From Pseudomonadota bacterium (lineage in GTDB: Bacteria; Pseudomonadota; Alphaproteobacteria; Sphingomonadales; Sphingomonadaceae), in contig JBCBZR010000011.1 of NCBI GenBank assembly GCA_039815245.1, forward strand, positions 3,656 to 67,655: a DNA stretch of 64,000 bases, read 5' to 3'. Both the position numbers and the translations under genes were made by a program. The notes under the pieces were generated by a model. That model ran no database searches. It saw only the letters and a list, made by a program, of their open reading frames with translations, and had not been told where the DNA came from. This document shows positions 1 to 64,000 of this stretch, in pieces (the stretch's first letter is position 1; every line of letters begins with the position of its first letter).

Positions 1-805
1 CCGCGCGTGTCGCCCGCATTTGGTAGAGCTTTTCCAGCCGCCCTTGGTTGCGCTTGCGCCGGGCCGTGACCCCGCGTTCGAGCCAGTGCGCCTCAATCTT
101 CAGCTTGGCGTCCATCTTCTCTGCAGCGCGCGCTTCCTCAGCGTAGACTTGCTCTTCCCACGCCTCGTATCCGCCAAAGCCGACCTCCTTGCGCCGCAAG
201 GTGCCGCGGTCGATCCAGATTGTCGCGCGCGTGAGGCGTTTCAGGAAGGTTCGGTCATGGCTGATCGTGATAAATGCGCCTTTGTAGCGGCTTAGCCAAT
301 CTTCCAGCCAGTCAATCGCGCTCAGATCAAGGTGGTTGGTCGGCTCATCCAAAAGCAGCAGATCGGGGTCCTGTGCCAGCGCGCGGGCGATGGCGGCGCG
401 GCGCTTCTCGCCTCCGCTTGCGGTTGCCGCCTCGCGCTCCATGTCGATCCCGAGCTGGCCTGCAATCGCGTCCACTTCGTGCGCGGCTGGCGCGTCCTCG
501 CCGCCCAGCGCAAAATCCATCAGGCTATCGCACCCGGTGAAATCGGGCTCCTGCTCCAGAAACACGATCCGCGTGTTGGGCTTCACCCGGCGCGTACCGC
601 GATCCATTTCGATGCGGTCGTCGATCAGCTTTAGCAGGGTGGTTTTGCCCGCCCCATTTCGCCCGATCAGCGCGAGCCGGTCTCCGGGCAGAACGTGCAG
701 GTCAATCGGCTCGGCACCCTGTCCCGGCTGCGGACCGCCGAACAGCCAGCGCGCGCCCTGTTGCAGGGCCATGCCTTCAAGGCTGAGGAGTGGGGGTTGA
801 GCCAT
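1..805 (-). CDS. ABC-F family ATPase (Uup/EttA-like), N-terminal part; the C-terminus lies outside the window
   Basis: I translated the reverse strand from the ATG at 805: MAQPPLLSLEGMALQQG.... It has Walker A GRNGAGKTT, ABC signature SGGEKRR and Walker B LLLLDEPTNHLD, followed by a charged ABC-F linker. The frame stays open to base 1, so there is no stop in the window and the ORF is absent from the track. Confidence 0.85.
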   Translation of the reverse strand, partial: MAQPPLLSLEGMALQQGARWLFGGPQPGQGAEPIDLHVLPGDRLALIGRNGAGKTTLLKLIDDRIEMDRGTRRVKPNTRIVFLEQEPDFTGCDSLMDFALGGEDAPAAHEVDAIAGQLGIDMEREAATASGGEKRRAAIARALAQDPDLLLLDEPTNHLDLSAIDWLEDWLSRYKGAFITISHDRTFLKRLTRATIWIDRGTLRRKEVGFGGYEAWEEQVYAEEARAAEKMDAKLKIEAHWLERGVTARRKRNQGRLEKLYQMRATRA

Positions 806-862
806 AGGCCGCGCGACCTAGGCGCTGGGATCGCGCAGAGCAAGAGCGCGTTACGGGGCGTT

Positions 863-2431
863 CTACTCGCCAAGCTCAGCCTTTTTCGCCGCGACCATCG
901 CCGCCACATCCTCCAGCAGCGCAGGCGCATCGAACACGATGCCATCCTTGATCGTCCAACGCACGCCGCCCACCGTTTCAAGCCGGTTGGTCTCGCGGTT
1001 CAGCCGGCGGTGCCCGGTGCCATAGAGCACTTTGAGATTGGCGAGCGGATTGCCAGGCACGATCACAAGGTCAGCCAGCATCCCCTCGCGGATAACACCC
1101 ATGGGCGGCGTTTGACCCAGCGGTTCAAAGATTTCCTCGGCCCCCGATTGGGTCGCCGCGCGGATCACTTCGAGCGGGGTCAGCCCCGCCTCGCGCAGCA
1201 TTTCCAGCTCCTTCACATAGGCAAAGCCCCATGTCTGGTAGATATAGCCCGGATCAGAGCCCGCCGTGATCCGCCCGCCGCGCGCCTTGAAATCGCGCAC
1301 CAGTTGGAACCACTTGGCGTAAAAGCGCCGCCATGCAACCTCGTCTTCGCTCGTCCAATCGTGGTAATAGCTGCCGTGATTGGTGAGGCTGGGGCGGTAA
1401 AACGCCATCAGCGAGGGTAGGGTGTAGCGATCATGCCATTCTGCCGTGCGCGCGCGCATCACATCGCGGCTGGCGGAGTAGATGTTGAAAGTCGGGCTCA
1501 TGGTGACGCCGCTTTCGATCAGCGCATCGACATAGGCGTCCCACTTCGCGCTGCCGGGCTCCACTGTCTGATCCGTGAGCCGCGCGACCCAGGCAAAGCG
1601 CGATTGCTCATCGAGGTAATTGTAGCTCGCCGGATAATTGGGGAGAGCATTGCCTGCGAGCAGGCTCTCAAAATGGCCATAGAAGTGTGTGACCCCGTGC
1701 AAACCAGCCTTAGCCGCTGCGCCCGCATTGGTGGAGGCGACGCCGCGCTGGCCCAAATGCGCGACCGTGCCCAGACCGACTATGCGCGCTTCATCAATCG
1801 CGGCGCGCATCAATTCCGGTGTGGCCATGTTGAAGAACTTCACCCCGACATAGCCCTGCGCTTTCGCATCGCGGACCCAGCTGCGTGCGCCCGCATCGCT
1901 GCGCTCCAGTCCGCCTGCGCCAAAGACCTTGTAAGGGAACAGGCGCGGCGCGGTGATCGTGTTGGCGGCGCTACGCTGCGCATCGCTGACGCCGATATCG
2001 CCGGGCGCAAAATAGAACGAGACCCCGCGCACACTCGTCACCCCGTGGGCAAGCCAGAGCTTATAGCCATAGGAGGCCTGCGGAGCCTTGCGCGGATCGC
2101 CATTATGGCCGTGCGTGTCGACAAAGCCGGGCATGATGAACATGCCATCAGCCTCAATCACGCGGTCCGCTCGGATATTACCCGCGCCACCCCCCAAACC
2201 ACCGCGCGCGATGCGGGTGATGCGGTTGCCGGTGATGATGATATCGACCGGACCTTCAGGCGGTGCGCCGGTCCCCTCGATCATGGTCGCGCCCTTGATC
2301 AGGAGCGTTTCGTATGGCCCTTCGCCTTCGCCCGCCGCCCGCTCAGGCACGCGCTCCATGGCCGGCTGAGCGCTCAGCGGCATGGTGCAGACGAGAGCGG
2401 TCACAACCACACTCATGATTGATTTCAGCAT
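863..2431 (-). CDS. Secreted amidohydrolase-family metallohydrolase
   Basis: Part of ORF 863..2467. It has the motif PGFVDTHGHNG and a signal-peptide-like N-terminus, MLKSIMSVVVTALVCTMPLSAQP. I prefer the start at 2431 because a GGAGG lies about 11 nt upstream. Confidence 0.8.
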   Translation of the reverse strand: MLKSIMSVVVTALVCTMPLSAQPAMERVPERAAGEGEGPYETLLIKGATMIEGTGAPPEGPVDIIITGNRITRIARGGLGGGAGNIRADRVIEADGMFIMPGFVDTHGHNGDPRKAPQASYGYKLWLAHGVTSVRGVSFYFAPGDIGVSDAQRSAANTITAPRLFPYKVFGAGGLERSDAGARSWVRDAKAQGYVGVKFFNMATPELMRAAIDEARIVGLGTVAHLGQRGVASTNAGAAAKAGLHGVTHFYGHFESLLAGNALPNYPASYNYLDEQSRFAWVARLTDQTVEPGSAKWDAYVDALIESGVTMSPTFNIYSASRDVMRARTAEWHDRYTLPSLMAFYRPSLTNHGSYYHDWTSEDEVAWRRFYAKWFQLVRDFKARGGRITAGSDPGYIYQTWGFAYVKELEMLREAGLTPLEVIRAATQSGAEEIFEPLGQTPPMGVIREGMLADLVIVPGNPLANLKVLYGTGHRRLNRETNRLETVGGVRWTIKDGIVFDAPALLEDVAAMVAAKKAELGE

Positions 2432-2532
2432 CTTGCTCGACCCCTCCGGCTTCCCCACTGGCATCACTCTAGCCGGGTCAAGGTGCTTTGGATATAGCCG
2501 CCGAGATCACCGCATCTGAAAGGACGGTTTCC

Positions 2533-3294
2533 ATGATTAAGCCCGCTTTTGCCGCCGCTGTCGCGTTTGCGACCCTTGGCCACCTCAACGCCGCGCCGCT
2601 CTGTGCAGCGAGCGTCGAGATCGAAGCGGAAGGGCCGGTGATCGAGCTGAGCATTTACGAAGAAGTGGAGGCCGAGCCTGATCTGGTGACCATCGGCGCA
2701 GGCGTTGCAACCGATGCGCCGACCGCGGTGGAAGCACTGCGGCTCAACTCGGTCGAGATGCGCCGCGTGATTGACCGGATCAAGGCGTTGGGCATCGATG
2801 AAAAGGACATCCAGACCAGCGGGATCAGCCTCAACGCTGATTACAGCTACAACGATCAGACGCGGCAGTCTGAGTTCAAAGGCTACAGCGCTTCAAACCG
2901 AGTGAGCATCAAACTGCGCGACATTGATACGACGGGGCAGGCGCTTGATGCGTTGGTGGTGGCAGGAGCAACAGACCTGTCTGGCCCCTCATTCATGCTT
3001 TCCGATGACACGGCTGCCAAAACTCAGGCTCGCACGCGGGCGATGGCGCGCGGTGAAGAACTGGCGCTTGAATATGCGGCTAAGCTCGGAATGGACGGTG
3101 CCAAAGTGCTGATGGTCGAAGAGGGGACAGCGGGACGATCGATTTCGCGCGGTAATGTCCTGGGTGCGTTTGCAGCCAAGACGAGCGTGGAAACGATGGC
3201 ACCGGTTCAACCTGGTATGGTGTCAACTGGTGTCTTGCTGACCATAACGTATGAGTTGACCGGCGGCGAGGCTGCGAGCACGACCGGAGAGTGA
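2533..3294 (+). CDS. SIMPL/BP26-like periplasmic protein (DUF541)
   Basis: Part of ORF 2488..3294. It has the signal peptide MIKPAFAAAVAFATLGHLNAA and the SIMPL-like pattern LSGPSFMLSDD...ARTRAMARGEELALEYA. I chose the internal ATG at 2533 as the start. Confidence 0.75.
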   Translation: MIKPAFAAAVAFATLGHLNAAPLCAASVEIEAEGPVIELSIYEEVEAEPDLVTIGAGVATDAPTAVEALRLNSVEMRRVIDRIKALGIDEKDIQTSGISLNADYSYNDQTRQSEFKGYSASNRVSIKLRDIDTTGQALDALVVAGATDLSGPSFMLSDDTAAKTQARTRAMARGEELALEYAAKLGMDGAKVLMVEEGTAGRSISRGNVLGAFAAKTSVETMAPVQPGMVSTGVLLTITYELTGGEAASTTGE

Positions 3295-3394
3295 GGCTCC
3301 AAGGCCACAGATACACGGCGATACGCTGCTGAACGCTGGCTCGGCTCGATATTCACTGGTTGTTCAAAGCTCGATCGGTATTGATGACACCGTT

Positions 3395-3751
3395 ATGAAA
3401 CTGCCTCAGTCCCTTTTGTGTGCTGCTCTTGCCATTGCCGGGCTTGGTGCCTCGGCCATGCCGAGCGCGGCGCCGGCGGCTGAGTACGTGCCGCTCAATG
3501 CAACCTATGGCTTGCAGAACAACCCGGCTGGTGACCAGAATGAAGCCCGCCGGGAAATGCGGGCGGGCAAGGCCAAGAGCCTGCGCGAGATTGAGCGGAT
3601 GATCCTGCCCAAGATGAAGGGCGCGGAATATCTGGGGCCGTCGTACGATTCGGTCGCGCACGCCTATCGGCTGAAGTTTATCCGCAAGGGCCGGGTCATG
3701 TATGTTGATGTTGATGCGCGCACGGGCCGCATCATCAATCGCTCCAGCTGA
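3395..3751 (+). CDS. PepSY domain-containing periplasmic protein
   Basis: It has a signal peptide and the C-terminal pattern YRLKFIRKGRVMYVDVDARTGRII, which is typical of PepSY. It sits directly upstream of a two-component system. Confidence 0.7.
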   Translation: MKLPQSLLCAALAIAGLGASAMPSAAPAAEYVPLNATYGLQNNPAGDQNEARREMRAGKAKSLREIERMILPKMKGAEYLGPSYDSVAHAYRLKFIRKGRVMYVDVDARTGRIINRSS

Positions 3752-3867
3752 TCCGCTGATAGCCTAGGCCGCGGACATCACCCGTTCAAAGCATGCACTT
3801 GCTTGACTGTCCAAGCCCAAGCTTGCACCACACTCCAACTACATTTTCGTAAAGCTGATGGTGGACG

Positions 3868-4545
3868 ATGCGCATTCTGATTGTCGAAGACGAGCCGACA
3901 CTGGGCCAGCAATTGAAATCGACGTTGGAGCAGACCGGCTATGCCGTGGATCTGTCTACCGATGGCGAGGACGGGCACTTTCTGGGCAGCACCGAGGATT
4001 ACGACGCGTGCGTCCTCGACCTTGGCCTGCCAGAGATTGACGGGCTGAGCGTGCTGGGCATGTGGCGCAAGGAGGGCCGCGACTTTCCTGTGCTGGTGCT
4101 GACCGCGCGCGACAGCTGGTCTGACAAGGTCGCCGGGCTGGATGCGGGCGCGGATGATTATCTCGCCAAGCCGTTCCAGACCGAAGAGCTCATCGCCCGC
4201 CTGCGCGCGCTGATCCGCCGCGCTTCGGGCAACACTTCGTCTGAGCTGACTGCGGGCAATGTCCGGCTGGACACGCGCTCTGGCCGCGTCACACTGGATG
4301 GTGAACCGGTCAAGCTGACCGCGCAGGAATACAAGCTGCTCAGCTATCTAATGCACCACAAGGGCAAGGTTGTGAGTCGGACTGAGTTAATCGAACACAT
4401 CTACGATCAGGATTTCGACCGCGATTCGAACACCATCGAAGTGTTCGTCACCCGCATCCGCAAGAAACTCGGCGCAGAGGTAATCACTACAATCCGTGGC
4501 CTCGGTTACAGCCTCGACGACCCCGCAGACGCCCCAAGGGCATAA
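3868..4545 (+). CDS. OmpR/PhoB-family response regulator
   Basis: The receiver domain reads MRILIVEDEP...VLDLGLPEIDG...LTARD...K. The C-terminal winged-helix region reads LTAQEYKLLSYLM...IRGLGYSL. Confidence 0.9.
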   Translation: MRILIVEDEPTLGQQLKSTLEQTGYAVDLSTDGEDGHFLGSTEDYDACVLDLGLPEIDGLSVLGMWRKEGRDFPVLVLTARDSWSDKVAGLDAGADDYLAKPFQTEELIARLRALIRRASGNTSSELTAGNVRLDTRSGRVTLDGEPVKLTAQEYKLLSYLMHHKGKVVSRTELIEHIYDQDFDRDSNTIEVFVTRIRKKLGAEVITTIRGLGYSLDDPADAPRA

Positions 4546-5992
4546 CCCTGCGTCTGAGATCTCTGCTGCCCCCGTTTCGGCGGGAGCAGCGGACCTGACC
4601 GGCGGGTCGGCGGGTGAGGAAGAGCGCGCCGCTGAGGCCGGTGCCACTTCTGAAAAGCGCGCCAGTCTTGCGCGGCGCATGGGCTTTATTGCGGCGGCCT
4701 GGATCATTGTTTTGCTGCTTGGCGGCGGCATTGCGCTGGAGCGAACACTCACCGCGCAGGTGCAGGACAACCTCGATGAGCAGCTGCAGAACACGCTCAA
4801 CGCGATGATCGTCTCAGTTGAGATCGATCCACTGGGGGAGGCCTATTTCAACCTCCAGCTGGGCGATCAGAAGTTTCTTGAGCCGAACAGCGGGCGTTAT
4901 TGGCAGATCAATGGCGAAGGGCTGGAGCCCTATCCCTCGCGCAGCTTGTGGGATGACCGGACGCTGGAATTGCGCGGCGGAGACCCCGATGGGGAGGCGT
5001 ATTTCTATACGTCTGACCAATTCGCTGACGAACAATTGCGCATTGCTGAGCGCACCGTGATCCTGCCTGGCAGCGATCGTATCTGGACCTTTGCTGTCGC
5101 TCGCATAACCGCTGAGCGCGATGTGCAGATTACGCGAGTGCGCTTTATCCTGTTCTGGTCGTTCGCTGTGCTGGCGCTGGGGCTAATCGGAATGGCGCTC
5201 CTGCAAGTGCGCTATGGCCTTTCGCCACTGCGCCGGGTGCGCGCGGCGATCTCCAAATTGCGGACCACAGGGGACAATCGTATCACCGAACCGCTCCCGC
5301 TCGAGGTGCAGCCGCTGGTCGATGAGGTCAACGCACTGCTTGAGCACACCGAACGCCAGGCAGAAGAAGCACGCCGCCATGCCGGCAACCTCGCCCATGC
5401 GCTAAAGACGCCGCTGACGGTGCTGACCAATGCCGCGACCGCGCGCGATCCTGACATTGCCGAAGCGGTCTTTCGCGAAACGCGCCAGATGCAGCGGCAT
5501 GTCGATCACCACTTGGCGCGCGCTCGCGCGGTTGGGCGGCGCGCGGTTGGTCATGCCCGCACCAATGTGCGTGAGAGCGCTGAGGCTGTGCGCCGCGCGG
5601 TGGAGCGGCTCTATCCCGAGGGGCGGCTGGACATTGCGGGTGGCAAGACCGCGCAGGTCGCCATAGAGCGGCAGGACCTCGACGAAATCCTCGGCAACCT
5701 AATTGAGAACGCGGCGAAATATGGCGGCGGAAGTGTGTTTGTCACCATCGATGCCGAACCCGAGGCTGAGCAATGCGTGATCTGGGTTGAGGATGACGGC
5801 ACTGGCATCCCTGAAAAAGAGCGCGTCCGCATCTTTGACCGCGGCGCCCGGCTGGACACAGGCAAGCCCGGCACGGGGCTAGGCCTCGCCATCGTGCGCG
5901 ACGTGGCGGAGATTTACGGCGGTGGCGCGAAGCTTGGCGAGAGCGAGGATCTGGGCGGCTTGATGGTCGAACTCAGCCTTCCGCGCGCCTGA
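4496..5992 (+). CDS. Sensor histidine kinase (two TM segments, HisKA, HATPase_c)
   Basis: The H-box is NLAHALKTPLTVL, the N-box is LGNLIENAAKYG, and the G-boxes are EDDGTGIP and GTGLGLAIV. The start is uncertain: the ATG at 4496 overlaps the regulator gene by 50 nt and adds an Ala/Gly/Glu-rich N-terminus. Confidence 0.85.
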   Translation: MASVTASTTPQTPQGHNPASEISAAPVSAGAADLTGGSAGEEERAAEAGATSEKRASLARRMGFIAAAWIIVLLLGGGIALERTLTAQVQDNLDEQLQNTLNAMIVSVEIDPLGEAYFNLQLGDQKFLEPNSGRYWQINGEGLEPYPSRSLWDDRTLELRGGDPDGEAYFYTSDQFADEQLRIAERTVILPGSDRIWTFAVARITAERDVQITRVRFILFWSFAVLALGLIGMALLQVRYGLSPLRRVRAAISKLRTTGDNRITEPLPLEVQPLVDEVNALLEHTERQAEEARRHAGNLAHALKTPLTVLTNAATARDPDIAEAVFRETRQMQRHVDHHLARARAVGRRAVGHARTNVRESAEAVRRAVERLYPEGRLDIAGGKTAQVAIERQDLDEILGNLIENAAKYGGGSVFVTIDAEPEAEQCVIWVEDDGTGIPEKERVRIFDRGARLDTGKPGTGLGLAIVRDVAEIYGGGAKLGESEDLGGLMVELSLPRA

Positions 5993-6087
5993 CTGATAAA
6001 AACGAAGCGCGCCGCGAAGGGTTTTGTCCCACTGCGCGTTATGGGATGTAAGCGCTTAAGCAAACGGGGCCTCTTGCGCAGCAGGAC

Positions 6088-6714
6088 ATGACAATCGGAT
6101 CGGGCGATTCCCAGAATGATCCCGCCGGGGATGACGCGCTCGTCGCGCGCATTGCTGAGCGCGATGAAGCCGCGTTTCGGCTCGTGATAGGGCAGCATGC
6201 TGAGCGCTTGCACCGGATTGCCTATCGTATGGTGGGGGGCGCTCATGAAGCAGAGGATATCGCGCAGGAAGCCATGCTCAGACTGTGGGACAATGCAGCG
6301 CGCCTTGCCGCCCGAACAGATGCAGCGCCGGTGAGGCTGGGGGCGTGGCTAAAGCGAGTGGTGATCAATCTGGCGATAGATCGCCAGCGTGTCGCGGGTC
6401 GCCAGTCTGGCGGTGAAGTGCCAGAGCGCGCTGATGAAACGCCGCTCGCCGATGAGCAAATGGAGCAGGAGGAGAGCGCGGGCAGGGCGCGTGCGCTGAT
6501 TGCTGGCCTGCCGGATCGGCAGCGCGCGGCGATCGTGCTCACTTATTTTGAAGAACTTCCCAATGCTGAGGCGGCTGAAGTCTTGGACATGAACATCAAG
6601 GCGTTCGAATCGCTGCTGCACCGCGCAAGAGGCGCATTGCGAAGGGCCTTTGTGGCGCTTGAAGAGCACCCCGAAGAACACCCTCAAGAATATGGGGAGG
6701 AGCGGCATGAGTGA
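6088..6714 (+). CDS. ECF-type RNA polymerase sigma-70 factor
   Basis: The region 2-like stretch is AEDIAQEAMLRLW...INLAIDRQR. The region 4-like stretch is LPDRQRAAIVLTYFEELPNAEAAEVLDMNIKAFESLLHRARGAL. Confidence 0.85.
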   Translation: MTIGSGDSQNDPAGDDALVARIAERDEAAFRLVIGQHAERLHRIAYRMVGGAHEAEDIAQEAMLRLWDNAARLAARTDAAPVRLGAWLKRVVINLAIDRQRVAGRQSGGEVPERADETPLADEQMEQEESAGRARALIAGLPDRQRAAIVLTYFEELPNAEAAEVLDMNIKAFESLLHRARGALRRAFVALEEHPEEHPQEYGEERHE

Positions 6715-7684
6715 TGACAATCCCATCGGCCGCTCGTCCGCGCTGGGCGAACTGCTCGATGCAGACCGCGTTCCAGCCTTGTCAGGCGGTTTCGCGGATC
6801 GTGTTGTGGGCGCCACCAGCACCCGCGCCGCGCCGCTTCCCGAACTGCGCCGCAGCAAAGCTGGCGCTGGCCGGCGGCAAAATTTGCGTCGCTTTGGGAT
6901 GGCGGCGATCGCGGCTGGCGCTTTGGCAAGTGCGGCGGCTGCGACGGGCCTGCTCGATGATCTTCCAATTGCCCTGCCAAGCCCTGGCAAGGTGTGGGAT
7001 ACTCTAACGGGTCAGACGCCAGAGCCGCTGGCCACGCAAGGGGCAAATCAGCCGTCCATAAGGGCACCGGCCAGTGCGTCGATAGAGCCCGATGGGGAAG
7101 AGACGGTTGCGATCGAAGGGCCGATTGATACGCCTGAAGAGCTCGATGAGGCTTTCCGCCGGGTCGATAATGTGCGCGATGAGCGCAAGACCACGCGGCG
7201 CGGAAATGTTGATCGCCGGATTGAAGAGACACTTGAGCGCCGCCGCGAACAGGGCTTGCCAGCACCCACGCCTGAGGGTGAGGCGCGGCTTCGCAATCGA
7301 CTTGAGCAAATGCGCGAGCGCCGTGACCAGCAATCTGTGCAGCGGATCAAGGAACGGCGCGCAGAACTGCGCAAAAAGATCGAAGAAGGTGGCGAGCTGA
7401 CGCGGGACGAATTGATCGCGGCGGAACGCGCAGCCGGGCAAAGCCCCGAAGTGCAGGACCGCTTGCAACGCTTGCGTGAACTCCCGCCCGAAGAACGCCG
7501 AGCGCGGCTGCGGCAATGGCGCGAGAACCGCCAGCAACGCCGCGAGGAACGTCGGCAGGGATTGCAGCAATCCCCAGCGCAGGAAACGGAACCGCCGGAA
7601 CCCGAGCCCGCAGAGCTGGAAGCGCCCCTTGACGCGCCGGAAGATCCGCAAACGCTCGATGAGCCCTCGCCACCGCCAAAATAA
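6707..7684 (+). CDS. Putative membrane anti-sigma factor with a highly charged Arg/Glu-rich C-terminal region
   Basis: Its ATG at 6707 overlaps the sigma gene stop (ATGAGTGA). It has a single TM segment, FGMAAIAAGALASAAAATGLL, after a roughly 80-aa N-terminus. There are no cysteines, so it is not zf-HC2. The call rests on position only. Confidence 0.5.
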   Translation: MSDDNPIGRSSALGELLDADRVPALSGGFADRVVGATSTRAAPLPELRRSKAGAGRRQNLRRFGMAAIAAGALASAAAATGLLDDLPIALPSPGKVWDTLTGQTPEPLATQGANQPSIRAPASASIEPDGEETVAIEGPIDTPEELDEAFRRVDNVRDERKTTRRGNVDRRIEETLERRREQGLPAPTPEGEARLRNRLEQMRERRDQQSVQRIKERRAELRKKIEEGGELTRDELIAAERAAGQSPEVQDRLQRLRELPPEERRARLRQWRENRQQRREERRQGLQQSPAQETEPPEPEPAELEAPLDAPEDPQTLDEPSPPPK

Positions 7685-7808
7685 TTGCGCCGCGCGCGAA
7701 GGGTTTGCGTGCCTGCCTCGTCTAAGAAGGGTCGGTGCCGGGATTTGGTGGATCCAGCGGGCCGACGCACCCCGCCATTCGAGCGAAGACAGACGAGGAA
7801 AACCGATT

Positions 7809-8369
7809 ATGAAAACCTCCCTTATATTCACCGCCATCGCAGCCATCACCATGGCTTCGACCGCATCTGCGCAAGAGCAGACCGAAACGCGCTTCGTTGA
7901 GCGTCCAAACACCACCACCAGCACGACCACCACCGTGGATCGTGAGGCAGGTTCGATTGCGCGTGATCGTTCGATCACGAATAAGAACACCGGCAACACA
8001 GCCTCCAGCACGCTTGATCGTCAGCGCACTGACACTGGATCAGTGGTCAGCCGATCGCAGACCGGGCCAGCGGGCAACACCCGTTCGTTCGACGGTGAGC
8101 GCGTGCGGACAGAGAATGGGGCGACCTTCGATGGCACAGCCACAGGACGCGGCGGCAACAGCTACGGCGTGTCTAGCGCGCGCTCGCGCGATGGGCAGGG
8201 CAATTCCAGCGCCAGTCAGCGCGTCACCAATAACCAGAACGGCAACACGATTTACTCGCGTGACCGCACCACCACGCGCAGCGATGGCCGCGTGAACCGG
8301 AACGTGGAGACCTCGCGCCGGCAGGGAGCAAAGCGTCCGTCTCGTGCTCGTGGTCGGCGGCCGCGCTAA
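7809..8369 (+). CDS. Secreted low-complexity Thr/Ser/Asn/Arg/Gly-rich protein, hypothetical
   Basis: Internal ATG of ORF 7476..8369. It has the signal peptide MKTSLIFTAIAAITMASTASAQE followed by a compositionally biased sequence that ends in a basic tail, RRQGAKRPSRARGRRPR. Confidence 0.5.
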   Translation: MKTSLIFTAIAAITMASTASAQEQTETRFVERPNTTTSTTTTVDREAGSIARDRSITNKNTGNTASSTLDRQRTDTGSVVSRSQTGPAGNTRSFDGERVRTENGATFDGTATGRGGNSYGVSSARSRDGQGNSSASQRVTNNQNGNTIYSRDRTTTRSDGRVNRNVETSRRQGAKRPSRARGRRPR

Positions 8370-8466
8370 TGGCTTCTTGAACCCTGATCCCATTTGGTGG
8401 GCCATGCGCCCCAAGGGGCTCACCAAACCCGTCTCTCGCCATTCCATGGTCAGCGACGGCATCCTG

Positions 8467-8506
8467 AAGGTGCGCTGCCCTGATGGGGTGGCGCGCCTTC
8501 ATTTTG
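8467..8506 (+). terminator. Possible intrinsic terminator downstream of the ECF operon
   Basis: The hairpin pairs aaggtgcgc with gcgcgcctt (one G-U pair) and is followed by cattttg. The T-run is short. Confidence 0.3.
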
Positions 8507-8569
8507 CTGGCAACTGGCCCAAATCAAAGCGTTCAGCCGCAATTCAACCCAGTTCTCTAGGTTTCGGCT

Positions 8570-8947
8570 ATGCGCGCCGAAGCCATCCTTGTCGTTGTAT
8601 CCCTCGCGCTTACGGCGTGCTCATCGGGGCCGGACAGATCGGGCTTCCACGGCCAGCGCAGCGTCTTTCACAATCCGTACGGCCCGATCATCGTCACCGA
8701 CCCCACCACAGAGCATCCTCCCTATGTGATCTGCGGTCGCCGTAATTGCTTTCTGCTCGACAAAGATGGGAATTTCACCCGCATGTCTGGCAATGAGCGG
8801 CGGGCATGGCGCGATCAATTGGAGCGTGTTGAGCTCAATCAGGAACAGCGCGAATGGCTGGCCGCGCAAGGTGTGGAGGCCTCTGAACTGCCGCCACTCC
8901 AAATCCCAAAGCCGCCGCCTACCCGCACTGAGGATGACGAAGGCTAA
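8570..8947 (+). CDS. Hypothetical lipoprotein
   Basis: It has a lipobox-like N-terminus, VVVSLALTACSS. I recognise no family. Confidence 0.5.
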   Translation: MRAEAILVVVSLALTACSSGPDRSGFHGQRSVFHNPYGPIIVTDPTTEHPPYVICGRRNCFLLDKDGNFTRMSGNERRAWRDQLERVELNQEQREWLAAQGVEASELPPLQIPKPPPTRTEDDEG

Positions 8948-8950
8948 GGC

Positions 8951-9307
8951 TCACTCGGCTTGCGTGCGTTCCTTGTGGCTTTGGTTGTGCCCCTCATGAT
9001 GGCGGATCACTTCATCGATGATGAAGCGCAGGAACTTTTCGGAGAATTCAGGGTCAAGGTCCGCAGCCTCTGAGAGCGCGCGCAGCCGTGCGATCTGGCG
9101 CTTCTCACGCTCCGGGTCTGCAGGAGGCAGAGTGACGCGCGCTTTGTATTCGCCCACCGCCTGCGTGATGCGAAACCGCTCCGCCAGCATATGAATGATC
9201 GCGGCATCAATGTTGTCAATTGACTTGCGATAGCCGCTGAGCACCTGGTCCGCCGGAGCGGCTGGGTCAGCGTTGGCGGGTGAGGTGGCTTGCGTTTCAT
9301 GCGACAT
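8951..9307 (-). CDS. Chorismate mutase (AroQ class)
   Basis: The sequence IDNIDAAIIHMLAERFRITQAVGEYK...REKRQIARL...FIIDEVIRHH matches the AroQ helical pattern. I prefer the start at 9307 (MSHETQ). Confidence 0.8.
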   Translation of the reverse strand: MSHETQATSPANADPAAPADQVLSGYRKSIDNIDAAIIHMLAERFRITQAVGEYKARVTLPPADPEREKRQIARLRALSEAADLDPEFSEKFLRFIIDEVIRHHEGHNQSHKERTQAE

Positions 9308-9372
9308 GGGGTGCAAATTAGCAGCAATTGAAGGCTTGCCAAGCACTTGAACCAACTCCTAAAGCACCCCGC

Positions 9373-10383
9373 ATGAGTGCCGAAGTCGTTCCCCTGCCGC
9401 GTAAGGCACCGACGCTCGAGCCGATGTTGTCGCTGACTGCAACCGGCATGAACTCCGTCAACGCTGTCATTCTTGACCGGATGCAAAGCGAAATCCCCTT
9501 AATCCCGCGCCTTGCCGGCCATCTGATTTCGGGCGGGGGCAAGCGCCTGCGCCCGATGCTGACGCTCGCGGGTGCTAAACTGGTCGGGTATGAAGGGCAG
9601 CGCCACCATAAGCTCGCCGCTGCTGTTGAATTCATCCACACCGCCACTTTGCTGCACGATGACGTGGTCGATGGCAGCGAATTGCGACGCGGAAAGGCTG
9701 CGGCCAACATCATCTTTGGCAACCCGGCGACAGTGCTGGTGGGCGATTTTCTGTTCAGCCGGGCGTTTGAGCTGATGACCGAGGATGGCAGCCTGCGCGT
9801 CCTCTCCATCCTCAGCAATGCCAGCGCGGTTATTGCGGAAGGCGAGGTCTCCCAGCTCACCGCTCAGCGCCAGATAGAGACCAGCGAAGAGCGATATCTG
9901 CACATTATCGGCGCGAAGACTGCCGCTCTGTTCGCAGCCGCCAGCCAGATCAGTGCGGTGGTTGCTGAATGCAGTGAAGAGCAGGAGCGCGCGCTCGAAG
10001 ACTACGGGCGCAATTTGGGGGTAGCGTTCCAACTCGTCGATGACGCGATCGACTACGATTCAGACGCGGCTGAAATGGGCAAGGATCAGGGCGACGATTT
10101 TCGCGAAGGCAAGATGACGCTGCCGGTCATTCTGGCGCATGCGCGCGGAAATGAAGCAGAGCGCAAATTCTGGAAAGACGCTATCCTCGGACATCGCACG
10201 TCGGACGCTGATCTGGCGCACGCCATTGCGCTGATGGCCAAGCACAATGCGGTCGAAGACACGCGTGAAAAGGCGCGCCACTTCGCGCAGCGCGCAATCG
10301 ATGCGATCTCGATCTTCCCTGACAGCAAAGCCCGCGCGGCCATGTCCGAAGCGGCGCAGTTTGCGGTGGCGCGCGGGTATTGA
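9373..10383 (+). CDS. ispB: Polyprenyl (octaprenyl-type) diphosphate synthase
   Basis: It has GGKRLRP, the first Asp-rich motif LLHDDVVD and the second, QLVDDAIDY. I chose the internal ATG at 9373 as the start. Confidence 0.85.
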   Translation: MSAEVVPLPRKAPTLEPMLSLTATGMNSVNAVILDRMQSEIPLIPRLAGHLISGGGKRLRPMLTLAGAKLVGYEGQRHHKLAAAVEFIHTATLLHDDVVDGSELRRGKAAANIIFGNPATVLVGDFLFSRAFELMTEDGSLRVLSILSNASAVIAEGEVSQLTAQRQIETSEERYLHIIGAKTAALFAAASQISAVVAECSEEQERALEDYGRNLGVAFQLVDDAIDYDSDAAEMGKDQGDDFREGKMTLPVILAHARGNEAERKFWKDAILGHRTSDADLAHAIALMAKHNAVEDTREKARHFAQRAIDAISIFPDSKARAAMSEAAQFAVARGY

Positions 10384-10428
10384 GCCCCGTGTTGAGCTGA
10401 AGCCACTGCGCGCGCTATTCGGTCAGCT

Positions 10429-12867
10429 ATGACCGCCGATCTTCCCATCCAATCTGTGCTCGTTGACATAAGCAGCGCCTTGCGCTCGGACGGCGCGGCG
10501 GTCTTGATCGCTCCTCCTGGCGCGGGCAAGACCACCGCTGTTGCCCCCGCACTGCTGGCACAGCCATGGTGCATCGGAGAGATTATCCTGACCTCTCCGC
10601 GCCGTGTCGCAGCGCGCGCGGCAGCCGAGCGTATGGCCGAAATGCTGGGCGAAAAGCCGGGTGAGACGGTCGGCTATCAGACGCGAATGGATTCCAAAGT
10701 CAGCGCGCGCACCCGCATCCGCATCGTGACAGAGGCCATTTTGGTCAACCGTCTGGTGGCAGACCCGGAATTGCCGGGCGTCTCTGCGATCCTGTTTGAT
10801 GAAGCGCATGAGCGGCATCTCGACAGCGATCTGGGCCTCGCTCTGGCTCTGGAAACGCGGGCCGTGCTGCGTGAAGATCTTCGCGTGCTGGTGATGTCGG
10901 CGACGATTGATGGCGCGCGCTTTGCCCGTTTGCTCGGCGGCGATGCCCCGGTCATTGAGAGCGAAGGGCGCAGCTTTCCACTGGAAATCAAATGGCTTGG
11001 CAGTGATCCTTCAGCGCGGATCGAAGATCAGGTCGCAGCCGGTGTGATGCACGCTTGGCGCGAGCAGGACGGCGATATTCTCGCATTCCTTCCGGGTGTG
11101 CGCGAGATTGAGCGGGTGCGCGAGCGGCTCGAAGCGCGCCTCAAGGACACGCCGATCCTGCCGCTTCACGGCCAAGTCGAACCCGCCGATCAGCGCGCTG
11201 CCATTCGCCGCGATCCTGAGGGCAGGCGGCGCATCGTGCTGGCGACTGCGATTGCCGAGACCTCCCTGACGCTCGATGGCGTCTCCAATGTGGTCGATAG
11301 CGGTTTGGCGAGGCTCGCGGATTTTGACCGCGCGGCGGGCACCACGCAGCTCGTCACACGGCGCGCCAGCCAGGCGGCAGCGGCGCAGCGGGCGGGACGC
11401 GCGGCGCGGCAAGGGCCGGGGGTGGCGTATCGACTGTGGGAGGAGGCGGGCCACGCCGGCCGCCCCGAATTCGCTCCGCCAGAGATAGAGACCGCGGACC
11501 TCACCGCTCTGCTGCTCGATCTGGCGCGCTGGGGCAGCAGCGATCCTGGCGACCTGCAATGGCTTGATCCCCCGCCCGCCGCATCAGTGGCCGCCGCGCG
11601 GCAGGCGCTGGAGGCGATGGGCGCGCTCAATACGGAGGGTCGGATCACGCCATTTGGCGAAGCGGTCGCCGCTTTACCGATGGCTCCGCATGAAGCAGCG
11701 GCGGTGCTGTTCGGAGCGAGCGGCGGCATCGGGGAGGCGACCGCACGTCTAATCATGACGATGCAGGAGCGCGGGCTGGGCGGTCGCGGAGAAGACCTTG
11801 CGCAGCGTGGTTCGCGCTGGCGAGGGGAGCGCTCAAAGCGGGCGGACAGCGCCCGGCGGATGGCGCAAGGCTGGGCGCAGCGTGCCGATAAGCTTGTGCC
11901 AGAGCTTTCAGCTGCGCTTGTACAAACGCCTGAGAACCCCGCCGAAGCGCTCGCGCTCGCACGGCCCGATTTCGTTGCACGGCGGCGCGATGCGACGGGT
12001 GAGAACTGGCTGAGCGCTGGCGGACGCGGCTTCCTACTCGACCCCGCCTCATCGCTCGCCCGCGCGGAGTGGATCGTCATTGCCGACGCGCAAGGCGCCG
12101 CGCGCGGGGCGCGGATTACGGGCGGCCTCGCCTTGGATGCGAACGCGGTTGAGCGCTTGTTTGAGAGCAAACTTCAGGAACGCTCAATAGCCCACTGGAA
12201 CAAAGCCAAAAACCGTGTTGAAAGCCGCCGCGAGAAGCGGCTGAGTGCCATCGTGCTTGCAAGCGGGCCGGACCCTGATCCTGACCGCGCGGCGATTGTG
12301 GACATCCTTGTGCAAAAGGCTTTGGTTAGCTTGGGGGATTTCCTGCCGCTCGGCCTGCTTGCGCGCGCCAGGTTTGCCGAGATCGCTGAGCTTTCGCCCG
12401 ATGCGCTCGCGGCCAGCGCAGATTTGTGGCTGAGGCCACTGCTCGATGGTCGCCGCGACCTTGACCTTGCACCGCAGCGCGCGGCTGATGCGGCGCTTGG
12501 TGCCCTTGAATGGAGCGAGCGCCAGAGGCTTGAGGCCGATGCGCCCACGCACTTCACTTCCGCCGCCAACACGCGCCACGCGATTGACTACACTGGCGAC
12601 GATGCCCCGAGCGTTGAGGTGCGGGTGCAGGCGCTGTTCGGTCTGGACACTCACCCGATGGTCGGCACAACGCCGCTCCTCCTAAAGCTCACCAGTCCCG
12701 CAGGTCGCCCGATCCAGTCGACACGCGATCTGCCCGGTTTCTGGCGCGGATCATGGGCCGATGTCGCCAAGGATATGAAGGGCCGCTATCCAAAGCATCG
12801 CTGGCCCGACCAGCCATGGCTGGAAAAGCCGAGCCTCAAAACGAAAAACGCCTTCAATCGCGGCTGA
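10429..12867 (+). CDS. hrpB: ATP-dependent RNA helicase HrpB
   Basis: It has Walker A PPGAGKTT, the DEAH box FDEAHER, and about 810 aa with an HrpB-type C-terminal domain. Confidence 0.9.
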   Translation: MTADLPIQSVLVDISSALRSDGAAVLIAPPGAGKTTAVAPALLAQPWCIGEIILTSPRRVAARAAAERMAEMLGEKPGETVGYQTRMDSKVSARTRIRIVTEAILVNRLVADPELPGVSAILFDEAHERHLDSDLGLALALETRAVLREDLRVLVMSATIDGARFARLLGGDAPVIESEGRSFPLEIKWLGSDPSARIEDQVAAGVMHAWREQDGDILAFLPGVREIERVRERLEARLKDTPILPLHGQVEPADQRAAIRRDPEGRRRIVLATAIAETSLTLDGVSNVVDSGLARLADFDRAAGTTQLVTRRASQAAAAQRAGRAARQGPGVAYRLWEEAGHAGRPEFAPPEIETADLTALLLDLARWGSSDPGDLQWLDPPPAASVAAARQALEAMGALNTEGRITPFGEAVAALPMAPHEAAAVLFGASGGIGEATARLIMTMQERGLGGRGEDLAQRGSRWRGERSKRADSARRMAQGWAQRADKLVPELSAALVQTPENPAEALALARPDFVARRRDATGENWLSAGGRGFLLDPASSLARAEWIVIADAQGAARGARITGGLALDANAVERLFESKLQERSIAHWNKAKNRVESRREKRLSAIVLASGPDPDPDRAAIVDILVQKALVSLGDFLPLGLLARARFAEIAELSPDALAASADLWLRPLLDGRRDLDLAPQRAADAALGALEWSERQRLEADAPTHFTSAANTRHAIDYTGDDAPSVEVRVQALFGLDTHPMVGTTPLLLKLTSPAGRPIQSTRDLPGFWRGSWADVAKDMKGRYPKHRWPDQPWLEKPSLKTKNAFNRG

Positions 12868-12903
12868 GTTTGGACTATTTGCCTTTGCGGAAGGGATCAC
12901 GAG

Positions 12904-13182
12904 ATGAGTGCACGAATCTATCAAACGCCCAAAAGCGCGATGCAGTCCGGCAAGGCCAAGACTGACACGTGGGTGCTCGAATTCGTGCAATCCGAAGCGC
13001 GCAAGCCCGATCCGCTGATGGGCTGGACCGGCAGCGGCGACACGCAGGCGCAAGTGAAGCTGACCTTCCCTGACAAAGAGGCGGCAAAGGCCTATGCCGA
13101 GAAATACGGTATCGCCGCGCGCGTCCACGCAACGCCGCCCAAGACGCTCAAAATTCAGGCCTACGCAGACAACTTCAAGTAA
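12904..13182 (+). CDS. NDUFS4-like ETC complex I subunit conserved-region protein
   Basis: The sequence ARIYQTPKSAMQSG...WVLEF...PLMGWTGSGDT...F is the typical pattern for the small alphaproteobacterial NDUFS4 homologues. Confidence 0.8.
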   Translation: MSARIYQTPKSAMQSGKAKTDTWVLEFVQSEARKPDPLMGWTGSGDTQAQVKLTFPDKEAAKAYAEKYGIAARVHATPPKTLKIQAYADNFK

Positions 13183-13217
13183 GTTGATTTTTCATGTCTG
13201 TGCGACCATATGGCGTT

Positions 13218-13310
13218 CCGGGAGTCGGGTGGACGTTTGCGTTCGCTCACCGGGTCAGGTCCGGAAGGAAGCAGCCCAGGTGAATTGCGGCGGGTCGCTC
13301 GGCTCCTTTA
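13218..13310 (+). ncRNA. ffs: Signal recognition particle RNA (4.5S/ffs); ends approximate
   Basis: The invariant domain IV core GGTCAGGTCCGGAAGGAAGCAGCC lies at about 13253-13276. The closing helix pairs ggagtcg with cggctcc. It sits directly upstream of dnaX, as in many bacteria. Confidence 0.8.
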
Positions 13311-13382
13311 TGGTTTTCCCCGCTCTCATGTTTTCCTCACATGCGCGATGACAAAGACCGGCCAAGAGCCTAGCTTGTTCCC

Positions 13383-15194
13383 GTGACTGATTCCGATCCA
13401 GATCTGCCCGAGACCGAAGATGAAGCCCCCAGCGCTGCTGAGTTGGAGGCGGCAGGGCAAAACTCGATGTTTGGCGGCGATGATATGGGCGGCGCGCCTC
13501 CCGCGCCTGCCCCAGCGCCCCCTCCGCCGACGCCGCCGAACTTGACCCCCGCACCCGCAGAGGCATCTACAGGCGATGCGCAGCCTTATCGCGTGCTTGC
13601 GCGCAAATACCGTCCGCAGACCTTCTCTGAGCTGATCGGGCAGGAGCCGATGGTCCGCACGCTCGCCAATGCGATTGAGCGCGACCGGCTGGCCCACGCT
13701 TTCCTGATGACGGGTGTGCGCGGGGTCGGCAAAACCTCGACCGCGCGGCTAATCGCCAAGGCACTCAATTGCATCGGGCCAGATGGGCAGGGCGGGCCGA
13801 CGATTGATCCGTGCGGTGTGTGCGAAAACTGCCTCGCCATTTCGGAAGGCCGCCATATCGACGTGATCGAGATGGACGCGGCGTCAAACACCGGCGTCGA
13901 TGATGTGCGCGAGATTATCGAGGCGGTGCGCTATGCGGCGGTTTCGGCGCGCTTCAAGATCTACATCATCGACGAAGTTCACATGCTGTCTCGCAACGCT
14001 TTCAATGCCTTGCTCAAGACACTTGAGGAACCGCCTGCGCATGTGAAATTCCTGTTTGCTACCACCGAAGTGGAAAAGCTGCCGATCACAGTGCTCAGCC
14101 GCACGCAGCGCTTTGATCTGCGGCGCATTCCGGCCGAGATGCTGGCCGAGCATTTCGCCAAGGTCTGCTCGCTCGAAGGCGTAGAGGCCGAGGAAGAGGC
14201 CGTGCGGATTATCGCGGCGGCGGCCGAAGGCTCGGTGCGGGACGGGCTCTCTATCCTCGATCAGGCGATTGCTCACGCCGATCTCGAAGGCGAGGGCGCC
14301 GTCAGCGCAGAGCGTGTGCGCGATATGCTGGGCCTCGCAGACAAGGGAGCGCAGCGCGAATTGCTAGGCACTTTGCTGGAGGCCGATGCACCGCAATTGC
14401 TCGCCGGGATCGACTCTCAATATTCGCTCGGGGTTGAGCCGCTGGCCCTGATGCGCGCGCTGATGGATTTGGTGCACAAGATTACGGTTGCGCAGGTGTC
14501 GGGCGGTGAACCCGACGCGCCAAGCGCTGAAGAGCGCGCGGTGCTGGCGGGCTTTGCCGAGCGGCTGAGCGCGGCGCAATTGCACCGGCTGTGGCAATTG
14601 CTGCTTAAGGGCCATGACGAAGTGCGCAGCGCGCCTGATCCGTTGGTCGCGCTGCAAATGGCGCTGCTGCGCGCGCTGCATGCGGGTCAGATGCCTGATC
14701 CGGGCAAGCTGGCCGCGCGGATCGAACAGCTCGCCAACCTTCCAGCGGCAGTTGCGGGCGAGGGACCAGCGGGCGAAAGTCCGGCGGCAACGTCAGGCGA
14801 AACCCCTCAGGCCCACATGGCTGCAGCAACGCAAAGCTGGCGCGATCTGGTCGACGAAGTGGACCGCGCTGGCCGCATGCATGTCGCCGAAGTGATGCGC
14901 TCGCGCATCCGGGTGATTGAGCTCAGCACAGACACGCTCATTTACCAGCAGGCGGATGATTATCCAGACGATCCCGGCCCCGAAGTGCGCGACGTGTTGT
15001 TTCAGCTTAAAGGGCGCCGCTGGCGGGTCGAGAAGGGCGCGGGTGAGGCGCAACCGACCCTGCGCGAGGAGGCTGAGGCCGAAGCCAAGGCCGCACGCGA
15101 ACGCACGCTCAGCGATCCGCTTGTGAAAGCCACGCTCTCTGCCTTTCCGGACGCCGAACTCATCGAAACGCCCGACGCTGCTGCGAACGGTTGA
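13383..15194 (+). CDS. dnaX: DNA polymerase III subunits gamma/tau
   Basis: It has YRVLARKYRPQTF, Walker A GVRGVGKTSTARL and the zinc module CGVCENC. A Pro/Ala-rich N-terminal extension makes the start uncertain. Confidence 0.9.
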   Translation: MTDSDPDLPETEDEAPSAAELEAAGQNSMFGGDDMGGAPPAPAPAPPPPTPPNLTPAPAEASTGDAQPYRVLARKYRPQTFSELIGQEPMVRTLANAIERDRLAHAFLMTGVRGVGKTSTARLIAKALNCIGPDGQGGPTIDPCGVCENCLAISEGRHIDVIEMDAASNTGVDDVREIIEAVRYAAVSARFKIYIIDEVHMLSRNAFNALLKTLEEPPAHVKFLFATTEVEKLPITVLSRTQRFDLRRIPAEMLAEHFAKVCSLEGVEAEEEAVRIIAAAAEGSVRDGLSILDQAIAHADLEGEGAVSAERVRDMLGLADKGAQRELLGTLLEADAPQLLAGIDSQYSLGVEPLALMRALMDLVHKITVAQVSGGEPDAPSAEERAVLAGFAERLSAAQLHRLWQLLLKGHDEVRSAPDPLVALQMALLRALHAGQMPDPGKLAARIEQLANLPAAVAGEGPAGESPAATSGETPQAHMAAATQSWRDLVDEVDRAGRMHVAEVMRSRIRVIELSTDTLIYQQADDYPDDPGPEVRDVLFQLKGRRWRVEKGAGEAQPTLREEAEAEAKAARERTLSDPLVKATLSAFPDAELIETPDAAANG

Positions 15195-15221
15195 TGCGAA
15201 ACAAACGAAGGACCCGAAGTA

Positions 15222-15563
15222 ATGGAAAACATGGAAGAAATGATGCGCGCCGCCCAGCAGGCCGCTGAAACAATCCAGAATCAGATGAACGACATGCAGG
15301 TCAAACTCGACTCGATCGAGGTTGAAGGCGCGGCAGGCGGCGGTCTGGTGACCGTGCGCGCCACCGCCAAGGGCCGCATTCTCGGCGTCAGCATCGATGA
15401 CAGCCTGATGAAGCCGGACGAGAAAAACATCGTCGAAGACCTCGTCACCGCCGCCTTCAACGACGCGCGCGACAAGGCGGACAGGGTGTCGGCCGAGCAG
15501 ATGAAGGAAATGCAGGGCTCAATGGGGCTGCCGCCGGGCTTCAACCTGCCGGGCATGGGGTGA
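15222..15563 (+). CDS. ybaB: YbaB/EbfC nucleoid-associated protein
   Basis: It is 113 aa and lies immediately after dnaX. The sequence GGGLVTVRATAKGRILGVSID is typical of the family. Confidence 0.9.
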   Translation: MENMEEMMRAAQQAAETIQNQMNDMQVKLDSIEVEGAAGGGLVTVRATAKGRILGVSIDDSLMKPDEKNIVEDLVTAAFNDARDKADRVSAEQMKEMQGSMGLPPGFNLPGMG

Positions 15564-15573
15564 TGGGATTTTC

Positions 15574-16038
15574 GTGGTAGCCAAATGGAAATTCGCGGGA
15601 GCGGGGGCTTTGTTTTTGGCAGCCTCCATTGGAGGCGCCCACGAGGTATCGTCGCAGAACAATGAAGACGAGACAATCGAGTTGGCCGTGCGTCAAACTT
15701 CAATGGGACCGGTTTGCTGGGCAGCAATCGTCGAAGCGGCGCTGGAATCAGGTAGAAGGTGCCTTGATGATCCGGACCTTGCAGCAATTGCCGAACTTGA
15801 AAATTCGTCGCGTTTATTGGGTGAACGTTTCATCGCTTTGGGCTGGTCAGCCGAGAGTCTTGATCGCTTCCGCCGTCAAATGGGCGAAAAGGACGTTCCC
15901 ACCGAAGAACTTTGTTCTAACAGCGACGGTTCTGAATTCGTGAGCGCAATTGTTGAGGCAGGGCCGGACAATCTCGCAAAGCAAACGCAAGAGATGATGG
16001 CAAGACCCGGCCCACCGGTTTGGGGCACGTGCCTCTAG
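15574..16038 (+). CDS. Hypothetical secreted Cys-containing protein (orphan, lower GC)
   Basis: It has a GTG start 10 nt after ybaB and a signal-peptide-like N-terminus, KWKFAGAGALFLAASIGGA. I recognise no family. Sampled lines give 31/60 and 27/60 G+C, against 40/60 in ybaB. Confidence 0.45.
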   Translation: MVAKWKFAGAGALFLAASIGGAHEVSSQNNEDETIELAVRQTSMGPVCWAAIVEAALESGRRCLDDPDLAAIAELENSSRLLGERFIALGWSAESLDRFRRQMGEKDVPTEELCSNSDGSEFVSAIVEAGPDNLAKQTQEMMARPGPPVWGTCL

Positions 16039-16057
16039 CGTCCACAGCTAACTCAAG

Positions 16058-16091
16058 TTGACCATTGCGAGGCCGCGCGCGCTCCCCATAT
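16058..16091 (+). promoter_or_regulatory. Possible RpoH (sigma-32)-type heat-shock promoter of lon
   Basis: An exact CCCCATAT lies at 16084-16091, about 60 nt upstream of the lon ATG, and TTG-containing elements lie upstream at 16058-16067. The -35 assignment and spacing are ambiguous. Confidence 0.3.
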
Positions 16092-16149
16092 CCTTGATCA
16101 ACGGCGCGCCCTGATGGCCGGCCGACTGAATTTCAGCGGATACATCACC

Positions 16150-18543
16150 ATGACTCAGCAATTCCCACTCCTCCCCCTGCGCGACATTGTCGTTTTCCCC
16201 GGCATGGTCGTCCCGCTTTTCGTTGGTCGCGCCAAATCGGTTGCGGCGCTTGAAGCGGCGATGGACGCGAGCAAGGATATCTTCCTGCTCGCGCAGCTTG
16301 ATCCGGCTTGCGATGATCCCGAGGGCGTTGATCTGTTTGATACGGGCGTCGTCGCGCAAGTCCTGCAATTGGTGAAGGCGCCTGATGGCACGGTGCGCGT
16401 GCTCGTCGAAGGCTCGCACCGCGCCAAGCTCTCCGACCTGCGCGAAGAGGGTGACTATGTGGTCGCCGAAGTGGACCTGATCGAGCCAGAGACCGTCGCT
16501 GGCAATGAAGTCGCCACCCTGATGCGTCAGGTGACCGAGCAATTCGGCGAATATGCCAAGCTTTCCAAGAAGATGGGCGAGGAAACCAATGTCGATTTGA
16601 GCGATGTCGATGATGCGGGGCAATTGGGTGACACCATTGCCGCCGCGATCACCGCCAAGGTCGCTGACAAGCAATCGCTGCTAACGGAGATCAATCCTCT
16701 CAAGCGCCTCGAACGCGTGATGGCGTTTATGGAGGGCGAGCTGTCTGCGATGCAGGTGGACCGCAAAATCCGTGGCCGGGTCAAGCGCCAGATGGAGAAA
16801 ACGCAGCGCGAATATTATCTCAACGAGCAATTGAAGGCGATCCAGTCCGAATTGGGCGGCGGCGACGGGGACGAGGGCAATGAAATTGCCGAGCTCTCCA
16901 AGCAGATTGAGGAAACCAAGCTTTCCAAGGATGCCAAGGAAAAGGCGCTGGCTGAGCTCAAAAAGCTGAAGAGCATGCAGCCGATGAGCGCTGAGGCGAC
17001 GGTCATCCGCAACTATCTCGATGTGCTGCTGGGCCTGCCATGGGGCAAGAAAAGTCGGGTGAAGAAGGACATTGCGCGCGCACAAAAGGTGCTGGATGCT
17101 GACCATTACGGGCTTGAGAAGGTCAAGGACCGGATCATTGAGTATCTCGCCGTGCAGGCGCGCACGAACAAGCTGAAAGGCCCGATCCTTTGCCTTGTGG
17201 GCCCGCCCGGTGTCGGCAAAACCTCGCTCGGTAAGTCCATCGCCAAAGCTACGGGGCGCGAATTTGTGCGTCAGTCGTTGGGCGGGGTTCGCGATGAGGC
17301 GGAGATTCGCGGCCACCGGCGCACCTATATCGGTTCGATGCCCGGCAAGATCGTCAACAATCTGAAGAAAGCGGGTTCGAGCAATCCGCTGTTCTTGCTC
17401 GATGAGATCGACAAGCTGGGTCAGGACTTCCGTGGTGATCCGGCCTCGGCGCTGCTCGAAGTGCTCGACCCTGAGCAGAACAACAAGTTTCAGGACCACT
17501 ATCTCGAGCTCGATCTCGACCTCAGCGACATCATGTTCGTGACCACTGCCAACAGCCTCGACCTGCCGCAGCCGCTGCTTGATCGGATGGAGATCATCCG
17601 GCTGGAAGGCTACACCGAAGACGAGAAGGTCGAAATCGCGCAGCGTCACCTGATCTCCAAACAGGTCGATGACCATGGTTTGAAGGACGGCGAATTTGAG
17701 CTGACCGAAGACGCCTTGCGCGATCTCATCCGCTATTACACGCGCGAAGCGGGCGTTCGCACGCTGGAACGTGAAGTGGCTCGACTGTGCCGCAAGTCCT
17801 TGCGCAAAATCCTCGAAAAAGAGGTCACCAGCGTGACAATCACGCCGGAAAATCTTGGCGACTTTGCAGGCGTGCGCAAATTCAAGCACGGCATGAGCGA
17901 GGATGAGGCGCAGGTTGGCACAGTCACCGGGCTCGCCTGGACCAGCGTGGGCGGCGAATTGCTGACCATTGAGAGCGTGACGACACCGGGCAAGGGCGAG
18001 ATCAAGACCACCGGCAAGCTGGGCGAGGTCATGAACGAAAGCGTCGCCGCCGCCTTCAGCTTCGTGAAATCGCGCGCGCCCGGCTATGGCATCAAGCCAA
18101 GCCTGTTCCAACGCCGCAATGTCCATATCCACCTGCCGGAAGGCGCTGTGCCCAAAGACGGGCCGAGCGCAGGCGTGGGCATGGTGACTTCGATTGTCTC
18201 GACGCTGTCTGGCGCAACCGTGCGTCCTGATGTCGCGATGACCGGCGAAGTGACCTTGCGCGGCCGGGTGTTGGCGATTGGCGGATTGAAGGAAAAGCTG
18301 CTGGCGGCGCTGCGCGGCGGGATCAAGACGGTCCTTATCCCCGAGGAGAACGTTAAAGACCTCGCTGAAATCCCTGACAACGTGAAAGAAGGGCTCGAGA
18401 TCGTGGCGGTGAGCCATGTGGACGAGGTGCTCGAACGTGCGCTCACTGAAGTGCCGACACCGATTGAGTGGAGCGAGGCGGACGATCTTGCAAGCCAGCC
18501 GGGCGCCGGCGCTGGCGGAGCGTCTGCGCCCACCACACACTGA
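16150..18543 (+). CDS. lon: ATP-dependent Lon protease
   Basis: It has [20 protein letters not shown], Walker [10 protein letters not shown] and the catalytic-Ser motif PKDGPSAG. I chose the internal ATG at 16150 as the start. Confidence 0.95.
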
Positions 18544-18805
18544 GTCTTTAACCACCCTCAAAGCCGTTGGTTTGTTGATTCAGATCAATTGCTTTGGGCG
18601 CCGGGATGATCCGCGCCTGTGCCAGATCGGTAACAGACGCTGGCGCATTGGCCGCACTTCGCCACCATTCCAGCGGCTTAGTTGCAAAAAGCGCGAAACT
18701 TACCATGATTTGCCTTTGACAGCCCTCGCAAAAACGTCTCAATTCAGGCTCATCGTGGAGACGATTCATCGGAAATAAGAAGGGCATTTGAAGGGGTTTG
18801 GCATA

Positions 18806-19078
18806 ATGAATAAAAATGACTTGATCAGTGCAGTCGCAGAAAGCAGCGGGCTTTCGAAGAATGATGCTTCAAATGCTGTTGAAGGTGTTTTCGAAGCCAT
18901 TACGAAAGCTCTGACTGGCGGTGACGAAGTGCGCTTGGTCGGGTTTGGTACTTTTTCTGTGGCAAAGCGTAAGGCTTCTACTGGACGCAATCCGCGTACG
19001 GGTCAGCCAATGCCGATCCCGGAATCGAACCAGCCTAAGTTCAAGGCCGGCAAGGGCCTCAAGGACGCTGTGAACTAA
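18806..19078 (+). CDS. hupB: HU family DNA-binding protein
   Basis: The sequence MNKNDLISAV...GFGTFSVAKRKASTGRNPRTG is diagnostic. The lon-hupB arrangement is the classic one. Confidence 0.9.
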   Translation: MNKNDLISAVAESSGLSKNDASNAVEGVFEAITKALTGGDEVRLVGFGTFSVAKRKASTGRNPRTGQPMPIPESNQPKFKAGKGLKDAVN

Positions 19079-19119
19079 ACCGGTTCTGTCCGTGCCATCG
19101 TATGGGTGCATTGGACCAC

Positions 19120-19165
19120 AAAGCCCCGCTATCCTTTTCTGGATGGCGGGGCTTCGTGTTTGTGC
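19120..19165 (+). terminator. Intrinsic terminator after hupB
   Basis: A 9-bp GC-rich stem pairs aagccccgc (19121-19129) with gcggggctt (19146-19154). A T-containing tail, cgtgtttgtg, follows. Confidence 0.55.
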
Positions 19166-19207
19166 GGTGGCTTTTAACTCAAATCTTTGAGTGCCTAACC
19201 CGTCAGA

Positions 19208-20080
19208 TCACTTCGCAATCAGGGCAGTGGGTGCGGCGCGAGTGCGGGGCGAGATTTCCCAGGTCAGCTGTTGACCACCTGCAGTTGCCTGCGGGCCCTC
19301 ATCGGTGTTGTTCGCCCGGATTTCCATTGCGCCGCTCAGCTTCACAGTGAACGTGCCTTCGATCTCAGGGAAGTCAGGCATCGGATTTGCGCTTCCCTCT
19401 TCCTCGGGCGCCAGCGCGGCCATGCCTGCAAGCGCACCAAAGCCTCCCATCATCGCGCCAAACGGATTGTTATCGTTCTGAGCGGCGAAGCCCGGTGCAT
19501 CGATCCGCATCACGCCGCCTTTGCGCATAATGATCTGCACGAACGGATTGGTGGCTGGCACTCCCTCGATTAGGGGAAACAGGAAGTCGTGCTGCGCTTT
19601 GCCTTCGATGGCATAGCTCACATCGAACACGCCGTTGCCCTTGTCCTCGACACGCTTCCAGCCCTTTTGGCGCAGCAGCATCTTCACAAGCTTTGAGCGC
19701 GCCTCCGGATCGTCTGGATCGATCCCGCCCATCATCGCTGACATTTGCTTGCTCTGTTCTGCGCGTTCCTCGGCCTTGGCTTCCCATTCGACGCGTTGGC
19801 CTGAGAGCTCATTCGCAGTGCACGGGCGCTCCTCGTCGGTCGCATCGACATAGCAGGGCTGTTCTTCGAAGGTCTCCCCGCCCATTTTCGACAATTGCGC
19901 CAATCCGAGGAAGAAAATCTCGCCGTTATAGCTAAAAGAGAAATCATCATCATCCCCAAGCACAAGCTCCGAGGTGAACTTGCCCGGCGTGATAAAGCAG
20001 CCGGTCAAAAGCAGGGACAGCCCGGCAACCAGCATGGTGGCAAAGGTGCGGGCGGGGCGGTGCGGTGTTGTGTGTATCAT
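19208..20080 (-). CDS. Hypothetical lipoprotein
   Basis: It has the lipobox LLLTGC after a basic N-terminus. I recognise no family. Confidence 0.6.
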   Translation of the reverse strand: MIHTTPHRPARTFATMLVAGLSLLLTGCFITPGKFTSELVLGDDDDFSFSYNGEIFFLGLAQLSKMGGETFEEQPCYVDATDEERPCTANELSGQRVEWEAKAEERAEQSKQMSAMMGGIDPDDPEARSKLVKMLLRQKGWKRVEDKGNGVFDVSYAIEGKAQHDFLFPLIEGVPATNPFVQIIMRKGGVMRIDAPGFAAQNDNNPFGAMMGGFGALAGMAALAPEEEGSANPMPDFPEIEGTFTVKLSGAMEIRANNTDEGPQATAGGQQLTWEISPRTRAAPTALIAK

Positions 20081-20136
20081 ACCAAGGGACCTGTCAGATT
20101 GACGTTAAGCGGCGGTTACACCTCAAAGCTAACACA

Positions 20137-20940
20137 TCATCGTGTCGCAGCGGCATAGAGAGAGATGGCAGCCGCGTTGGAGACGTTCAAACTCTCTATC
20201 GCGGAGGTGATTGGGAGCCGAGCGAGCGTATCGCAATGCTGCGCGATGTTATGGCGCAAGCCATCGCCTTCCGCACCCAGCACCAGCGCAAGTGGACCCG
20301 CGCTCAAGCTTTCAGCCAAAGTGGCCTCGGCGTCCCCGGCAAGGCCAATGCGCCAATATCCAGCCTCTGCCAGTTCATCGAGCGCACGGGCGAGGTTTAC
20401 CACGCGCACCCAGGGCATCGTTTCAAGCGCGCCCGATGCAGATTTGGCCACGACGCCGCCTTCGGGCGGAGCGTGGCGGTCCTGCGTCACAATCGCCGCC
20501 GCGCCGAACGCTGCGGCAGAGCGGAGAATCGCGCCGACATTGTGCGGATCGGTGACCTGATCGAGCACTACAATGGGCCGCGCCGGGTCGCCTGCCGCGA
20601 CTTCATCAAGGAACGGCCCATCGAGCGGCGCGCATTCCAGCACCAGCCCCTGATGCGGGGCGTCTTTGGCGACCAGCCGTGCGAGGTCCTGCACATCGGC
20701 ATATTCAATCGGAAAATCAGGCGGCAGCTCGCCGTCGAGCGTCTCAATCCCCTCGCGCGTTGCCCACAACTTGCGGTGAGAGCGTTCCGGGTTCTTCAGC
20801 GCTGCTTCAACCGGATGCCGCCCCCACAGGCGCACATGCCCTGCCGAAGCGCGCCCAGAGCCGCGCCCGCCTTTCATTCGCCCCGCACGCCCTCGCAGCA
20901 CCCTGCTCTTGTCACCCTTGGCCATTTTCATCCTTGTCAT
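20137..20940 (-). CDS. rlmB: SpoU/TrmH-family 23S rRNA 2'-O-methyltransferase (RlmB-like)
   Basis: It has a basic N-terminus, then LWGRHPVEAAL, the SpoU motifs LDQVTDPHNVGAILRSA and LVLGAEGDGLR, and LNVSNAA. Confidence 0.8.
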   Translation of the reverse strand: MTRMKMAKGDKSRVLRGRAGRMKGGRGSGRASAGHVRLWGRHPVEAALKNPERSHRKLWATREGIETLDGELPPDFPIEYADVQDLARLVAKDAPHQGLVLECAPLDGPFLDEVAAGDPARPIVVLDQVTDPHNVGAILRSAAAFGAAAIVTQDRHAPPEGGVVAKSASGALETMPWVRVVNLARALDELAEAGYWRIGLAGDAEATLAESLSAGPLALVLGAEGDGLRHNIAQHCDTLARLPITSAIESLNVSNAAAISLYAAATR

Positions 20941-21090
20941 CGCACCATCAGCCTGCGCCCTGTGCCAGTCGCCCCATTGACAGGCAAGCGAGCCTTCGCC
21001 AAAGGGGCGCCTCTCGGCAAACAGGACCGCGCGTCCTGCGTCTATTCAGCTCGGTAAAACCGGCCTGATCTTGGTGACAAGCATCTGTGT

Positions 21091-21176
21091 GGACAGGTGG
21101 CCGAGTGGTTAAAGGCAGCAGACTGTAAATCTGCCCGCGCAAGCGTACGCTGGTTCGAATCCAGCCCTGTCCACCA
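21091..21176 (+). tRNA. tRNA-Tyr (anticodon GTA), class II with a long variable arm
   Basis: I folded the cloverleaf by hand. The acceptor stem pairs GGACAGG with CCTGTCC. The anticodon stem pairs GCAGA with TCTGC around the loop CTGTAAA. The T-arm is GCTGG-TTCGAAT-CCAGC, and the CCA end is encoded. Confidence 0.95.
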
Positions 21177-21235
21177 CCGCTTCTGATCACATAACCCACT
21201 TGCAGCGCACCGCGTGCAATCGTATCGCGCGCGCC

Positions 21236-22402
21236 ATGCAAGACACCACTACATCACACACCACACCCTCTCGTCAGTTGACGGGCCGGCCGGTTATTTC
21301 AGCGACCGGGCTGTTTACGCCTGAACAATCGATCTCGAACGAGGAGCTGGTTGCCAGCTTCAACGAGTATGTAGACAGCCACAACGCCGCTAACGCGGAC
21401 GCGATCGCGGCCGGAGAGGTTGAGACGCTCGAACATTCGTCGGTAGCGTTCATAGAAAAAGCGAGCGGGATCAAAGCGCGCCACGTGATGACCAAAGAGC
21501 CGATCCTTGATCCCGAAGTCATGTGCCCGCGGTTTGAGGAACGGCCCAACACGCAGATTTCGCTGATGGCTGAGATTGGTGTCACTGCGGCGCGTCAGGC
21601 GCTCGAGCGGGCAGGGCGCGCCCCTGAGGATGTCGATGCGGTGCTGTGCGCTGCGGCTAATATGCAGCGCGCCTACCCTGCGATGGCGATTGAGATCCAG
21701 CAGGAGCTGGGGATTGATGGCTTCGGCTTTGACATGAACGTTGCGTGCTCTTCATCCACGTTCGGGATCCAAACGGCTTCTGACTATGTGCGGTCGGGCA
21801 ACGCGAAGAGCGTGCTGGTGGTAAGCCCTGAGATTACGTCAGGCCACCTCAATTGGCGCGACCGGGACAGCCATTTTATCTTTGGCGATGTCGCGACAGC
21901 CGTGTTGGTAGAGGACGAAGCGATTGCACCGTCTGAACACTGGGACATCCTCGGCACCAAGCTGAAAACGGTGTTTTCGAACAACATCCGCAACAATTTC
22001 GGCTTCCTCAACCGCGCGCATCCCGAAACGATTGGCGAGGCCGACAAGCTCTTCGTGCAAGAGGGGCGCAAAGTCTTCAAAGAAGTAGTGCCGATGGTGG
22101 CGCAGATGATTCTGGCTGAAGCGGAGCGGTTGGAGATTGATCCTGCCGGACTTCGGCGACTGTGGTTGCACCAGGCCAATGCGGGGATGAACCGTCTGAT
22201 TGCGCAGCGCGTTCTGGGCCATGAAGCGAGCGCAGATGAGAGCCCGACTGTGCTCGACACCTATGGCAACACGTCAAGCGCCGGGTCGATTATCGCTTTC
22301 CACCGCCACAAAGACGATCTGGCAGATGGCGACACAGGCCTCATTTGCAGCTTTGGCGCAGGCTACTCGGCAGGCACTGTGTTTGTGCGAAAGGTAGGCT
22401 GA
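21236..22402 (+). CDS. Beta-ketoacyl-ACP synthase III family protein (FabH-like)
   Basis: The catalytic Cys context is NVACSSSTF, with HQAN and GNTSSAG motifs. I chose the internal ATG at 21236 as the start. Confidence 0.85.
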   Translation: MQDTTTSHTTPSRQLTGRPVISATGLFTPEQSISNEELVASFNEYVDSHNAANADAIAAGEVETLEHSSVAFIEKASGIKARHVMTKEPILDPEVMCPRFEERPNTQISLMAEIGVTAARQALERAGRAPEDVDAVLCAAANMQRAYPAMAIEIQQELGIDGFGFDMNVACSSSTFGIQTASDYVRSGNAKSVLVVSPEITSGHLNWRDRDSHFIFGDVATAVLVEDEAIAPSEHWDILGTKLKTVFSNNIRNNFGFLNRAHPETIGEADKLFVQEGRKVFKEVVPMVAQMILAEAERLEIDPAGLRRLWLHQANAGMNRLIAQRVLGHEASADESPTVLDTYGNTSSAGSIIAFHRHKDDLADGDTGLICSFGAGYSAGTVFVRKVG

Positions 22403-22487
22403 GCGGGGCAGCACCACGCGGGTTTTTCCCGTGTCATCGCACGCCCCTTTCTTGCGGGCTGTGGGTGCGCCGCTTACATGACACGCC

Positions 22488-23237
22488 ATGGCTGGTGAAA
22501 TTCTCGACAATCAAGGACGCGGCGAAGCAGGTTGGAGCTGGCCGCCGGTCCACCCCGAAGGGCGCAAATTTGGCGTCATCGCGCTGGGCATCAGCCTTAT
22601 TCCGCTGTTTTTTGGCTGGGTCTTTGCCTTTGCCATGATGCTGGGCGTCTCAGCGTTTGTCTTTGCGTTTTTCCGCGATCCGGAACGGGTGGTGCCGCAA
22701 TCCGAAAACGCTATCGTCGCGCCGGCTGACGGGATTGTCTCGCTGATTTCGCAAGTTGAGCCGCCGCTTGAATTGCAGGTTGAGGACGGCAGCGGCACGC
22801 GCGGTCTTCCTGCAGGTCCAGTCACCCGCCTCTCGATTTTCATGAGCGTCTTTGACGTTCACATCAATCGCTCGCCGATTGCAGGCAGCGTGCGGCGGCT
22901 GATTTACATTCCCGGCAAGTTCATGAACGCAGACCTTGATAAAGCGAGCGAGGAAAATGAACGCCAGCACATGCTGATCGAACGGGGGGACGGCGTGATG
23001 GTCGGCTTTACGCAGATCGCAGGACTGGTGGCGCGGCGCATTGTGCCGTTTGCCAAGACTGGCGACACGCTTGCGGTCGGGCAGCGCATTGGCCTTATTC
23101 GATTTGGCAGCCGCGTGGATGTGTACCTGCCTGCTGGCACTGATCCCAAGGTGCTGTTGGGCCAGAAGATCGTCGCTGGCGAGACGGTTCTTGCCGAATT
23201 TGGGCAGAAGGGCCTGCTGGAAGGGATATCGCAATGA
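22488..23237 (+). CDS. psd: Phosphatidylserine decarboxylase proenzyme (short form)
   Basis: It has [16 protein letters not shown] and the self-cleavage motif [10 protein letters not shown]. Confidence 0.85.
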
Positions 23238-23304
23238 TCCCGACCGTTGACCCCGGCATTCAGCACAGCACCCGATACGGCGCATTGACGGGCCGGGCGA
23301 CACT

Positions 23305-24198
23305 TTGAGCCTGAGGGACAGGTTTCCCAGACGCCAGCCCCCGCCAGCGCGGCTTGGGCCAAAAGCGGCTGAAGATGAGGACGGTCGCACCAGTGGAGAC
23401 GGTACAGGGCTGACCCTGCGCGCAATGCTGCCCAATGCGATTACCGCCGCTGCATTATGCTCCGGCCTTACCGGCGTGCGCTTCGCGATTGATGGCGAAT
23501 GGGCCTATGCGGTTCTCGCCGTCCTGCTCGCTGCGGTGTTGGATGGGATAGATGGACGCATTGCGCGGCTGCTTAACGCGCAGTCACGCTTCGGCGCGGA
23601 GCTCGATAGCCTCGCCGATTCGCTGTCTTTCGGGATGGCGCCCGCGCTTATCATGTTCTTATGGTCGCTGAAGGAGTTGGACCGGTTTGGATGGTTTGCC
23701 GCGCTCGCCTTCGCGATTTGCTGTGCGCTGCGGCTGGCCCGGTTCAATGCGCAAATTGATACAGATGAGCAGCCGCACCAGTCGGCGGGCTTTTTGACCG
23801 GCGTGCCCGCGCCCGTTGGTGCAGGTCTCGTTTTCGCGCCGTTCTACCTCTGGCAAGAAACTGGCCTTGCGATCTTTCGTGATCCGCTGCTCACAACACC
23901 ATGGACCGCGGCAATGGCGGCGCTGATGATTTCGAATATGGCGACGCTGAGTTGGGGGGCAATCCGCCCTCGGCGCGGCATCCGACTTGGTCTGATCCTT
24001 GTCGTTTCACTAGGCTTTGCCGCATTGTTGCTGGAGCCTTGGTGGACCTTGTCCGTGATCAGCGGCTGTTATCTCGCTTTAATGCCATACGCCTTGTGGC
24101 GATATGGCCAGATCAAGCGGCGCCGTGCCCAAAGAGCGGCTGAGCCGTCCGCCGCTGTGCCCGCGCCGTTGGGCGACGACGTGGCTCCATCCGGTTAA
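23305..24198 (+). CDS. pssA: CDP-diacylglycerol--serine O-phosphatidyltransferase
   Basis: The CDP-alcohol phosphatidyltransferase motif is DGIDGRIARLLNAQSRFGAELDSLADS. The TTG start at 23305 is uncertain. Confidence 0.85.
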   Translation: MSLRDRFPRRQPPPARLGPKAAEDEDGRTSGDGTGLTLRAMLPNAITAAALCSGLTGVRFAIDGEWAYAVLAVLLAAVLDGIDGRIARLLNAQSRFGAELDSLADSLSFGMAPALIMFLWSLKELDRFGWFAALAFAICCALRLARFNAQIDTDEQPHQSAGFLTGVPAPVGAGLVFAPFYLWQETGLAIFRDPLLTTPWTAAMAALMISNMATLSWGAIRPRRGIRLGLILVVSLGFAALLLEPWWTLSVISGCYLALMPYALWRYGQIKRRRAQRAAEPSAAVPAPLGDDVAPSG

Positions 24199-24421
24199 CC
24201 GCACCCGCCCGCAAGCGATAAGCGGGTTCTTCCGCCGCAACAGGCACAAAGCCCTGCTCAAGCAAAGCCCGCTCTTCCAGCAGCTGTTCAAAGACATAGC
24301 GCCCGCGAACCCAGGCATCAGCCAGAGCCAGCGCGGATGCGATGGCGACAATCACAAAGAGCCCGGTGACGAAAAGAGTTGCCATGATGCAGATGCCTTC
24401 GATGTTTTGTGTTTGTTCCAT
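24113..24421 (-). CDS. Possible small membrane protein (hypothetical)
   Basis: It has one TM segment, LFVTGLFVIVAIASALALA. It converges on pssA and overlaps it by 86 nt, and it may be a non-coding shadow ORF. Confidence 0.3.
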   Translation of the reverse strand: MEQTQNIEGICIMATLFVTGLFVIVAIASALALADAWVRGRYVFEQLLEERALLEQGFVPVAAEEPAYRLRAGAVNRMEPRRRPTARAQRRTAQPLFGHGAA

Positions 24422-24655
24422 TGCCTTTGTTCTCTAAGTGTTCCTGCGTGTCAACCGAAAAACCAATTCGGAGGCAATTTCGCTTTTAGGGTGGATTTCC
24501 CTGCGCCATCACGCTAATGGCGCGCCCTCGCTTGCTGGGGGTCTCACTCACCAATGGCGAAATTCACATGGAAAGCATACATACCGGTGCCGCCGGCGGG
24601 ATTTCCGCTCACGTGGTTCCAGTTTTCCAGAGGACGAACCGGAAAGGAATTACCT

Positions 24656-25468
24656 ATGGCGGCCACCACCGTCACGATGCAGCAATTGATTGAGGCCGGC
24701 GCACACTTCGGCCACCAGACCCACCGTTGGAACCCGCGTATGAAGCCGTATATCTTCGGCGCGCGCAACGGTGTTCACATCATCGACCTTTCGCAAACCG
24801 TGCCGCTGTTCGCGCGCGCGCTCGACTTCGTGGAAAGCACCGTCCGCGCAGGCGGCAAAGTTCTGTTCGTCGGCACCAAGCGTCAGGCCCAAGAGCCAAT
24901 CGCCGAAGCCGCACGCGCCTGTGGTCAGCACTTCGTCAACCATCGCTGGCTGGGCGGCATGCTCACCAACTGGAAGACGATCAGCGGTTCGATCAAGCGT
25001 TTGAAGACACTTGAAGAGCAGCTCTCAGGCGACACGAGCGGTCTGACCAAGAAAGAAGTCTTGAACCTCACGCGAGAGCGCGACAAACTGGAGCTTTCGC
25101 TCGGCGGTATTCGCGACATGGGCGGCGTGCCTGACGTGATGTTCGTGATTGACGCAAACAAGGAAGACCTCGCGATCAAGGAAGCGGCTGTGCTCGGTAT
25201 TCCGGTGATCGCGGTGCTTGATACCAATGTCGATCCGTCAAACATTGCTTTCCCGGTTCCGGGCAATGACGATGCGAGCCGTGCGGTTCGCCTCTATTGT
25301 CAGGCCATCGGCGATGCGGCGACCGCAGGTAAGGGTGGCGCAGTGCAGGATTCGGCTGAGGATTTCGGCGCGATGGATACGCCCCCGGCAGAGCCGACCG
25401 CTGAAGCTCCTGAAGCGGCTCCGGCCCCTGCCCCTGCTGCAGAAGCCACTCCGGCCGAAAGCGCCTGA
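24656..25468 (+). CDS. rpsB: 30S ribosomal protein S2
   Basis: The sequence reads [37 protein letters not shown] ribosome-binding site lies upstream of the ATG at 24656. Confidence 0.95.
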
Positions 25469-25596
25469 GCCTTTCAATTGCGCGCGGCGTCAATCGCGCG
25501 TCACAAACACACACTAACGCGCCGGACATACCCTTTGGGGTGCCCCCGGGTGGCCCATGTCCGGCGCCCTTAATCCCTATGAGAAGGAATATTCCC

Positions 25597-26523
25597 ATGG
25601 CCAATTTCTCCGTCGCGGATGTGAAGAAACTGCGCGAAAAAACCGGCGCTGGCATGATGGACGCCAAGAAGGCGTTGACCCAAGCCGATGGCGACATCGA
25701 AGCGGCTGTTGACGCTCTGCGCGCCAAGGGTCTGGCGACCGCCCAGAAAAAGTCGAGCCGTACGGCGGCCGAAGGTCTCGTTGGCGTGGCTGTCGAAGGC
25801 ACGCGAGGCACGGCTGTTGAAGTGAACTCGGAAACGGACTTCGTCGCCAAGAACGACAAGTTTCAGGATTTCGTTCGCAAGACCACGGGCGTCGCGCTTA
25901 CGCTCGCTGAAGATGATGTCGAAGCGCTTAAGGCTTCGGCCTATCCAGATGGCGGGACTGTGACTGAAAAGCTGACCGACAATGTTGCGACCATCGGTGA
26001 GAACCAGCAGATCCGCCGCATGAAGACGGTCACGGTCGGCTCTGGTGCGATTGTCTCCTATGTCCACAACGCGGCGGCTGAGAATCTCGGCAAGATCGGC
26101 GTTCTGGTCGCGCTGGAAAGCGATATTGCAGCGGACGTGCTTGAGCCGTTCGGCAAGCAGATCGCCATGCACATCGCCTCCATGTTCCCGCAAGCGCTCA
26201 ACGCCGACGGCCTCGACGCCGACGTGATCGAGCGTGAGCGCGCGATTGCGCAGGAAAAGGCCGCCGAAAGCGGCAAGCCTGAGCAAGTGCAGGAAAAGAT
26301 GGTCGAAGGCGCGATCAAGAAGTTCGCCAAGGAAAACGCGCTGCTCAGCCAGATGTTCGTGATGGACAACAAGATCACGGTCGAGGACGCGGTGGCCAAG
26401 TTTGCCAAGGACAATGGCGGCTCCGCGACGCTGACCGACTACGTCCGCTTCCAGCTGGGCGAAGGTATTGAGAAGGAAGAAAGCGACTTCGCAGCCGAGG
26501 TTGCTGCTGCTGTCGGCGGGTAA
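25597..26523 (+). CDS. tsf: Translation elongation factor Ts
   Basis: The sequence reads [27 protein letters not shown]. It follows rpsB. Confidence 0.95.
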
Positions 26524-26551
26524 TCGCCTGCTCTGCCAAACACGTACAAGT

Positions 26552-26592
26552 AAAGGCGGCCGCATTTATCGTGATGCGGTCGCCTTTTTCAT
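26552..26592 (+). terminator. Intrinsic terminator after tsf
   Basis: The stem pairs aaaggcggccgcat with atgcggtcgccttt and is followed by a T-run (tttttc). Confidence 0.75.
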
Positions 26593-26605
26593 TTAGGCTT
26601 TCGCC

Positions 26606-26905
26606 ATGAGTGTAACCGGCCCTGATGGTGAGCGCGGCATCGTTCTGGTTGTCGACCAGGTCATCGAGCGCGGCTGGTTTCGCTCCCAAATCCGGGCGCT
26701 GCCGCACTTTCTGGGCGATGATCACTCAGCTGGGCTGTTTCAGGCAAAGCGCCTGATCTTCGACCGCCACATCGGATTTCGCGTGCCTCTGACCGATATC
26801 AGAGTGGAAAAGGATGTGCCCGTGTTCCTTGTGTGCAAAGGCAAACACTGGCGCAAAAGCGACGCCATCCCGCCAGCCGATATCTTGTATCGCTATGAGC
26901 CCTAG
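26606..26905 (+). CDS. Hypothetical protein (weak call)
   Basis: This 99-aa ORF lies between the tsf terminator and a convergent gene. It has no clear ribosome-binding site and I recognise no family. Confidence 0.3.
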   Translation: MSVTGPDGERGIVLVVDQVIERGWFRSQIRALPHFLGDDHSAGLFQAKRLIFDRHIGFRVPLTDIRVEKDVPVFLVCKGKHWRKSDAIPPADILYRYEP

Positions 26906-27729
26906 GAGGCTGGTCGAATTTCGATAAGCCACAGCTCCGGGTGGGTTAGAAAGCGCAAAGGCAGAACGCTTGTCCCAAGGCCTGCGCTGGTGACGAGTGT
27001 TTTGGCTTGCTCCTTGACCACGCCGCAAGCGAATTTCTCGCCATATTTTGACATCTTTACTGGCGATCCACCCCAAGGGTATCTCAGTTGCCCGCAATGG
27101 GTGTGACCCGCCATCATCAAGACGATGTCCGAAGGCATTTGCGGGAATAGATCCGGAGTGTGGGTCAGCATGACGCGCGGGCCACTAAGGCCCTTCATCG
27201 CTGCCAAAGTCGCCGCAAGATCATCATTCTGAGTGAAATCGTCGTCCATGCCGCCCATGGCCAGAGGACCAAGTTGAGCAGCCCCATTTTGCAAGACGGT
27301 GATGTGGGGAAACTTCTCAAGCTCGCTGGCGAGTTCCGGCCAGCCATACCAATGATCGTGATTGCCCGGCACCAGAACGACGCCTGATGGAGCGGACAGC
27401 TTGCCCAGCGGAGCGATTACATCGCGAGGTGAGTACGTTCTCGTCCCAGCGCGCTTCTCGCTAACCAAGTCGCCAGCGACCGCGATAATGTCTGCACCCA
27501 GCGCATTCGTCTGGGCCACAATCCGTTCAACGCGCTCAGGCGGCATATCGGGGCCGGCCATGTGAATGTCTGCCACCAGAGCAATTGTGACCGGCTTTGC
27601 ATTGGAAGGAAGGTCCGAACTCGTCACTAGCAGCCGCTCAACCACCGGGTCACTCATCGTGTCGGACCAGACTTTCCAACACATCAATGCGGTAATCACA
27701 GCGAAGCCGATTAGGATTTTGCGGAACAT
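26902..27729 (-). CDS. Membrane-anchored or secreted metallophosphoesterase (YaeI-like)
   Basis: The calcineurin-like motifs are ALVADIHMAG, VAGDLV, VPGNHDHW and MAGHTHCG. The N-terminus is hydrophobic. Confidence 0.8.
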   Translation of the reverse strand: MFRKILIGFAVITALMCWKVWSDTMSDPVVERLLVTSSDLPSNAKPVTIALVADIHMAGPDMPPERVERIVAQTNALGADIIAVAGDLVSEKRAGTRTYSPRDVIAPLGKLSAPSGVVLVPGNHDHWYGWPELASELEKFPHITVLQNGAAQLGPLAMGGMDDDFTQNDDLAATLAAMKGLSGPRVMLTHTPDLFPQMPSDIVLMMAGHTHCGQLRYPWGGSPVKMSKYGEKFACGVVKEQAKTLVTSAGLGTSVLPLRFLTHPELWLIEIRPAS

Positions 27730-27888
27730 GGGCTTGCAGCTTTGTGGCTGAGGGCAAAGGGTGTCACTGAGTTATGTGCGGTCTGACCCCGATTGACCAC
27801 AAGCCAATCGAGCTATCCCCCTTCACATCCCCGCGCAGCGCCGATAAAGGCCCGCCAACGCCTAACTCCTGCCGAAAGAGCGCAAGCT

Positions 27889-28608
27889 ATGCCAATGCCC
27901 GAAATCAAGCGCGTCCTCCTGAAACTCTCAGGCGAAGTGCTGATGGGTGAGCAGGAGTATGGCATTGACCCGGCCTATGTCGCGCGGCTCGCTGAAGAGG
28001 TGAAGGCGGCCAAGGATAGCGGGCTTGAGGTTTGCCTCGTGATCGGGGGCGGCAATATCTTTCGAGGGATCAGCGCGGCGGCAAGGGGGCTCGACCGCAC
28101 GACCGGCGATTACATGGGCATGCTCGCGACCGTCATGAACGCGCTCGCGATGCAAAATGCGCTGGAGCAGCTTGGCGTGCAGACCCGCGTGCAATCGGCG
28201 ATCCCGATGGATTCTGTGTGCGAGGCATATATCCGCCGCCGTGCAGAGCGCCATTTGGAGAAGGGCCGGATCGTCATCTTTGCCGCCGGCACGGGCAATC
28301 CGTTCTTCACAACTGACACCGGCGCTGCGCTGCGTGCGGCAGAGATGAATTGCGACGCGCTGCTCAAAGGCACCAGCGTGGATGGGGTCTATGACAGCGA
28401 TCCCAAGCATAACCCGCAAGCCAGCCGTTTCGACACAATTACTTACGACCACGTCCTCACGCAGAACCTGAAGGTGATGGACGCGACCGCCATTGCGCTG
28501 TGCCGCGAGAATTCGATACCCATTGTCGTCTTCTCGATCCGCGAAAAGGGCAATGTCGCGCGCGTGCTAGCGGGCGAGGGCGTGCAGACCATCGTACAAA
28601 AGGACTGA
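27889..28608 (+). CDS. pyrH: UMP kinase
   Basis: It has [10 protein letters not shown] and GGGNIFRG. I chose the internal ATG at 27889 as the start. Confidence 0.9.
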
Positions 28609-28614
28609 TAGACA

Positions 28615-29172
28615 ATGCCGCAATATGACAAGGCCGATATCGAACGCCGCATGACCGGCGCGGTCGAAGCGCTCAAGGGTGACCTCTCAGGGCTGCGCAC
28701 GGGCCGGGCCAACACCAGCCTGCTCGATCCGGTGCAGGTTGAGGTTTATGGCGCGATGATGCCGCTCAATCAGGTCGCGACCGTCTCCGCGCCTGAGCCG
28801 CGCATGCTCAGCGTGCAGGTGTGGGACAAATCGAACCTCACCGCAGTTGAGAAGGGCATCGCCCACGCCAATCTCGGGCTTAACCCGATGATCGACGGTC
28901 AGACCCTGCGCCTGCCGATGCCGGACCTGACAGAGGAGCGGCGCAAGGACCTGGCCAAGCTCGCCGGGCAATATGCCGAGAAAGCCAAGATCGCGATACG
29001 CAATGTGCGGCGCGATGCGATGGAAAGCCTCAAGGCTGACGAAAAGAAGAAGGAAATCTCCGAAGACGACCGCAAGCGGCTGGAGGATGAGGTCCAGAAG
29101 CTGACCGATGCGCATGTCAAGGACACCGACGAGGCGGCAGCGAAGAAAGAGCAGGAAATCCTGACTCAGTAA
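28615..29172 (+). CDS. frr: Ribosome recycling factor
   Basis: It is 185 aa, with [12 protein letters not shown]...[25 protein letters not shown]. It follows pyrH. Confidence 0.95.
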
Positions 29173-29203
29173 GCTATACCGGGCGGTAAGCCGGGGAAAA
29201 CAC

Positions 29204-29908
29204 GTGTCAGGAGAAGGATTGGAGCAAGGCCAAGCCCATAGCCACGCAAGGCATGTCGCCATAATCATGGACGGCAATGGTCGCTGGGCAAAGCGGCGCA
29301 GTTTGCCGCGCGCGGTTGGGCACCAACGCGGGGTCGAAGCGGTGCGGCGGCTGGTGCGCGGGATTGAGCCGCTCAACCTGCAGTGCCTCACGCTCTATGC
29401 TTTTTCGTCGGAAAACTGGAAGCGCTCCGAAGATGAGGTCGATGATCTCATGAACCTGATGCGGCGCTTCATCAAATCCGATCTTCCTGAGTTTGTCGAA
29501 AACGGGATCAAGCTGAAGATCATCGGTGACTGGCAATCGCTCGCGCCCGACATCGTAGCGATGCTCGAAGATGCGCTGGCGCAGACGGCGGGCGGTCACC
29601 AGACGCTGGCCGTGGCGCTCAATTATGGCGGTCAGCATGAGATTGCGCGCGCAGCGGCCAAGGCGGCGGCTGAAGGGGAAATCAGCACGGATGCCATCGA
29701 AGCGCAGCTCGACACAGCGGACCTGCCGCCGCTCGACCTGCTGATCCGCACCAGCGGCGAAGTGCGTCTGTCCAACTTCCTGCTGTGGCAGGCGGCCTAT
29801 GCCGAGATGCTGTTCGTCGACACGCTCTGGCCCGATTTCAAACCTGAGCATCTGGCCACTGCCATCGATGATTTTCACGCGCGGGAGCGCCGCTATGGCG
29901 GGCGGTAA
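29204..29908 (+). CDS. uppS: Undecaprenyl diphosphate synthase (cis-isoprenyl transferase)
   Basis: It has HVAIIMDGNGRWA, YAFSSENW, IRTSGEVRLSNFLLWQ and RERRYG. Confidence 0.9.
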   Translation: MSGEGLEQGQAHSHARHVAIIMDGNGRWAKRRSLPRAVGHQRGVEAVRRLVRGIEPLNLQCLTLYAFSSENWKRSEDEVDDLMNLMRRFIKSDLPEFVENGIKLKIIGDWQSLAPDIVAMLEDALAQTAGGHQTLAVALNYGGQHEIARAAAKAAAEGEISTDAIEAQLDTADLPPLDLLIRTSGEVRLSNFLLWQAAYAEMLFVDTLWPDFKPEHLATAIDDFHARERRYGGR

Positions 29909-30674
29909 ACGCGTGCACAGTGAAGCAAGCACTTCGCTTGCGCCTACAGGGACGTCGGATCTGCTGGTGCGGCTCATCTCAGCTGTTGTCATGGCGTTGA
30001 TCGCAGGCAGTGCGCTATGGCTGGGCGGCTGGTTCTGGATCGGATTTATCGTCCTGCTCGCCGGCCTGGTATTGTGGGAGTGGAACGCGCTGGTGCGCAG
30101 CTCCGATGCGTCCGTTCTGGGCGAGGTCGTGTGGCTGTTTTTCGGCGCCGTCTATGTCTGCGGCGCGGCGTTCATGCTGATCCATCTGCGGGCCGGCGCG
30201 CAGCTGTTTCAGAATTACAACGGCTTTTCAGGGTTTGGCGCGCTTGAAGTGTTCGCGCTTTATATCCTTCCGGTGATCGCGGTGGATGTGGGTGCCTATT
30301 TCGTGGGGCGTGCCATTGGCGGACCCAAGATCGCGCCCAAGCTCAGCCCCTCCAAGACATGGGCGGGGCTCGCTGGGGGCGCTGCGGCGGCCAGTGTCGT
30401 GGCGCTGGCGATTACCTTCTTGGGCGTCGGTACGCCCGGAGGTCCGAGCGTTGGCTTGGCAGATGTGGCGCTCGCGATCTTTGCCGGGTGCCTGATCGCG
30501 GTGATCGCACAGGCGGGCGATTTCTTCGAAAGCTGGATGAAGCGGCGCGCTGGCGCGAAGGATTCAAGCAACCTGATCCCTGGCCATGGCGGGGTGTTTG
30601 ACCGTGTGGATGGGTTCCTCGCGGTGTTCTTCGTGCTGTTCATGGTTGCCATCGCGCCGGGCTTTCTGAGATAG
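29895..30674 (+). CDS. cdsA: Phosphatidate cytidylyltransferase
   Basis: It is a polytopic membrane protein with the C-terminal signature SWMKRRAGAKDSSNLIPGHGGVFDRVD. Its ATG at 29895 overlaps the uppS stop. Confidence 0.85.
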   Translation: MAGGKRVHSEASTSLAPTGTSDLLVRLISAVVMALIAGSALWLGGWFWIGFIVLLAGLVLWEWNALVRSSDASVLGEVVWLFFGAVYVCGAAFMLIHLRAGAQLFQNYNGFSGFGALEVFALYILPVIAVDVGAYFVGRAIGGPKIAPKLSPSKTWAGLAGGAAAASVVALAITFLGVGTPGGPSVGLADVALAIFAGCLIAVIAQAGDFFESWMKRRAGAKDSSNLIPGHGGVFDRVDGFLAVFFVLFMVAIAPGFLR

Positions 30675-30682
30675 GGATACGG

Positions 30683-31849
30683 ATGGCGCGCACGCTCACT
30701 CTGCTTGGGGCCACCGGCTCGATCGGTGCCTCGACTCTCGACTTGGTGCGGCGCAACCCGGATGCGTGGCAAGTCGAGGTGCTCACCGCCAATTGCAGCG
30801 CTGAGGAATTGGCCGCGCTGGCCATCGGATTTGGAGCAAAGCTGGCGGTGGTCGGTGATGAGGCGTGCCTCACCTCGCTGCGCGCCGCACTCGGGAACAG
30901 CGGGATCGAAGCGGCGGGCGGAGCGCAGGCTCTGTGCGACGCGGCGGCGCGCCCGGTCGATATGACGGTCGCCGCGATTGTCGGCACCGCTGGCCTCGCA
31001 CCCGTGATGGAGGCGGTGAAGCGCGGTGGCACAATTGCTCTCGCGAACAAGGAAGCGCTGGTCTCGGCGGGCGAGGTGATGACCGCTGCCGTGGCCGAAC
31101 ACGGCGCAACGCTGCTGCCGACGGACAGCGAGCACAACGCGATCTTCCAATGCCTCGCTGGAAACGATCTGGCGGATGTGGCGCGCATCACGCTGACTGC
31201 GAGCGGCGGGCCGTTGCGCGAATGGAGCGCTGAGCGGCTGGCGGCGGCAACCCCGGCTCAAGCCGTGGCGCATCCCAACTGGTCAATGGGCGCGAAGATC
31301 AGCGTGGATTCGGCGACGATGATGAACAAGGGGCTCGAGTTTATCGAAGCCCATCACCTGTTCCCCGTGGGGCTGGATCGGCTCACCATCGTGGTGCACC
31401 CGCAAAGCGTGATCCATTCGATGGTCGAATATCGCGACCGCTCGACACTCGCGCAGCTTGGCCCGTCTGATATGCGCGTTCCGATTGCCTCTTGCCTTGC
31501 TTGGCCGAAGCGTATGGAAACGCCGCTGGAGCCGCTCGATCTGGCTGCGATTGGCCAGTTAACTTTTCACGCACCCGACGAAGAGCGCTTCCCCGCCACG
31601 CGCATTGCACGCGAAGCGATTGCGGCGGGAGGGGCAGCGCCTGCCGCGCTCAACGCGGCGAACGAAATCGCGGTGGAAGCGTTTCTGGCTGGTCACATTG
31701 CGTTCACGCGGATTACGGCACTGGTTGAAGAAACCTTGAAAACCAGCAATCTGCCGCCGCGACCTACCACGCTTGAAGAAATTCTCAGCGTCGATGCCGC
31801 CGCCCGTCGCAAAGCGCGATCGCTTTTGGAGGCCAATGCCTGTGTCTAG
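30683..31849 (+). CDS. dxr: 1-deoxy-D-xylulose 5-phosphate reductoisomerase
   Basis: It has LGATGSIGASTLD, LANKEALV, DSEHNAIFQCL and HPNWSMG. Confidence 0.95.
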   Translation: MARTLTLLGATGSIGASTLDLVRRNPDAWQVEVLTANCSAEELAALAIGFGAKLAVVGDEACLTSLRAALGNSGIEAAGGAQALCDAAARPVDMTVAAIVGTAGLAPVMEAVKRGGTIALANKEALVSAGEVMTAAVAEHGATLLPTDSEHNAIFQCLAGNDLADVARITLTASGGPLREWSAERLAAATPAQAVAHPNWSMGAKISVDSATMMNKGLEFIEAHHLFPVGLDRLTIVVHPQSVIHSMVEYRDRSTLAQLGPSDMRVPIASCLAWPKRMETPLEPLDLAAIGQLTFHAPDEERFPATRIAREAIAAGGAAPAALNAANEIAVEAFLAGHIAFTRITALVEETLKTSNLPPRPTTLEEILSVDAAARRKARSLLEANACV

Positions 31850-31869
31850 GCCTGAATATAGGAACACCG

Positions 31870-33003
31870 ATGTTTGATAGCCCCGCATGGTGGATGTACA
31901 TTATCGGCTTCCCGCTGCTGCTGGGGCCGCTGGTGACGGTTCATGAGCTTGGCCATTACCTCGTGGGCCGCTGGTTCGGCGTTCATGCGGAGGCGTTCTC
32001 GGTCGGCTTTGGTAAGGAGATTGCCGGCTTCACGGATAAGCGCGGCACGCGTTGGAAGCTGTCCGCTCTGCCCTTGGGGGGCTACGTCCAGTTCAAGGGC
32101 GATATGAACCCCGCCAGTGTGCCCGATGCCGAAGCAGAGCCTGAAGAGGGCGCGTTTCAGGCCGCATCCCTGTGGAAACGCGCGCTGATTGTCGCCGCCG
32201 GACCGGTCACCAACCTGATCGTGGCGATTGCGATTTTGGCCGCGTTCTTCGCAATTCTGGGCAAGCCCACGGTGGTGGATGCGGTGGCCTCCACCCAAAT
32301 TGGCGCGTTTTCCGACGATTCTGTCGCCAAGGCAGCCGGGCTGGAAATTGGTGATCAGATCACCAAGGTCGATCAAACACCCATCGCCGACTTCAATGAT
32401 TTGGTTGAGAACATCGCGCTCTACCCCGACAAGCGTGTGACGCTCGAAGTGGTTCGCGATGGCAATACGATGACATTTCCGGTGACCATCGCTCGAATTG
32501 AGAACGACGATGGCTTCGGCAATAAAGGCGATATTGGCCGCATCGGCGTAGGCCCGGCGGCGCTCCAATATGAATGGCAGCCGGTGCCTTTGCTCGACAC
32601 TGTCCCGCTTGCGACAGCGCAATGCTGGAAGCTTGTCAAAATGATGGTGACCGGCATTCAGCAGATCATCACCGGCCAGCGCTCGATCAAGGAATTGGGC
32701 GGGCCGATCAAGATCGCCAAGGTCTCTGGAGAGCGTCTGAGTCTCGGCCCCACAGCCTTCATCGAGTTTGTCGCGCTCATATCGCTTAATTTGGCATTCA
32801 TTAACTTCCTGCCAATTCCCGCGCTCGATGGCGGCCACCTTGCGTTTTACGCGATTGAGGCGGTTCGCCGGAAACCGGTTGGTCCGCAAGCGACCGAGTG
32901 GGCCTATCGCACCGGCATAGCGCTGGTGCTCGCATTCATGGTGGTCGTCACATTCAACGATGTGACCTCGCTGCCACTGATCGGAGGCCTGTTCGGCAGT
33001 TAG
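31870..33003 (+). CDS. rseP: RIP zinc metalloprotease RseP
   Basis: It has the HExxH motif in VHELGHYLV, a PDZ-like middle region, and LNLAFINFLPIPALDGGH. Confidence 0.9.
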   Translation: MFDSPAWWMYIIGFPLLLGPLVTVHELGHYLVGRWFGVHAEAFSVGFGKEIAGFTDKRGTRWKLSALPLGGYVQFKGDMNPASVPDAEAEPEEGAFQAASLWKRALIVAAGPVTNLIVAIAILAAFFAILGKPTVVDAVASTQIGAFSDDSVAKAAGLEIGDQITKVDQTPIADFNDLVENIALYPDKRVTLEVVRDGNTMTFPVTIARIENDDGFGNKGDIGRIGVGPAALQYEWQPVPLLDTVPLATAQCWKLVKMMVTGIQQIITGQRSIKELGGPIKIAKVSGERLSLGPTAFIEFVALISLNLAFINFLPIPALDGGHLAFYAIEAVRRKPVGPQATEWAYRTGIALVLAFMVVVTFNDVTSLPLIGGLFGS

Positions 33004-33232
33004 ACGGGTAAAAGCGGCGGGTTGGCCTGACAGGGGGCCGTCCATCGCTTGATTGCCGAAGAGGCTTGGGGCAGAGGCGGTCCGAACATTTCGGGGCAAT
33101 TCTCCGGAGCTACGCTCTGGTCTGATTGCTACCATCTGGTAAAGGGCACCGATCGGCACAGTGAGCCGGAACCAACGGGCGGTTATCCGCCTGAACGCGA
33201 CAAAGACGGGTTGGACGGGAATTTTAACGCAC

Positions 33233-36001
33233 ATGGATCGATGCAAGGCAACGGGCAGCGCGCCTGTCATTTCAAGACAGTCCGGCGCTGTGAGGGGTAA
33301 GCTCACCCTGGCGCTGACCTGTAGCTCTATGCTGGCTGGCGTGCCTTATGCGGCGCTGGCTCAGGAAGAAGCGCCCGCCACCGGCGAAGCGCAGCCCGCC
33401 GCGCAGCCAACCCCGGCGCCCGCACCCGCGCCCGCACCAAGTGCCAATGTGATCCGCACGATCAGTGTCGCTGGGGCCGAGCGGCTCGAGCCGACCACAA
33501 TCCTCAGCTACATCCGCCTTCGCGTAGGGCAGGAATACACCTCGGCTGCCGCTGACCAGGCGCTTAAGGATCTTGGCGCGACCGAGCTGTTCAGCAATTC
33601 CTCGGTTCGCAATGATAACGGCAATGTCGTTATCACCGTGACTGAGAACCCCGTGATCAACCGCATCGTGCTGGAAGGCAATAAGCGGCTCGACAACGAC
33701 AAGATCTTGCCGGAAATCAAGCTTTCCCCGCGACAGATTTTCACCCGCTCCAAGGTCCGCGCTGATGTGGCTCGCATCATTGAGCTGTATAAGCGGCAGG
33801 GTCGTTTTGCTGCGACGGTTGAGCCGAAAATGGTGCAGCTGCCGCAGAACCGCGTCGATGTGGTGTTTGAGATCAGCGAGGGGCCCAAGTCCAAGGTTCG
33901 CCAGATCAACATTATCGGGAACGAGCAGTTCTCTGATGGCGATCTGCGCGGCGAAATGGTCACGAAACAGGCGCGTTTCACCCGCTTCTTCAGCTCAAAC
34001 ACCAGCTACGATCCAGATCGTCTGGCGTTTGACCAGCAAAAGCTGCGTCAGTTTTATCTGACCGAAGGCTATGCCGATTTCCGCGTTGTGTCCGCTGTCG
34101 CTGAGCTGACGCCGGACCAGAAAGACTTCATCATCACCTATGTGGTGGAAGAAGGCGAGCGCTACAAATTCGGCGATGTTGAGGTTGAAAGCCAGCTGCG
34201 CGATTTTGACGGCGATGCGCTGGCGGCCGGCCTCTCGATGAAGAGCGAAGACTGGTACAACGCCAAATCGGTTGAGGACACGGTGGAGAGCCTGTCCGAG
34301 CTGGCGGGCCGGTTCGGTTATGCGTTTGCCGATGTGCAGCCGCGCTTTAACCGCAACAAGGAAAGCCTGACGATGGACATCAAGTTTGTCCTGCGTCAGG
34401 CACCGCGCGTCTATGTTGAGCGGGTCGACGTGAACGGCAATACGCTGACACAGGACAAGGTGATCCGCCGCGAGTTTCGCCTTGCAGAAGGAGACGCGTT
34501 TAACTCACTTGGCGTTCAGCGCACCACCGCGCGCATCAACTCGCTGGGCTATTTTCAGGAAAACTTTGAGGTCAATCAGGTCGAAGGCTCCGCGCCGGAC
34601 CGGATCGTTCTTGAAGCCAACATCGAAGAGCAGCCAACCGGCGAATTGCAGTTCTCAGCGGGCTTCTCCTCGATTGAGCAGTTCATTCTGGCCGGCTCCA
34701 TCCGCCAGCGTAACTTCCGTGGGCGCGGGCAGACGATCGGGCTCAGCCTGAACTACTCGCAATTCTCCAGTCAGGCGCAGATCAGCTTTACAGAGCCGTA
34801 TGTGTTCGACCGGAACATTTCGGCCGGTTTCGATATCTTCCGCCGTGATTTCAATAACTTCAACCCGAACAATCGGGACTTTTCGCTGTTTGAACAGTCG
34901 ACGACCGGCATGAGCCTTCGTGTCGGTGTACCGCTGACCGAATACCTAAATCTGATCGCCAGCTATCGGCTGAACTACGATGAGGTTGATATCGATGAGG
35001 GGCAGTTTTTCCGCGATCTGGACGGAGACGGCATTGCGACATGCGATCCGATCCTGGCCGGGCGCTTCTTGTGCGATTCGCTGGGCAACCGGCTCAGCTC
35101 GATCGTTGGCGCCACACTCAGCTATAACACGCTTAACTCAGCCTTCCGACCGACACGCGGTGAACAGATTTCGCTGACCACCGAATTCGCCGGTCTTGGC
35201 GGCGATGTGCGCTATCTGCGCTTCCGCGGTAACGCGCGCAAATTCTGGGGTATCGGGAATTCGGGCTTCATCTTCTCGCTGTCAGCCGAGGGTGGCACGA
35301 TCCTTCCCTTCAGTGAGCGCAATGAGGAAGGGGTCGATGATGTCTTCCTGAATGACCGCTTCTTCCTGGGTGAGCCGCAAATCCGTGGCTTTGATATTCG
35401 CGGGGTTGGCCCGCGCGTGTTTACAGACCGCTATGTGCTCGATGAGTTTAACCGGCAGGAACTGGACGAAAACGGCTCCCCCATTATCGCCATTGCGGAG
35501 AACCGCCGTCAGCGTAACGATGTCGCGCTGGGTGGTCGAAACTATTACCTTGGTCGGGCAGAACTTGAAATTCCGCTCGGCAGCGGCGCGCGCGAGCTTG
35601 GGCTGCGCCCCTCTATCTTCCTGGATGTGGGCGCGCTTTGGGGGCTGGAGACGCCCGTTCTTCAAGACAATCCGGGCGGTATCCAGCTCACCGATGATGC
35701 GACCGGGCTGCCCTTGTTCAGCATTCCACCTGAGGGCGGCACGTGCGCCTCTTTCGGTCGGACCGCGACCACCGATCCGACTCAGCCAGACGGAACCCCG
35801 AACTGCACAGAGATTATTGGCAGTTCGAACATTCGCGAGGTCTTCCTCGGCAATTCACCCAGCCCCCGCATCGCGGCGGGTATCGGGGTAAACTGGAACT
35901 CTCCCTTTGGGCCGTTCCGCATCGATTTCGCTCAGATCATCCGCAAGGTTGAGGGCGATGACGACAAAACATTCACGTTCAACGTAGGAACACAGTTCTG
36001 A
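33233..36001 (+). CDS. bamA: Outer membrane protein assembly factor BamA
   Basis: It has POTRA repeats followed by a beta-barrel, and ends in the OMP signature FNVGTQF. The start is ambiguous: the ATG at 33233, or the GTG at 33290, which gives a cleaner signal peptide, RGKLTLALTCSSMLAGVPYAALA. Confidence 0.9.
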   Translation: MDRCKATGSAPVISRQSGAVRGKLTLALTCSSMLAGVPYAALAQEEAPATGEAQPAAQPTPAPAPAPAPSANVIRTISVAGAERLEPTTILSYIRLRVGQEYTSAAADQALKDLGATELFSNSSVRNDNGNVVITVTENPVINRIVLEGNKRLDNDKILPEIKLSPRQIFTRSKVRADVARIIELYKRQGRFAATVEPKMVQLPQNRVDVVFEISEGPKSKVRQINIIGNEQFSDGDLRGEMVTKQARFTRFFSSNTSYDPDRLAFDQQKLRQFYLTEGYADFRVVSAVAELTPDQKDFIITYVVEEGERYKFGDVEVESQLRDFDGDALAAGLSMKSEDWYNAKSVEDTVESLSELAGRFGYAFADVQPRFNRNKESLTMDIKFVLRQAPRVYVERVDVNGNTLTQDKVIRREFRLAEGDAFNSLGVQRTTARINSLGYFQENFEVNQVEGSAPDRIVLEANIEEQPTGELQFSAGFSSIEQFILAGSIRQRNFRGRGQTIGLSLNYSQFSSQAQISFTEPYVFDRNISAGFDIFRRDFNNFNPNNRDFSLFEQSTTGMSLRVGVPLTEYLNLIASYRLNYDEVDIDEGQFFRDLDGDGIATCDPILAGRFLCDSLGNRLSSIVGATLSYNTLNSAFRPTRGEQISLTTEFAGLGGDVRYLRFRGNARKFWGIGNSGFIFSLSAEGGTILPFSERNEEGVDDVFLNDRFFLGEPQIRGFDIRGVGPRVFTDRYVLDEFNRQELDENGSPIIAIAENRRQRNDVALGGRNYYLGRAELEIPLGSGARELGLRPSIFLDVGALWGLETPVLQDNPGGIQLTDDATGLPLFSIPPEGGTCASFGRTATTDPTQPDGTPNCTEIIGSSNIREVFLGNSPSPRIAAGIGVNWNSPFGPFRIDFAQIIRKVEGDDDKTFTFNVGTQF

Positions 36002-36702
36002 TGAAAACCTTTACCAAAACTCTTGCTGCTGCGGGCCTTGCAGCCTGCGCTATCGCAACCGCTATGCCTGCCAGCGCGCAGGTTTCGGGCAAAGTCGCCA
36101 CCTCCAGTGTGAGCCGCGCATTGCTGAACACAACCGCTTTGCAAGCCGCGTTCAATCAGGTCGGCACGACGTACAAGGCGCAGCTTGATACCGCGCAGGC
36201 GAAACAGACCGAGCTTTCCGCCATCCTCAAGCCGTTCGATCTGAACAGCAACGGTTCAATCGACGCGGCTGAGAAGCCCGCCCTCGAAGCTGCGCCCAAC
36301 TATGTTCAGGTCCAGACTTTGCAGGCTGAGATTGACGCGATCGAGCAGCAGGTCAACGCTGCTCAGGTCTATGCGGTCGATCAGGTGCTCTCGCAGTATA
36401 ACCCCGCTGTGACCGAGGTCGCTCAGGCGCAGCAGATCGTCATGGTTGTTGATCCGGGCAGCATTCAGTTTGCCGGTGAGGGCGCTGACATCACCGCTTT
36501 GGTGACGACCTCGCTCAACACCAAAGTGCCTTCGGTAGGGATCGTGCCGCCGGCAAACTGGCGTCCGCGTCAGGAAAGCATTCAGGTCTATCAAGACATC
36601 CAGCGCCGCATTCTGCTCCAGCAAATCGCGCTTCAGCGTCAGCAGCAGGCGGCGCAGCAGCAACAGCCACAAGGCAATGCACAGGCTCCTGCGGGCCGTT
36701 AA
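36001..36702 (+). CDS. OmpH/Skp-family periplasmic chaperone with a Gln-rich tail
   Basis: It has a signal peptide and lies immediately after bamA (TGATG overlap). It is predicted to be helical, and its C-terminus is QRQQQAAQQQQPQGN. Confidence 0.7.
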   Translation: MKTFTKTLAAAGLAACAIATAMPASAQVSGKVATSSVSRALLNTTALQAAFNQVGTTYKAQLDTAQAKQTELSAILKPFDLNSNGSIDAAEKPALEAAPNYVQVQTLQAEIDAIEQQVNAAQVYAVDQVLSQYNPAVTEVAQAQQIVMVVDPGSIQFAGEGADITALVTTSLNTKVPSVGIVPPANWRPRQESIQVYQDIQRRILLQQIALQRQQQAAQQQQPQGNAQAPAGR

Positions 36703-36705
36703 GGA

Positions 36706-37203
36706 GTGCCAGGGGTGAGCGAGGAAACTGGGCAGAGTGCGGGCGGCGATCCCATTCTCGATTACGATATCGAGAAGATCCTGGCCGCTTTGCCGCACCG
36801 CTATCCCCTGCTGTTGGTTGACCGGGTAAAGCGCATTGATCTCGGGGAACGCATTCACGCGGTGAAAGCCGTGAGCATGAATGAAGCGTTCTTTCAGGGG
36901 CACTTCCCCGGCGCGCCGATCATGCCTGGCGTCTTGCAAATCGAAGCGCTCGCACAGGCCGCTGGCGTGCTCGGCGTTGAGACGATGGAGTTGGCCGGAT
37001 CAGGCAAGCTGGTCATCTTTATGGGGATCGAGAACGCCAAGTTCCGCGCCCCTGTAAAGCCGGGCTGTCTGCTCGATCTGGAGGTCGAGTTCCTCAAGAA
37101 AGGCAGACGCGCTTTCAAGTTTGCCGGAAAGGCGAGCGTTGAGGGCAAAGTCACCTGCCAGTGTGAATTCACTGCAATGATGGCAGATGCGCCCTCCGCC
37201 TGA
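36706..37203 (+). CDS. fabZ: 3-hydroxyacyl-ACP dehydratase FabZ
   Basis: It has [36 protein letters not shown] and GK...EF. The start is the GTG at 36706 or the one at 36715. Confidence 0.9.
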
Positions 37204-37326
37204 TCGCGGATACGGATACACTAGCGGCGAAACGCTTGCATTTTGGACGCAGCGCTGTATGTGCGCCGCTTCCCATACACAGCAGGCCCGGTCGGAACCG
37301 GGCCGATGCTATCAAGGATTAAGACA

Positions 37327-37551
37327 ATGAAGGCCGATGGGCACCCCGATTATCACATGATCACGGTCAAGATGACCGATGGCACCGAATTTCAGACGCG
37401 CTCCACCTGGGGTAAAGAGGGCGACACGCTTTCGCTCGACATCGACCCGACGAGCCACCCGGCATGGACCGGCGGCAACCGTCAGGTGCAAGAAGGCGGC
37501 CGTGTGGCAGCATTCAACAAGCGCTTTGGCGGCCTCAGCCTCAAAAAGTGA
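37327..37551 (+). CDS. rpmE: 50S ribosomal protein L31
   Basis: The sequence reads [27 protein letters not shown]...HPAWTG...RFG. I chose the internal ATG at 37327 as the start. Confidence 0.9.
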
Positions 37552-37589
37552 GGCGAGCAATCAGTTTTGCGGCTTTCGGGCTGCAAAAG

Positions 37590-37622
37590 GGAAGGCGGTC
37601 CGACGGGGCCGCCTTTTTCTTT
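37590..37622 (+). terminator. Intrinsic terminator after rpmE
   Basis: The stem pairs gaaggcggtcc with gggccgcctt around a 4-nt loop and is followed by tttttctttgg. Confidence 0.7.
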
Positions 37623-37655
37623 GGCGCATTCGCAGCGTCGCGCTATCGCACCACC

Positions 37656-37988
37656 ATGTCCCCATGGCTTTTTCTCGCTGGCGCTATTGTCCTGGAAGTA
37701 ACGGGCACCGTCCTGCTCAAGCTTTCCGACGGTTTTGCCAAGCCGCAATGGGGCGTGCTCTCCATCGCATGTTACAGCGCGTGCTTCTGGGTGCTTGCCC
37801 CTGCGATGAAGGCGCTGCCGGTGGGCATCGTCTATGCGATCTGGTCCGGCGTCGGCATTGTGGCCGCCAGCCTGATAGGTCTCTACGCCTTTGACGAGCG
37901 GCTTTCAGGCGTGCAGTTCATCTTTATCGCGATGATCCTGATCGGCGCGGTGGGCCTCAATGTGACGGCGAGCGCGCCAGCGGCTTAA
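37656..37988 (+). CDS. SMR-family small multidrug efflux protein (EmrE/QacE-like)
   Basis: It is 110 aa with four TM segments. The conserved TM1 Glu sits in LAGAIVLEVTGTVLLK, and YAIWSGVGIV is also present. Confidence 0.85.
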   Translation: MSPWLFLAGAIVLEVTGTVLLKLSDGFAKPQWGVLSIACYSACFWVLAPAMKALPVGIVYAIWSGVGIVAASLIGLYAFDERLSGVQFIFIAMILIGAVGLNVTASAPAA

Positions 37989-37991
37989 CCA

Positions 37992-38687
37992 TCATCCCCA
38001 AGGCCTTTCGCGATACCACTTCGTAATCACGTATTTCACGCCTTTGCGCACCTTCATTCCGTGGTGGAGCGTTTGGGGGTTTTCGCGGCCATCTTCGCGG
38101 CGGTTGTTCCAGCACACCAGCTTGCCTTCTTCGGGATGGAAGGTCTTGCCGACCGCCTTGAACCGGGTCGCGCCGCCTGCCTCCACGTCATTGAGGTAGA
38201 TCATGAACGTCCAGGTGCGCTGGCCTGATACAGCGCAATACTGCTCCCAATCTGGGCCGCCGGGGGTGAAGTAGTCCGTGTGCGCCTTGAACTCCTGCCC
38301 GACAGCATAGCGTTGGCCTTGCAAAGGCTCGCCATGCGCGGGGTCAATGCCCGAAAGCTGTGTCAGCATCTCGTCCAGCCGCGCAACAGGCAGATCACTG
38401 GCTGACAGGTCGCAGGTTTCAGATGTTCGGAAATACTGATCCCCGTTGTCATCGGCGATGGTGGAGGGTCGCCGGTCGCGGTCGATCAATTCAATCAATT
38501 GTGCGGCCAGATTGGCATCGACGAAGCCTCGCATCTGGAACAGCTGCGCTTTTGGGCTGGGGAGACGCTGCAAATCACCGAAGGCGCCGCTGCGTTCTGC
38601 GAGGCGTTGGGGGGAAGAATCGAGCGCTAAGTCCATTCCTGAGACCCTAATTCGGTGCGCTGCACTGGCAAGGCCTGTCAGCTGCAC
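37992..38687 (-). CDS. 2OG-Fe(II) oxygenase (prolyl 4-hydroxylase-like)
   Basis: It has HxD in KAHTDYF, a distal His in LHHGMKV, and RKGVKYVITKW. The start is uncertain (38687 or 38636). Confidence 0.75.
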   Translation of the reverse strand: MQLTGLASAAHRIRVSGMDLALDSSPQRLAERSGAFGDLQRLPSPKAQLFQMRGFVDANLAAQLIELIDRDRRPSTIADDNGDQYFRTSETCDLSASDLPVARLDEMLTQLSGIDPAHGEPLQGQRYAVGQEFKAHTDYFTPGGPDWEQYCAVSGQRTWTFMIYLNDVEAGGATRFKAVGKTFHPEEGKLVCWNNRREDGRENPQTLHHGMKVRKGVKYVITKWYRERPWG

Positions 38688-38862
38688 GACACAATCTTGC
38701 GCGCATTACCCCCTCGCGCAGTTTTCACTTCCCTTGAAAGGCGCTTTGTGCAATTCGCTCGCGCCCGGTCATGGCGGCCTTGACCACCGGTTGGCGATGC
38801 GTAATGGCACAAGGCTTACGCGGACCCGGTGGCACCTGGCTGGCGAGTTTGAGCGGGTGTGT

Positions 38863-38940
38863 GGCGATCGTAGTTCAGTTGGTTAGAACGCCGGCTTGTG
38901 ATGCCGGAGGTCGCGGGTTCGAGTCCCGTCGATCGCCCCA
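38863..38940 (+). tRNA. tRNA-His (anticodon GTG) with genomically encoded G-1 and C73
   Basis: Folded by hand. G-1 precedes an acceptor stem that pairs GCGATCG with CGATCGC. The anticodon stem pairs CCGGC with GCCGG around the loop TTGTGAT. The T-arm is GCGGG-TTCGAGT-CCCGT. The discriminator is C and the CCA end is encoded. Confidence 0.95.
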
Positions 38941-39017
38941 GTTTCCCGGTTGATCAGACCCTTTGCGCCCTTTGTTCTGCGACATATGCGCGGCAACCAA
39001 AAGGGTGTTTATCTCCT

Positions 39018-40085
39018 ATGACGGCTTTCTGGACTGAACCGGATTTTGATGACCATGAGCTGGTGCAAGTCGTACGCGACCGCACATCTGGTCTCACGGC
39101 GATTATCGCGGTTCATTCCAGCCATCTTGGCCCCGGAGCTGGCGGCACGCGGTTCTGGCACTATCCCAATCCCAAAGACGGCCTGCGCGACGCGCTGCGC
39201 CTGTCACGCGGGATGAGTTATAAGAACGCGATGGCCGGCCTGCCCATGGGCGGCGGTAAGGCGGTAATCCTGGCCGAAGATGCGCGCATCAAAACGCCTG
39301 AGATGCTCGCCGCATTTGGCGACGCGGTTGAGGGGCTGGGCGGTCGCTATGTTACCGCCGAAGACGTCGGCATTTCAGAGGCGGACATGGTTGCCGTCTC
39401 ACAGCGCACCGCGCATGTCTCTGGCTTGCCCGTCAGCGGAGAGAATGCGGCAGGCGGCGATCCCGGCCCGTTCACCTCGTACGGCATCTATCTCGGCATT
39501 TGCGCCGCGGTCCGTCACAAGCTTGGCAAAGACAGTGTCGCTGGCGTCTACGTTTCGGTTCAAGGTGTGGGCAGTGTCGGCGGCGGTGTCGCGAGGCTGC
39601 TGGCCAAGGATGGCGCGAAACTGACGCTGGCTGACATTAACGCAGACGCCGCAGAAGCTTTGGCGCGCGAGCTTGATGCGGTCGCAATCCCCGCTGATGC
39701 GATCATGACGCAAGGCTGCGATGTCTTCAGCCCGAATGCTCTGGGTGCGATCCTTGATGAAGACAGCATCGCTGCGCTGGATACGGCAATCGTTGCAGGC
39801 GGCGCGAACAACCAGCTGGCCCGTAGCGCCCATGGCGCACCGCTGTTCGCGCGCGATATCCTCTATGCGCCCGATTACGTCATCAATGCGGGCGGAATAA
39901 TCTCTGTGGCGAGCGAATATCTGGCGCGGCGTGAAGGCCGGATAGGGTCCGTCGATGAAGTGCGCGAGCGTATCCGCCAGATCCCCGGACGGCTTGAAGA
40001 AATCTGGCAGGAAAGCGCAGCCTCCAACACCTCACCGGACATTGTGGCTGATCGCATGGCGCAAAAATTGATCGGGCGCGGGTGA
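39018..40085 (+). CDS. Glu/Leu/Phe/Val dehydrogenase family protein (leucine dehydrogenase-like)
   Basis: It has GPGAGGTRFW, the catalytic Lys context GLPMGGGKAVI, and the Rossmann motif VQGVGSVGGGVA. I chose the internal ATG at 39018 as the start. Confidence 0.85.
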   Translation: MTAFWTEPDFDDHELVQVVRDRTSGLTAIIAVHSSHLGPGAGGTRFWHYPNPKDGLRDALRLSRGMSYKNAMAGLPMGGGKAVILAEDARIKTPEMLAAFGDAVEGLGGRYVTAEDVGISEADMVAVSQRTAHVSGLPVSGENAAGGDPGPFTSYGIYLGICAAVRHKLGKDSVAGVYVSVQGVGSVGGGVARLLAKDGAKLTLADINADAAEALARELDAVAIPADAIMTQGCDVFSPNALGAILDEDSIAALDTAIVAGGANNQLARSAHGAPLFARDILYAPDYVINAGGIISVASEYLARREGRIGSVDEVRERIRQIPGRLEEIWQESAASNTSPDIVADRMAQKLIGRG

Positions 40086-40220
40086 GCTGGCGGTTCTGAT
40101 CTCAGCGCGATTGCCGGGAAACCTGTGAGCCGATTGCGTCGTACTTAGTTTGCCTTGAGTTTTTTGCGCCCTTGCGAGGCAAGGCCAAGACATTACAGAA
40201 GAGGCGAGGGATGTAAGACG

Positions 40221-40976
40221 GTGCATATTTACGCCAATCCAAAGCGCTTTCTGGCGCTAGCAAGCTGGCTGATGCCGGTGCTGTTTGTAAGCGGACTTCT
40301 GCTTGCGTGCGGCGCTATGGGGTGGGGCCTCGCTGTGGTCCCGCCGGACCGGTTGATGGGCGAGACGGTGCGCATTCTCTTCATCCACGTGCCCGCTGCA
40401 TGGCTCGGGATGGGAGGCTGGACGGGGATCGCGCTATCCTCAGCCGCGCTGCTGATCTGGAAGCACCCATTGGCCGGACTATCCGCGCGCGCGATTGCGG
40501 TGCCGGGGCTCGTCTTTACGATCATCTGCCTTGTAACGGGATCGATCTGGGGCAGGCCGACATGGGGCACCTGGTGGGTGTGGGACGGCCGCCTGACATC
40601 GATGCTGGTCCTGATGTTCTTGTATATCGGCTATCTTGCTTTGGCGCAGGCAACCGCGCGCGAAGGTGCCTCGCCCAGGATTGCGGCGATCTTTGGCCTT
40701 GTGGGCGCGATCAACATCCCGATCATCAACCGCTCGGTCGTGTGGTGGAATTCGCTGCACCAGCCCCCCAGCATCACTGCGGGCAAAAGCGCGATTGACC
40801 CGGAGTTTCTGGTGCCCCTTCTGGCCGCGGTGCTCGGGTTCTCGCTGCTGTTCGGCGCGATTGTGCTGATGCGGATGCGCGCGCTGATCGCGGAGCAGCA
40901 AGTAGAGGCACGCTTGCGCCGCCGCGCGATGGCGGATGAACCGGTATCGGCAGCGCCTGCCATGGGAGCCGCCTGA
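40221..40976 (+). CDS. ccmC: Heme exporter / cytochrome c maturation protein CcmC
   Basis: It has the WWD motif WGTWWVWDGRLTS and is a polytopic membrane protein. I prefer the GTG start at 40221. Confidence 0.9.
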   Translation: MHIYANPKRFLALASWLMPVLFVSGLLLACGAMGWGLAVVPPDRLMGETVRILFIHVPAAWLGMGGWTGIALSSAALLIWKHPLAGLSARAIAVPGLVFTIICLVTGSIWGRPTWGTWWVWDGRLTSMLVLMFLYIGYLALAQATAREGASPRIAAIFGLVGAINIPIINRSVVWWNSLHQPPSITAGKSAIDPEFLVPLLAAVLGFSLLFGAIVLMRMRALIAEQQVEARLRRRAMADEPVSAAPAMGAA

Positions 40977-41113
40977 TGCGCGAAAATCTGGCTCAGTGGG
41001 ATTATGTTATCGCCGCCTATGCGGTGGCGCTGATTGCGCTTACCGTGCTGATCGCATGGTGCTGGACTAGCATGCGCCGCGCGGAAAAGCGCCGAGAGGA
41101 GTTGAAGCGCTGA
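40976..41113 (+). CDS. ccmD: Heme exporter protein CcmD (45 aa; below the ORF-track cutoff)
   Basis: My own translation is MRENLAQWDYVIAAYAVALIALTVLIAWCWTSMRRAEKRREELKR. It has a single TM segment plus a basic tail. Its start overlaps the ccmC stop (TGATG) and its stop overlaps the ccmE start (TGATG). Confidence 0.75.
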   Translation: MRENLAQWDYVIAAYAVALIALTVLIAWCWTSMRRAEKRREELKR

Positions 41114-41604
41114 TGGCTCAGATGAAAGCTCCCATGAAAGCAAAGCACCAGAGGCTCACGCTCGTCACCTTTGCGCTGATTGCGATTGTGGCCGCGGGCC
41201 TCATCGCGGTGTGGGCGCTGCGCAATCAGGCGAACTATTTCTACCTGCCTGAACAAATCGCCTCAGAGCCGCCGCAGGTCGGCCAACCCGTGCGACTGGG
41301 CGGCATGGTGCAGACCGGATCGCTTACAACTTTGGAGGATGGCGTGACCGTCCGCTTCGTTGTCACGGGCAATGAGGAAAGCACGGTCCCGGTGCGCTTC
41401 AGTGGCATCCTGCCGGATCTGTTTGTCGAAGGCTCGGGCGTGGTCGCGGAAGGCAGCCTTCAGGCCGATGGCACGTTCCTCGCGACGAATTTGCTCGCCA
41501 AGCATGATGAGAATTATGTGCCCAAAGAGCTCGAAGGGCTTGAAGGCCATGACGCGGGCAAAGCCGCTGAGATCGCGGCTGAAACGACGGTCGGGCTGAA
41601 ATAG
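41113..41604 (+). CDS. ccmE: Cytochrome c maturation heme chaperone CcmE
   Basis: It has an N-terminal TM anchor and the heme-binding His motif LAKHDENYVP. Confidence 0.9.
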   Translation: MAQMKAPMKAKHQRLTLVTFALIAIVAAGLIAVWALRNQANYFYLPEQIASEPPQVGQPVRLGGMVQTGSLTTLEDGVTVRFVVTGNEESTVPVRFSGILPDLFVEGSGVVAEGSLQADGTFLATNLLAKHDENYVPKELEGLEGHDAGKAAEIAAETTVGLK

Positions 41605-41613
41605 AGACATGCC

Positions 41614-43632
41614 ATGATTGCAGAGATCGGACACGCCGCATTGTGGCTCGCAGCCGCGCTCGCTGTCCTTCAGATGGTCAGCGGAGCGCTCGCTTTGCAG
41701 GCGCCTGAAGGGCAGGTTTCACCGTTTGCGCTTTACGCGCGGCCCGCCGCTGTTGTGCAGGCGCTTCTGGCTGTGCTGGCGTTTACGATGCTGCTCTATG
41801 CCTTTGCGATCACGGACCTTTCCGTGAAGCTGGTGGCCACCAATTCGCATTCGATGAAGCCGTTTCTCTATAAACTGACCGGCACGTGGGGGAACCATGA
41901 GGGCTCCATGCTGCTGTGGGTGGCGGTCTTGGCGCTGTCTGGCGGGTTGCTCGCCTATGCCGAGCGTCGCCTGCCAGAGCGCACCATGTCTGCAACACTG
42001 GCGGTGCAGGGCTTTGTAGCGATCGGGTTTTACGCCTTTCTGCTAATCAGCTCCAACCCGTTCGAGCGCTTGCCTGTGCCCGCATTGGAAGGGGTGGGGC
42101 TCAACCCGCTGCTTCAGGACATTGGCCTCGCAGTGCATCCGCCCACGCTCTATGTCGGCTATGTCGGCCTGTCCGTGGCGTTCAGCCTGGCGATGGGCGC
42201 CCTGATCACGCGGCAGGTAAACCCGAATTTTGCCAAGGTCATGCGGCCATGGGTGCTGGGGGCGTGGGTGTTCCTGACGCTGGGCATCACAGCTGGTTCT
42301 TACTGGGCCTATTATGAGCTCGGCTGGGGCGGCTGGTGGTTCTGGGACCCGGTCGAAAACGCCTCACTCATGCCATGGCTGGCCGCGACGGCGCTGATGC
42401 ACTCGGTCAGCGTTCTCGCCGCGCGCGATGCCTTGCGGACGTGGACGATCATGCTGGGTGTGGTTGCGTTCTCGATGTCGATGCTGGGCACGTTCCTCGT
42501 GCGCTCTGGCGTGCTCACCAGCGTCCATGCCTTCGCTGTCGACCCCGAGCGCGGCACGCTGCTGCTGTTCCTGCTCGCGCTGTATATCGGCGGCAGCCTG
42601 ACGATTTTTGCGATGCGCGCTGGCTCGATTGCAGAGGGTAAGCGCTTCACCGCCACCAGCCGAGAAGGGGCGCTGGTGTTTAACAACGTCATGCTCAGCG
42701 CAATCCTTGCGATTGTGCTGCTTGGCACGCTCTACCCGCTGCTCACCGAAGCGTTCGATGTGCGTGTCAGCGTTGGTCCGCCCTATTTCAATCCGGCCGG
42801 AGCAGTCTTCGCGATCCCGATGTTCATCGTCATGGCGGTGGGCCCGCTGCTGCGCTGGAAGGACGATAAGCTCGCCCGCGTACAGCCACTGCTGGCCGTG
42901 CTGGGTGCGATTGCGCTGGTGGTGATCGCGCTGGTTGTGTTCCTTGGAGACTATCCCCTTTTGCCTGTCCTTGGACTGGCGCTCGCCGGAGCGCTGGGCG
43001 TGGCCGCGTTCATGCCACTGCGCGGACGCAAGCTTAACCGGGTGCCGACCGCGGTGTGGGGCATGGTGCTCGCCCATTTCGGCGTCGCCGTCTCGCTGTT
43101 CGGCATGGCCTGCGAAGGCGCGTTCACGCAGGAGAAGCTTGCCGCAGTAAGCGCCGGTGGGACGGAGGAAATCGCGGGCTGGACAATCCAGTTAGAAAGC
43201 GTCGATCCGGTCTCTGGCCCGAACTGGACCGCACTTGAAGCACGCCTCGCGGTGAACCGGGGCGGCGGCGAGCCGATCATCCTGACCCCGCAGGCGCGCA
43301 ATTTCTGGGCACCCTCGCAAGCCACCAGTGAAAGCGCGCTGCTAACCCGCTGGGATGGCCAACTCTACGCCGTGATCGGCGATGCCGCTGGCGTTGACCC
43401 CAGTGGGGAGCAGCGCTGGCAATTGCGCGTCTGGTGGAAGCCGTTTGTCACCTTCATCTGGTATGGCGGAGTGCTGATCGCCTTCGGCGGCGTGCTGGCG
43501 ATTGTCGGCCGACTGCAGGTCGATCTCAAGCGTCGTACAGCCACGCGCATCGGCGATCAGCGGCGCACCGATCAGGCAAAGCTGGGCGAAGAGAGTGGAG
43601 AGGGGCAGGCGCTCCCGGAACCGGCTGAATAA
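41614..43632 (+). CDS. ccmF: Cytochrome c heme lyase subunit CcmF
   Basis: It is 672 aa and polytopic, with the WWD motif WGGWWFWDPVENASLMPW. Confidence 0.95.
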   Translation: MIAEIGHAALWLAAALAVLQMVSGALALQAPEGQVSPFALYARPAAVVQALLAVLAFTMLLYAFAITDLSVKLVATNSHSMKPFLYKLTGTWGNHEGSMLLWVAVLALSGGLLAYAERRLPERTMSATLAVQGFVAIGFYAFLLISSNPFERLPVPALEGVGLNPLLQDIGLAVHPPTLYVGYVGLSVAFSLAMGALITRQVNPNFAKVMRPWVLGAWVFLTLGITAGSYWAYYELGWGGWWFWDPVENASLMPWLAATALMHSVSVLAARDALRTWTIMLGVVAFSMSMLGTFLVRSGVLTSVHAFAVDPERGTLLLFLLALYIGGSLTIFAMRAGSIAEGKRFTATSREGALVFNNVMLSAILAIVLLGTLYPLLTEAFDVRVSVGPPYFNPAGAVFAIPMFIVMAVGPLLRWKDDKLARVQPLLAVLGAIALVVIALVVFLGDYPLLPVLGLALAGALGVAAFMPLRGRKLNRVPTAVWGMVLAHFGVAVSLFGMACEGAFTQEKLAAVSAGGTEEIAGWTIQLESVDPVSGPNWTALEARLAVNRGGGEPIILTPQARNFWAPSQATSESALLTRWDGQLYAVIGDAAGVDPSGEQRWQLRVWWKPFVTFIWYGGVLIAFGGVLAIVGRLQVDLKRRTATRIGDQRRTDQAKLGEESGEGQALPEPAE

Positions 43633-44159
43633 TGCGCCCCGCTTATTTCATCCCACTGGCGCTGTTCGTCGCATTTGCTGCGCTGGCGGGCTTTATGCTG
43701 ACGCAGCCCAAGGACCAGTTTGTCGAGAGCCAGATGGTCGGCGAACCGCTGCCCGAATTCGCCTTGCGCGCGGCAACGGACAACCGGCCCGGCGTTTCCA
43801 TCAAAGACCTGCGCGATGGCAAGCCGAAGCTGCTCAACATCTGGGCAAGCTGGTGCGTGCCCTGCATCGCGGAGGCACCGCATCTGGAAACCTTGCAGGC
43901 GCGCGGTGTGGAAATTGTCGGCGTGGCGATCCGTGACAACCCGCAGAACGTCGCCGCGTTTCTGGCCAAGCACGGCAATCCCTACAGCCGGATTGGCGCG
44001 GATGATATCTCTGCGATCCAGCTGGAGCTTGGCTCTTCTGGGGTGCCAGAGACCTTTGTGATCGACGGGCAAGGGATCATTCGCCACCAGCACATCGGCG
44101 ATATTCGAGAGCGGGACGTGCCGATGTTGCTGCAAAAACTGGCGGAGGCCGGGGCGTGA
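43632..44159 (+). CDS. ccmG: Thiol:disulfide interchange protein DsbE/CcmG
   Basis: It has a TM anchor, the thioredoxin motif WASWCVPC, and GVPETFVIDG. Confidence 0.9.
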   Translation: MRPAYFIPLALFVAFAALAGFMLTQPKDQFVESQMVGEPLPEFALRAATDNRPGVSIKDLRDGKPKLLNIWASWCVPCIAEAPHLETLQARGVEIVGVAIRDNPQNVAAFLAKHGNPYSRIGADDISAIQLELGSSGVPETFVIDGQGIIRHQHIGDIRERDVPMLLQKLAEAGA

Positions 44160-44581
44160 TGCGCGCGTTTCTGACGTTGTTGATGGCCTTGGCCGCGCTG
44201 CCTGTCCTCGCCCAGTCCGGGCCGCCTGCGCCCTATGCTTACACGCAGTTGGAAGACCCCGCGCTGGAGGCAGAGGCCACCGCGCTGATGCACACGCTGC
44301 GTTGCCTGAAGTGCCAGTCGCAAAGCATTGCCGACAGCGATGCGCCGATGGCGGGCGATATGCGCCATCAGGTGCGCAGTCGCTTGGCAGCGGGTGAGAG
44401 CTCGGGTGAAATTCGCGCCTGGCTGATTAAGCGCTATGGCGATTATGTCAGCTATCAACCCGAAGTGAGCGCGACCACATGGCCGCTGTTTGCGATCCCC
44501 GCGCTCTTGCTGGCGATTGTTGCGCTGGTGCTGTTGCGCCGCCTTGGCCGCAAGCGGTCTGATGGGGGTGGTGCGGCGTGA
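44156..44581 (+). CDS. ccmH: Cytochrome c-type biogenesis protein CcmH (CycL)
   Basis: It has a signal peptide, the LRCxxC motif LRCLKCQSQSIADSDAP, and a C-terminal TM segment. Confidence 0.85.
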   Translation: MMRAFLTLLMALAALPVLAQSGPPAPYAYTQLEDPALEAEATALMHTLRCLKCQSQSIADSDAPMAGDMRHQVRSRLAAGESSGEIRAWLIKRYGDYVSYQPEVSATTWPLFAIPALLLAIVALVLLRRLGRKRSDGGGAA

Positions 44582-45225
44582 TGGGTTGGCTTGCCATTGT
44601 TGCGCTCGCCGGGATCGCCTTTGCCATCGCGGCGGTCGCGCTGCGCCTGCCCAAACAGGGCTGGGTGATGTTTGCCGCTGTCCTGCTGTTCGGCATGGCG
44701 GGCTACGCCTGGCTTGGGTCGCCCGGCCAACCGGGCAGTCCAAAGATGACACAGGCCAAGGAAACCCGGCTAGACGGTGAAGAGATGGTCGAAGCGCGCA
44801 GCGCTCTGTTTGAAGGAAATGGGGCAAAGCCGGACTATCTGGTGATGTCCGATGGCTTTGCGCGCCGTGGCCGGTTTGACGATGCGGCAAAGCTGCTGCG
44901 CTCTGGCCTGCGCGACAATCCGGACCATCTCGAAGGCTGGCTGGCGCTGGGCATGTCGCTGGTCGGTCATTCGGACGGATTTGTGACCCCCGCCGCCTCT
45001 TACGCCTATTCGCGCGCGCGCCAGATCGCCCCGCAGAACCCGGCGGCGGATTACTTCCTTGGCTTCTCCTATCTTCAGTCCGGGGAAATCGTCGCTGCGC
45101 GCAATGTCTGGAAAGGCCTGCTGGACCGCTCGCCCGAAGATGCGCCGTGGCGTGAGGAGCTGGAAGGGCGTGTCGCCCAATTGGATGACATGATCGCCCG
45201 CGCTCCGATGCTACAGGGGCAATAG
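44578..45225 (+). CDS. ccmI: c-type cytochrome biogenesis protein CcmI/CycH (TPR)
   Basis: It has two N-terminal TM segments followed by TPR-like repeats. It is the last gene of the ccm cluster and has a 4-nt overlap with ccmH. Confidence 0.7.
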
Positions 45226-45377
45226 AGCCACGCGGATATGACCAGCTTTCGTTCGATACGTCCAATTTGTTGCACCTGCGAAAGGCCAGTGATAAGCCCG
45301 CGCGCCTAACGCCAGACGGGCAGTACCTGCGAAGCGAAAAAGACGCGCTGTTGCATGACGGGAAATCCAGACCAAGC

Positions 45378-47318
45378 ATGAGCGAAACTGCCACACCCCC
45401 CGATGCCGCCCCGGCGCATCATCCCCCTTCAGGCGGGCAAGCGCACAGCGCGTCCAAGGCTGCGCTCGCCGTGGGTGCGATTGGGATCGTATTCGGCGAT
45501 ATCGGGACCAGCCCGCTTTACGCCTTTCGCGAGACCTTTGTTGGCCCGCATCCCCTAGCGCTGGATGCGCCGCATGTGCTGGGCGTCATCAGCCTGATCT
45601 TCTGGTCAATGACGCTGGTGGTCTCGATCCAGTATGTCTCCATTCTGATGCGCGCGGATAACAAGGGGCAGGGCGGCAGTCTGGCTCTGGTCGCGCTGAT
45701 CAGCCGCAGCATTTCCAAGTCGAAGTATGGCTGGATGGCGGTGCTGCTGGGCGTGTTTGCGACCTCGCTGTTCTATGGCGATTCGATGATCACGCCTGCC
45801 ATTTCCGTCCTCTCGGCGGTTGAGGGGCTGACCGTGGTGGATCCCGGCTTGCAGCGATACGTGATCCCCATCGCGCTCGCCTTACTCGTGTTCCTGTTCA
45901 TCCTGCAAAAGCGCGGCACAGCTAAAGTCGGGGCGCTGTTTGCGCCGGTGATGATCGTCTATTTCACAGTGATCGCGGCGCTGGGCCTCTGGCAAATCGT
46001 CAAGACCCCGGAAATTCTGTGGGCGCTCAACCCCTATCATGCGATGAATTTCTTCGTGCTCGATGGCGGGCTTGCGTTCTTGGCGCTTGGCAGCGTTGTG
46101 TTGGCGGTGACCGGTTCTGAGGCGCTGTATTCCGACATGGGCCATTTCGGGCGCGGGCCGATGCGGCTCAGCTGGTTCGGCTTTGTCATGCCGTGCCTGC
46201 TGCTCAACTATTTCGGCCAGGGCGCGATGATCATCGGCCTCCCGCCAGAGCAGGCCGCCCAAGCGATCCAGTCGCCGTTCTTTTTCCTCGCGGATGAGGA
46301 ATACCGCCTGCCGCTGGTCCTGCTCGCCACCGTGGCGACCTTTATTGCTAGTCAGGCGGTCATCTCCGGCGCGTTTTCGATCACGCATCAGGCGATCCAG
46401 ATGGGCTACATTCCGCGCCTCTCGATCCGTCACACGTCAGAGACGGAGGGCGGCCAGATTTACATCCCGGTGGTGAACTGGGCGCTGATGGTGGCGGTGA
46501 TCATTCTGGTGCTCACCTTCCAGAACTCCTCGAACCTTGCGAGCGCATATGGCATCGCAGTGACCGGCGCTGTCACCATCGACACGCTGCTGATGGCGGT
46601 GCTGTTTGTGGGCGTGTGGAAGTGGAAGTGGTGGTACGCCGCGCCCGTTGTGCTGCTGTTCCTGATCGTGGACGGAGCCTATTTCGCAGCTAACCTCACC
46701 AAGGTGCCGCAAGGCGGCTGGTTCCCGCTGCTCATCGGCTTCATCGCCTTCCTGTTGCTCACCACATGGTCGCGCGGGCGCAAGCTGATGCGCGAACGGA
46801 TGAGCGAACATGCGCTGCCGATGGAGATCTTCGCCAAGAGTGCGAAGAACTCCGCATTGCGCGTGCCGGGCACTGCGATCTTCATGGCGAGCCAGTCCTC
46901 TGGCGTCCCCTCCGCGCTGCTCCACAACATCAAGCACAACAAAGTGCTGCATGAGCGGGTGGTGATCCTGACGGTCGATATTCAGGACGTGCCCTATGTC
47001 GATCCCGCCGAGCGCTGCGAATATGTTGACATGGGCGACGGCTTTTATCGCGGCGTGCTGCATTACGGCTTTATGGAAGAGACCAATGTGCCCAAGGGGC
47101 TGGAGGGCATGGGCTTTTATTGCGGCGGCAATTTCGACATGATGCACACCAGCTTCTTCCTGAGCCGCCAGACGCTGCTCGCGAGTGACAAGCCCGGAAT
47201 GCCAATCTGGCGCGAGAAGATCTTTGCATGGATGCTGCGCAACGCGGCCAGCGCGATGGACTTCTTCAAGCTGCCCACAAACCGCGTGGTGGAGCTTGGG
47301 AGTCAGGTGGAGATTTAG
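45378..47318 (+). CDS. kup: KUP/HAK/KT potassium uptake transporter
   Basis: It has [15 protein letters not shown] and is a polytopic protein with a cytoplasmic C-terminal domain. I chose the internal ATG at 45378 as the start. Confidence 0.95.
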
Positions 47319-47363
47319 ACCTGTTTTTTTGGCAGACCTAATTTAGAGCGTTTAAGGCTAATG

Positions 47364-47392
47364 TTGAGTTATTGCAGTTTTTGCTGAATAAT
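47364..47392 (+). promoter_or_regulatory. Candidate sigma-70-type promoter of the islet operon
   Basis: TTGAGT (47364-47369), a 17-nt spacer, then AATAAT (47387-47392), all in a 32% GC intergenic stretch about 40 nt upstream of the first islet ORF. Confidence 0.35.
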
Positions 47393-47429
47393 ATTGTCCT
47401 AGCCAACATATTGTTGCTACGCGCCATGT

Positions 47430-47690
47430 ATGGAAATGAAGCGATGCACTAATTGCGGCAGCAGCGATCTAATCGAACGTGCATTCGAAATGGTCTGTAG
47501 ACACTGCGGTTCAAGCATGAGCATTACGCCGAGTGGCCACGAGGGCCAAACCATAGGGATAAGCGTGAATCACGATGTCCAAGTTCTTTTGGCAAGATGT
47601 GAAAGCGAGCCAGGCAATCGAGTGAGACTAGCGAATTTGGTTTTAGACCTTGATCCGTCGAACGTAGAAGTCCGCAAGTTCCTTAAGTGA
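47430..47690 (+). CDS. Small zinc-ribbon protein with a helical, TPR-like C-terminus; hypothetical
   Basis: It has CxxC-x13-CxxC (CTNCG...CRHCG) at the N-terminus, followed by LLARCESEPGNRVRLANLVLDLDPSNVEVRKFL. An alternative start is at 47436. It is the first gene of the islet. Confidence 0.55.
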   Translation: MEMKRCTNCGSSDLIERAFEMVCRHCGSSMSITPSGHEGQTIGISVNHDVQVLLARCESEPGNRVRLANLVLDLDPSNVEVRKFLK

Positions 47691-47699
47691 GGAGATGAT

Positions 47700-48329
47700 A
47701 TGAAAACATCTGCGATCGCCCGTGAGTACGGTTTTGACCAACCGAAGTTTGAGCGTTGGATTCAACAGAATTCAGATATCGCTTCTAAGCCCGCTATTGT
47801 TGGAGGACTTGCTATTAGCGACGCTGATGTTGAAAGCGCGGTGGCAGATTTTCAAGCTTTTTTAGATGAGCATGAGCGACTAGTCGCAGCAGAAAAGGCT
47901 GAAGCGAAGCAACAGGCCGAGCAAGCCGAAATTGAGGCTCAAAGGAAGCAACGCGCGTTGTCTTCTATGCTGATTACATCTGGTTTCAATTTTGATGGCT
48001 TTAAAATTACGAAATATTCGGGATACATATCTGGTGACGACGTCGTTCAAATTGATCGGGGAAGCCAAGGCTTCTTCAGTGATGTTACTGATGTGGGTGC
48101 AAGCCTGATGTCTTCTCTAGCTAAGATAAGGCGGAACGCTCTTATCGAACTGAAGGAAGCGGCGTACGAGCTTGGTTGTAATGCTGTGATTGGAGTTGAT
48201 TTCGACTATTTGACACTCGACCCAGAGACGGCGAATGCAGGTGGAGGCACTCTCTATTTGCCGTACGTGTTCGGTGTCACCGCTAATGGCAATGCGGTGG
48301 TGATCGAAGAAGCTAGTTCGACCAATTGA
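47700..48329 (+). CDS. YbjQ/DUF74 (UPF0145)-domain protein with an N-terminal extension and a coiled-coil linker
   Basis: A strong AGGAG lies 7-8 nt upstream. The C-terminal ~115 aa align by eye to E. coli YbjQ: LITSGFNFDGFKITKYSGYISGD...ALIELKEAAYELGCNAVIGVDFDY...GVTANGNAVVIE. The N-terminal ~60 aa are unassigned. Residues ~60-90 form an Ala/Glu/Lys/Gln coiled coil. Confidence 0.7.
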   Translation: MKTSAIAREYGFDQPKFERWIQQNSDIASKPAIVGGLAISDADVESAVADFQAFLDEHERLVAAEKAEAKQQAEQAEIEAQRKQRALSSMLITSGFNFDGFKITKYSGYISGDDVVQIDRGSQGFFSDVTDVGASLMSSLAKIRRNALIELKEAAYELGCNAVIGVDFDYLTLDPETANAGGGTLYLPYVFGVTANGNAVVIEEASSTN

Positions 48330-48379
48330 CTTCAAATTCATGAGTTCAGATCGACTTCGGTCTTTTGCTAATTTGGCTG

Positions 48380-49759
48380 TCACTCGCCCCCAATCACCGT
48401 AATCGCTCTCTGCCGTCCGTCCAGATAGCGCACGTTCTCGCCGTCGAAAAACGCGTCTTCCTCGGTGCGGAAATCCACCCTCTGGCCGCCCCATTCGGGC
48501 ACTGTGGCATAGCTGGTTAGCTCGATGGCCCACACAGTGTTGGCGCGCACGGGGAATTCGCCGCGCGGGTCTGGCTCCTGCTTGTCCCAAAACCCGATAG
48601 AGGGGCCTGCGCCGTGTCCATGGCTGCCGAGCGGGTGGGTGTAGATCGAGGGATCAAGCCCCGCTGCAATTGCTTCGGCGCGGGTTTTGGCGAGCACTTG
48701 GTTGCCTGTCAGCCCCACTTTGAAATTGCGCGTCAGGATGTCTTGCACGCGGTTTGAATTGGCAAAGCCTGCCGCAAGCCCGGCGGGCACCTTCGTCTCA
48801 CCGGGCTTCAACACATAGGCGAGGTGCTGGGTGTCCGTGTTGAGCCGCAGATAGGTTATGCCAAGGTCAGTCCACACAAGATCGCCCGGCTCAATCACGG
48901 TCTCGCCATAAAGCATCCCTTCAACGCCTTCGCGCTGTACGCCAAGGCTGGGGTGGAACCACGGCTTGAGGCCCAGCTCAGCGAGCCGCTCCCGATACCA
49001 CCATTGCACATCGGCACAGGTCGTAACGCCCGGTGTGATCACCTTGCGCGAAAGCGCTTCACCAATCAGCGCGTGCGCGATGCGAACCAGGCCGGGATAG
49101 ACCTCCATCTCAGACGGTATGCGGGTCTCCAGCCAGCGCAGGCTGAGCGCTTCACCTGAGACGATCCGTGCGCGCAGCTCTGGTGAAAGGCGCTCGCTCA
49201 TCATGCGGTATTGGCTCAGCGTCATGCCGTCGCCAAAGGCGGTGAGATCGGAGAAGTTGATCGCGATTTTCGCCGGGTTACGCTCGGCAATTATGTCCGC
49301 GACCGCCTGCCATTGATCGGGCTGCTCCGCGGGGTCCCATGCCGCACCGAATAGCCCGGCGAGGCCGTATCGGCTGACTGTCAGGCGTTCGATGGGCTTG
49401 CCTGCGCAATCGGCTTTGCAGGGATCATGAAACACCAGAATGGTGCGCCGCCGCGCGCTCATGCTTTTGCCATCAAGCATGGAGGCGGTGACGGGGTCTT
49501 CAAAGTATTCGCGGCTCATCAGCAGCCACAGGTCGACACCCTCGGCGCGCATGATTTGCGGGATGACGGTGTCGAGCCGCTCGGCCAGCACCCGGTCAAT
49601 CACCTCGGCGCGCTCGCGCAGCGGGAGGATTGTGGCGTAGGGCGATGCGTCGGGGTTGCCATCCGAGGTATCAGGCGCCTTCGCCAGCGCCGGGGCGGTC
49701 AGCGCCGCCAGCGTCATCACAAGTGCCGTGACCCATCCGATCGCGCGCATCATCATCAA
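48380..49759 (-). CDS. Secreted M24-family metallopeptidase (Xaa-Pro aminopeptidase-like)
   Basis: It has the signal peptide MMMMRAIGWVTALVMTLAALTAPALA. The pita-bread-fold motifs are DLVWTDLG, HPLGSHGHGAGP and WAIEL. Confidence 0.8.
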   Translation of the reverse strand: MMMMRAIGWVTALVMTLAALTAPALAKAPDTSDGNPDASPYATILPLRERAEVIDRVLAERLDTVIPQIMRAEGVDLWLLMSREYFEDPVTASMLDGKSMSARRRTILVFHDPCKADCAGKPIERLTVSRYGLAGLFGAAWDPAEQPDQWQAVADIIAERNPAKIAINFSDLTAFGDGMTLSQYRMMSERLSPELRARIVSGEALSLRWLETRIPSEMEVYPGLVRIAHALIGEALSRKVITPGVTTCADVQWWYRERLAELGLKPWFHPSLGVQREGVEGMLYGETVIEPGDLVWTDLGITYLRLNTDTQHLAYVLKPGETKVPAGLAAGFANSNRVQDILTRNFKVGLTGNQVLAKTRAEAIAAGLDPSIYTHPLGSHGHGAGPSIGFWDKQEPDPRGEFPVRANTVWAIELTSYATVPEWGGQRVDFRTEEDAFFDGENVRYLDGRQRAITVIGGE

Positions 49760-50448
49760 CTCCCGGTTGGTGGCTCATCCTTGAGCACGTCTTCGGCATC
49801 CTCAAGGCTCAGCCCGTGCTTGAGCAGCATCGGAATTTGCGAGGCGCTGAAGAGGAAAGTCAGCACCAGAAACGCCCATGTCTTGGTCGTCAACCAACCG
49901 CCAAAGCTTAAGCTCAGGCGCAGCGCCTCGTTAAGCGCGGCGAGGGCGAAGAAGAAGAACCCCCAATTGCGCGAAAGCTTCATCCAGCCCGCCTCGTCCA
50001 CCCCGTCAAACGCGGCTTCGAGCAGCCATTGCAGCAGCGCCTTGCCCTTGAACCACCCGATCAGCAGCACACTGCCAAAGAAGATGTAGAGCGCGGTCGG
50101 CTTGATCTGGACCCAGAACTCATCGCGCAACAGGATCGTCAAACTGCCAAACCCGATGATCAGCACTGTGGAGAGCACGAGCATTTTCGAGACGGCGCCC
50201 GTCAGCCATTTCGACAGACCCAGCGCAATGATCGCCGCGATCATGAATGCAGCGGTGCTGGTGATCACGGCGTTGAGCGTGCCTGAAATGGCATTGGGGC
50301 TGTTAACGTCCGGCGCGTTGAACCAGTAGACGCCGAGGAATATTAGCAGCGGGCCGTAATCGACCGCTGTGCTCAACCATGAGGCGGAGGCGGATTTGGG
50401 GGTCTCGCTGGTCTTGGGGGTCTCGGGTGTCGGTTGGGGCTCGTTCAT
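49756..50448 (-). CDS. yciB: Intracellular septation protein A (YciB/IspZ family)
   Basis: It has five TM segments, with DYGPLLIFLGVYWF and KPTALYIFFGSVLL. It lies directly downstream of ftsY. Confidence 0.8.
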   Translation of the reverse strand: MNEPQPTPETPKTSETPKSASASWLSTAVDYGPLLIFLGVYWFNAPDVNSPNAISGTLNAVITSTAAFMIAAIIALGLSKWLTGAVSKMLVLSTVLIIGFGSLTILLRDEFWVQIKPTALYIFFGSVLLIGWFKGKALLQWLLEAAFDGVDEAGWMKLSRNWGFFFFALAALNEALRLSLSFGGWLTTKTWAFLVLTFLFSASQIPMLLKHGLSLEDAEDVLKDEPPTGS

Positions 50449-51386
50449 CAGGCCACTCCTGCAATCACGCGCGCGACAAGGTCCGGGTCAAAGGGGCGCA
50501 GGTCTTCCATTTTCTCTCCCACACCAATCGCGTGGATTGGCAGGCCATATTGCTCAGCTGCCGCCACCAGCACGCCGCCGCGCGCGGTGCCGTCCAGCTT
50601 GGTCATGATCAGCCCGGTGACGCCTGCGACCTCTTGAAACACATCAATCTGGCTCAGCGCGTTCTGACCGTTCGTGGCATCAAGCACCAGCACCACATCG
50701 TGCGGTGCGGCTTCGTTCAGGCGGCCCAGAACGCGGCGGATTTTCGCCAGTTCGTCCATCAATTCGCGCTTGTTCTGGAGCCGCCCGGCGGTGTCGACCA
50801 CTAGCGCGTCAATCCCGGTATCGGTTGCTTGCTTGACCGCATCAAACACGATGCTCGCCGGGTCGCCGCCTTCGGGTCCGCGCACAATGTCCACGCCCGC
50901 ACGCCCGGCCCACGTCGCCAGCTGCCCGATGGCTGCGGCGCGGAACGTGTCTCCAGCGGCGAGGAGGACGCCGTAATCGTCCTCGGTAAACAGATGCGCG
51001 AGCTTGGCTATGGTGGTCGTCTTGCCAGAGCCATTGACGCCGATCACCAGGATGACTTGCGGGCGTGGGAAGGCAGTGATCTCAAGCGGTTTGGCGACCG
51101 GGCGCAGGATCTCTGCGATTTCCTCAGCGACCGCTTCCTTCAATTCGCGCTCGGTGATCTGCTCGCCAAAGCGCTTTTCTGACAGGCGCGTGCGGATGCG
51201 CCCTGCGGCTTTGGGACCGAGGTCTGAGACGATCAGCGCGTCTTCGATGTCATCAAGGGTCGCATCGGAGAGCTTTCCGCCAGAGAGGCCTGCGAGGTTT
51301 CCGGATAGGCGTTCTGAGGTCTTGCGAAAGCCGCCGAGCAGCTTGTCGCTCCAGCTGGCTTGCGCAGTGTTGGGTGTGTCGCTCAA
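50448..51386 (-). CDS. ftsY: Signal recognition particle receptor FtsY
   Basis: The GTPase motifs are GVNGSGKTTT, DTAGR and TKLDG. It is a short form with no acidic A-domain. Confidence 0.95.
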   Translation of the reverse strand: MSDTPNTAQASWSDKLLGGFRKTSERLSGNLAGLSGGKLSDATLDDIEDALIVSDLGPKAAGRIRTRLSEKRFGEQITERELKEAVAEEIAEILRPVAKPLEITAFPRPQVILVIGVNGSGKTTTIAKLAHLFTEDDYGVLLAAGDTFRAAAIGQLATWAGRAGVDIVRGPEGGDPASIVFDAVKQATDTGIDALVVDTAGRLQNKRELMDELAKIRRVLGRLNEAAPHDVVLVLDATNGQNALSQIDVFQEVAGVTGLIMTKLDGTARGGVLVAAAEQYGLPIHAIGVGEKMEDLRPFDPDLVARVIAGVA

Positions 51387-52576
51387 TGGAGCAGACCTTT
51401 CTCGAGAGTGGTGGGCGTGACGCTGGCGATGGTGCCCGGTGGCACTTCATCGGGCAGCGCGACCCGTGCATAATGCGGCGTGTAGCCGGTCTGGTCGCGT
51501 TCGGCGAGGACGCTGTGCGGCGCGCCGATCAGGCTGGTGAGCCATGCGGCGCGGCGCTTCGAGACCGCTTGGCGCAGATCAGCCGCGCGCGCCTTGATGA
51601 CAGCGCGATCCAATTGCGGCATCCGCGCAGCAGGCGTGCCGGGGCGCGGGCTGTACGGGAAGATATGGCCGTGCACGACATCGAGCTCATGGATGATGGA
51701 GATGTTGTCGCCGTGGTGCGCATCGGTTTCGGTCGGGAAGCCCGCAATGAGGTCAGCGCCGATCGCGATGTCGGACCGCGCGGTTTTCAGGCGCTGCACA
51801 AGGTCTATCGCATCGCGGCGCAGATGCCGGCGCTTCATGCGCTTTAGAATGAGGTCAGCACCATGCTGCAGCGATAGGTGCAGGTGCGGCATGACGCGCG
51901 GTTCGTGGGCGATCAGATCGAACAGCAGCGGGTCAATCTCAACCCCATCGACCGAGGAAAGGCGCAGGCGGCCAAGTTGATGAAACTCATCTGTGATAGA
52001 CCTAACCAGATCGCCCAAACGCGGCATGTTGGAAATATCATGTCCCCAACTGGTCAGATCGACACCCGTGAGCACAATTTCCTTAGCACCCAGATCGAGG
52101 TGATGCTCCACTTCGCGCAAGGCCTCTGCGATGCTCAAAGACCGGCTGACCCCGCGCCCCTGCGGGATGACGCAAAAGGTGCAGGCGTGGTCGCAACCAT
52201 TTTGCACTCCGATAAAGGCGCGGGTGCGTGTGGGCGGGGGTGGTGCTTCGGCGACCGGTGCATTCCACGCGCGCGGATCGAGTTTGGCGGTGTTGGCGAT
52301 AATCCCGTCAACCTCGGGCATCGCCGCAATCTGGTCGCGCTCAATATCAGCCGCGCACCCGGTCACGATCAAGCGCGCGTCAGGCCGCTCGCGGCGCGCG
52401 CGGCGGATTGCTTGCCGGGTCTGGCGCACCGCTTCGCTGGTCACCGCGCAGGAATTGACCACCACCACATCGCCCGCATCCGCGAGCATCGCCTTCATCC
52501 GCTCGCTCTCGGCGATGTTGAGGCGGCAGCCGAGCGAAATGACGTCGGGTGATGGGGTGGGGGAGGGCGTGCTCAC
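51383..52576 (-). CDS. mtaB: tRNA methylthiotransferase MtaB (radical SAM)
   Basis: It has the N-terminal UPF0004 region GCRLNIAESE, the radical SAM motif GCDHACTFC, and a TRAM-like C-terminus. I prefer the GTG at 52576 as the start (GTGA overlap with the dapF stop). Confidence 0.85.
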   Translation of the reverse strand: MSTPSPTPSPDVISLGCRLNIAESERMKAMLADAGDVVVVNSCAVTSEAVRQTRQAIRRARRERPDARLIVTGCAADIERDQIAAMPEVDGIIANTAKLDPRAWNAPVAEAPPPPTRTRAFIGVQNGCDHACTFCVIPQGRGVSRSLSIAEALREVEHHLDLGAKEIVLTGVDLTSWGHDISNMPRLGDLVRSITDEFHQLGRLRLSSVDGVEIDPLLFDLIAHEPRVMPHLHLSLQHGADLILKRMKRRHLRRDAIDLVQRLKTARSDIAIGADLIAGFPTETDAHHGDNISIIHELDVVHGHIFPYSPRPGTPAARMPQLDRAVIKARAADLRQAVSKRRAAWLTSLIGAPHSVLAERDQTGYTPHYARVALPDEVPPGTIASVTPTTLEKGLLH

Positions 52577-53391
52577 GCGTAGTCCTCCCATGCGAAGTCG
52601 CCGCGAAAGGCTTCGGTTGCAGGGCCGGTCATGCGGATGGAGCCGCCCGCCTGCCATTCGATCACCAGATCACCGCCGGGCAGGCTTACGCGCACCGGGC
52701 TTTCCACCAGTCCGCGGCGGATCGCTGCGACGGCGGCCGCGCACGCTCCAGTCCCGCATGCGCGCGTAAGGCCAGCGCCGCGTTCCCACACCCTCAAGGT
52801 CAGGTGATCGGCGCTGGTCACGCTCGCGACATTGACGTTCACGCCTTCGGTGAAAAGCGGGTCGCGCTCAATCTGAGGCCCCAGCATGTCCAGCGCCACG
52901 GCCTGTGCATCGTGGACAAAGAACACCGCATGCGGGTTGCCGACATTCACCGCCATTGGCTGCTCAAGCACGCCATCGCCCCAGGCAACGGGCATCGTGC
53001 TGGTGTCCATCGGATAGGCCAAGGGGATTGCGTCCCAGTCGAAGCGGGGGTTGCCCATATCAACGCTTGCGCCGCCTTCGCTCGGCTCCAGCATGATTGG
53101 TCCGCCGCCGGTCTCAACGACAGCGCGCGCGCCATGCAGCAGAGCGACCGCGCGGCTGGCATTGCCGCACGCTTCCACTTCGCCGCCATTGCAATTGAAG
53201 ATGCGCATCCGAAAGTCTGCCGCGGTGCTGGGTTCCAGCACGATCAATTGGTCGCACCCGATCCCCTCGCGCCGGTCCGCCAGCGCGCGAACACGCGCCG
53301 CGGCCAGTACGCCGGGCAGAGCATTGCGCCGCGCATCGAGCACGATGAAATCATTGCCAAGGCCGTGCATCTTGATGAAGGGAACGCGCAT
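52573..53391 (-). CDS. dapF: Diaminopimelate epimerase
   Basis: It has FIKMHGLGNDFIVLD and the catalytic Cys contexts CGNASR and ACGTGA. The start is at 53391. Confidence 0.95.
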   Translation of the reverse strand: MRVPFIKMHGLGNDFIVLDARRNALPGVLAAARVRALADRREGIGCDQLIVLEPSTAADFRMRIFNCNGGEVEACGNASRAVALLHGARAVVETGGGPIMLEPSEGGASVDMGNPRFDWDAIPLAYPMDTSTMPVAWGDGVLEQPMAVNVGNPHAVFFVHDAQAVALDMLGPQIERDPLFTEGVNVNVASVTSADHLTLRVWERGAGLTRACGTGACAAAVAAIRRGLVESPVRVSLPGGDLVIEWQAGGSIRMTGPATEAFRGDFAWEDYA

Positions 53392-53492
53392 AACAGCGCC
53401 ACGCATCTATGCCGCGCAGCTGCCCTCGTAAAGGGCTGCAAAGCCCACGCAATCGTCACAGGGGCGGGTCAAGGGCGCAAGCGCCGGTCGCC

Positions 53493-55238
53493 TTACTGCC
53501 CCGCGCGGCGCAAGAATTCGTGCGGATCGCTGATACGCGGCTTGGGCGCTGGGACTGCGTTGTCCTCTTTGGGGACCACTGTGACCGCCGAAAGACGCGG
53601 GCTGCTGTCGTTGAGCAGGCCTTGTTCGCGCAGCCGTTCACGCACGCGTTCAGCGGGTTCCGGGCGGCCATAGAGATAGCCTTGCCCCTTCAACTCGCCC
53701 ATGCCTTGCAGGGCGGTGAGGATCTGTTCGTCCTCAATCCCTTCGCAGGTGATGGGCAGGTTGAGCCCGCGGCCCAGCGAGACAATCGCATCGACAAGCT
53801 GTGAATGGCCATCAACATTGTTGCTGAGCTCACTGATAAAGCTGCGGTCTATCTTGAGCCGGTCAAACGGCAGCGAGCGCAATTGATCGAGGCTTGAATA
53901 GCCGGTGCCAAAGTCATCGAGGCTGATCCGCACACCCTGATTGCGCAGTGAGGTGATCATGGAGCGCACCATACTGATATTTTCGTGAAGGCAGCTTTCC
54001 GTGATTTCAATATCGAGACGCTGCGGAGGGAAGTTGGACTGGACCAATCGCTTCAGCAGCTTTTGCGCAAACCACGGATCGCGCATTTGCACCGGTGAGA
54101 TGTTGATCGAGAGGGTAAGCTCATCGTTCCATTCGCTCGCATCGGCAAAGGCGCGCGCCATTAGGAGGTCTGACAGCTCTGTAATGCAGCCAATCTCTTC
54201 AGCCACCGGGATGAACACTTCCGGGCTAACGAGGCCAAGGCTCGGTGATCTCCAGCGCGCGAGCATTTCAAAGCCGACGAGCCTGCCCGTCTCAACGTCA
54301 ACCTGCTGCTCGTAGAAAGGTACAAACTCGCTGTTGGCAAGGCCGCGGCGAATGCCTGCTTCCAGCTCGTTGCGAAAGCGCAGTTCGTTTTCCATGCTTG
54401 GCTCGAACCAGAAAAAGCGATTTTTGCCCTGTTTTTTGGCCTGATACATCGCGATGTCGGCGTGGTGCATCAGCATTTCCGCATCGCCCAGCGCCGGGTT
54501 GAAACCGTGCTCGTCATGGTCGCTGGCGAGGCCAATGGACATGGTCAGTTCAACCGAGGTGAATTCAGCCTCGAATGTGGCGGCCATGGATTCGTACAGG
54601 CGGATCACAATGTCATCGACCCGCTCCGGCAAAGCGGGGTCATAGGCCATGGCAAAGGCAAATTCGTCGCCGCCCAGCCGCGCCAGCGCCGCTTCGGCAG
54701 GAAGCTCTGCTTTGACCCGTCGGGCGAATTCGCACAGCACTTTGTCGCCGCTGGAATGCCCTTGCATATCGTTGATCTGTTTGAAGTTATCAAGGTCAAC
54801 CATGACATAGGCAATTGCCTGCGCGCGCTCATGCGCGGACAGGCGCAGCCTGTTGGTCGCGGCCAGCATGGACCGACGATTGAGGCACCCTGTCAGTGGA
54901 TCGAGCTCGGACAATTCGCGCGCCTGGCGCTCTGCGCGTTGGCGGGTCTCGATCTCTTCGCGCAGCTGGCGATAGCGCCGCCACCCGAATATGACGAGGG
55001 CGATGTTGAGCAGGAAGATGCTGACAAGGATATTGTCTGGTGCCCTGCCATCATAGAGGGCGGAGCGCACAACATCCGGCAGCACTGCGCCGCCTGCGCC
55101 GACGAACATAATGATCGCCGCGACAGCAATGCCAAGAGCAACAAGGTCCCGCTCTGCAGGCCCATACTTGCTCTGTTCTTCCGGTTCCACCAAGGTTTCT
55201 CCATTCGCCAACAAGTGACGCATCCTCGCTTGTTGCAA
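53493..55238 (-). CDS. Membrane-anchored GGDEF-EAL protein (diguanylate cyclase/phosphodiesterase)
   Basis: It has two N-terminal TM segments and an intact GGDEF (RLGGDEFAF). The EAL domain has an EML variant (GFEMLARW) but retains N (INIS), EITE, DDFGTGYSS and KIDRSF. Confidence 0.9.
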   Translation of the reverse strand: MQQARMRHLLANGETLVEPEEQSKYGPAERDLVALGIAVAAIIMFVGAGGAVLPDVVRSALYDGRAPDNILVSIFLLNIALVIFGWRRYRQLREEIETRQRAERQARELSELDPLTGCLNRRSMLAATNRLRLSAHERAQAIAYVMVDLDNFKQINDMQGHSSGDKVLCEFARRVKAELPAEAALARLGGDEFAFAMAYDPALPERVDDIVIRLYESMAATFEAEFTSVELTMSIGLASDHDEHGFNPALGDAEMLMHHADIAMYQAKKQGKNRFFWFEPSMENELRFRNELEAGIRRGLANSEFVPFYEQQVDVETGRLVGFEMLARWRSPSLGLVSPEVFIPVAEEIGCITELSDLLMARAFADASEWNDELTLSINISPVQMRDPWFAQKLLKRLVQSNFPPQRLDIEITESCLHENISMVRSMITSLRNQGVRISLDDFGTGYSSLDQLRSLPFDRLKIDRSFISELSNNVDGHSQLVDAIVSLGRGLNLPITCEGIEDEQILTALQGMGELKGQGYLYGRPEPAERVRERLREQGLLNDSSPRLSAVTVVPKEDNAVPAPKPRISDPHEFLRRAGQ

Positions 55239-55371
55239 AGTTCAGCAACAGATGAGGCAAAGTGCTGAAAATCGAGTTAATTGTATTGCGCAGTACAAAA
55301 GGCGGGCATGTCTTGTAGCCGCGCAATCAACGTATTAGGCGCGACAGGCAGATAGAGGAGCCCCCGCCGCC

Positions 55372-55794
55372 ATGAGCGAACCCGACAAAGCCTATTGGCT
55401 GATGAAGTCCGAACCGTTCAAATACGGTTGGGATGATCTTGTCGCCGAGGAAGAGGGCGTGTGGGATGGTGTGCGCAATCATCTGGCCAAGAACAATCTT
55501 CAGGCGATGAAAGTGGGCGATGAGGCGTTTTTCTACCACTCGCGAGAGGGGCTGGAGATCGTTGGGATTGCGCAGATCACGGTCGACGGCATCCTCGACC
55601 CGACAGACGAAACCGGCAAGTGGGCCGCGGTGAAGATCAAGCCCAAGCGCAAGTTTAATAACCCCGTGACGCTAAAACAGATCAAGGCCGAGCCCAAGCT
55701 GGCTGAGTGCGAATTGGTGCGTCTGTCGCGGTTGTCCGTCGCCAAGATCACGCCTGAGGAATGGGATGTGATCTGCGCGATGTCGGAAGGGTAG
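55372..55794 (+). CDS. EVE domain-containing protein
   Basis: The sequence YWLMKSEPFKYGWDDL...WDGVRNHLAKNNL..MKVGDEAFFYHS is typical of standalone EVE/PUA-like proteins. Confidence 0.85.
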   Translation: MSEPDKAYWLMKSEPFKYGWDDLVAEEEGVWDGVRNHLAKNNLQAMKVGDEAFFYHSREGLEIVGIAQITVDGILDPTDETGKWAAVKIKPKRKFNNPVTLKQIKAEPKLAECELVRLSRLSVAKITPEEWDVICAMSEG

Positions 55795-55802
55795 CGGCTG
55801 GG

Positions 55803-57494
55803 TTAAGTCTGCGCCTTTGCGCGAAGCCCGCTGATTGTCGCTCCGCTCGCAGCGAGCTGCTCAACCTCGATCACCATGTGGATCAGGCGTAGGCCGGTGC
55901 GGTTGCCTGCTTCGAACAGGGCAGCGTGGAACTGCTCTGTCGTCTGGGCGCGGGCGCTCCATGCGCCATAGGCCGCGCCGAGCGCTGCGAAATCGGGGTT
56001 GGCGAGCTTCGTTGCTGAGACGCGGCCCGGATATTCGCGCTCCTGATGCATGCGGATCGTGCCGTAAGCGCCATTGTCGACGACCAGCACGATCATGTTT
56101 GCCCCGTGCTGCGCGGCGGTGGCGAGTTCCTGCCCGTTCATCAGAAAATCGCCATCGCCCGCGACCGCGCATACGGTCCGGTCAGGATAGCGCAGCGCGG
56201 CGGCGATTGCAGCGGGGACGCCATAGCCCATTGCTCCGGCGGTTGGCGCAAGCTGGCTGGGGTATCCCGCATAGCGCCAATAGCGGTGCCACCACCCGGC
56301 AAAATTGCCCGCGCCATTGGTGATGATGGTGTCCGCAGGCAGCGCCTCGCGCATGAAGCCCACGCAGGCCGCCATATCGAGCGCGGGAGCATCATCACGC
56401 ATGACAGGCGTCGCCCAGTCGCGCCATTCGCGGTTCGCCTCGGCCCCCGCATCGAAAGGGATGATCGCGTCATCTTCCCACAAAGCGGCGGCCTCAGCGA
56501 ATTCATCGACCGCGCAGGCGAGTGCGAGCTCGGTGCGATAGACGCGGCCCAGCTCTTCGGGGTTGGGGTGGACATGGATCAGCAATTGGCCGGGATGCTC
56601 AGGCACGGGCACAGCGTAGCCATCGGTGGTCGCCTCTCCCAGCCGCGCGCCGACAGTCAGGATCAGATCAGCCGACTTGACCCGCTCGACCAGAGCCGGG
56701 TTGGGGCCATAGCCCAGATTGCCGGCATAGACGCTGCTGTCAGGCGAGATCGCGTCCTGGCGCCGGAACGCGGTCGCAACCGGCAGGCCGATGCGCTCGG
56801 CAAAGCTCTGGAAGTGATCGCGCGCTTTTGCGTTCCAGCCCGCGCCGCCAATGATCGCCACCGGGCTCGCCGCATCAGCGATCAGCGCGACCATGGCCTG
56901 CATTGCGTCGGGGCACACGGCCTGCGCGGGCCGGGCGACGCGCGGTCGCGCGGCGAGGGAGGCGGGCACCGCATCGCACAGCATGTCTTCCGGCAGAGCG
57001 AGCACAACCGGGCCGGGCCGCCCGCCCACGGCGACGGAATAGGCGCGGGCGATGTATTCAGGGATCCGCGCGGCATCATCAATGCGCGCCGCCCATTTTG
57101 AAATCGGGCCAAAAAAGGCCGCGAAGTCGACCTCTTGAAAGCCCTCACGGTCGCGCATCGGCCGCGCCACATCGCCGACGAACAGGATCATCGGCTGCGA
57201 ATCCTGATGCGCGACATGCACCCCGATGCTGGCATTGGTCGCGCCGGGGCCACGCGTGACAAAGGCGATGCCGGGCCGCAGCGTGTCCGCCGCACTCATC
57301 GCGCCATCCGCGCAGGCCATAAACGCCGCGCCGCCTTCCTGCCGACAGGTGACAACATCGATCCCGGCGCGCTCATGCAGCGCATCAAGCACCGCTAGAA
57401 AGCTCTCTCCGGGCACTGTGAAAATGCGGTCTGTGCCTTGTTCGCTCAGGCATTCCACCAGCAGTTCAGCTGCACTTTTTGTTGGCTGCGTCAT
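55803..57494 (-). CDS. Thiamine pyrophosphate-dependent enzyme (acetolactate synthase-like)
   Basis: The N-terminal TPP-PYR region is AELLVECLSEQGTDRIFTVPGES. The TPP-binding motif is GDGDFLMNGQEL...VVDNGAYG. The start is at 57494. Confidence 0.85.
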   Translation of the reverse strand: MTQPTKSAAELLVECLSEQGTDRIFTVPGESFLAVLDALHERAGIDVVTCRQEGGAAFMACADGAMSAADTLRPGIAFVTRGPGATNASIGVHVAHQDSQPMILFVGDVARPMRDREGFQEVDFAAFFGPISKWAARIDDAARIPEYIARAYSVAVGGRPGPVVLALPEDMLCDAVPASLAARPRVARPAQAVCPDAMQAMVALIADAASPVAIIGGAGWNAKARDHFQSFAERIGLPVATAFRRQDAISPDSSVYAGNLGYGPNPALVERVKSADLILTVGARLGEATTDGYAVPVPEHPGQLLIHVHPNPEELGRVYRTELALACAVDEFAEAAALWEDDAIIPFDAGAEANREWRDWATPVMRDDAPALDMAACVGFMREALPADTIITNGAGNFAGWWHRYWRYAGYPSQLAPTAGAMGYGVPAAIAAALRYPDRTVCAVAGDGDFLMNGQELATAAQHGANMIVLVVDNGAYGTIRMHQEREYPGRVSATKLANPDFAALGAAYGAWSARAQTTEQFHAALFEAGNRTGLRLIHMVIEVEQLAASGATISGLRAKAQT

Positions 57495-57662
57495 TGCGCG
57501 TTCTCTCCCATCCGCCTGCGCCTCTAGACGGGCGCGCACGGCGAGACAATCGCGTCAATGGCGTCAGTCTTTTCGAGGGTGCGCTGACTAACTGTCCCGC
57601 CTTGCGACAGAGCGGCGGGGCGCGCTCGCGCCAAAGGTTAAGAAAGTGTAAACGGCGCAGCT

Positions 57663-57959
57663 ATGAGCAAGACAGCCAGCCTTTCCAGTGACCTTATTGT
57701 CCGCCCGCATGAGCGCGCCGCGCTTCCGTCAGACAATGATAATGGCACGCGCGCGCGTCGCCGTGGACCGGGCCGCGGCTTGGTGCTGACCGATGAGAGC
57801 GCGCAGCATCCGTTCCGCGCGCATTTGCCGCCACATGTGCGCGCCGATCTGCATGATATTCCCGCCGAAAGCCTGTGGCGGTTAACGGCAGAGGACGCGC
57901 GCGGCTTTGCGAGCGTCTACCTCGCGACGACGGCAGCGATCCTCGCGTTCATTATCTGA
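57663..57959 (+). CDS. Hypothetical small protein with a C-terminal hydrophobic anchor
   Basis: This 98-aa ORF has GC-rich third codon positions and ends in ASVYLATTAAILAFII. I recognise no family, and the ribosome-binding site is weak. Confidence 0.4.
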   Translation: MSKTASLSSDLIVRPHERAALPSDNDNGTRARRRGPGRGLVLTDESAQHPFRAHLPPHVRADLHDIPAESLWRLTAEDARGFASVYLATTAAILAFII

Positions 57960-57991
57960 TCCTGCGCGCCGGCAAATTGGGCGGCGTTTGA

Positions 57992-59398
57992 TCAGACCGG
58001 CTCAACCGATCGTTTTGCCTCGCGGGCGGCCTTTTCCGCCTGATACAGCAGCCATGCAAGATAGGCTGAAATCACCGTCATTGCCCCGGCGAGCAGCAAT
58101 TGATCGACCACAGCAAGGCCCACAAAGGTCAAACCGATCGCTAGCAGTGACCCGCAAATCATTCCGGCTGAATTGACGAAATTGTTGGCAGCGATTGTCC
58201 GCGATGCCGCATCGTCTGCGCAGCGCGTGGTGAGGAAGGCATAGAGCGGGACAACGAAAAACCCGCCCGCAGTCGAGATACCCAGCAAGGTAAGCGACAA
58301 GGGGATGGCCAGCGGTTCAAGGATCCAGGCCTGCACTGGCAAGAGCTCACCCGATTCATTGGGTATCCACGCCTTAGCGATCACATAAAAGGCGACCAGA
58401 AAGCCGCCCATGATAACCACTGAGGCAGGTGCATAACGGGCGGAAACCTCGCCTTTCAAAAGCGCGTTGATCCCCAGCGATCCAATCGCAATCCCGACCG
58501 AGAAAATCACCAGAAACAGGCTTGCGACCTCCTTGCTGGCGAGCAGCTGGTTCTTGGCGAGCGGAGGAAACTGGATGAACAGCACAGCGCCGATGGTCCA
58601 GAAAAAGCTGATCGCAACGATGCTCAGCCAGATTTCGCGATTGGCAGTCGTGTCGCGCACAAGCTTATAGGTCATCACCAATTGATCGGCGAGCGCGACA
58701 AACGGATAGCCCGCCCAGCGCAGCGCCCGGTTGGGCACTTTGGCAGAATAGGGTTCAAGCAGCGGAAAGTGCATCTCATAATCGCTTTGCGGCGGAGCAT
58801 CGGGCACATAGCGGGAGACGAAATATCCGACAAAAGACGTCAGGACGATGATCACCATCGCCACTTCAACCGAGATAAACCCGGCCAACGTCGTGCCGCT
58901 TAGGATCGCAATGTATGTGCTTGCCTCGATCAAGCCGGTGCCGGGCAAAACCTCTTCGGATTTGAGATGCTGGGGCAGGATAGAATACTTGATCGGCGCC
59001 AAAAAGGTCGATTGGGCCGCGGCAAGGAACACTACAAAAAGCAGCAATGGGATGGCGACGGTGTGCACCATGATCCCCTGCCAGGCCATAAACAGCCCGA
59101 TCGCGCCCAAGGAAGCCCAGCCAATCTCGCACAGTTTCACGATGCGGATAATGCGCGCCTTGTCGTTGGTATCGGCAAGCTGCCCGGCAAGCGCTGACAG
59201 CAGCACAAAGGGCGCGATGAAAATCACCGAGGCAATACCGCTGAACAGCGCCTCTTGCCGCTCATCATTGTAGACTGAATAGACAACGAACAGGACCAGC
59301 GCGGTCTTGAAGACATTATCGTTGAACGCGTTGAAAAACTGCGTGACCGCGAGCGGCAAAAAGCGCTTTTGGCGCAGGAGATCGGTCGAAGTGGTCAT
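57992..59398 (-). CDS. MFS transporter (lysophospholipid transporter LplT-like)
   Basis: The sequence FLPLAVTQFFNAFNDNVFKTAL...LSALAGQLAD is typical of LplT-type MFS transporters. It has about 12 TM segments. The start is at 59398. Confidence 0.75.
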   Translation of the reverse strand: MTTSTDLLRQKRFLPLAVTQFFNAFNDNVFKTALVLFVVYSVYNDERQEALFSGIASVIFIAPFVLLSALAGQLADTNDKARIIRIVKLCEIGWASLGAIGLFMAWQGIMVHTVAIPLLLFVVFLAAAQSTFLAPIKYSILPQHLKSEEVLPGTGLIEASTYIAILSGTTLAGFISVEVAMVIIVLTSFVGYFVSRYVPDAPPQSDYEMHFPLLEPYSAKVPNRALRWAGYPFVALADQLVMTYKLVRDTTANREIWLSIVAISFFWTIGAVLFIQFPPLAKNQLLASKEVASLFLVIFSVGIAIGSLGINALLKGEVSARYAPASVVIMGGFLVAFYVIAKAWIPNESGELLPVQAWILEPLAIPLSLTLLGISTAGGFFVVPLYAFLTTRCADDAASRTIAANNFVNSAGMICGSLLAIGLTFVGLAVVDQLLLAGAMTVISAYLAWLLYQAEKAAREAKRSVEPV

Positions 59399-59519
59399 AG
59401 CTGACGAAATGCGGGAGCGTGCCCCGAAGCGCCCCACATAGCGAACAGCCTAACTCACACAAGTTAATCCTTGCGCATCTTTTGCGAAGCCGCTGGGCAC
59501 GCTAGGGGCGTGATCGACC

Positions 59520-60128
59520 ATGCTGACTTTGCCTAACATCCTGACGATGAGCCGTATCCTTGCGCTGCCGCTGCTGGGGTTTTTTCTGTGGTGGCCGCAT
59601 TGGGCACTTGGCTATGCGATCGGCTTTGCGCTGTATTGCCTGATCGCGATTACCGATTTCTTCGACGGCTATCTCGCCCGCGCGCAAGGCACTGTATCAA
59701 AGCTTGGCATCTTTCTGGACCCCATTGCAGACAAGATCATGGTGGCGACAGTTATTCTGGTGCTGACCGCGCAAGGCTATTTGCGCGGGCCTTATGTTGG
59801 GGACTTCCATGTGATCGCCGGTCTGATCATCCTGATCCGCGAGATTGCGGTGAGCGGCCTGCGCGAATTTCTCGGCGGAATTCAGGTTTCTGTGCCTGTT
59901 TCAAAGCTCGCCAAGTGGAAGACGGCGTTCCAGCTGATCGCGCTGGGTGCGCTGATCGGGGGCGGGGCGCTGCATGGCCAGCCGTGTCAGGAGCTTGGCA
60001 ACAGCTGCAAGACAGTCGCGGAAAGCTGGGCGCATGTGATCGGTCTAACGACTCTGTGGACCGCCGCCGCGCTGACCTGCATCACCGGTTGGGATTATCT
60101 GCGCGTGGGCCTCAAACACATGGATTAG
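59520..60128 (+). CDS. pgsA: CDP-diacylglycerol--glycerol-3-phosphate 3-phosphatidyltransferase
   Basis: It begins LPNILTMSRI. The CDP-alcohol motif is DFFDGYLARAQGTVSKLGIFLDPIADK. Confidence 0.9.
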   Translation: MLTLPNILTMSRILALPLLGFFLWWPHWALGYAIGFALYCLIAITDFFDGYLARAQGTVSKLGIFLDPIADKIMVATVILVLTAQGYLRGPYVGDFHVIAGLIILIREIAVSGLREFLGGIQVSVPVSKLAKWKTAFQLIALGALIGGGALHGQPCQELGNSCKTVAESWAHVIGLTTLWTAAALTCITGWDYLRVGLKHMD

Positions 60129-60333
60129 AATCGCCATTGATCGGTTGAGACATGCAACCGTTGCAACGCTTCATCGCAGTTTGTAAACTTTTTACCCATG
60201 CAAAGCGTCGTTTCGGTGATGCTGTTAATCTGAGCGACAGGACGCGCTGGCAGGTCTCGCTTCAACGCGGTGGCAACCCTTTTCCCCTAAACCCCCAAAA
60301 AAAAGCGCCGCAAATAACGATGAGGAGTCGTAG

Positions 60334-61269
60334 ATGATGATCGATCTTAAGAGCCGTGTGGCGATCAGCGCTGCGCTGATTGCGCTTGTATCGCCCGCCG
60401 CACTGGTCGCCCAAAACAGTGACATGCAGCCCGTGCGTGTATCCGATGCCATGAAGCAGATGGAACAGCGCGGTGAGCCGATTACGGTGACGGGTGATAT
60501 CCCCACCGATCTGGAAGGCCTGCCTCAGGGACCCGACGTGGAAGGCTTCGTGTCCGCACGTCAGGGCCAGCGGGTTCAAGTGACTCAAGTGGGCGGCCAG
60601 CAGACCATCGTGGCGGTCGGCCCCGCGACTGAGATCAAAGCATCCGGCGGCTTTCTGGGACTGGCGCGTGATGCTCTGACCGCTGATCAACTGGTCAATG
60701 GTATTCCGGTCAAGATTGAGACGGTTGAATGGAACAACCGCCTGATCGCCACCGAAGTGCGGATGAAGGCCAAAGACCTCAAAACCGCCCGGATGATCCA
60801 GACCGGCACCGATCAGCGCTTTGGCATGAACGAGGCAGGCATCGCCAAGAATGAAGCCGCCACTGAGGCCCTGCGTGGGCGCTTTGGCGATATCGACAAG
60901 TACAACCTTGCCGCGACGACTAATGTCTATTTCGACACAGGCAAATACTCGCTGTCGCCCGAAGCGCGCAGCACGCTGTGCGCGGCTGCACAGCAGGCGC
61001 AGGCGAATGAGAACGCGCTCATTCTTGTGGTTGGCTACACCGATTCAACCGGCAGCTATGAGATCAATCAGGAGCTCAGCGAAAAGCGTGCCGGGCGGGT
61101 GACGAACTTCCTTCAGCAGCAGTGCGGCTGGAAGCCTTATCGCATGCTCACCCCCACCGGCATGGCAACCGCTGACCCGGCGGCAGACAACGCGACACCC
61201 GAAGGCAAAGCGCAAAATCGCCGCGTGGCTGTGAACGTGCTGGTGAGCAAGAGCCTCGACGGGCTGTAA
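60334..61269 (+). CDS. OmpA-family (OmpA_C peptidoglycan-binding) protein
   Basis: It has a signal peptide and the C-terminal OmpA-like domain FDTGKYSLSPE...VVGYTDSTGSYEINQELSEKRA...NRRVAVNVL. The N-terminal domain is unassigned. Confidence 0.8.
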   Translation: MMIDLKSRVAISAALIALVSPAALVAQNSDMQPVRVSDAMKQMEQRGEPITVTGDIPTDLEGLPQGPDVEGFVSARQGQRVQVTQVGGQQTIVAVGPATEIKASGGFLGLARDALTADQLVNGIPVKIETVEWNNRLIATEVRMKAKDLKTARMIQTGTDQRFGMNEAGIAKNEAATEALRGRFGDIDKYNLAATTNVYFDTGKYSLSPEARSTLCAAAQQAQANENALILVVGYTDSTGSYEINQELSEKRAGRVTNFLQQQCGWKPYRMLTPTGMATADPAADNATPEGKAQNRRVAVNVLVSKSLDGL

Positions 61270-61303
61270 GATCCGCTCTCTGAGTGAGAGAAGATGAGAA
61301 TTG

Positions 61304-61330
61304 GGGAAGTGGGCCGCGGGTCCACTTCCC
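61304..61330 (+). terminator. Stem-loop downstream of the OmpA-family gene (possible terminator; no T-run)
   Basis: A 9-bp perfect stem pairs gggaagtgg with ccacttccc around a 9-nt loop. No U-tract follows. Confidence 0.35.
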
Positions 61331-61417
61331 GAAGCCTCCGAAGTGGCTCTGGTTGGTGGGCTGGGAGTGGTGGCTTGGATATTGCCACCCGGCCCCCTTA
61401 TCCCCTAGGCCCGGCTG

Positions 61418-62485
61418 ATGCTGGACCTGTTTGCTGATCGGCGATTAAACACGGAGCAATCACGCTACTTCGATATGTGGCGCGGGGCATCGGCAATTGC
61501 CGTTCTGGTTGGCCACACTGTCCCGCTTTACTATGCGAACAACCGGCTCTTCCCTGCCTTTGCCGGGGCGGCGGTGATGGCGTTTTTCGCGCTGAGCGGG
61601 TTCTTCATTCACAAGTCGCTCGCCAAGGGCACGCGTGAAGGGCGGCTTGATTGGAAGAACTATTCGATCTCGCGCATCAACCGCATTGTGCCCACATTCC
61701 TGTTTGCGCTGTTTGTCACATGGGCCTGCTGGGCAATCGCTCCTTTGGTGTTCCAGTGAGGCACACGCGCCTATGTCACTCCCACGGTGCGGGAGGCGAT
61801 TTCGCTTGAGGGGTTTGCGCGCACCGCCTTTTTCCTCAACGGTCTGCTTGGACCCACGGTCTCTGCGAATGGCCCGCTATGGTCGCTCGCCTATGAGGTG
61901 TGGTTCTACATCGGGGCAGCGCTGCTGTTTTTGGGGCTGACGGGCAAGCGCCTCGCATGGCTGGGCCTCGCGCTGTATCCGGTTTTCGTCATCGCTGATC
62001 CTTGGTTCGCGGTCTGGGGCGCATGCTGGCTGGGCGGTGCTGCGGTTTCGGTCTTGCACGCCTCTGGTCGACTTGGCTGGGCGCGGCGCAGATGGATGGT
62101 GGCGGCGTTGCTGCTTCCGGCCGCAGGGCTTGCCGCCATCATGCTAAGCCCGCCCAATCTGGTGTTCTGGACGACGCGCCTGTTTCAAGTGCTGTTTTGC
62201 GCGTGGTTCATCCTCCACATGGCGCAGGCCCTGAATGAGGAGCGGCTGGTGTCGATCAAGTCGATCGTCGCAACCGCGGGGTTTTCCTACACTCTCTATG
62301 TCGTCCACTTTCCGATGCTGCTGGTCGCTTACGGCATCAGCGAGGCGAAGATTGCTGCCCCGATTGCGGCCATCACGATCCTGCTGTTCGCCGCACTGAC
62401 CGGTCGCTGGATCGAATCGATTGCGCTTATTCGGCGCCCTGCCAAGCCGGTCGCTGCACCGCCCAAGCCTGAGCCCGCTGAATAG
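61418..62485 (+). pseudogene. Acyltransferase-3 family (O-acyltransferase) gene interrupted by one in-frame TGA at 61757-61759
   Basis: ORFs 61418..61759 and 61787..62485 are in the same frame, and nothing but the single TGA lies between them. Both halves are polytopic and carry acyltransferase_3-like motifs (FDMWRGASAIAVLVGH and NGPLWSLAYEVWFY). The joined length of about 355 aa is typical for the family. Confidence 0.65.
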
Positions 62486-62513
62486 CCGGTCCAGCGGGCC
62501 AGCACCGCACGTC

Positions 62514-63410
62514 TCAACCCGCCCGCAATTCCTCTGCGAGCAATTTGAAGTCTGCCTCACGCGGGGAATTCTTGCGCCAGGCAAGCACGATTTCGCGTTT
62601 GGCGGTTCCGCTCTCGACCGGGCGAGCGACGACTTGCGTGCCGTTCAGGATGCCCGCCTCTACCGCCATTTCCGGCAGCATGGTGAGGCCCAGCGCACCG
62701 TCCACCATCTGCACCAGCGTGTGCAGGCTTGTGCCGATCATGCTGGCGCTCGCGCGCAGTTCGGCGCGGTTGCACGCGGCAAGCGCATGGTCGCGCAGGC
62801 AATGCCCGTCTTCGAGCAGCATCAGCCGCCCCTGATCGATCATGTCCGGCGGGATCGTGGCGGGCGGATCGCGCGGGTCATCCTTGGGAAAGGCGACAAA
62901 CAGGCGATCATCCGCGATATGCTCAATCTCTGCATCGCCCGTGTCAAACGGCAGCGCCAGCAGCACACAATCGCAGCGCCCATGCTGGAGCGATTCCATC
63001 GCATCCGCGCTTGTCTCTTCGCGCAGCATCAAGGACAGGTCCGGGCGCTCCTGCTTGAGGCGCGGCAACAGGCGCGGCAGTACGAACGGGGCGATGGTCG
63101 GGATCACGCTCATGCGCAACTGCCCTGAAAGCGGCTTTCCCGCCGCTTGCACCAGATCAGAAAGCTCCTCCGCCTCGCGCAGCAAGCGGTTCGCTTTGGC
63201 CACCACCGCATCACCCAGCGAGGTAAAGCGCACCACCCGGCGCGATCGCTCAACCAGCGTCACCCCAAGCAGCGATTCCAGCTCTCGTATCCCCGCTGAT
63301 AGTGTCGACTGCGAGACAAAGGAGGCATCCGCCGCGCGCCCGAAATGCTTATGCTCGTTCAGCGCGACGAGATATTGCAATTGCTTGATGGTGGGGAGGT
63401 AGGTGCTCAA
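62514..63410 (-). CDS. oxyR: LysR-family peroxide-sensing regulator OxyR
   Basis: The N-terminal HTH is IKQLQYLVALNEHKHFGRAADASFVSQSTLSAGIRELE. The redox cysteine pair sits in LLEDGHCLRDHALAAC. Confidence 0.85.
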   Translation of the reverse strand: MSTYLPTIKQLQYLVALNEHKHFGRAADASFVSQSTLSAGIRELESLLGVTLVERSRRVVRFTSLGDAVVAKANRLLREAEELSDLVQAAGKPLSGQLRMSVIPTIAPFVLPRLLPRLKQERPDLSLMLREETSADAMESLQHGRCDCVLLALPFDTGDAEIEHIADDRLFVAFPKDDPRDPPATIPPDMIDQGRLMLLEDGHCLRDHALAACNRAELRASASMIGTSLHTLVQMVDGALGLTMLPEMAVEAGILNGTQVVARPVESGTAKREIVLAWRKNSPREADFKLLAEELRAG

Positions 63411-63416
63411 TCCACG

Positions 63417-64000
63417 CTACTCCGCCGCCAGCGCGTCTTCCATGCCTGATTGCATATCGTCGATATGCGCCATGGCGAGCTTTCCGTTCTGCACGGCGAA
63501 GGCCATGCGCCCTTCGACCAGTTCCAGAGCATCGCGGCCAAACACTTCGTAGCGCCAGCCCTTGAGCACTTTGAGATCGCGCATACCGGCGGCGAGCGCT
63601 TCCATCTCATCTGCGCGGGTCAGCAGCCGGGCCGCCACGTCAATTTCGCGCGCGCGGATTTTGAGCAGGAGTTTGAGCAAGTCCGCCACCAAGGCGCCTT
63701 CCTTGCCCAGCGGCGCGCCGCGCTTCATCTTTTCGGGCATTTCGGATTTGGGCAGCGGATCCGCCTCAGCCACGATCCGCATCATCCGCTTGCCGATATC
63801 ATTGTCCTTCCACGCGGACGAAAGCCCGCGCACCTTGGCGAGATCGGCCTGTTTTTTGGGCGGGTGGCTGGCGATATCGGCGAGCGTTTCATCGCGCATG
63901 ATCCGGCCGCGCGGGATGTTCTTGTGCTGCGCCTCACCCTCGCGCCACGCCGCCAGAGCCTTGAGCCGACCCAGCACTTGCGCGTTGCGTCCCGGAGAGC
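63417..64000 (-). CDS. rnd: Ribonuclease D, C-terminal part (HRDC region); the N-terminus lies outside the window
   Basis: The HRDC-like segment is LKALAAWREGEAQHKNIPRGRIMRDETLADIA. The reverse-strand frame stays open to the window edge. Confidence 0.8.
   Translation of the reverse strand, partial: SPGRNAQVLGRLKALAAWREGEAQHKNIPRGRIMRDETLADIASHPPKKQADLAKVRGLSSAWKDNDIGKRMMRIVAEADPLPKSEMPEKMKRGAPLGKEGALVADLLKLLLKIRAREIDVAARLLTRADEMEALAAGMRDLKVLKGWRYEVFGRDALELVEGRMAFAVQNGKLAMAHIDDMQSGMEDALAAE

Follow-up and report, generated by a model that had tools for sequence, protein, structure and literature searches.

The islet at positions 47319-48379 of the window (the whole stretch of 64,000 nucleotides of Sphingomonadaceae DNA, from an Erythrobacter-like bacterium, that was analysed) very probably carries a foreign, conserved gene pair whose products function together. 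The first gene encodes a zinc-ribbon/TPR protein (ORF1), and the second encodes a YbjQ/UPF0145-type protein with a winged-helix head (ORF2). The best explanation overall, which leads but is held tentatively, is that the islet arrived by horizontal transfer and is an intact but reduced copy of a conserved mobile operon that serves as a conflict/stress accessory module.

The islet is bounded by the stop codon (TAG) of kup (45267-47318, + strand) and the stop codon of a convergent M24 peptidase gene (48380-49759, - strand), and is delimited on the + strand by its composition and by the end of homology to related genomes. These are the bounds given in the original prediction, whose seven hand counts of G+C are all exact and whose claim that the islet is compositionally foreign is upheld on every measure. 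At 0.464 (46.4%) against 0.610 (61.0%) for the window, its G+C is the minimum among all 1,061-nt segments (mean 0.609, sd ~0.03) and lies ~5 sd below their mean. The four 1-kb segments of the window with the most deviant tetranucleotide composition all overlap it. Codon usage deviates as well, with a GC3 of 0.52 in ORF1 and 0.43 in ORF2 compared with 0.80 in kup and 0.75 in the peptidase gene.

Three related Erythrobacteraceae keep the surrounding synteny, hold other cargo at the kup/peptidase junction, and all lack the pair, and homology to them stops at 47318 and restarts at ~48390. The islet is therefore an insertion at a variable hot spot and, given the different cargo of the relatives there, its adjacency to kup is an accident of that insertion. 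Composition, GC3, and a site that is empty or otherwise filled in three relatives establish that its origin is foreign. Synteny with the same three genomes confirms the description of the flanking genes as core for 44019-51992 only, whereas it had been made for more than 10 kb on each side. The kup/M24-peptidase junction of Erythrobacteraceae thereby appears as a recurrent insertion hot spot. A common insertion ancestry with the Porphyrobacter copy of the pair (75% identity) was rejected, as that copy lies at another site in a restriction-modification/IS/integrase island. An apparent transposase C-terminus, recognised by eye, stands just upstream of the truncated SPFH gene of the Porphyrobacter copy.

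The islet was described from the start as free of integrases, transposases, tRNA genes, and long repeats, and this description stands. The nearest tRNA gene is 8.5 kb away, no meaningful flanking repeats were found around the islet, home-made profiles found no recombinase within the 64-kb window, and Rfam gave no match. The marks of an integrase-mediated island or prophage (an integrase or transposase, a tRNA or att target, and flanking direct repeats) are absent from it.

Exactly two substantial co-directional ORFs occupy the islet, 47430-47690 and 47700-48329, with the 9 nt between them that were first reported; the remaining ORFs of at least 30 aa are short overlapping frames. The AGGAG Shine-Dalgarno sequence noted ahead of ORF2 is read at 47690-47694 (+), where it overlaps the TGA of ORF1 and stands 5 nt ahead of the ORF2 ATG, an arrangement that makes translational coupling of the two genes possible. 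Upstream of ORF1 lies an AT-rich leader of 111 nt (47319-47429, +) with a promoter-like consensus match, TTGAGT-17-AATAAT, at 47364-47392. This sigma-70-like match is present as claimed, but its kind occurs no more often than by chance (1 found vs 1.6 expected in shuffles). The leader does not resemble the sequences that precede related cassettes, and a cursory visual comparison of the upstream regions of eight loci revealed no conserved operator or upstream motif. Downstream of ORF2, RNA folding predicts a weak hairpin (AGAUCG-ACUU-CGGUCU then UUUUG; 48349-48368, +) in the 50 nt that separate ORF2 from the stop codon of the convergent peptidase gene. It is a candidate weak terminator, and its assignment is tentative because it falls below the criteria of the terminator scanner, which found no canonical terminator in the islet.

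ORF1 (47430-47690, +) encodes a protein of 86 aa composed of a C4 zinc ribbon, a variable linker, and a C-terminal TPR-like helical unit, as delineated by family alignments and profiles. The ribbon is of the TFIIB/Rrn7 type, with cysteines C6, C9, C23, and C26, and this Cys4 site is a predicted structural zinc ribbon. Across the family the Cys quartet is invariant and the segment 'YA.L.LDIDP.N..A..YL' is conserved, while the C-terminus resembles consensus TPR proteins in the PDB. The zinc-ribbon identity originally proposed for this mini-protein holds for its family, 22 of whose 66 members match PF11781, but the ORF1 of the window itself falls below the cut-off. It is nevertheless full length and retains the Cys quartet and the invariant leucines. 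Its single-sequence AlphaFold model is poor. A word-index search with ORF1 returned nothing, and the family was recovered only through a scan upstream of ORF2 homologues and exhaustive phmmer, which yielded 84 cluster representatives among 1.8 billion proteins. Some variants are fused to TM2 or to single transmembrane anchors.

ORF2 (47700-48329, +) encodes a protein of 209 aa with three parts. Residues 1-47 (47700-47840, +) form a winged-helix head with an excisionase/MerR-like fold, assigned from an AlphaFold2 model (pLDDT >90) and Foldseek. Residues 48-88 (47841-47963, +) form a long charged helix/coiled-coil spacer, assigned from the predicted structure and the family alignment, with a single helix predicted over residues 41-88. 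Residues 89-209 and the stop codon (47964-48329, +) make up a YbjQ/UPF0145-type domain with a subfamily-specific C-terminal extension, assigned from a match to PF01906. The 88-residue extension of winged helix-turn-helix and helix is conserved in the subfamily, although the rates of change along the protein differ sharply. The head is fast-evolving (27% mean identity), and the spacer ranges from 34 to 63 residues across the family (24% mean identity). The YbjQ domain shows 72% mean pairwise identity across phyla. The family has 54 invariant columns, all 54 of which are retained in the ORF2 of the window.

The assignment of ORF2 to the YbjQ/DUF74 family, made at first from the letters alone, is secure: the PF01906 (YbjQ_1) match covers residues 90-174 with an E-value of 1.4e-10 and 42.1 bits, above the Pfam cut-off of 23, and the PDB YbjQ entries 1vr4, 2gtc, and 1y2i match at E ~3e-6. 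The C-terminal domain is a bona fide member of YbjQ/UPF0145/DUF74 (PF01906; PDB 1VR4, 2GTC, 1Y2I) and has the core 'R..A..ELKE.A...G.NAV.GVD.DY' in common with canonical members. These solved relatives have five chains per PDB entry; the AlphaFold model of this part of ORF2 is poor (pLDDT ~40). Canonical members are single-domain proteins of ~105 aa (100-110) and are often chromosomal. In contrast, ORF2 adds the winged-helix head and long charged helix, carries the subfamily motifs YSGYISGDD and an extended 'LDPET..GGTLYLPYVFGVTANGNAV' C-terminus, and is mobile, with a near-obligate zinc-ribbon partner gene.

The two families are found paired well beyond this islet, as the original prediction requires, and the pair recurs in six or more bacterial phyla as well as in prophages. 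Of ~95 loci surveyed from Proteobacteria, Actinomycetota, Bacillota, Chloroflexota, and Bacteroidota, ~85% have both genes intact, side by side, and in the same orientation. An ORF1 homologue lies directly upstream of ORF2 on the same strand in ~73 of 84 loci and in all seven viral contigs, with short spacing between the genes across loci. Divergence of ORF1 correlates with that of ORF2 (Mantel r = 0.40, p = 0.001). The pair is rare and patchily distributed, with 118 matches in ~185,000 species genomes from at least five bacterial phyla, and its AT content exceeds that of its flanks in 57 of 61 loci. A single stop-loss has produced one natural in-frame fusion of ORF1 to ORF2 (P0286). Programmed read-through from ORF1 into ORF2 was considered and rejected, as the shared reading frame, also found in the window, occurs in 26 of 73 loci, which is the chance level; because that frame is not enriched, the fusion counts as weak evidence only. 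The statement that the pairing matches no named defence or toxin-antitoxin family holds for PADLOC, Pfam, and NCBIfam, and a full-text literature search found no description of the pair.

Several homologous cassettes lie in phage or island DNA. In an Anaerovibrio prophage, the major tail and tape-measure genes flank the pair, which is encoded on the opposite strand; in a second phage contig the pair is just upstream of the small terminase gene, and in a third it adjoins three serine integrases. Such carriers are scarce: only 7 of 2.9 million viral contigs carry the pair, it is absent from 50,697 GenBank phage genomes, and the plasmids searched hold only distant single-domain YbjQ proteins. A recombinase or transposase is recognisable near ~12% of loci, a lower bound because the home-made profiles have low sensitivity.

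Some chromosomal neighbourhoods contain conflict genes. The pair adjoins HEPN-RES, AIPR, and KAP NTPase genes in Variovorax; a PIN toxin, Rap1a, and an integrase are close to it in Sphingomonas panacisoli; and Mrr, an HsdM fragment, IS3, and an integrase are close to it in Porphyrobacter-like loci. The enrichment near defence genes that the original prediction raised is partly seen: ~12-14 of 145 immediate neighbours match restriction-modification, Abi, Pbe, Leo, or Mza models, a raw count set against no background control. This association is modest and non-specific, with no recurrent partner, and most neighbourhoods are heterogeneous and unrelated. The cassette resembles phage morons and two-gene abortive-infection or superinfection-exclusion cassettes in being a small, AT-rich, perhaps self-transcribed unit, and in its opposite-strand insertion in prophage late operons and its presence at variable chromosomal hot spots, sometimes among restriction-modification, Abi, and toxin genes. 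It differs from them in that the pair has no sequence or profile similarity to PADLOC-DB v2 systems and no recognisable effector enzyme or pore. Specifically, PADLOC-DB v2.0.0 gave no match for ORF1, ORF2, the SPFH-SHOCT protein, or an extra Variovorax gene, and neither ORF1 nor ORF2 has a recognisable catalytic effector domain.

A third gene, encoding a protein with Band_7_1 (SPFH) and SHOCT domains, adjoins the pair in ~28 of 95 loci, including all closest relatives of the window copy. No SPFH gene lies within the 64-kb window, as is the case for ~70% of loci. The self-contained two-gene operon first envisaged is thus correct in that the pair is intact, but the window copy is a reduced form because all its closest relatives carry the SPFH-SHOCT gene. 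Two-gene versions are the majority form across phyla. An SPFH-SHOCT remnant in the 111-nt leader was sought and rejected, as alignment scores equal those of shuffled controls and there is no protein-level signal.

The ORF1 and ORF2 products are believed to act jointly as one complex; the complex, its association with the membrane, and its protective function are all inferred. The strongly conserved YbjQ-type domain of ORF2 probably mediates oligomerisation, and the oligomer would present the fast-evolving winged-helix heads at the ends of charged stalks that vary in length. ORF1 would serve as a small adaptor or regulator, in which the conserved TPR-like unit may contact the conserved YbjQ core and the zinc ribbon may contact a further partner. 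That partner, or the location, may be close to the membrane in other lineages, as suggested by the TM2- and transmembrane-anchored ORF1 variants and the tightly linked SPFH(Band_7_1)-SHOCT gene. The role would most likely be that of a conflict/stress accessory module, carried as cargo of prophages and islands, that gives phage exclusion or abortive-infection-like protection. The variable heads may sense an invader or perturbation, with the conserved core executing or scaffolding the response. A conflict or defence role is itself a serious prospect that stops somewhat short of an even chance.

Among the alternatives, the one that survives best, though still unlikely, is an envelope or membrane-stress module in which the pair, with or without SPFH-SHOCT, would form a sub-membrane scaffold like PspA-YdjGHI (SamGHI) that stabilises or monitors the membrane as a mobile fitness factor. 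[quoted passage not shown] The likeness lies in a Band_7_1 (SPFH) protein, here with SHOCT, that is genetically coupled to a zinc-ribbon protein with membrane-anchored variants. The tight linkage of that gene in ~28 of 95 loci and in all closest relatives, the TM2 and transmembrane anchors on ORF1 variants, and the joint action of YdjI-type SPFH proteins with YdjG and YdjH (PMC8581546) all speak for such a scaffold. The differences are substantial. YdjG is large, resides in the membrane, and has two zinc ribbons, whereas ORF1 is an 86-aa ZnR-TPR protein; no YbjQ-type protein is described in PspA-YdjGHI systems; and the SPFH gene is optional here, missing from ~70% of loci, the window included. 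PspA, TPM (YdjH), and other Psp components do not recur among neighbours, and of the 117 Pfam families that occur within +/-2 genes in the first 49 loci, the 25 most recurrent include neither PspA nor TPM. A rare, patchy, AT-rich distribution with prophage-moron sites also fits conflict genes better than housekeeping stress genes.

The head of ORF2 raises a further reading, in which ORF2 would be a MerR/excisionase-like DNA binder oligomerised by YbjQ, with ORF1 as its co-factor, and would control genes or recombination directionality. Foldseek matches the head to BldC, RacA, CarH, pSK1 Par, Xis/RdfS, phage excisionases, and small-terminase DNA-binding domains, and RacA and pSK1 Par also have the layout of a winged-helix head plus a long helix or coiled coil. 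For the top 11 PDB matches (BldC, RacA), the Foldseek probability is 0.98-1.00 but the E-values are weak, at 0.007-0.1, and ORF2 has no Pfam HTH family match. The head is acidic on average (mean net charge -2.3), with K2, K4, and K30 as its only conserved basic positions. An acidic head is unusual for a DNA binder. Poor conservation of the head and a YbjQ domain as the C-terminal oligomerisation module set ORF2 further apart from RacA, Par, and the excisionases, for which the Foldseek E-value is 0.007 or worse. Integrases adjoin the cassette in some loci, but most loci lack a recombinase, the neighbours are heterogeneous with no consistently regulated gene next door, and no conserved operator came to light in the cursory visual comparison of eight upstream regions. 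A regulator pair is quite improbable.

It is a little less probable again that the window copy is a decaying remnant without current function, the truncated leftover of a three-gene module. This might be the case, though both ORFs are intact, because the copy is without the SPFH gene of all its closest relatives. Its promoter is putative, and related copies are visibly decaying in Porphyrobacter (where the SPFH gene is truncated and ORF2 is without its N-terminus), in Arthrobacter, and in other loci. Against decay here, both window ORFs are full length, the 54 invariant ORF2 residues and the ORF1 Cys quartet and leucines are kept, the Shine-Dalgarno site and its spacing are intact, and two-gene versions predominate across phyla.

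The toxin-antitoxin-like function first floated for the islet is disfavoured. As an addiction module, one product would inhibit growth and the other neutralise it, stabilising the mobile DNA that carries them. Like type II systems, the pair is a compact operon of two coupled genes located on mobile or variable DNA, one of its products has an HTH-like fold, which is found in many antitoxins, and toxin-antitoxin genes neighbour it in several loci. Pfam, NCBIfam, and PADLOC, however, reveal no likeness of either protein to known toxins or antitoxins, and the YbjQ core is far more conserved than typical toxin-antitoxin proteins. The natural read-through fusion of both genes is tolerated. ORF1 has decayed into a pseudogene in seven Arthrobacter-group species while the ORF2 next to it is intact, and ORF1 is thus not an indispensable antitoxin for ORF2. 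These pseudogenes may be compatible with ORF1 as a toxin and ORF2 as an orphan antitoxin, but the addiction reading as a whole is highly improbable.

Heavy-metal binding or resistance, to which the Cys4 site of ORF1, the database name of homologues ('heavy metal-binding domain-containing protein'), and the Pfam description of PF01906 ('putative heavy-metal-binding') might point, is scarcely credible: the label is presumably a structural-genomics guess, no supporting experiment was found in the literature search, no metal-resistance or transport families recur among the 145 neighbours, the kup adjacency is accidental, and the Cys4 site is read as a structural zinc ribbon.

Three crystal structures (1VR4, 2GTC, 1Y2I) exist for the widespread YbjQ/UPF0145 domain, and one sharply conserved subfamily of it moves between phyla with a dedicated zinc-ribbon/TPR partner and often an SPFH-SHOCT scaffold. 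An anonymous 'heavy metal-binding' annotation thereby becomes a defined two-to-three gene system of ~0.9-2 kb. It is possible, if doubtful, that the pair and its optional SPFH-SHOCT gene represent an unrecognised class of mobile prokaryotic immune/stress system, with a YbjQ pentamer core, the heads as sensors, and SPFH coupling to the membrane. If protective, the system would be mechanistically unfamiliar, with no nuclease, NTPase, or other recognisable enzyme, and would link SPFH scaffolds to mobile-element conflict. If the immune/stress-system reading is true, it would provide the first biological role for the UPF0145/YbjQ fold, about two decades after its structures were solved.

The spacer between kup (K_trans and K_trans_C domains; 45267-47318, plus strand) and the M24 peptidase gene that converges on it (48380-49759, minus strand) is 1,061 nt long and has a G+C content of 0.464, compared with 0.610 for the 64-kb window. 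This islet is the G+C minimum of all 1,061-nt windows, about 5 sd under the mean, and the top four 1-kb windows for tetranucleotide deviation all overlap it. Its two ORFs have GC3 values of 0.52 and 0.43, versus 0.80 and 0.75 in the flanking genes. The islet is of foreign origin, as the original prediction held from its composition, and the hand counts of G+C on 60-nt lines that accompanied that prediction are exact in seven of seven cases. Other stretches of the window with 400-nt G+C below 0.54 (15539-16061, 18443-19237, 24257-24756, 34611-35010, 53734-54220, 55094-55596, and 59992-60517) are far milder dips.

ORF1 (86 aa; 47430-47690) and ORF2 (209 aa; 47700-48329) are separated by the predicted 9 nt, and an AGGAG at 47690 precedes ORF2 and overlaps the ORF1 TGA. 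The proposed sigma-70-like promoter, TTGAGT-17-AATAAT, is present in the islet, but its single copy equals the shuffled-sequence expectation, and the promoter is unproven. On the 3′ side, a search for a canonical terminator recovered only a weak hairpin and U-tract (48349-48368), and an Rfam search of the islet returned no match. The expected absence of tRNAs and long terminal repeats holds around the islet, where no flanking repeats were found; the sole tRNA within 37-58 kb is a tRNA-His (GTG; 38864-38940) that lies 8.5 kb off and is not associated with it.

The best relatives of the peptidase (70-83% identity) are from Erythrobacter, Altererythrobacter, Qipengyuania, and Porphyrobacter, and by this measure the window belongs to the Erythrobacteraceae. 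Three relatives retain ccmH-TPR-kup on one side of the junction and peptidase-ispA-ftsY-radical-SAM-dapF on the other. All three junctions lack the pair, a comparison that the original prediction had proposed. They carry instead a 77-aa ORF (L085:6375-6773), a Methyltransf_21 gene with an unknown 301-aa gene (L086:6363-8363), or a DUF389 gene (L087:6366-7719), and these three sites showed neither an integrase nor repeats. The kup stop codon (47318) marks the exact end of nucleotide homology to the relatives, which restarts at about 48390. This break, together with the differing cargo, indicates that the junction is a variable site and the pair lineage-specific cargo. Judged from these sequences, the point where kup and the M24 peptidase gene converge is a hot spot at which Erythrobacteraceae recurrently carry cargo.

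ORF2 consists of a winged-helix head, a charged linker helix, and a YbjQ-type domain. YbjQ_1 exceeds the Pfam cut-off at residues 90-174, and the protein matches the three YbjQ proteins of solved structure, whose entries have five chains each. In an AlphaFold2 model built from 32 homologues, residues 1-88 (pLDDT >90) form a helix-turn-helix, a beta-hairpin, and a single long helix; the YbjQ part is modeled poorly. Foldseek matches of the head in the PDB are MerR-like and excisionase-like winged helices (BldC, RacA, CarH, pSK1 Par, and Xis/RdfS) and small-terminase DNA-binding domains, and those in BFVD are phage excisionase and HTH proteins; E-values are weak, and the top matches are consistent and of high probability. 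Across 64 loci, mean pairwise identity is 27% in the head, 24% in the linker, and 72% in the YbjQ-type domain, which contains 54 invariant columns.

ORF1 has no homologues in a word-index search. Its family of about 85 aa was recovered by scanning 5′ of ORF2 homologues and by exhaustive phmmer. Members contain an invariant Cys quartet of the TFIIB/Rrn7 zinc-ribbon type (22 of 66 match PF11781), a variable linker, and, at the C-terminus, a conserved segment matching consensus TPR repeats. In some variants, the protein is fused to TM2 domains or to one transmembrane helix. A variant of about 180 aa (P0250 and P0268; L078:2876-3406 and L082:10652-11194) carries at its C-terminus an extension that includes GCYIATAVYGSYDCPxVWxLRRYRD and has no Pfam match. 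Near another cassette, a 309-aa phage protein (L091:9885-10811, minus strand) matches PHROGs 4852 and 8436, unknown-function families that ORF1 also matches weakly; the phrog_8436 match spans its first 32 residues, which hints that such zinc ribbons may occur on other phage proteins.

ORF2 relatives number 118 in about 185,000 species (one genome per species) and occur in Alpha- and Betaproteobacteria, many Actinomycetota, Lactobacillaceae, Clostridia, Negativicutes, Chloroflexota, Bacteroidota, and one archaeal MAG. At about 73 of 84 loci, in several phyla, a co-directional ORF1 homologue ends 8-45 nt 5′ of the ORF2 homologue, and the co-occurrence of the two families in unrelated genomes, which the original prediction had proposed to check, is thereby established. 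The pairing is conserved and co-inherited: the two genes diverge in step (Mantel r = 0.40, p = 0.001). The pair is also AT-richer than its flanks at 57 of 61 loci (median -7 points, p = 7e-11). One protein, P0286, fuses ORF1 and ORF2 in frame; because the two genes share a frame at 26 of 73 loci, which is no enrichment, this fusion represents sporadic stop loss and weak Rosetta-stone evidence.

The 11 loci without a strong ORF1 match comprise seven Arthrobacter-group pseudogenes, two contigs that stop just 5′ of the ORF2 homologue, L073, and L074, which has no recognisable ORF1 partner. The seven (L022, L025, L030, L033, L042, L043, and L048, from Arthrobacter, Pseudarthrobacter, and Paenarthrobacter) carry an ORF1 pseudogene with stop codons about 400 nt 5′ of the YbjQ-type gene, and ORF2 is full length in each. 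The 5′ neighbour at L042 and L048 appears vWA-TerF-like, as read from upstream translations rather than a per-protein Pfam match. The Clostridiaceae locus (L073:3175-4344) encodes one 389-aa ORF in which a Fic domain (HPFNDGNGRTAR) and the same charged linker as in ORF2 precede a YbjQ-type domain that is C-terminally truncated before the 'LPYVFGVTANGNAV' end; it has no ORF1 or zinc-ribbon partner, and this single case may reflect either a swap of the head domain or a chimera in decay. L078 and L082, which count as scoring loci, have the 180-aa ORF1 variant downstream of ORF2 rather than upstream. In Specibacter cremeus (L050), about 2.1 kb separates ORF1 (1118-1378) from a headless YbjQ-type gene that starts at about 3505, which suggests a cassette split by an insertion.

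Neighbour clustering identifies an optional third partner, a protein of about 370-400 aa with Band_7_1 (SPFH) and SHOCT domains, encoded immediately 5′ of ORF1 or 3′ of ORF2. By profile, its gene is found at about 28 of 95 loci and is tightly linked, but it lies 2.4 kb away in L058 and is decaying in several. The closest relatives of the window cassette all possess it (P0002, 73%; P0007, 66%; Porphyrobacter-type, 75%; L095; and L096). The 64-kb window contains no SPFH-SHOCT gene and the islet leader no remnant of one, so the window carries a reduced two-gene form. Two genes are also the majority form overall, and the self-contained two-gene operon of the original prediction describes a reduced form. 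Only the last 64-75 codons of the SPFH-SHOCT gene survive in the Porphyrobacter-type copy (L005:1-315 and L097:130-324), with an apparent transposase C-terminus, identified by eye, just 5′ of them; ORF2 there lacks the N-terminal head (176 aa), and the exact degraded allele is on 24 metagenomic contigs.

The membrane proteins YdjG and YdjH bring the B. subtilis Band_7_1 protein YdjI to the membrane (PMC8581546); zinc ribbons are present in YdjG (PMC11237479). The commonest partner of SHOCT is Band_7_1, and zinc ribbons and TM2 also co-occur with it (PMC3581485). None of these three papers mentions a YbjQ-type partner.

Immediate neighbours of the pair are very heterogeneous (145 proteins in 117 Pfam families, almost none recurring). 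Roughly 12-14 of the 145 match defence models, a count with no background control, and these include type I/II/IV restriction-modification, AbiU, PbeA, LeoBC, MzaE, and PDC candidates; the association is suggestive. Striking single cases are found in Variovorax (L002), where a block lies between HEPN-RES and AIPR/KAP NTPase genes; in Sphingomonas panacisoli, with an integrase, PIN toxin, and Rap1a nearby; in Porphyrobacter-type loci, with an HsdM fragment, IS3, Mrr, and an integrase; and at L102 (Mrr) and L095 (integrase and resolvase). An additional 86-aa gene at the Variovorax locus (L002:5473-5733) shares 4 nt with the start of the ORF1 homologue; it matches neither Pfam nor PADLOC. The complete pair is on seven IMG/VR contigs. 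One, an Anaerovibrio lipolyticus prophage, carries it within a head-tail module confirmed by PHROGs, where it separates the major tail gene from the tape-measure gene and is encoded on the opposite strand. Another IMG/VR contig has it just 5′ of the small terminase, and a third has the three-gene form beside three serine integrases. The pair is absent from 50,697 GenBank phages, and plasmids yielded only distant plain YbjQ genes. Crude profiles detect a nearby recombinase or transposase at just about 12% of loci; the majority of copies, like the one in the window, are bare islets.

Cargo-type locations are an established feature of the pair, together with its foreign origin, architecture, co-inheritance, and optional SPFH-SHOCT partner. 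The ORF1 and ORF2 proteins may form a complex with the conserved TPR unit and YbjQ core as its candidate interface. The zinc ribbon and winged-helix head would be variable, outward-facing parts, and in many lineages the complex would work near the membrane. A role in conflict, for instance in phage exclusion or abortive infection, is tentatively favoured at somewhat under an even chance because of the variable head on a conserved core, persistent AT-richness, patchy cross-phylum spread, and moron positions. An envelope-stress scaffold, in logic akin to PspA-YdjGHI, is unlikely. A regulator pair is improbable; the ORF2 head is acidic on average (mean net charge -2.3), and DNA binding is thus not assured. 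That the cassette is a decaying remnant has a similarly small chance. A toxin-antitoxin module is more improbable still, since ORF1 pseudogenes are tolerated, conservation is extreme, and there is no toxin homology whatever, and the database label 'heavy metal-binding' finds no contextual support among neighbours.

The original observation is confirmed and its interpretation supported, for a reduced copy and with function at the level of prediction. It did not recognise the pairing as a named defence family, and no cassette component matches PADLOC-DB. Full-text literature searches recovered no description of the pairing; supplementary tables and DefenseFinder models after 2023 lay outside their scope. 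Every domain is known already; what appears undescribed is their combination, along with its mobile behaviour, and the cassette might, though this is less likely than not, represent a new class of system.
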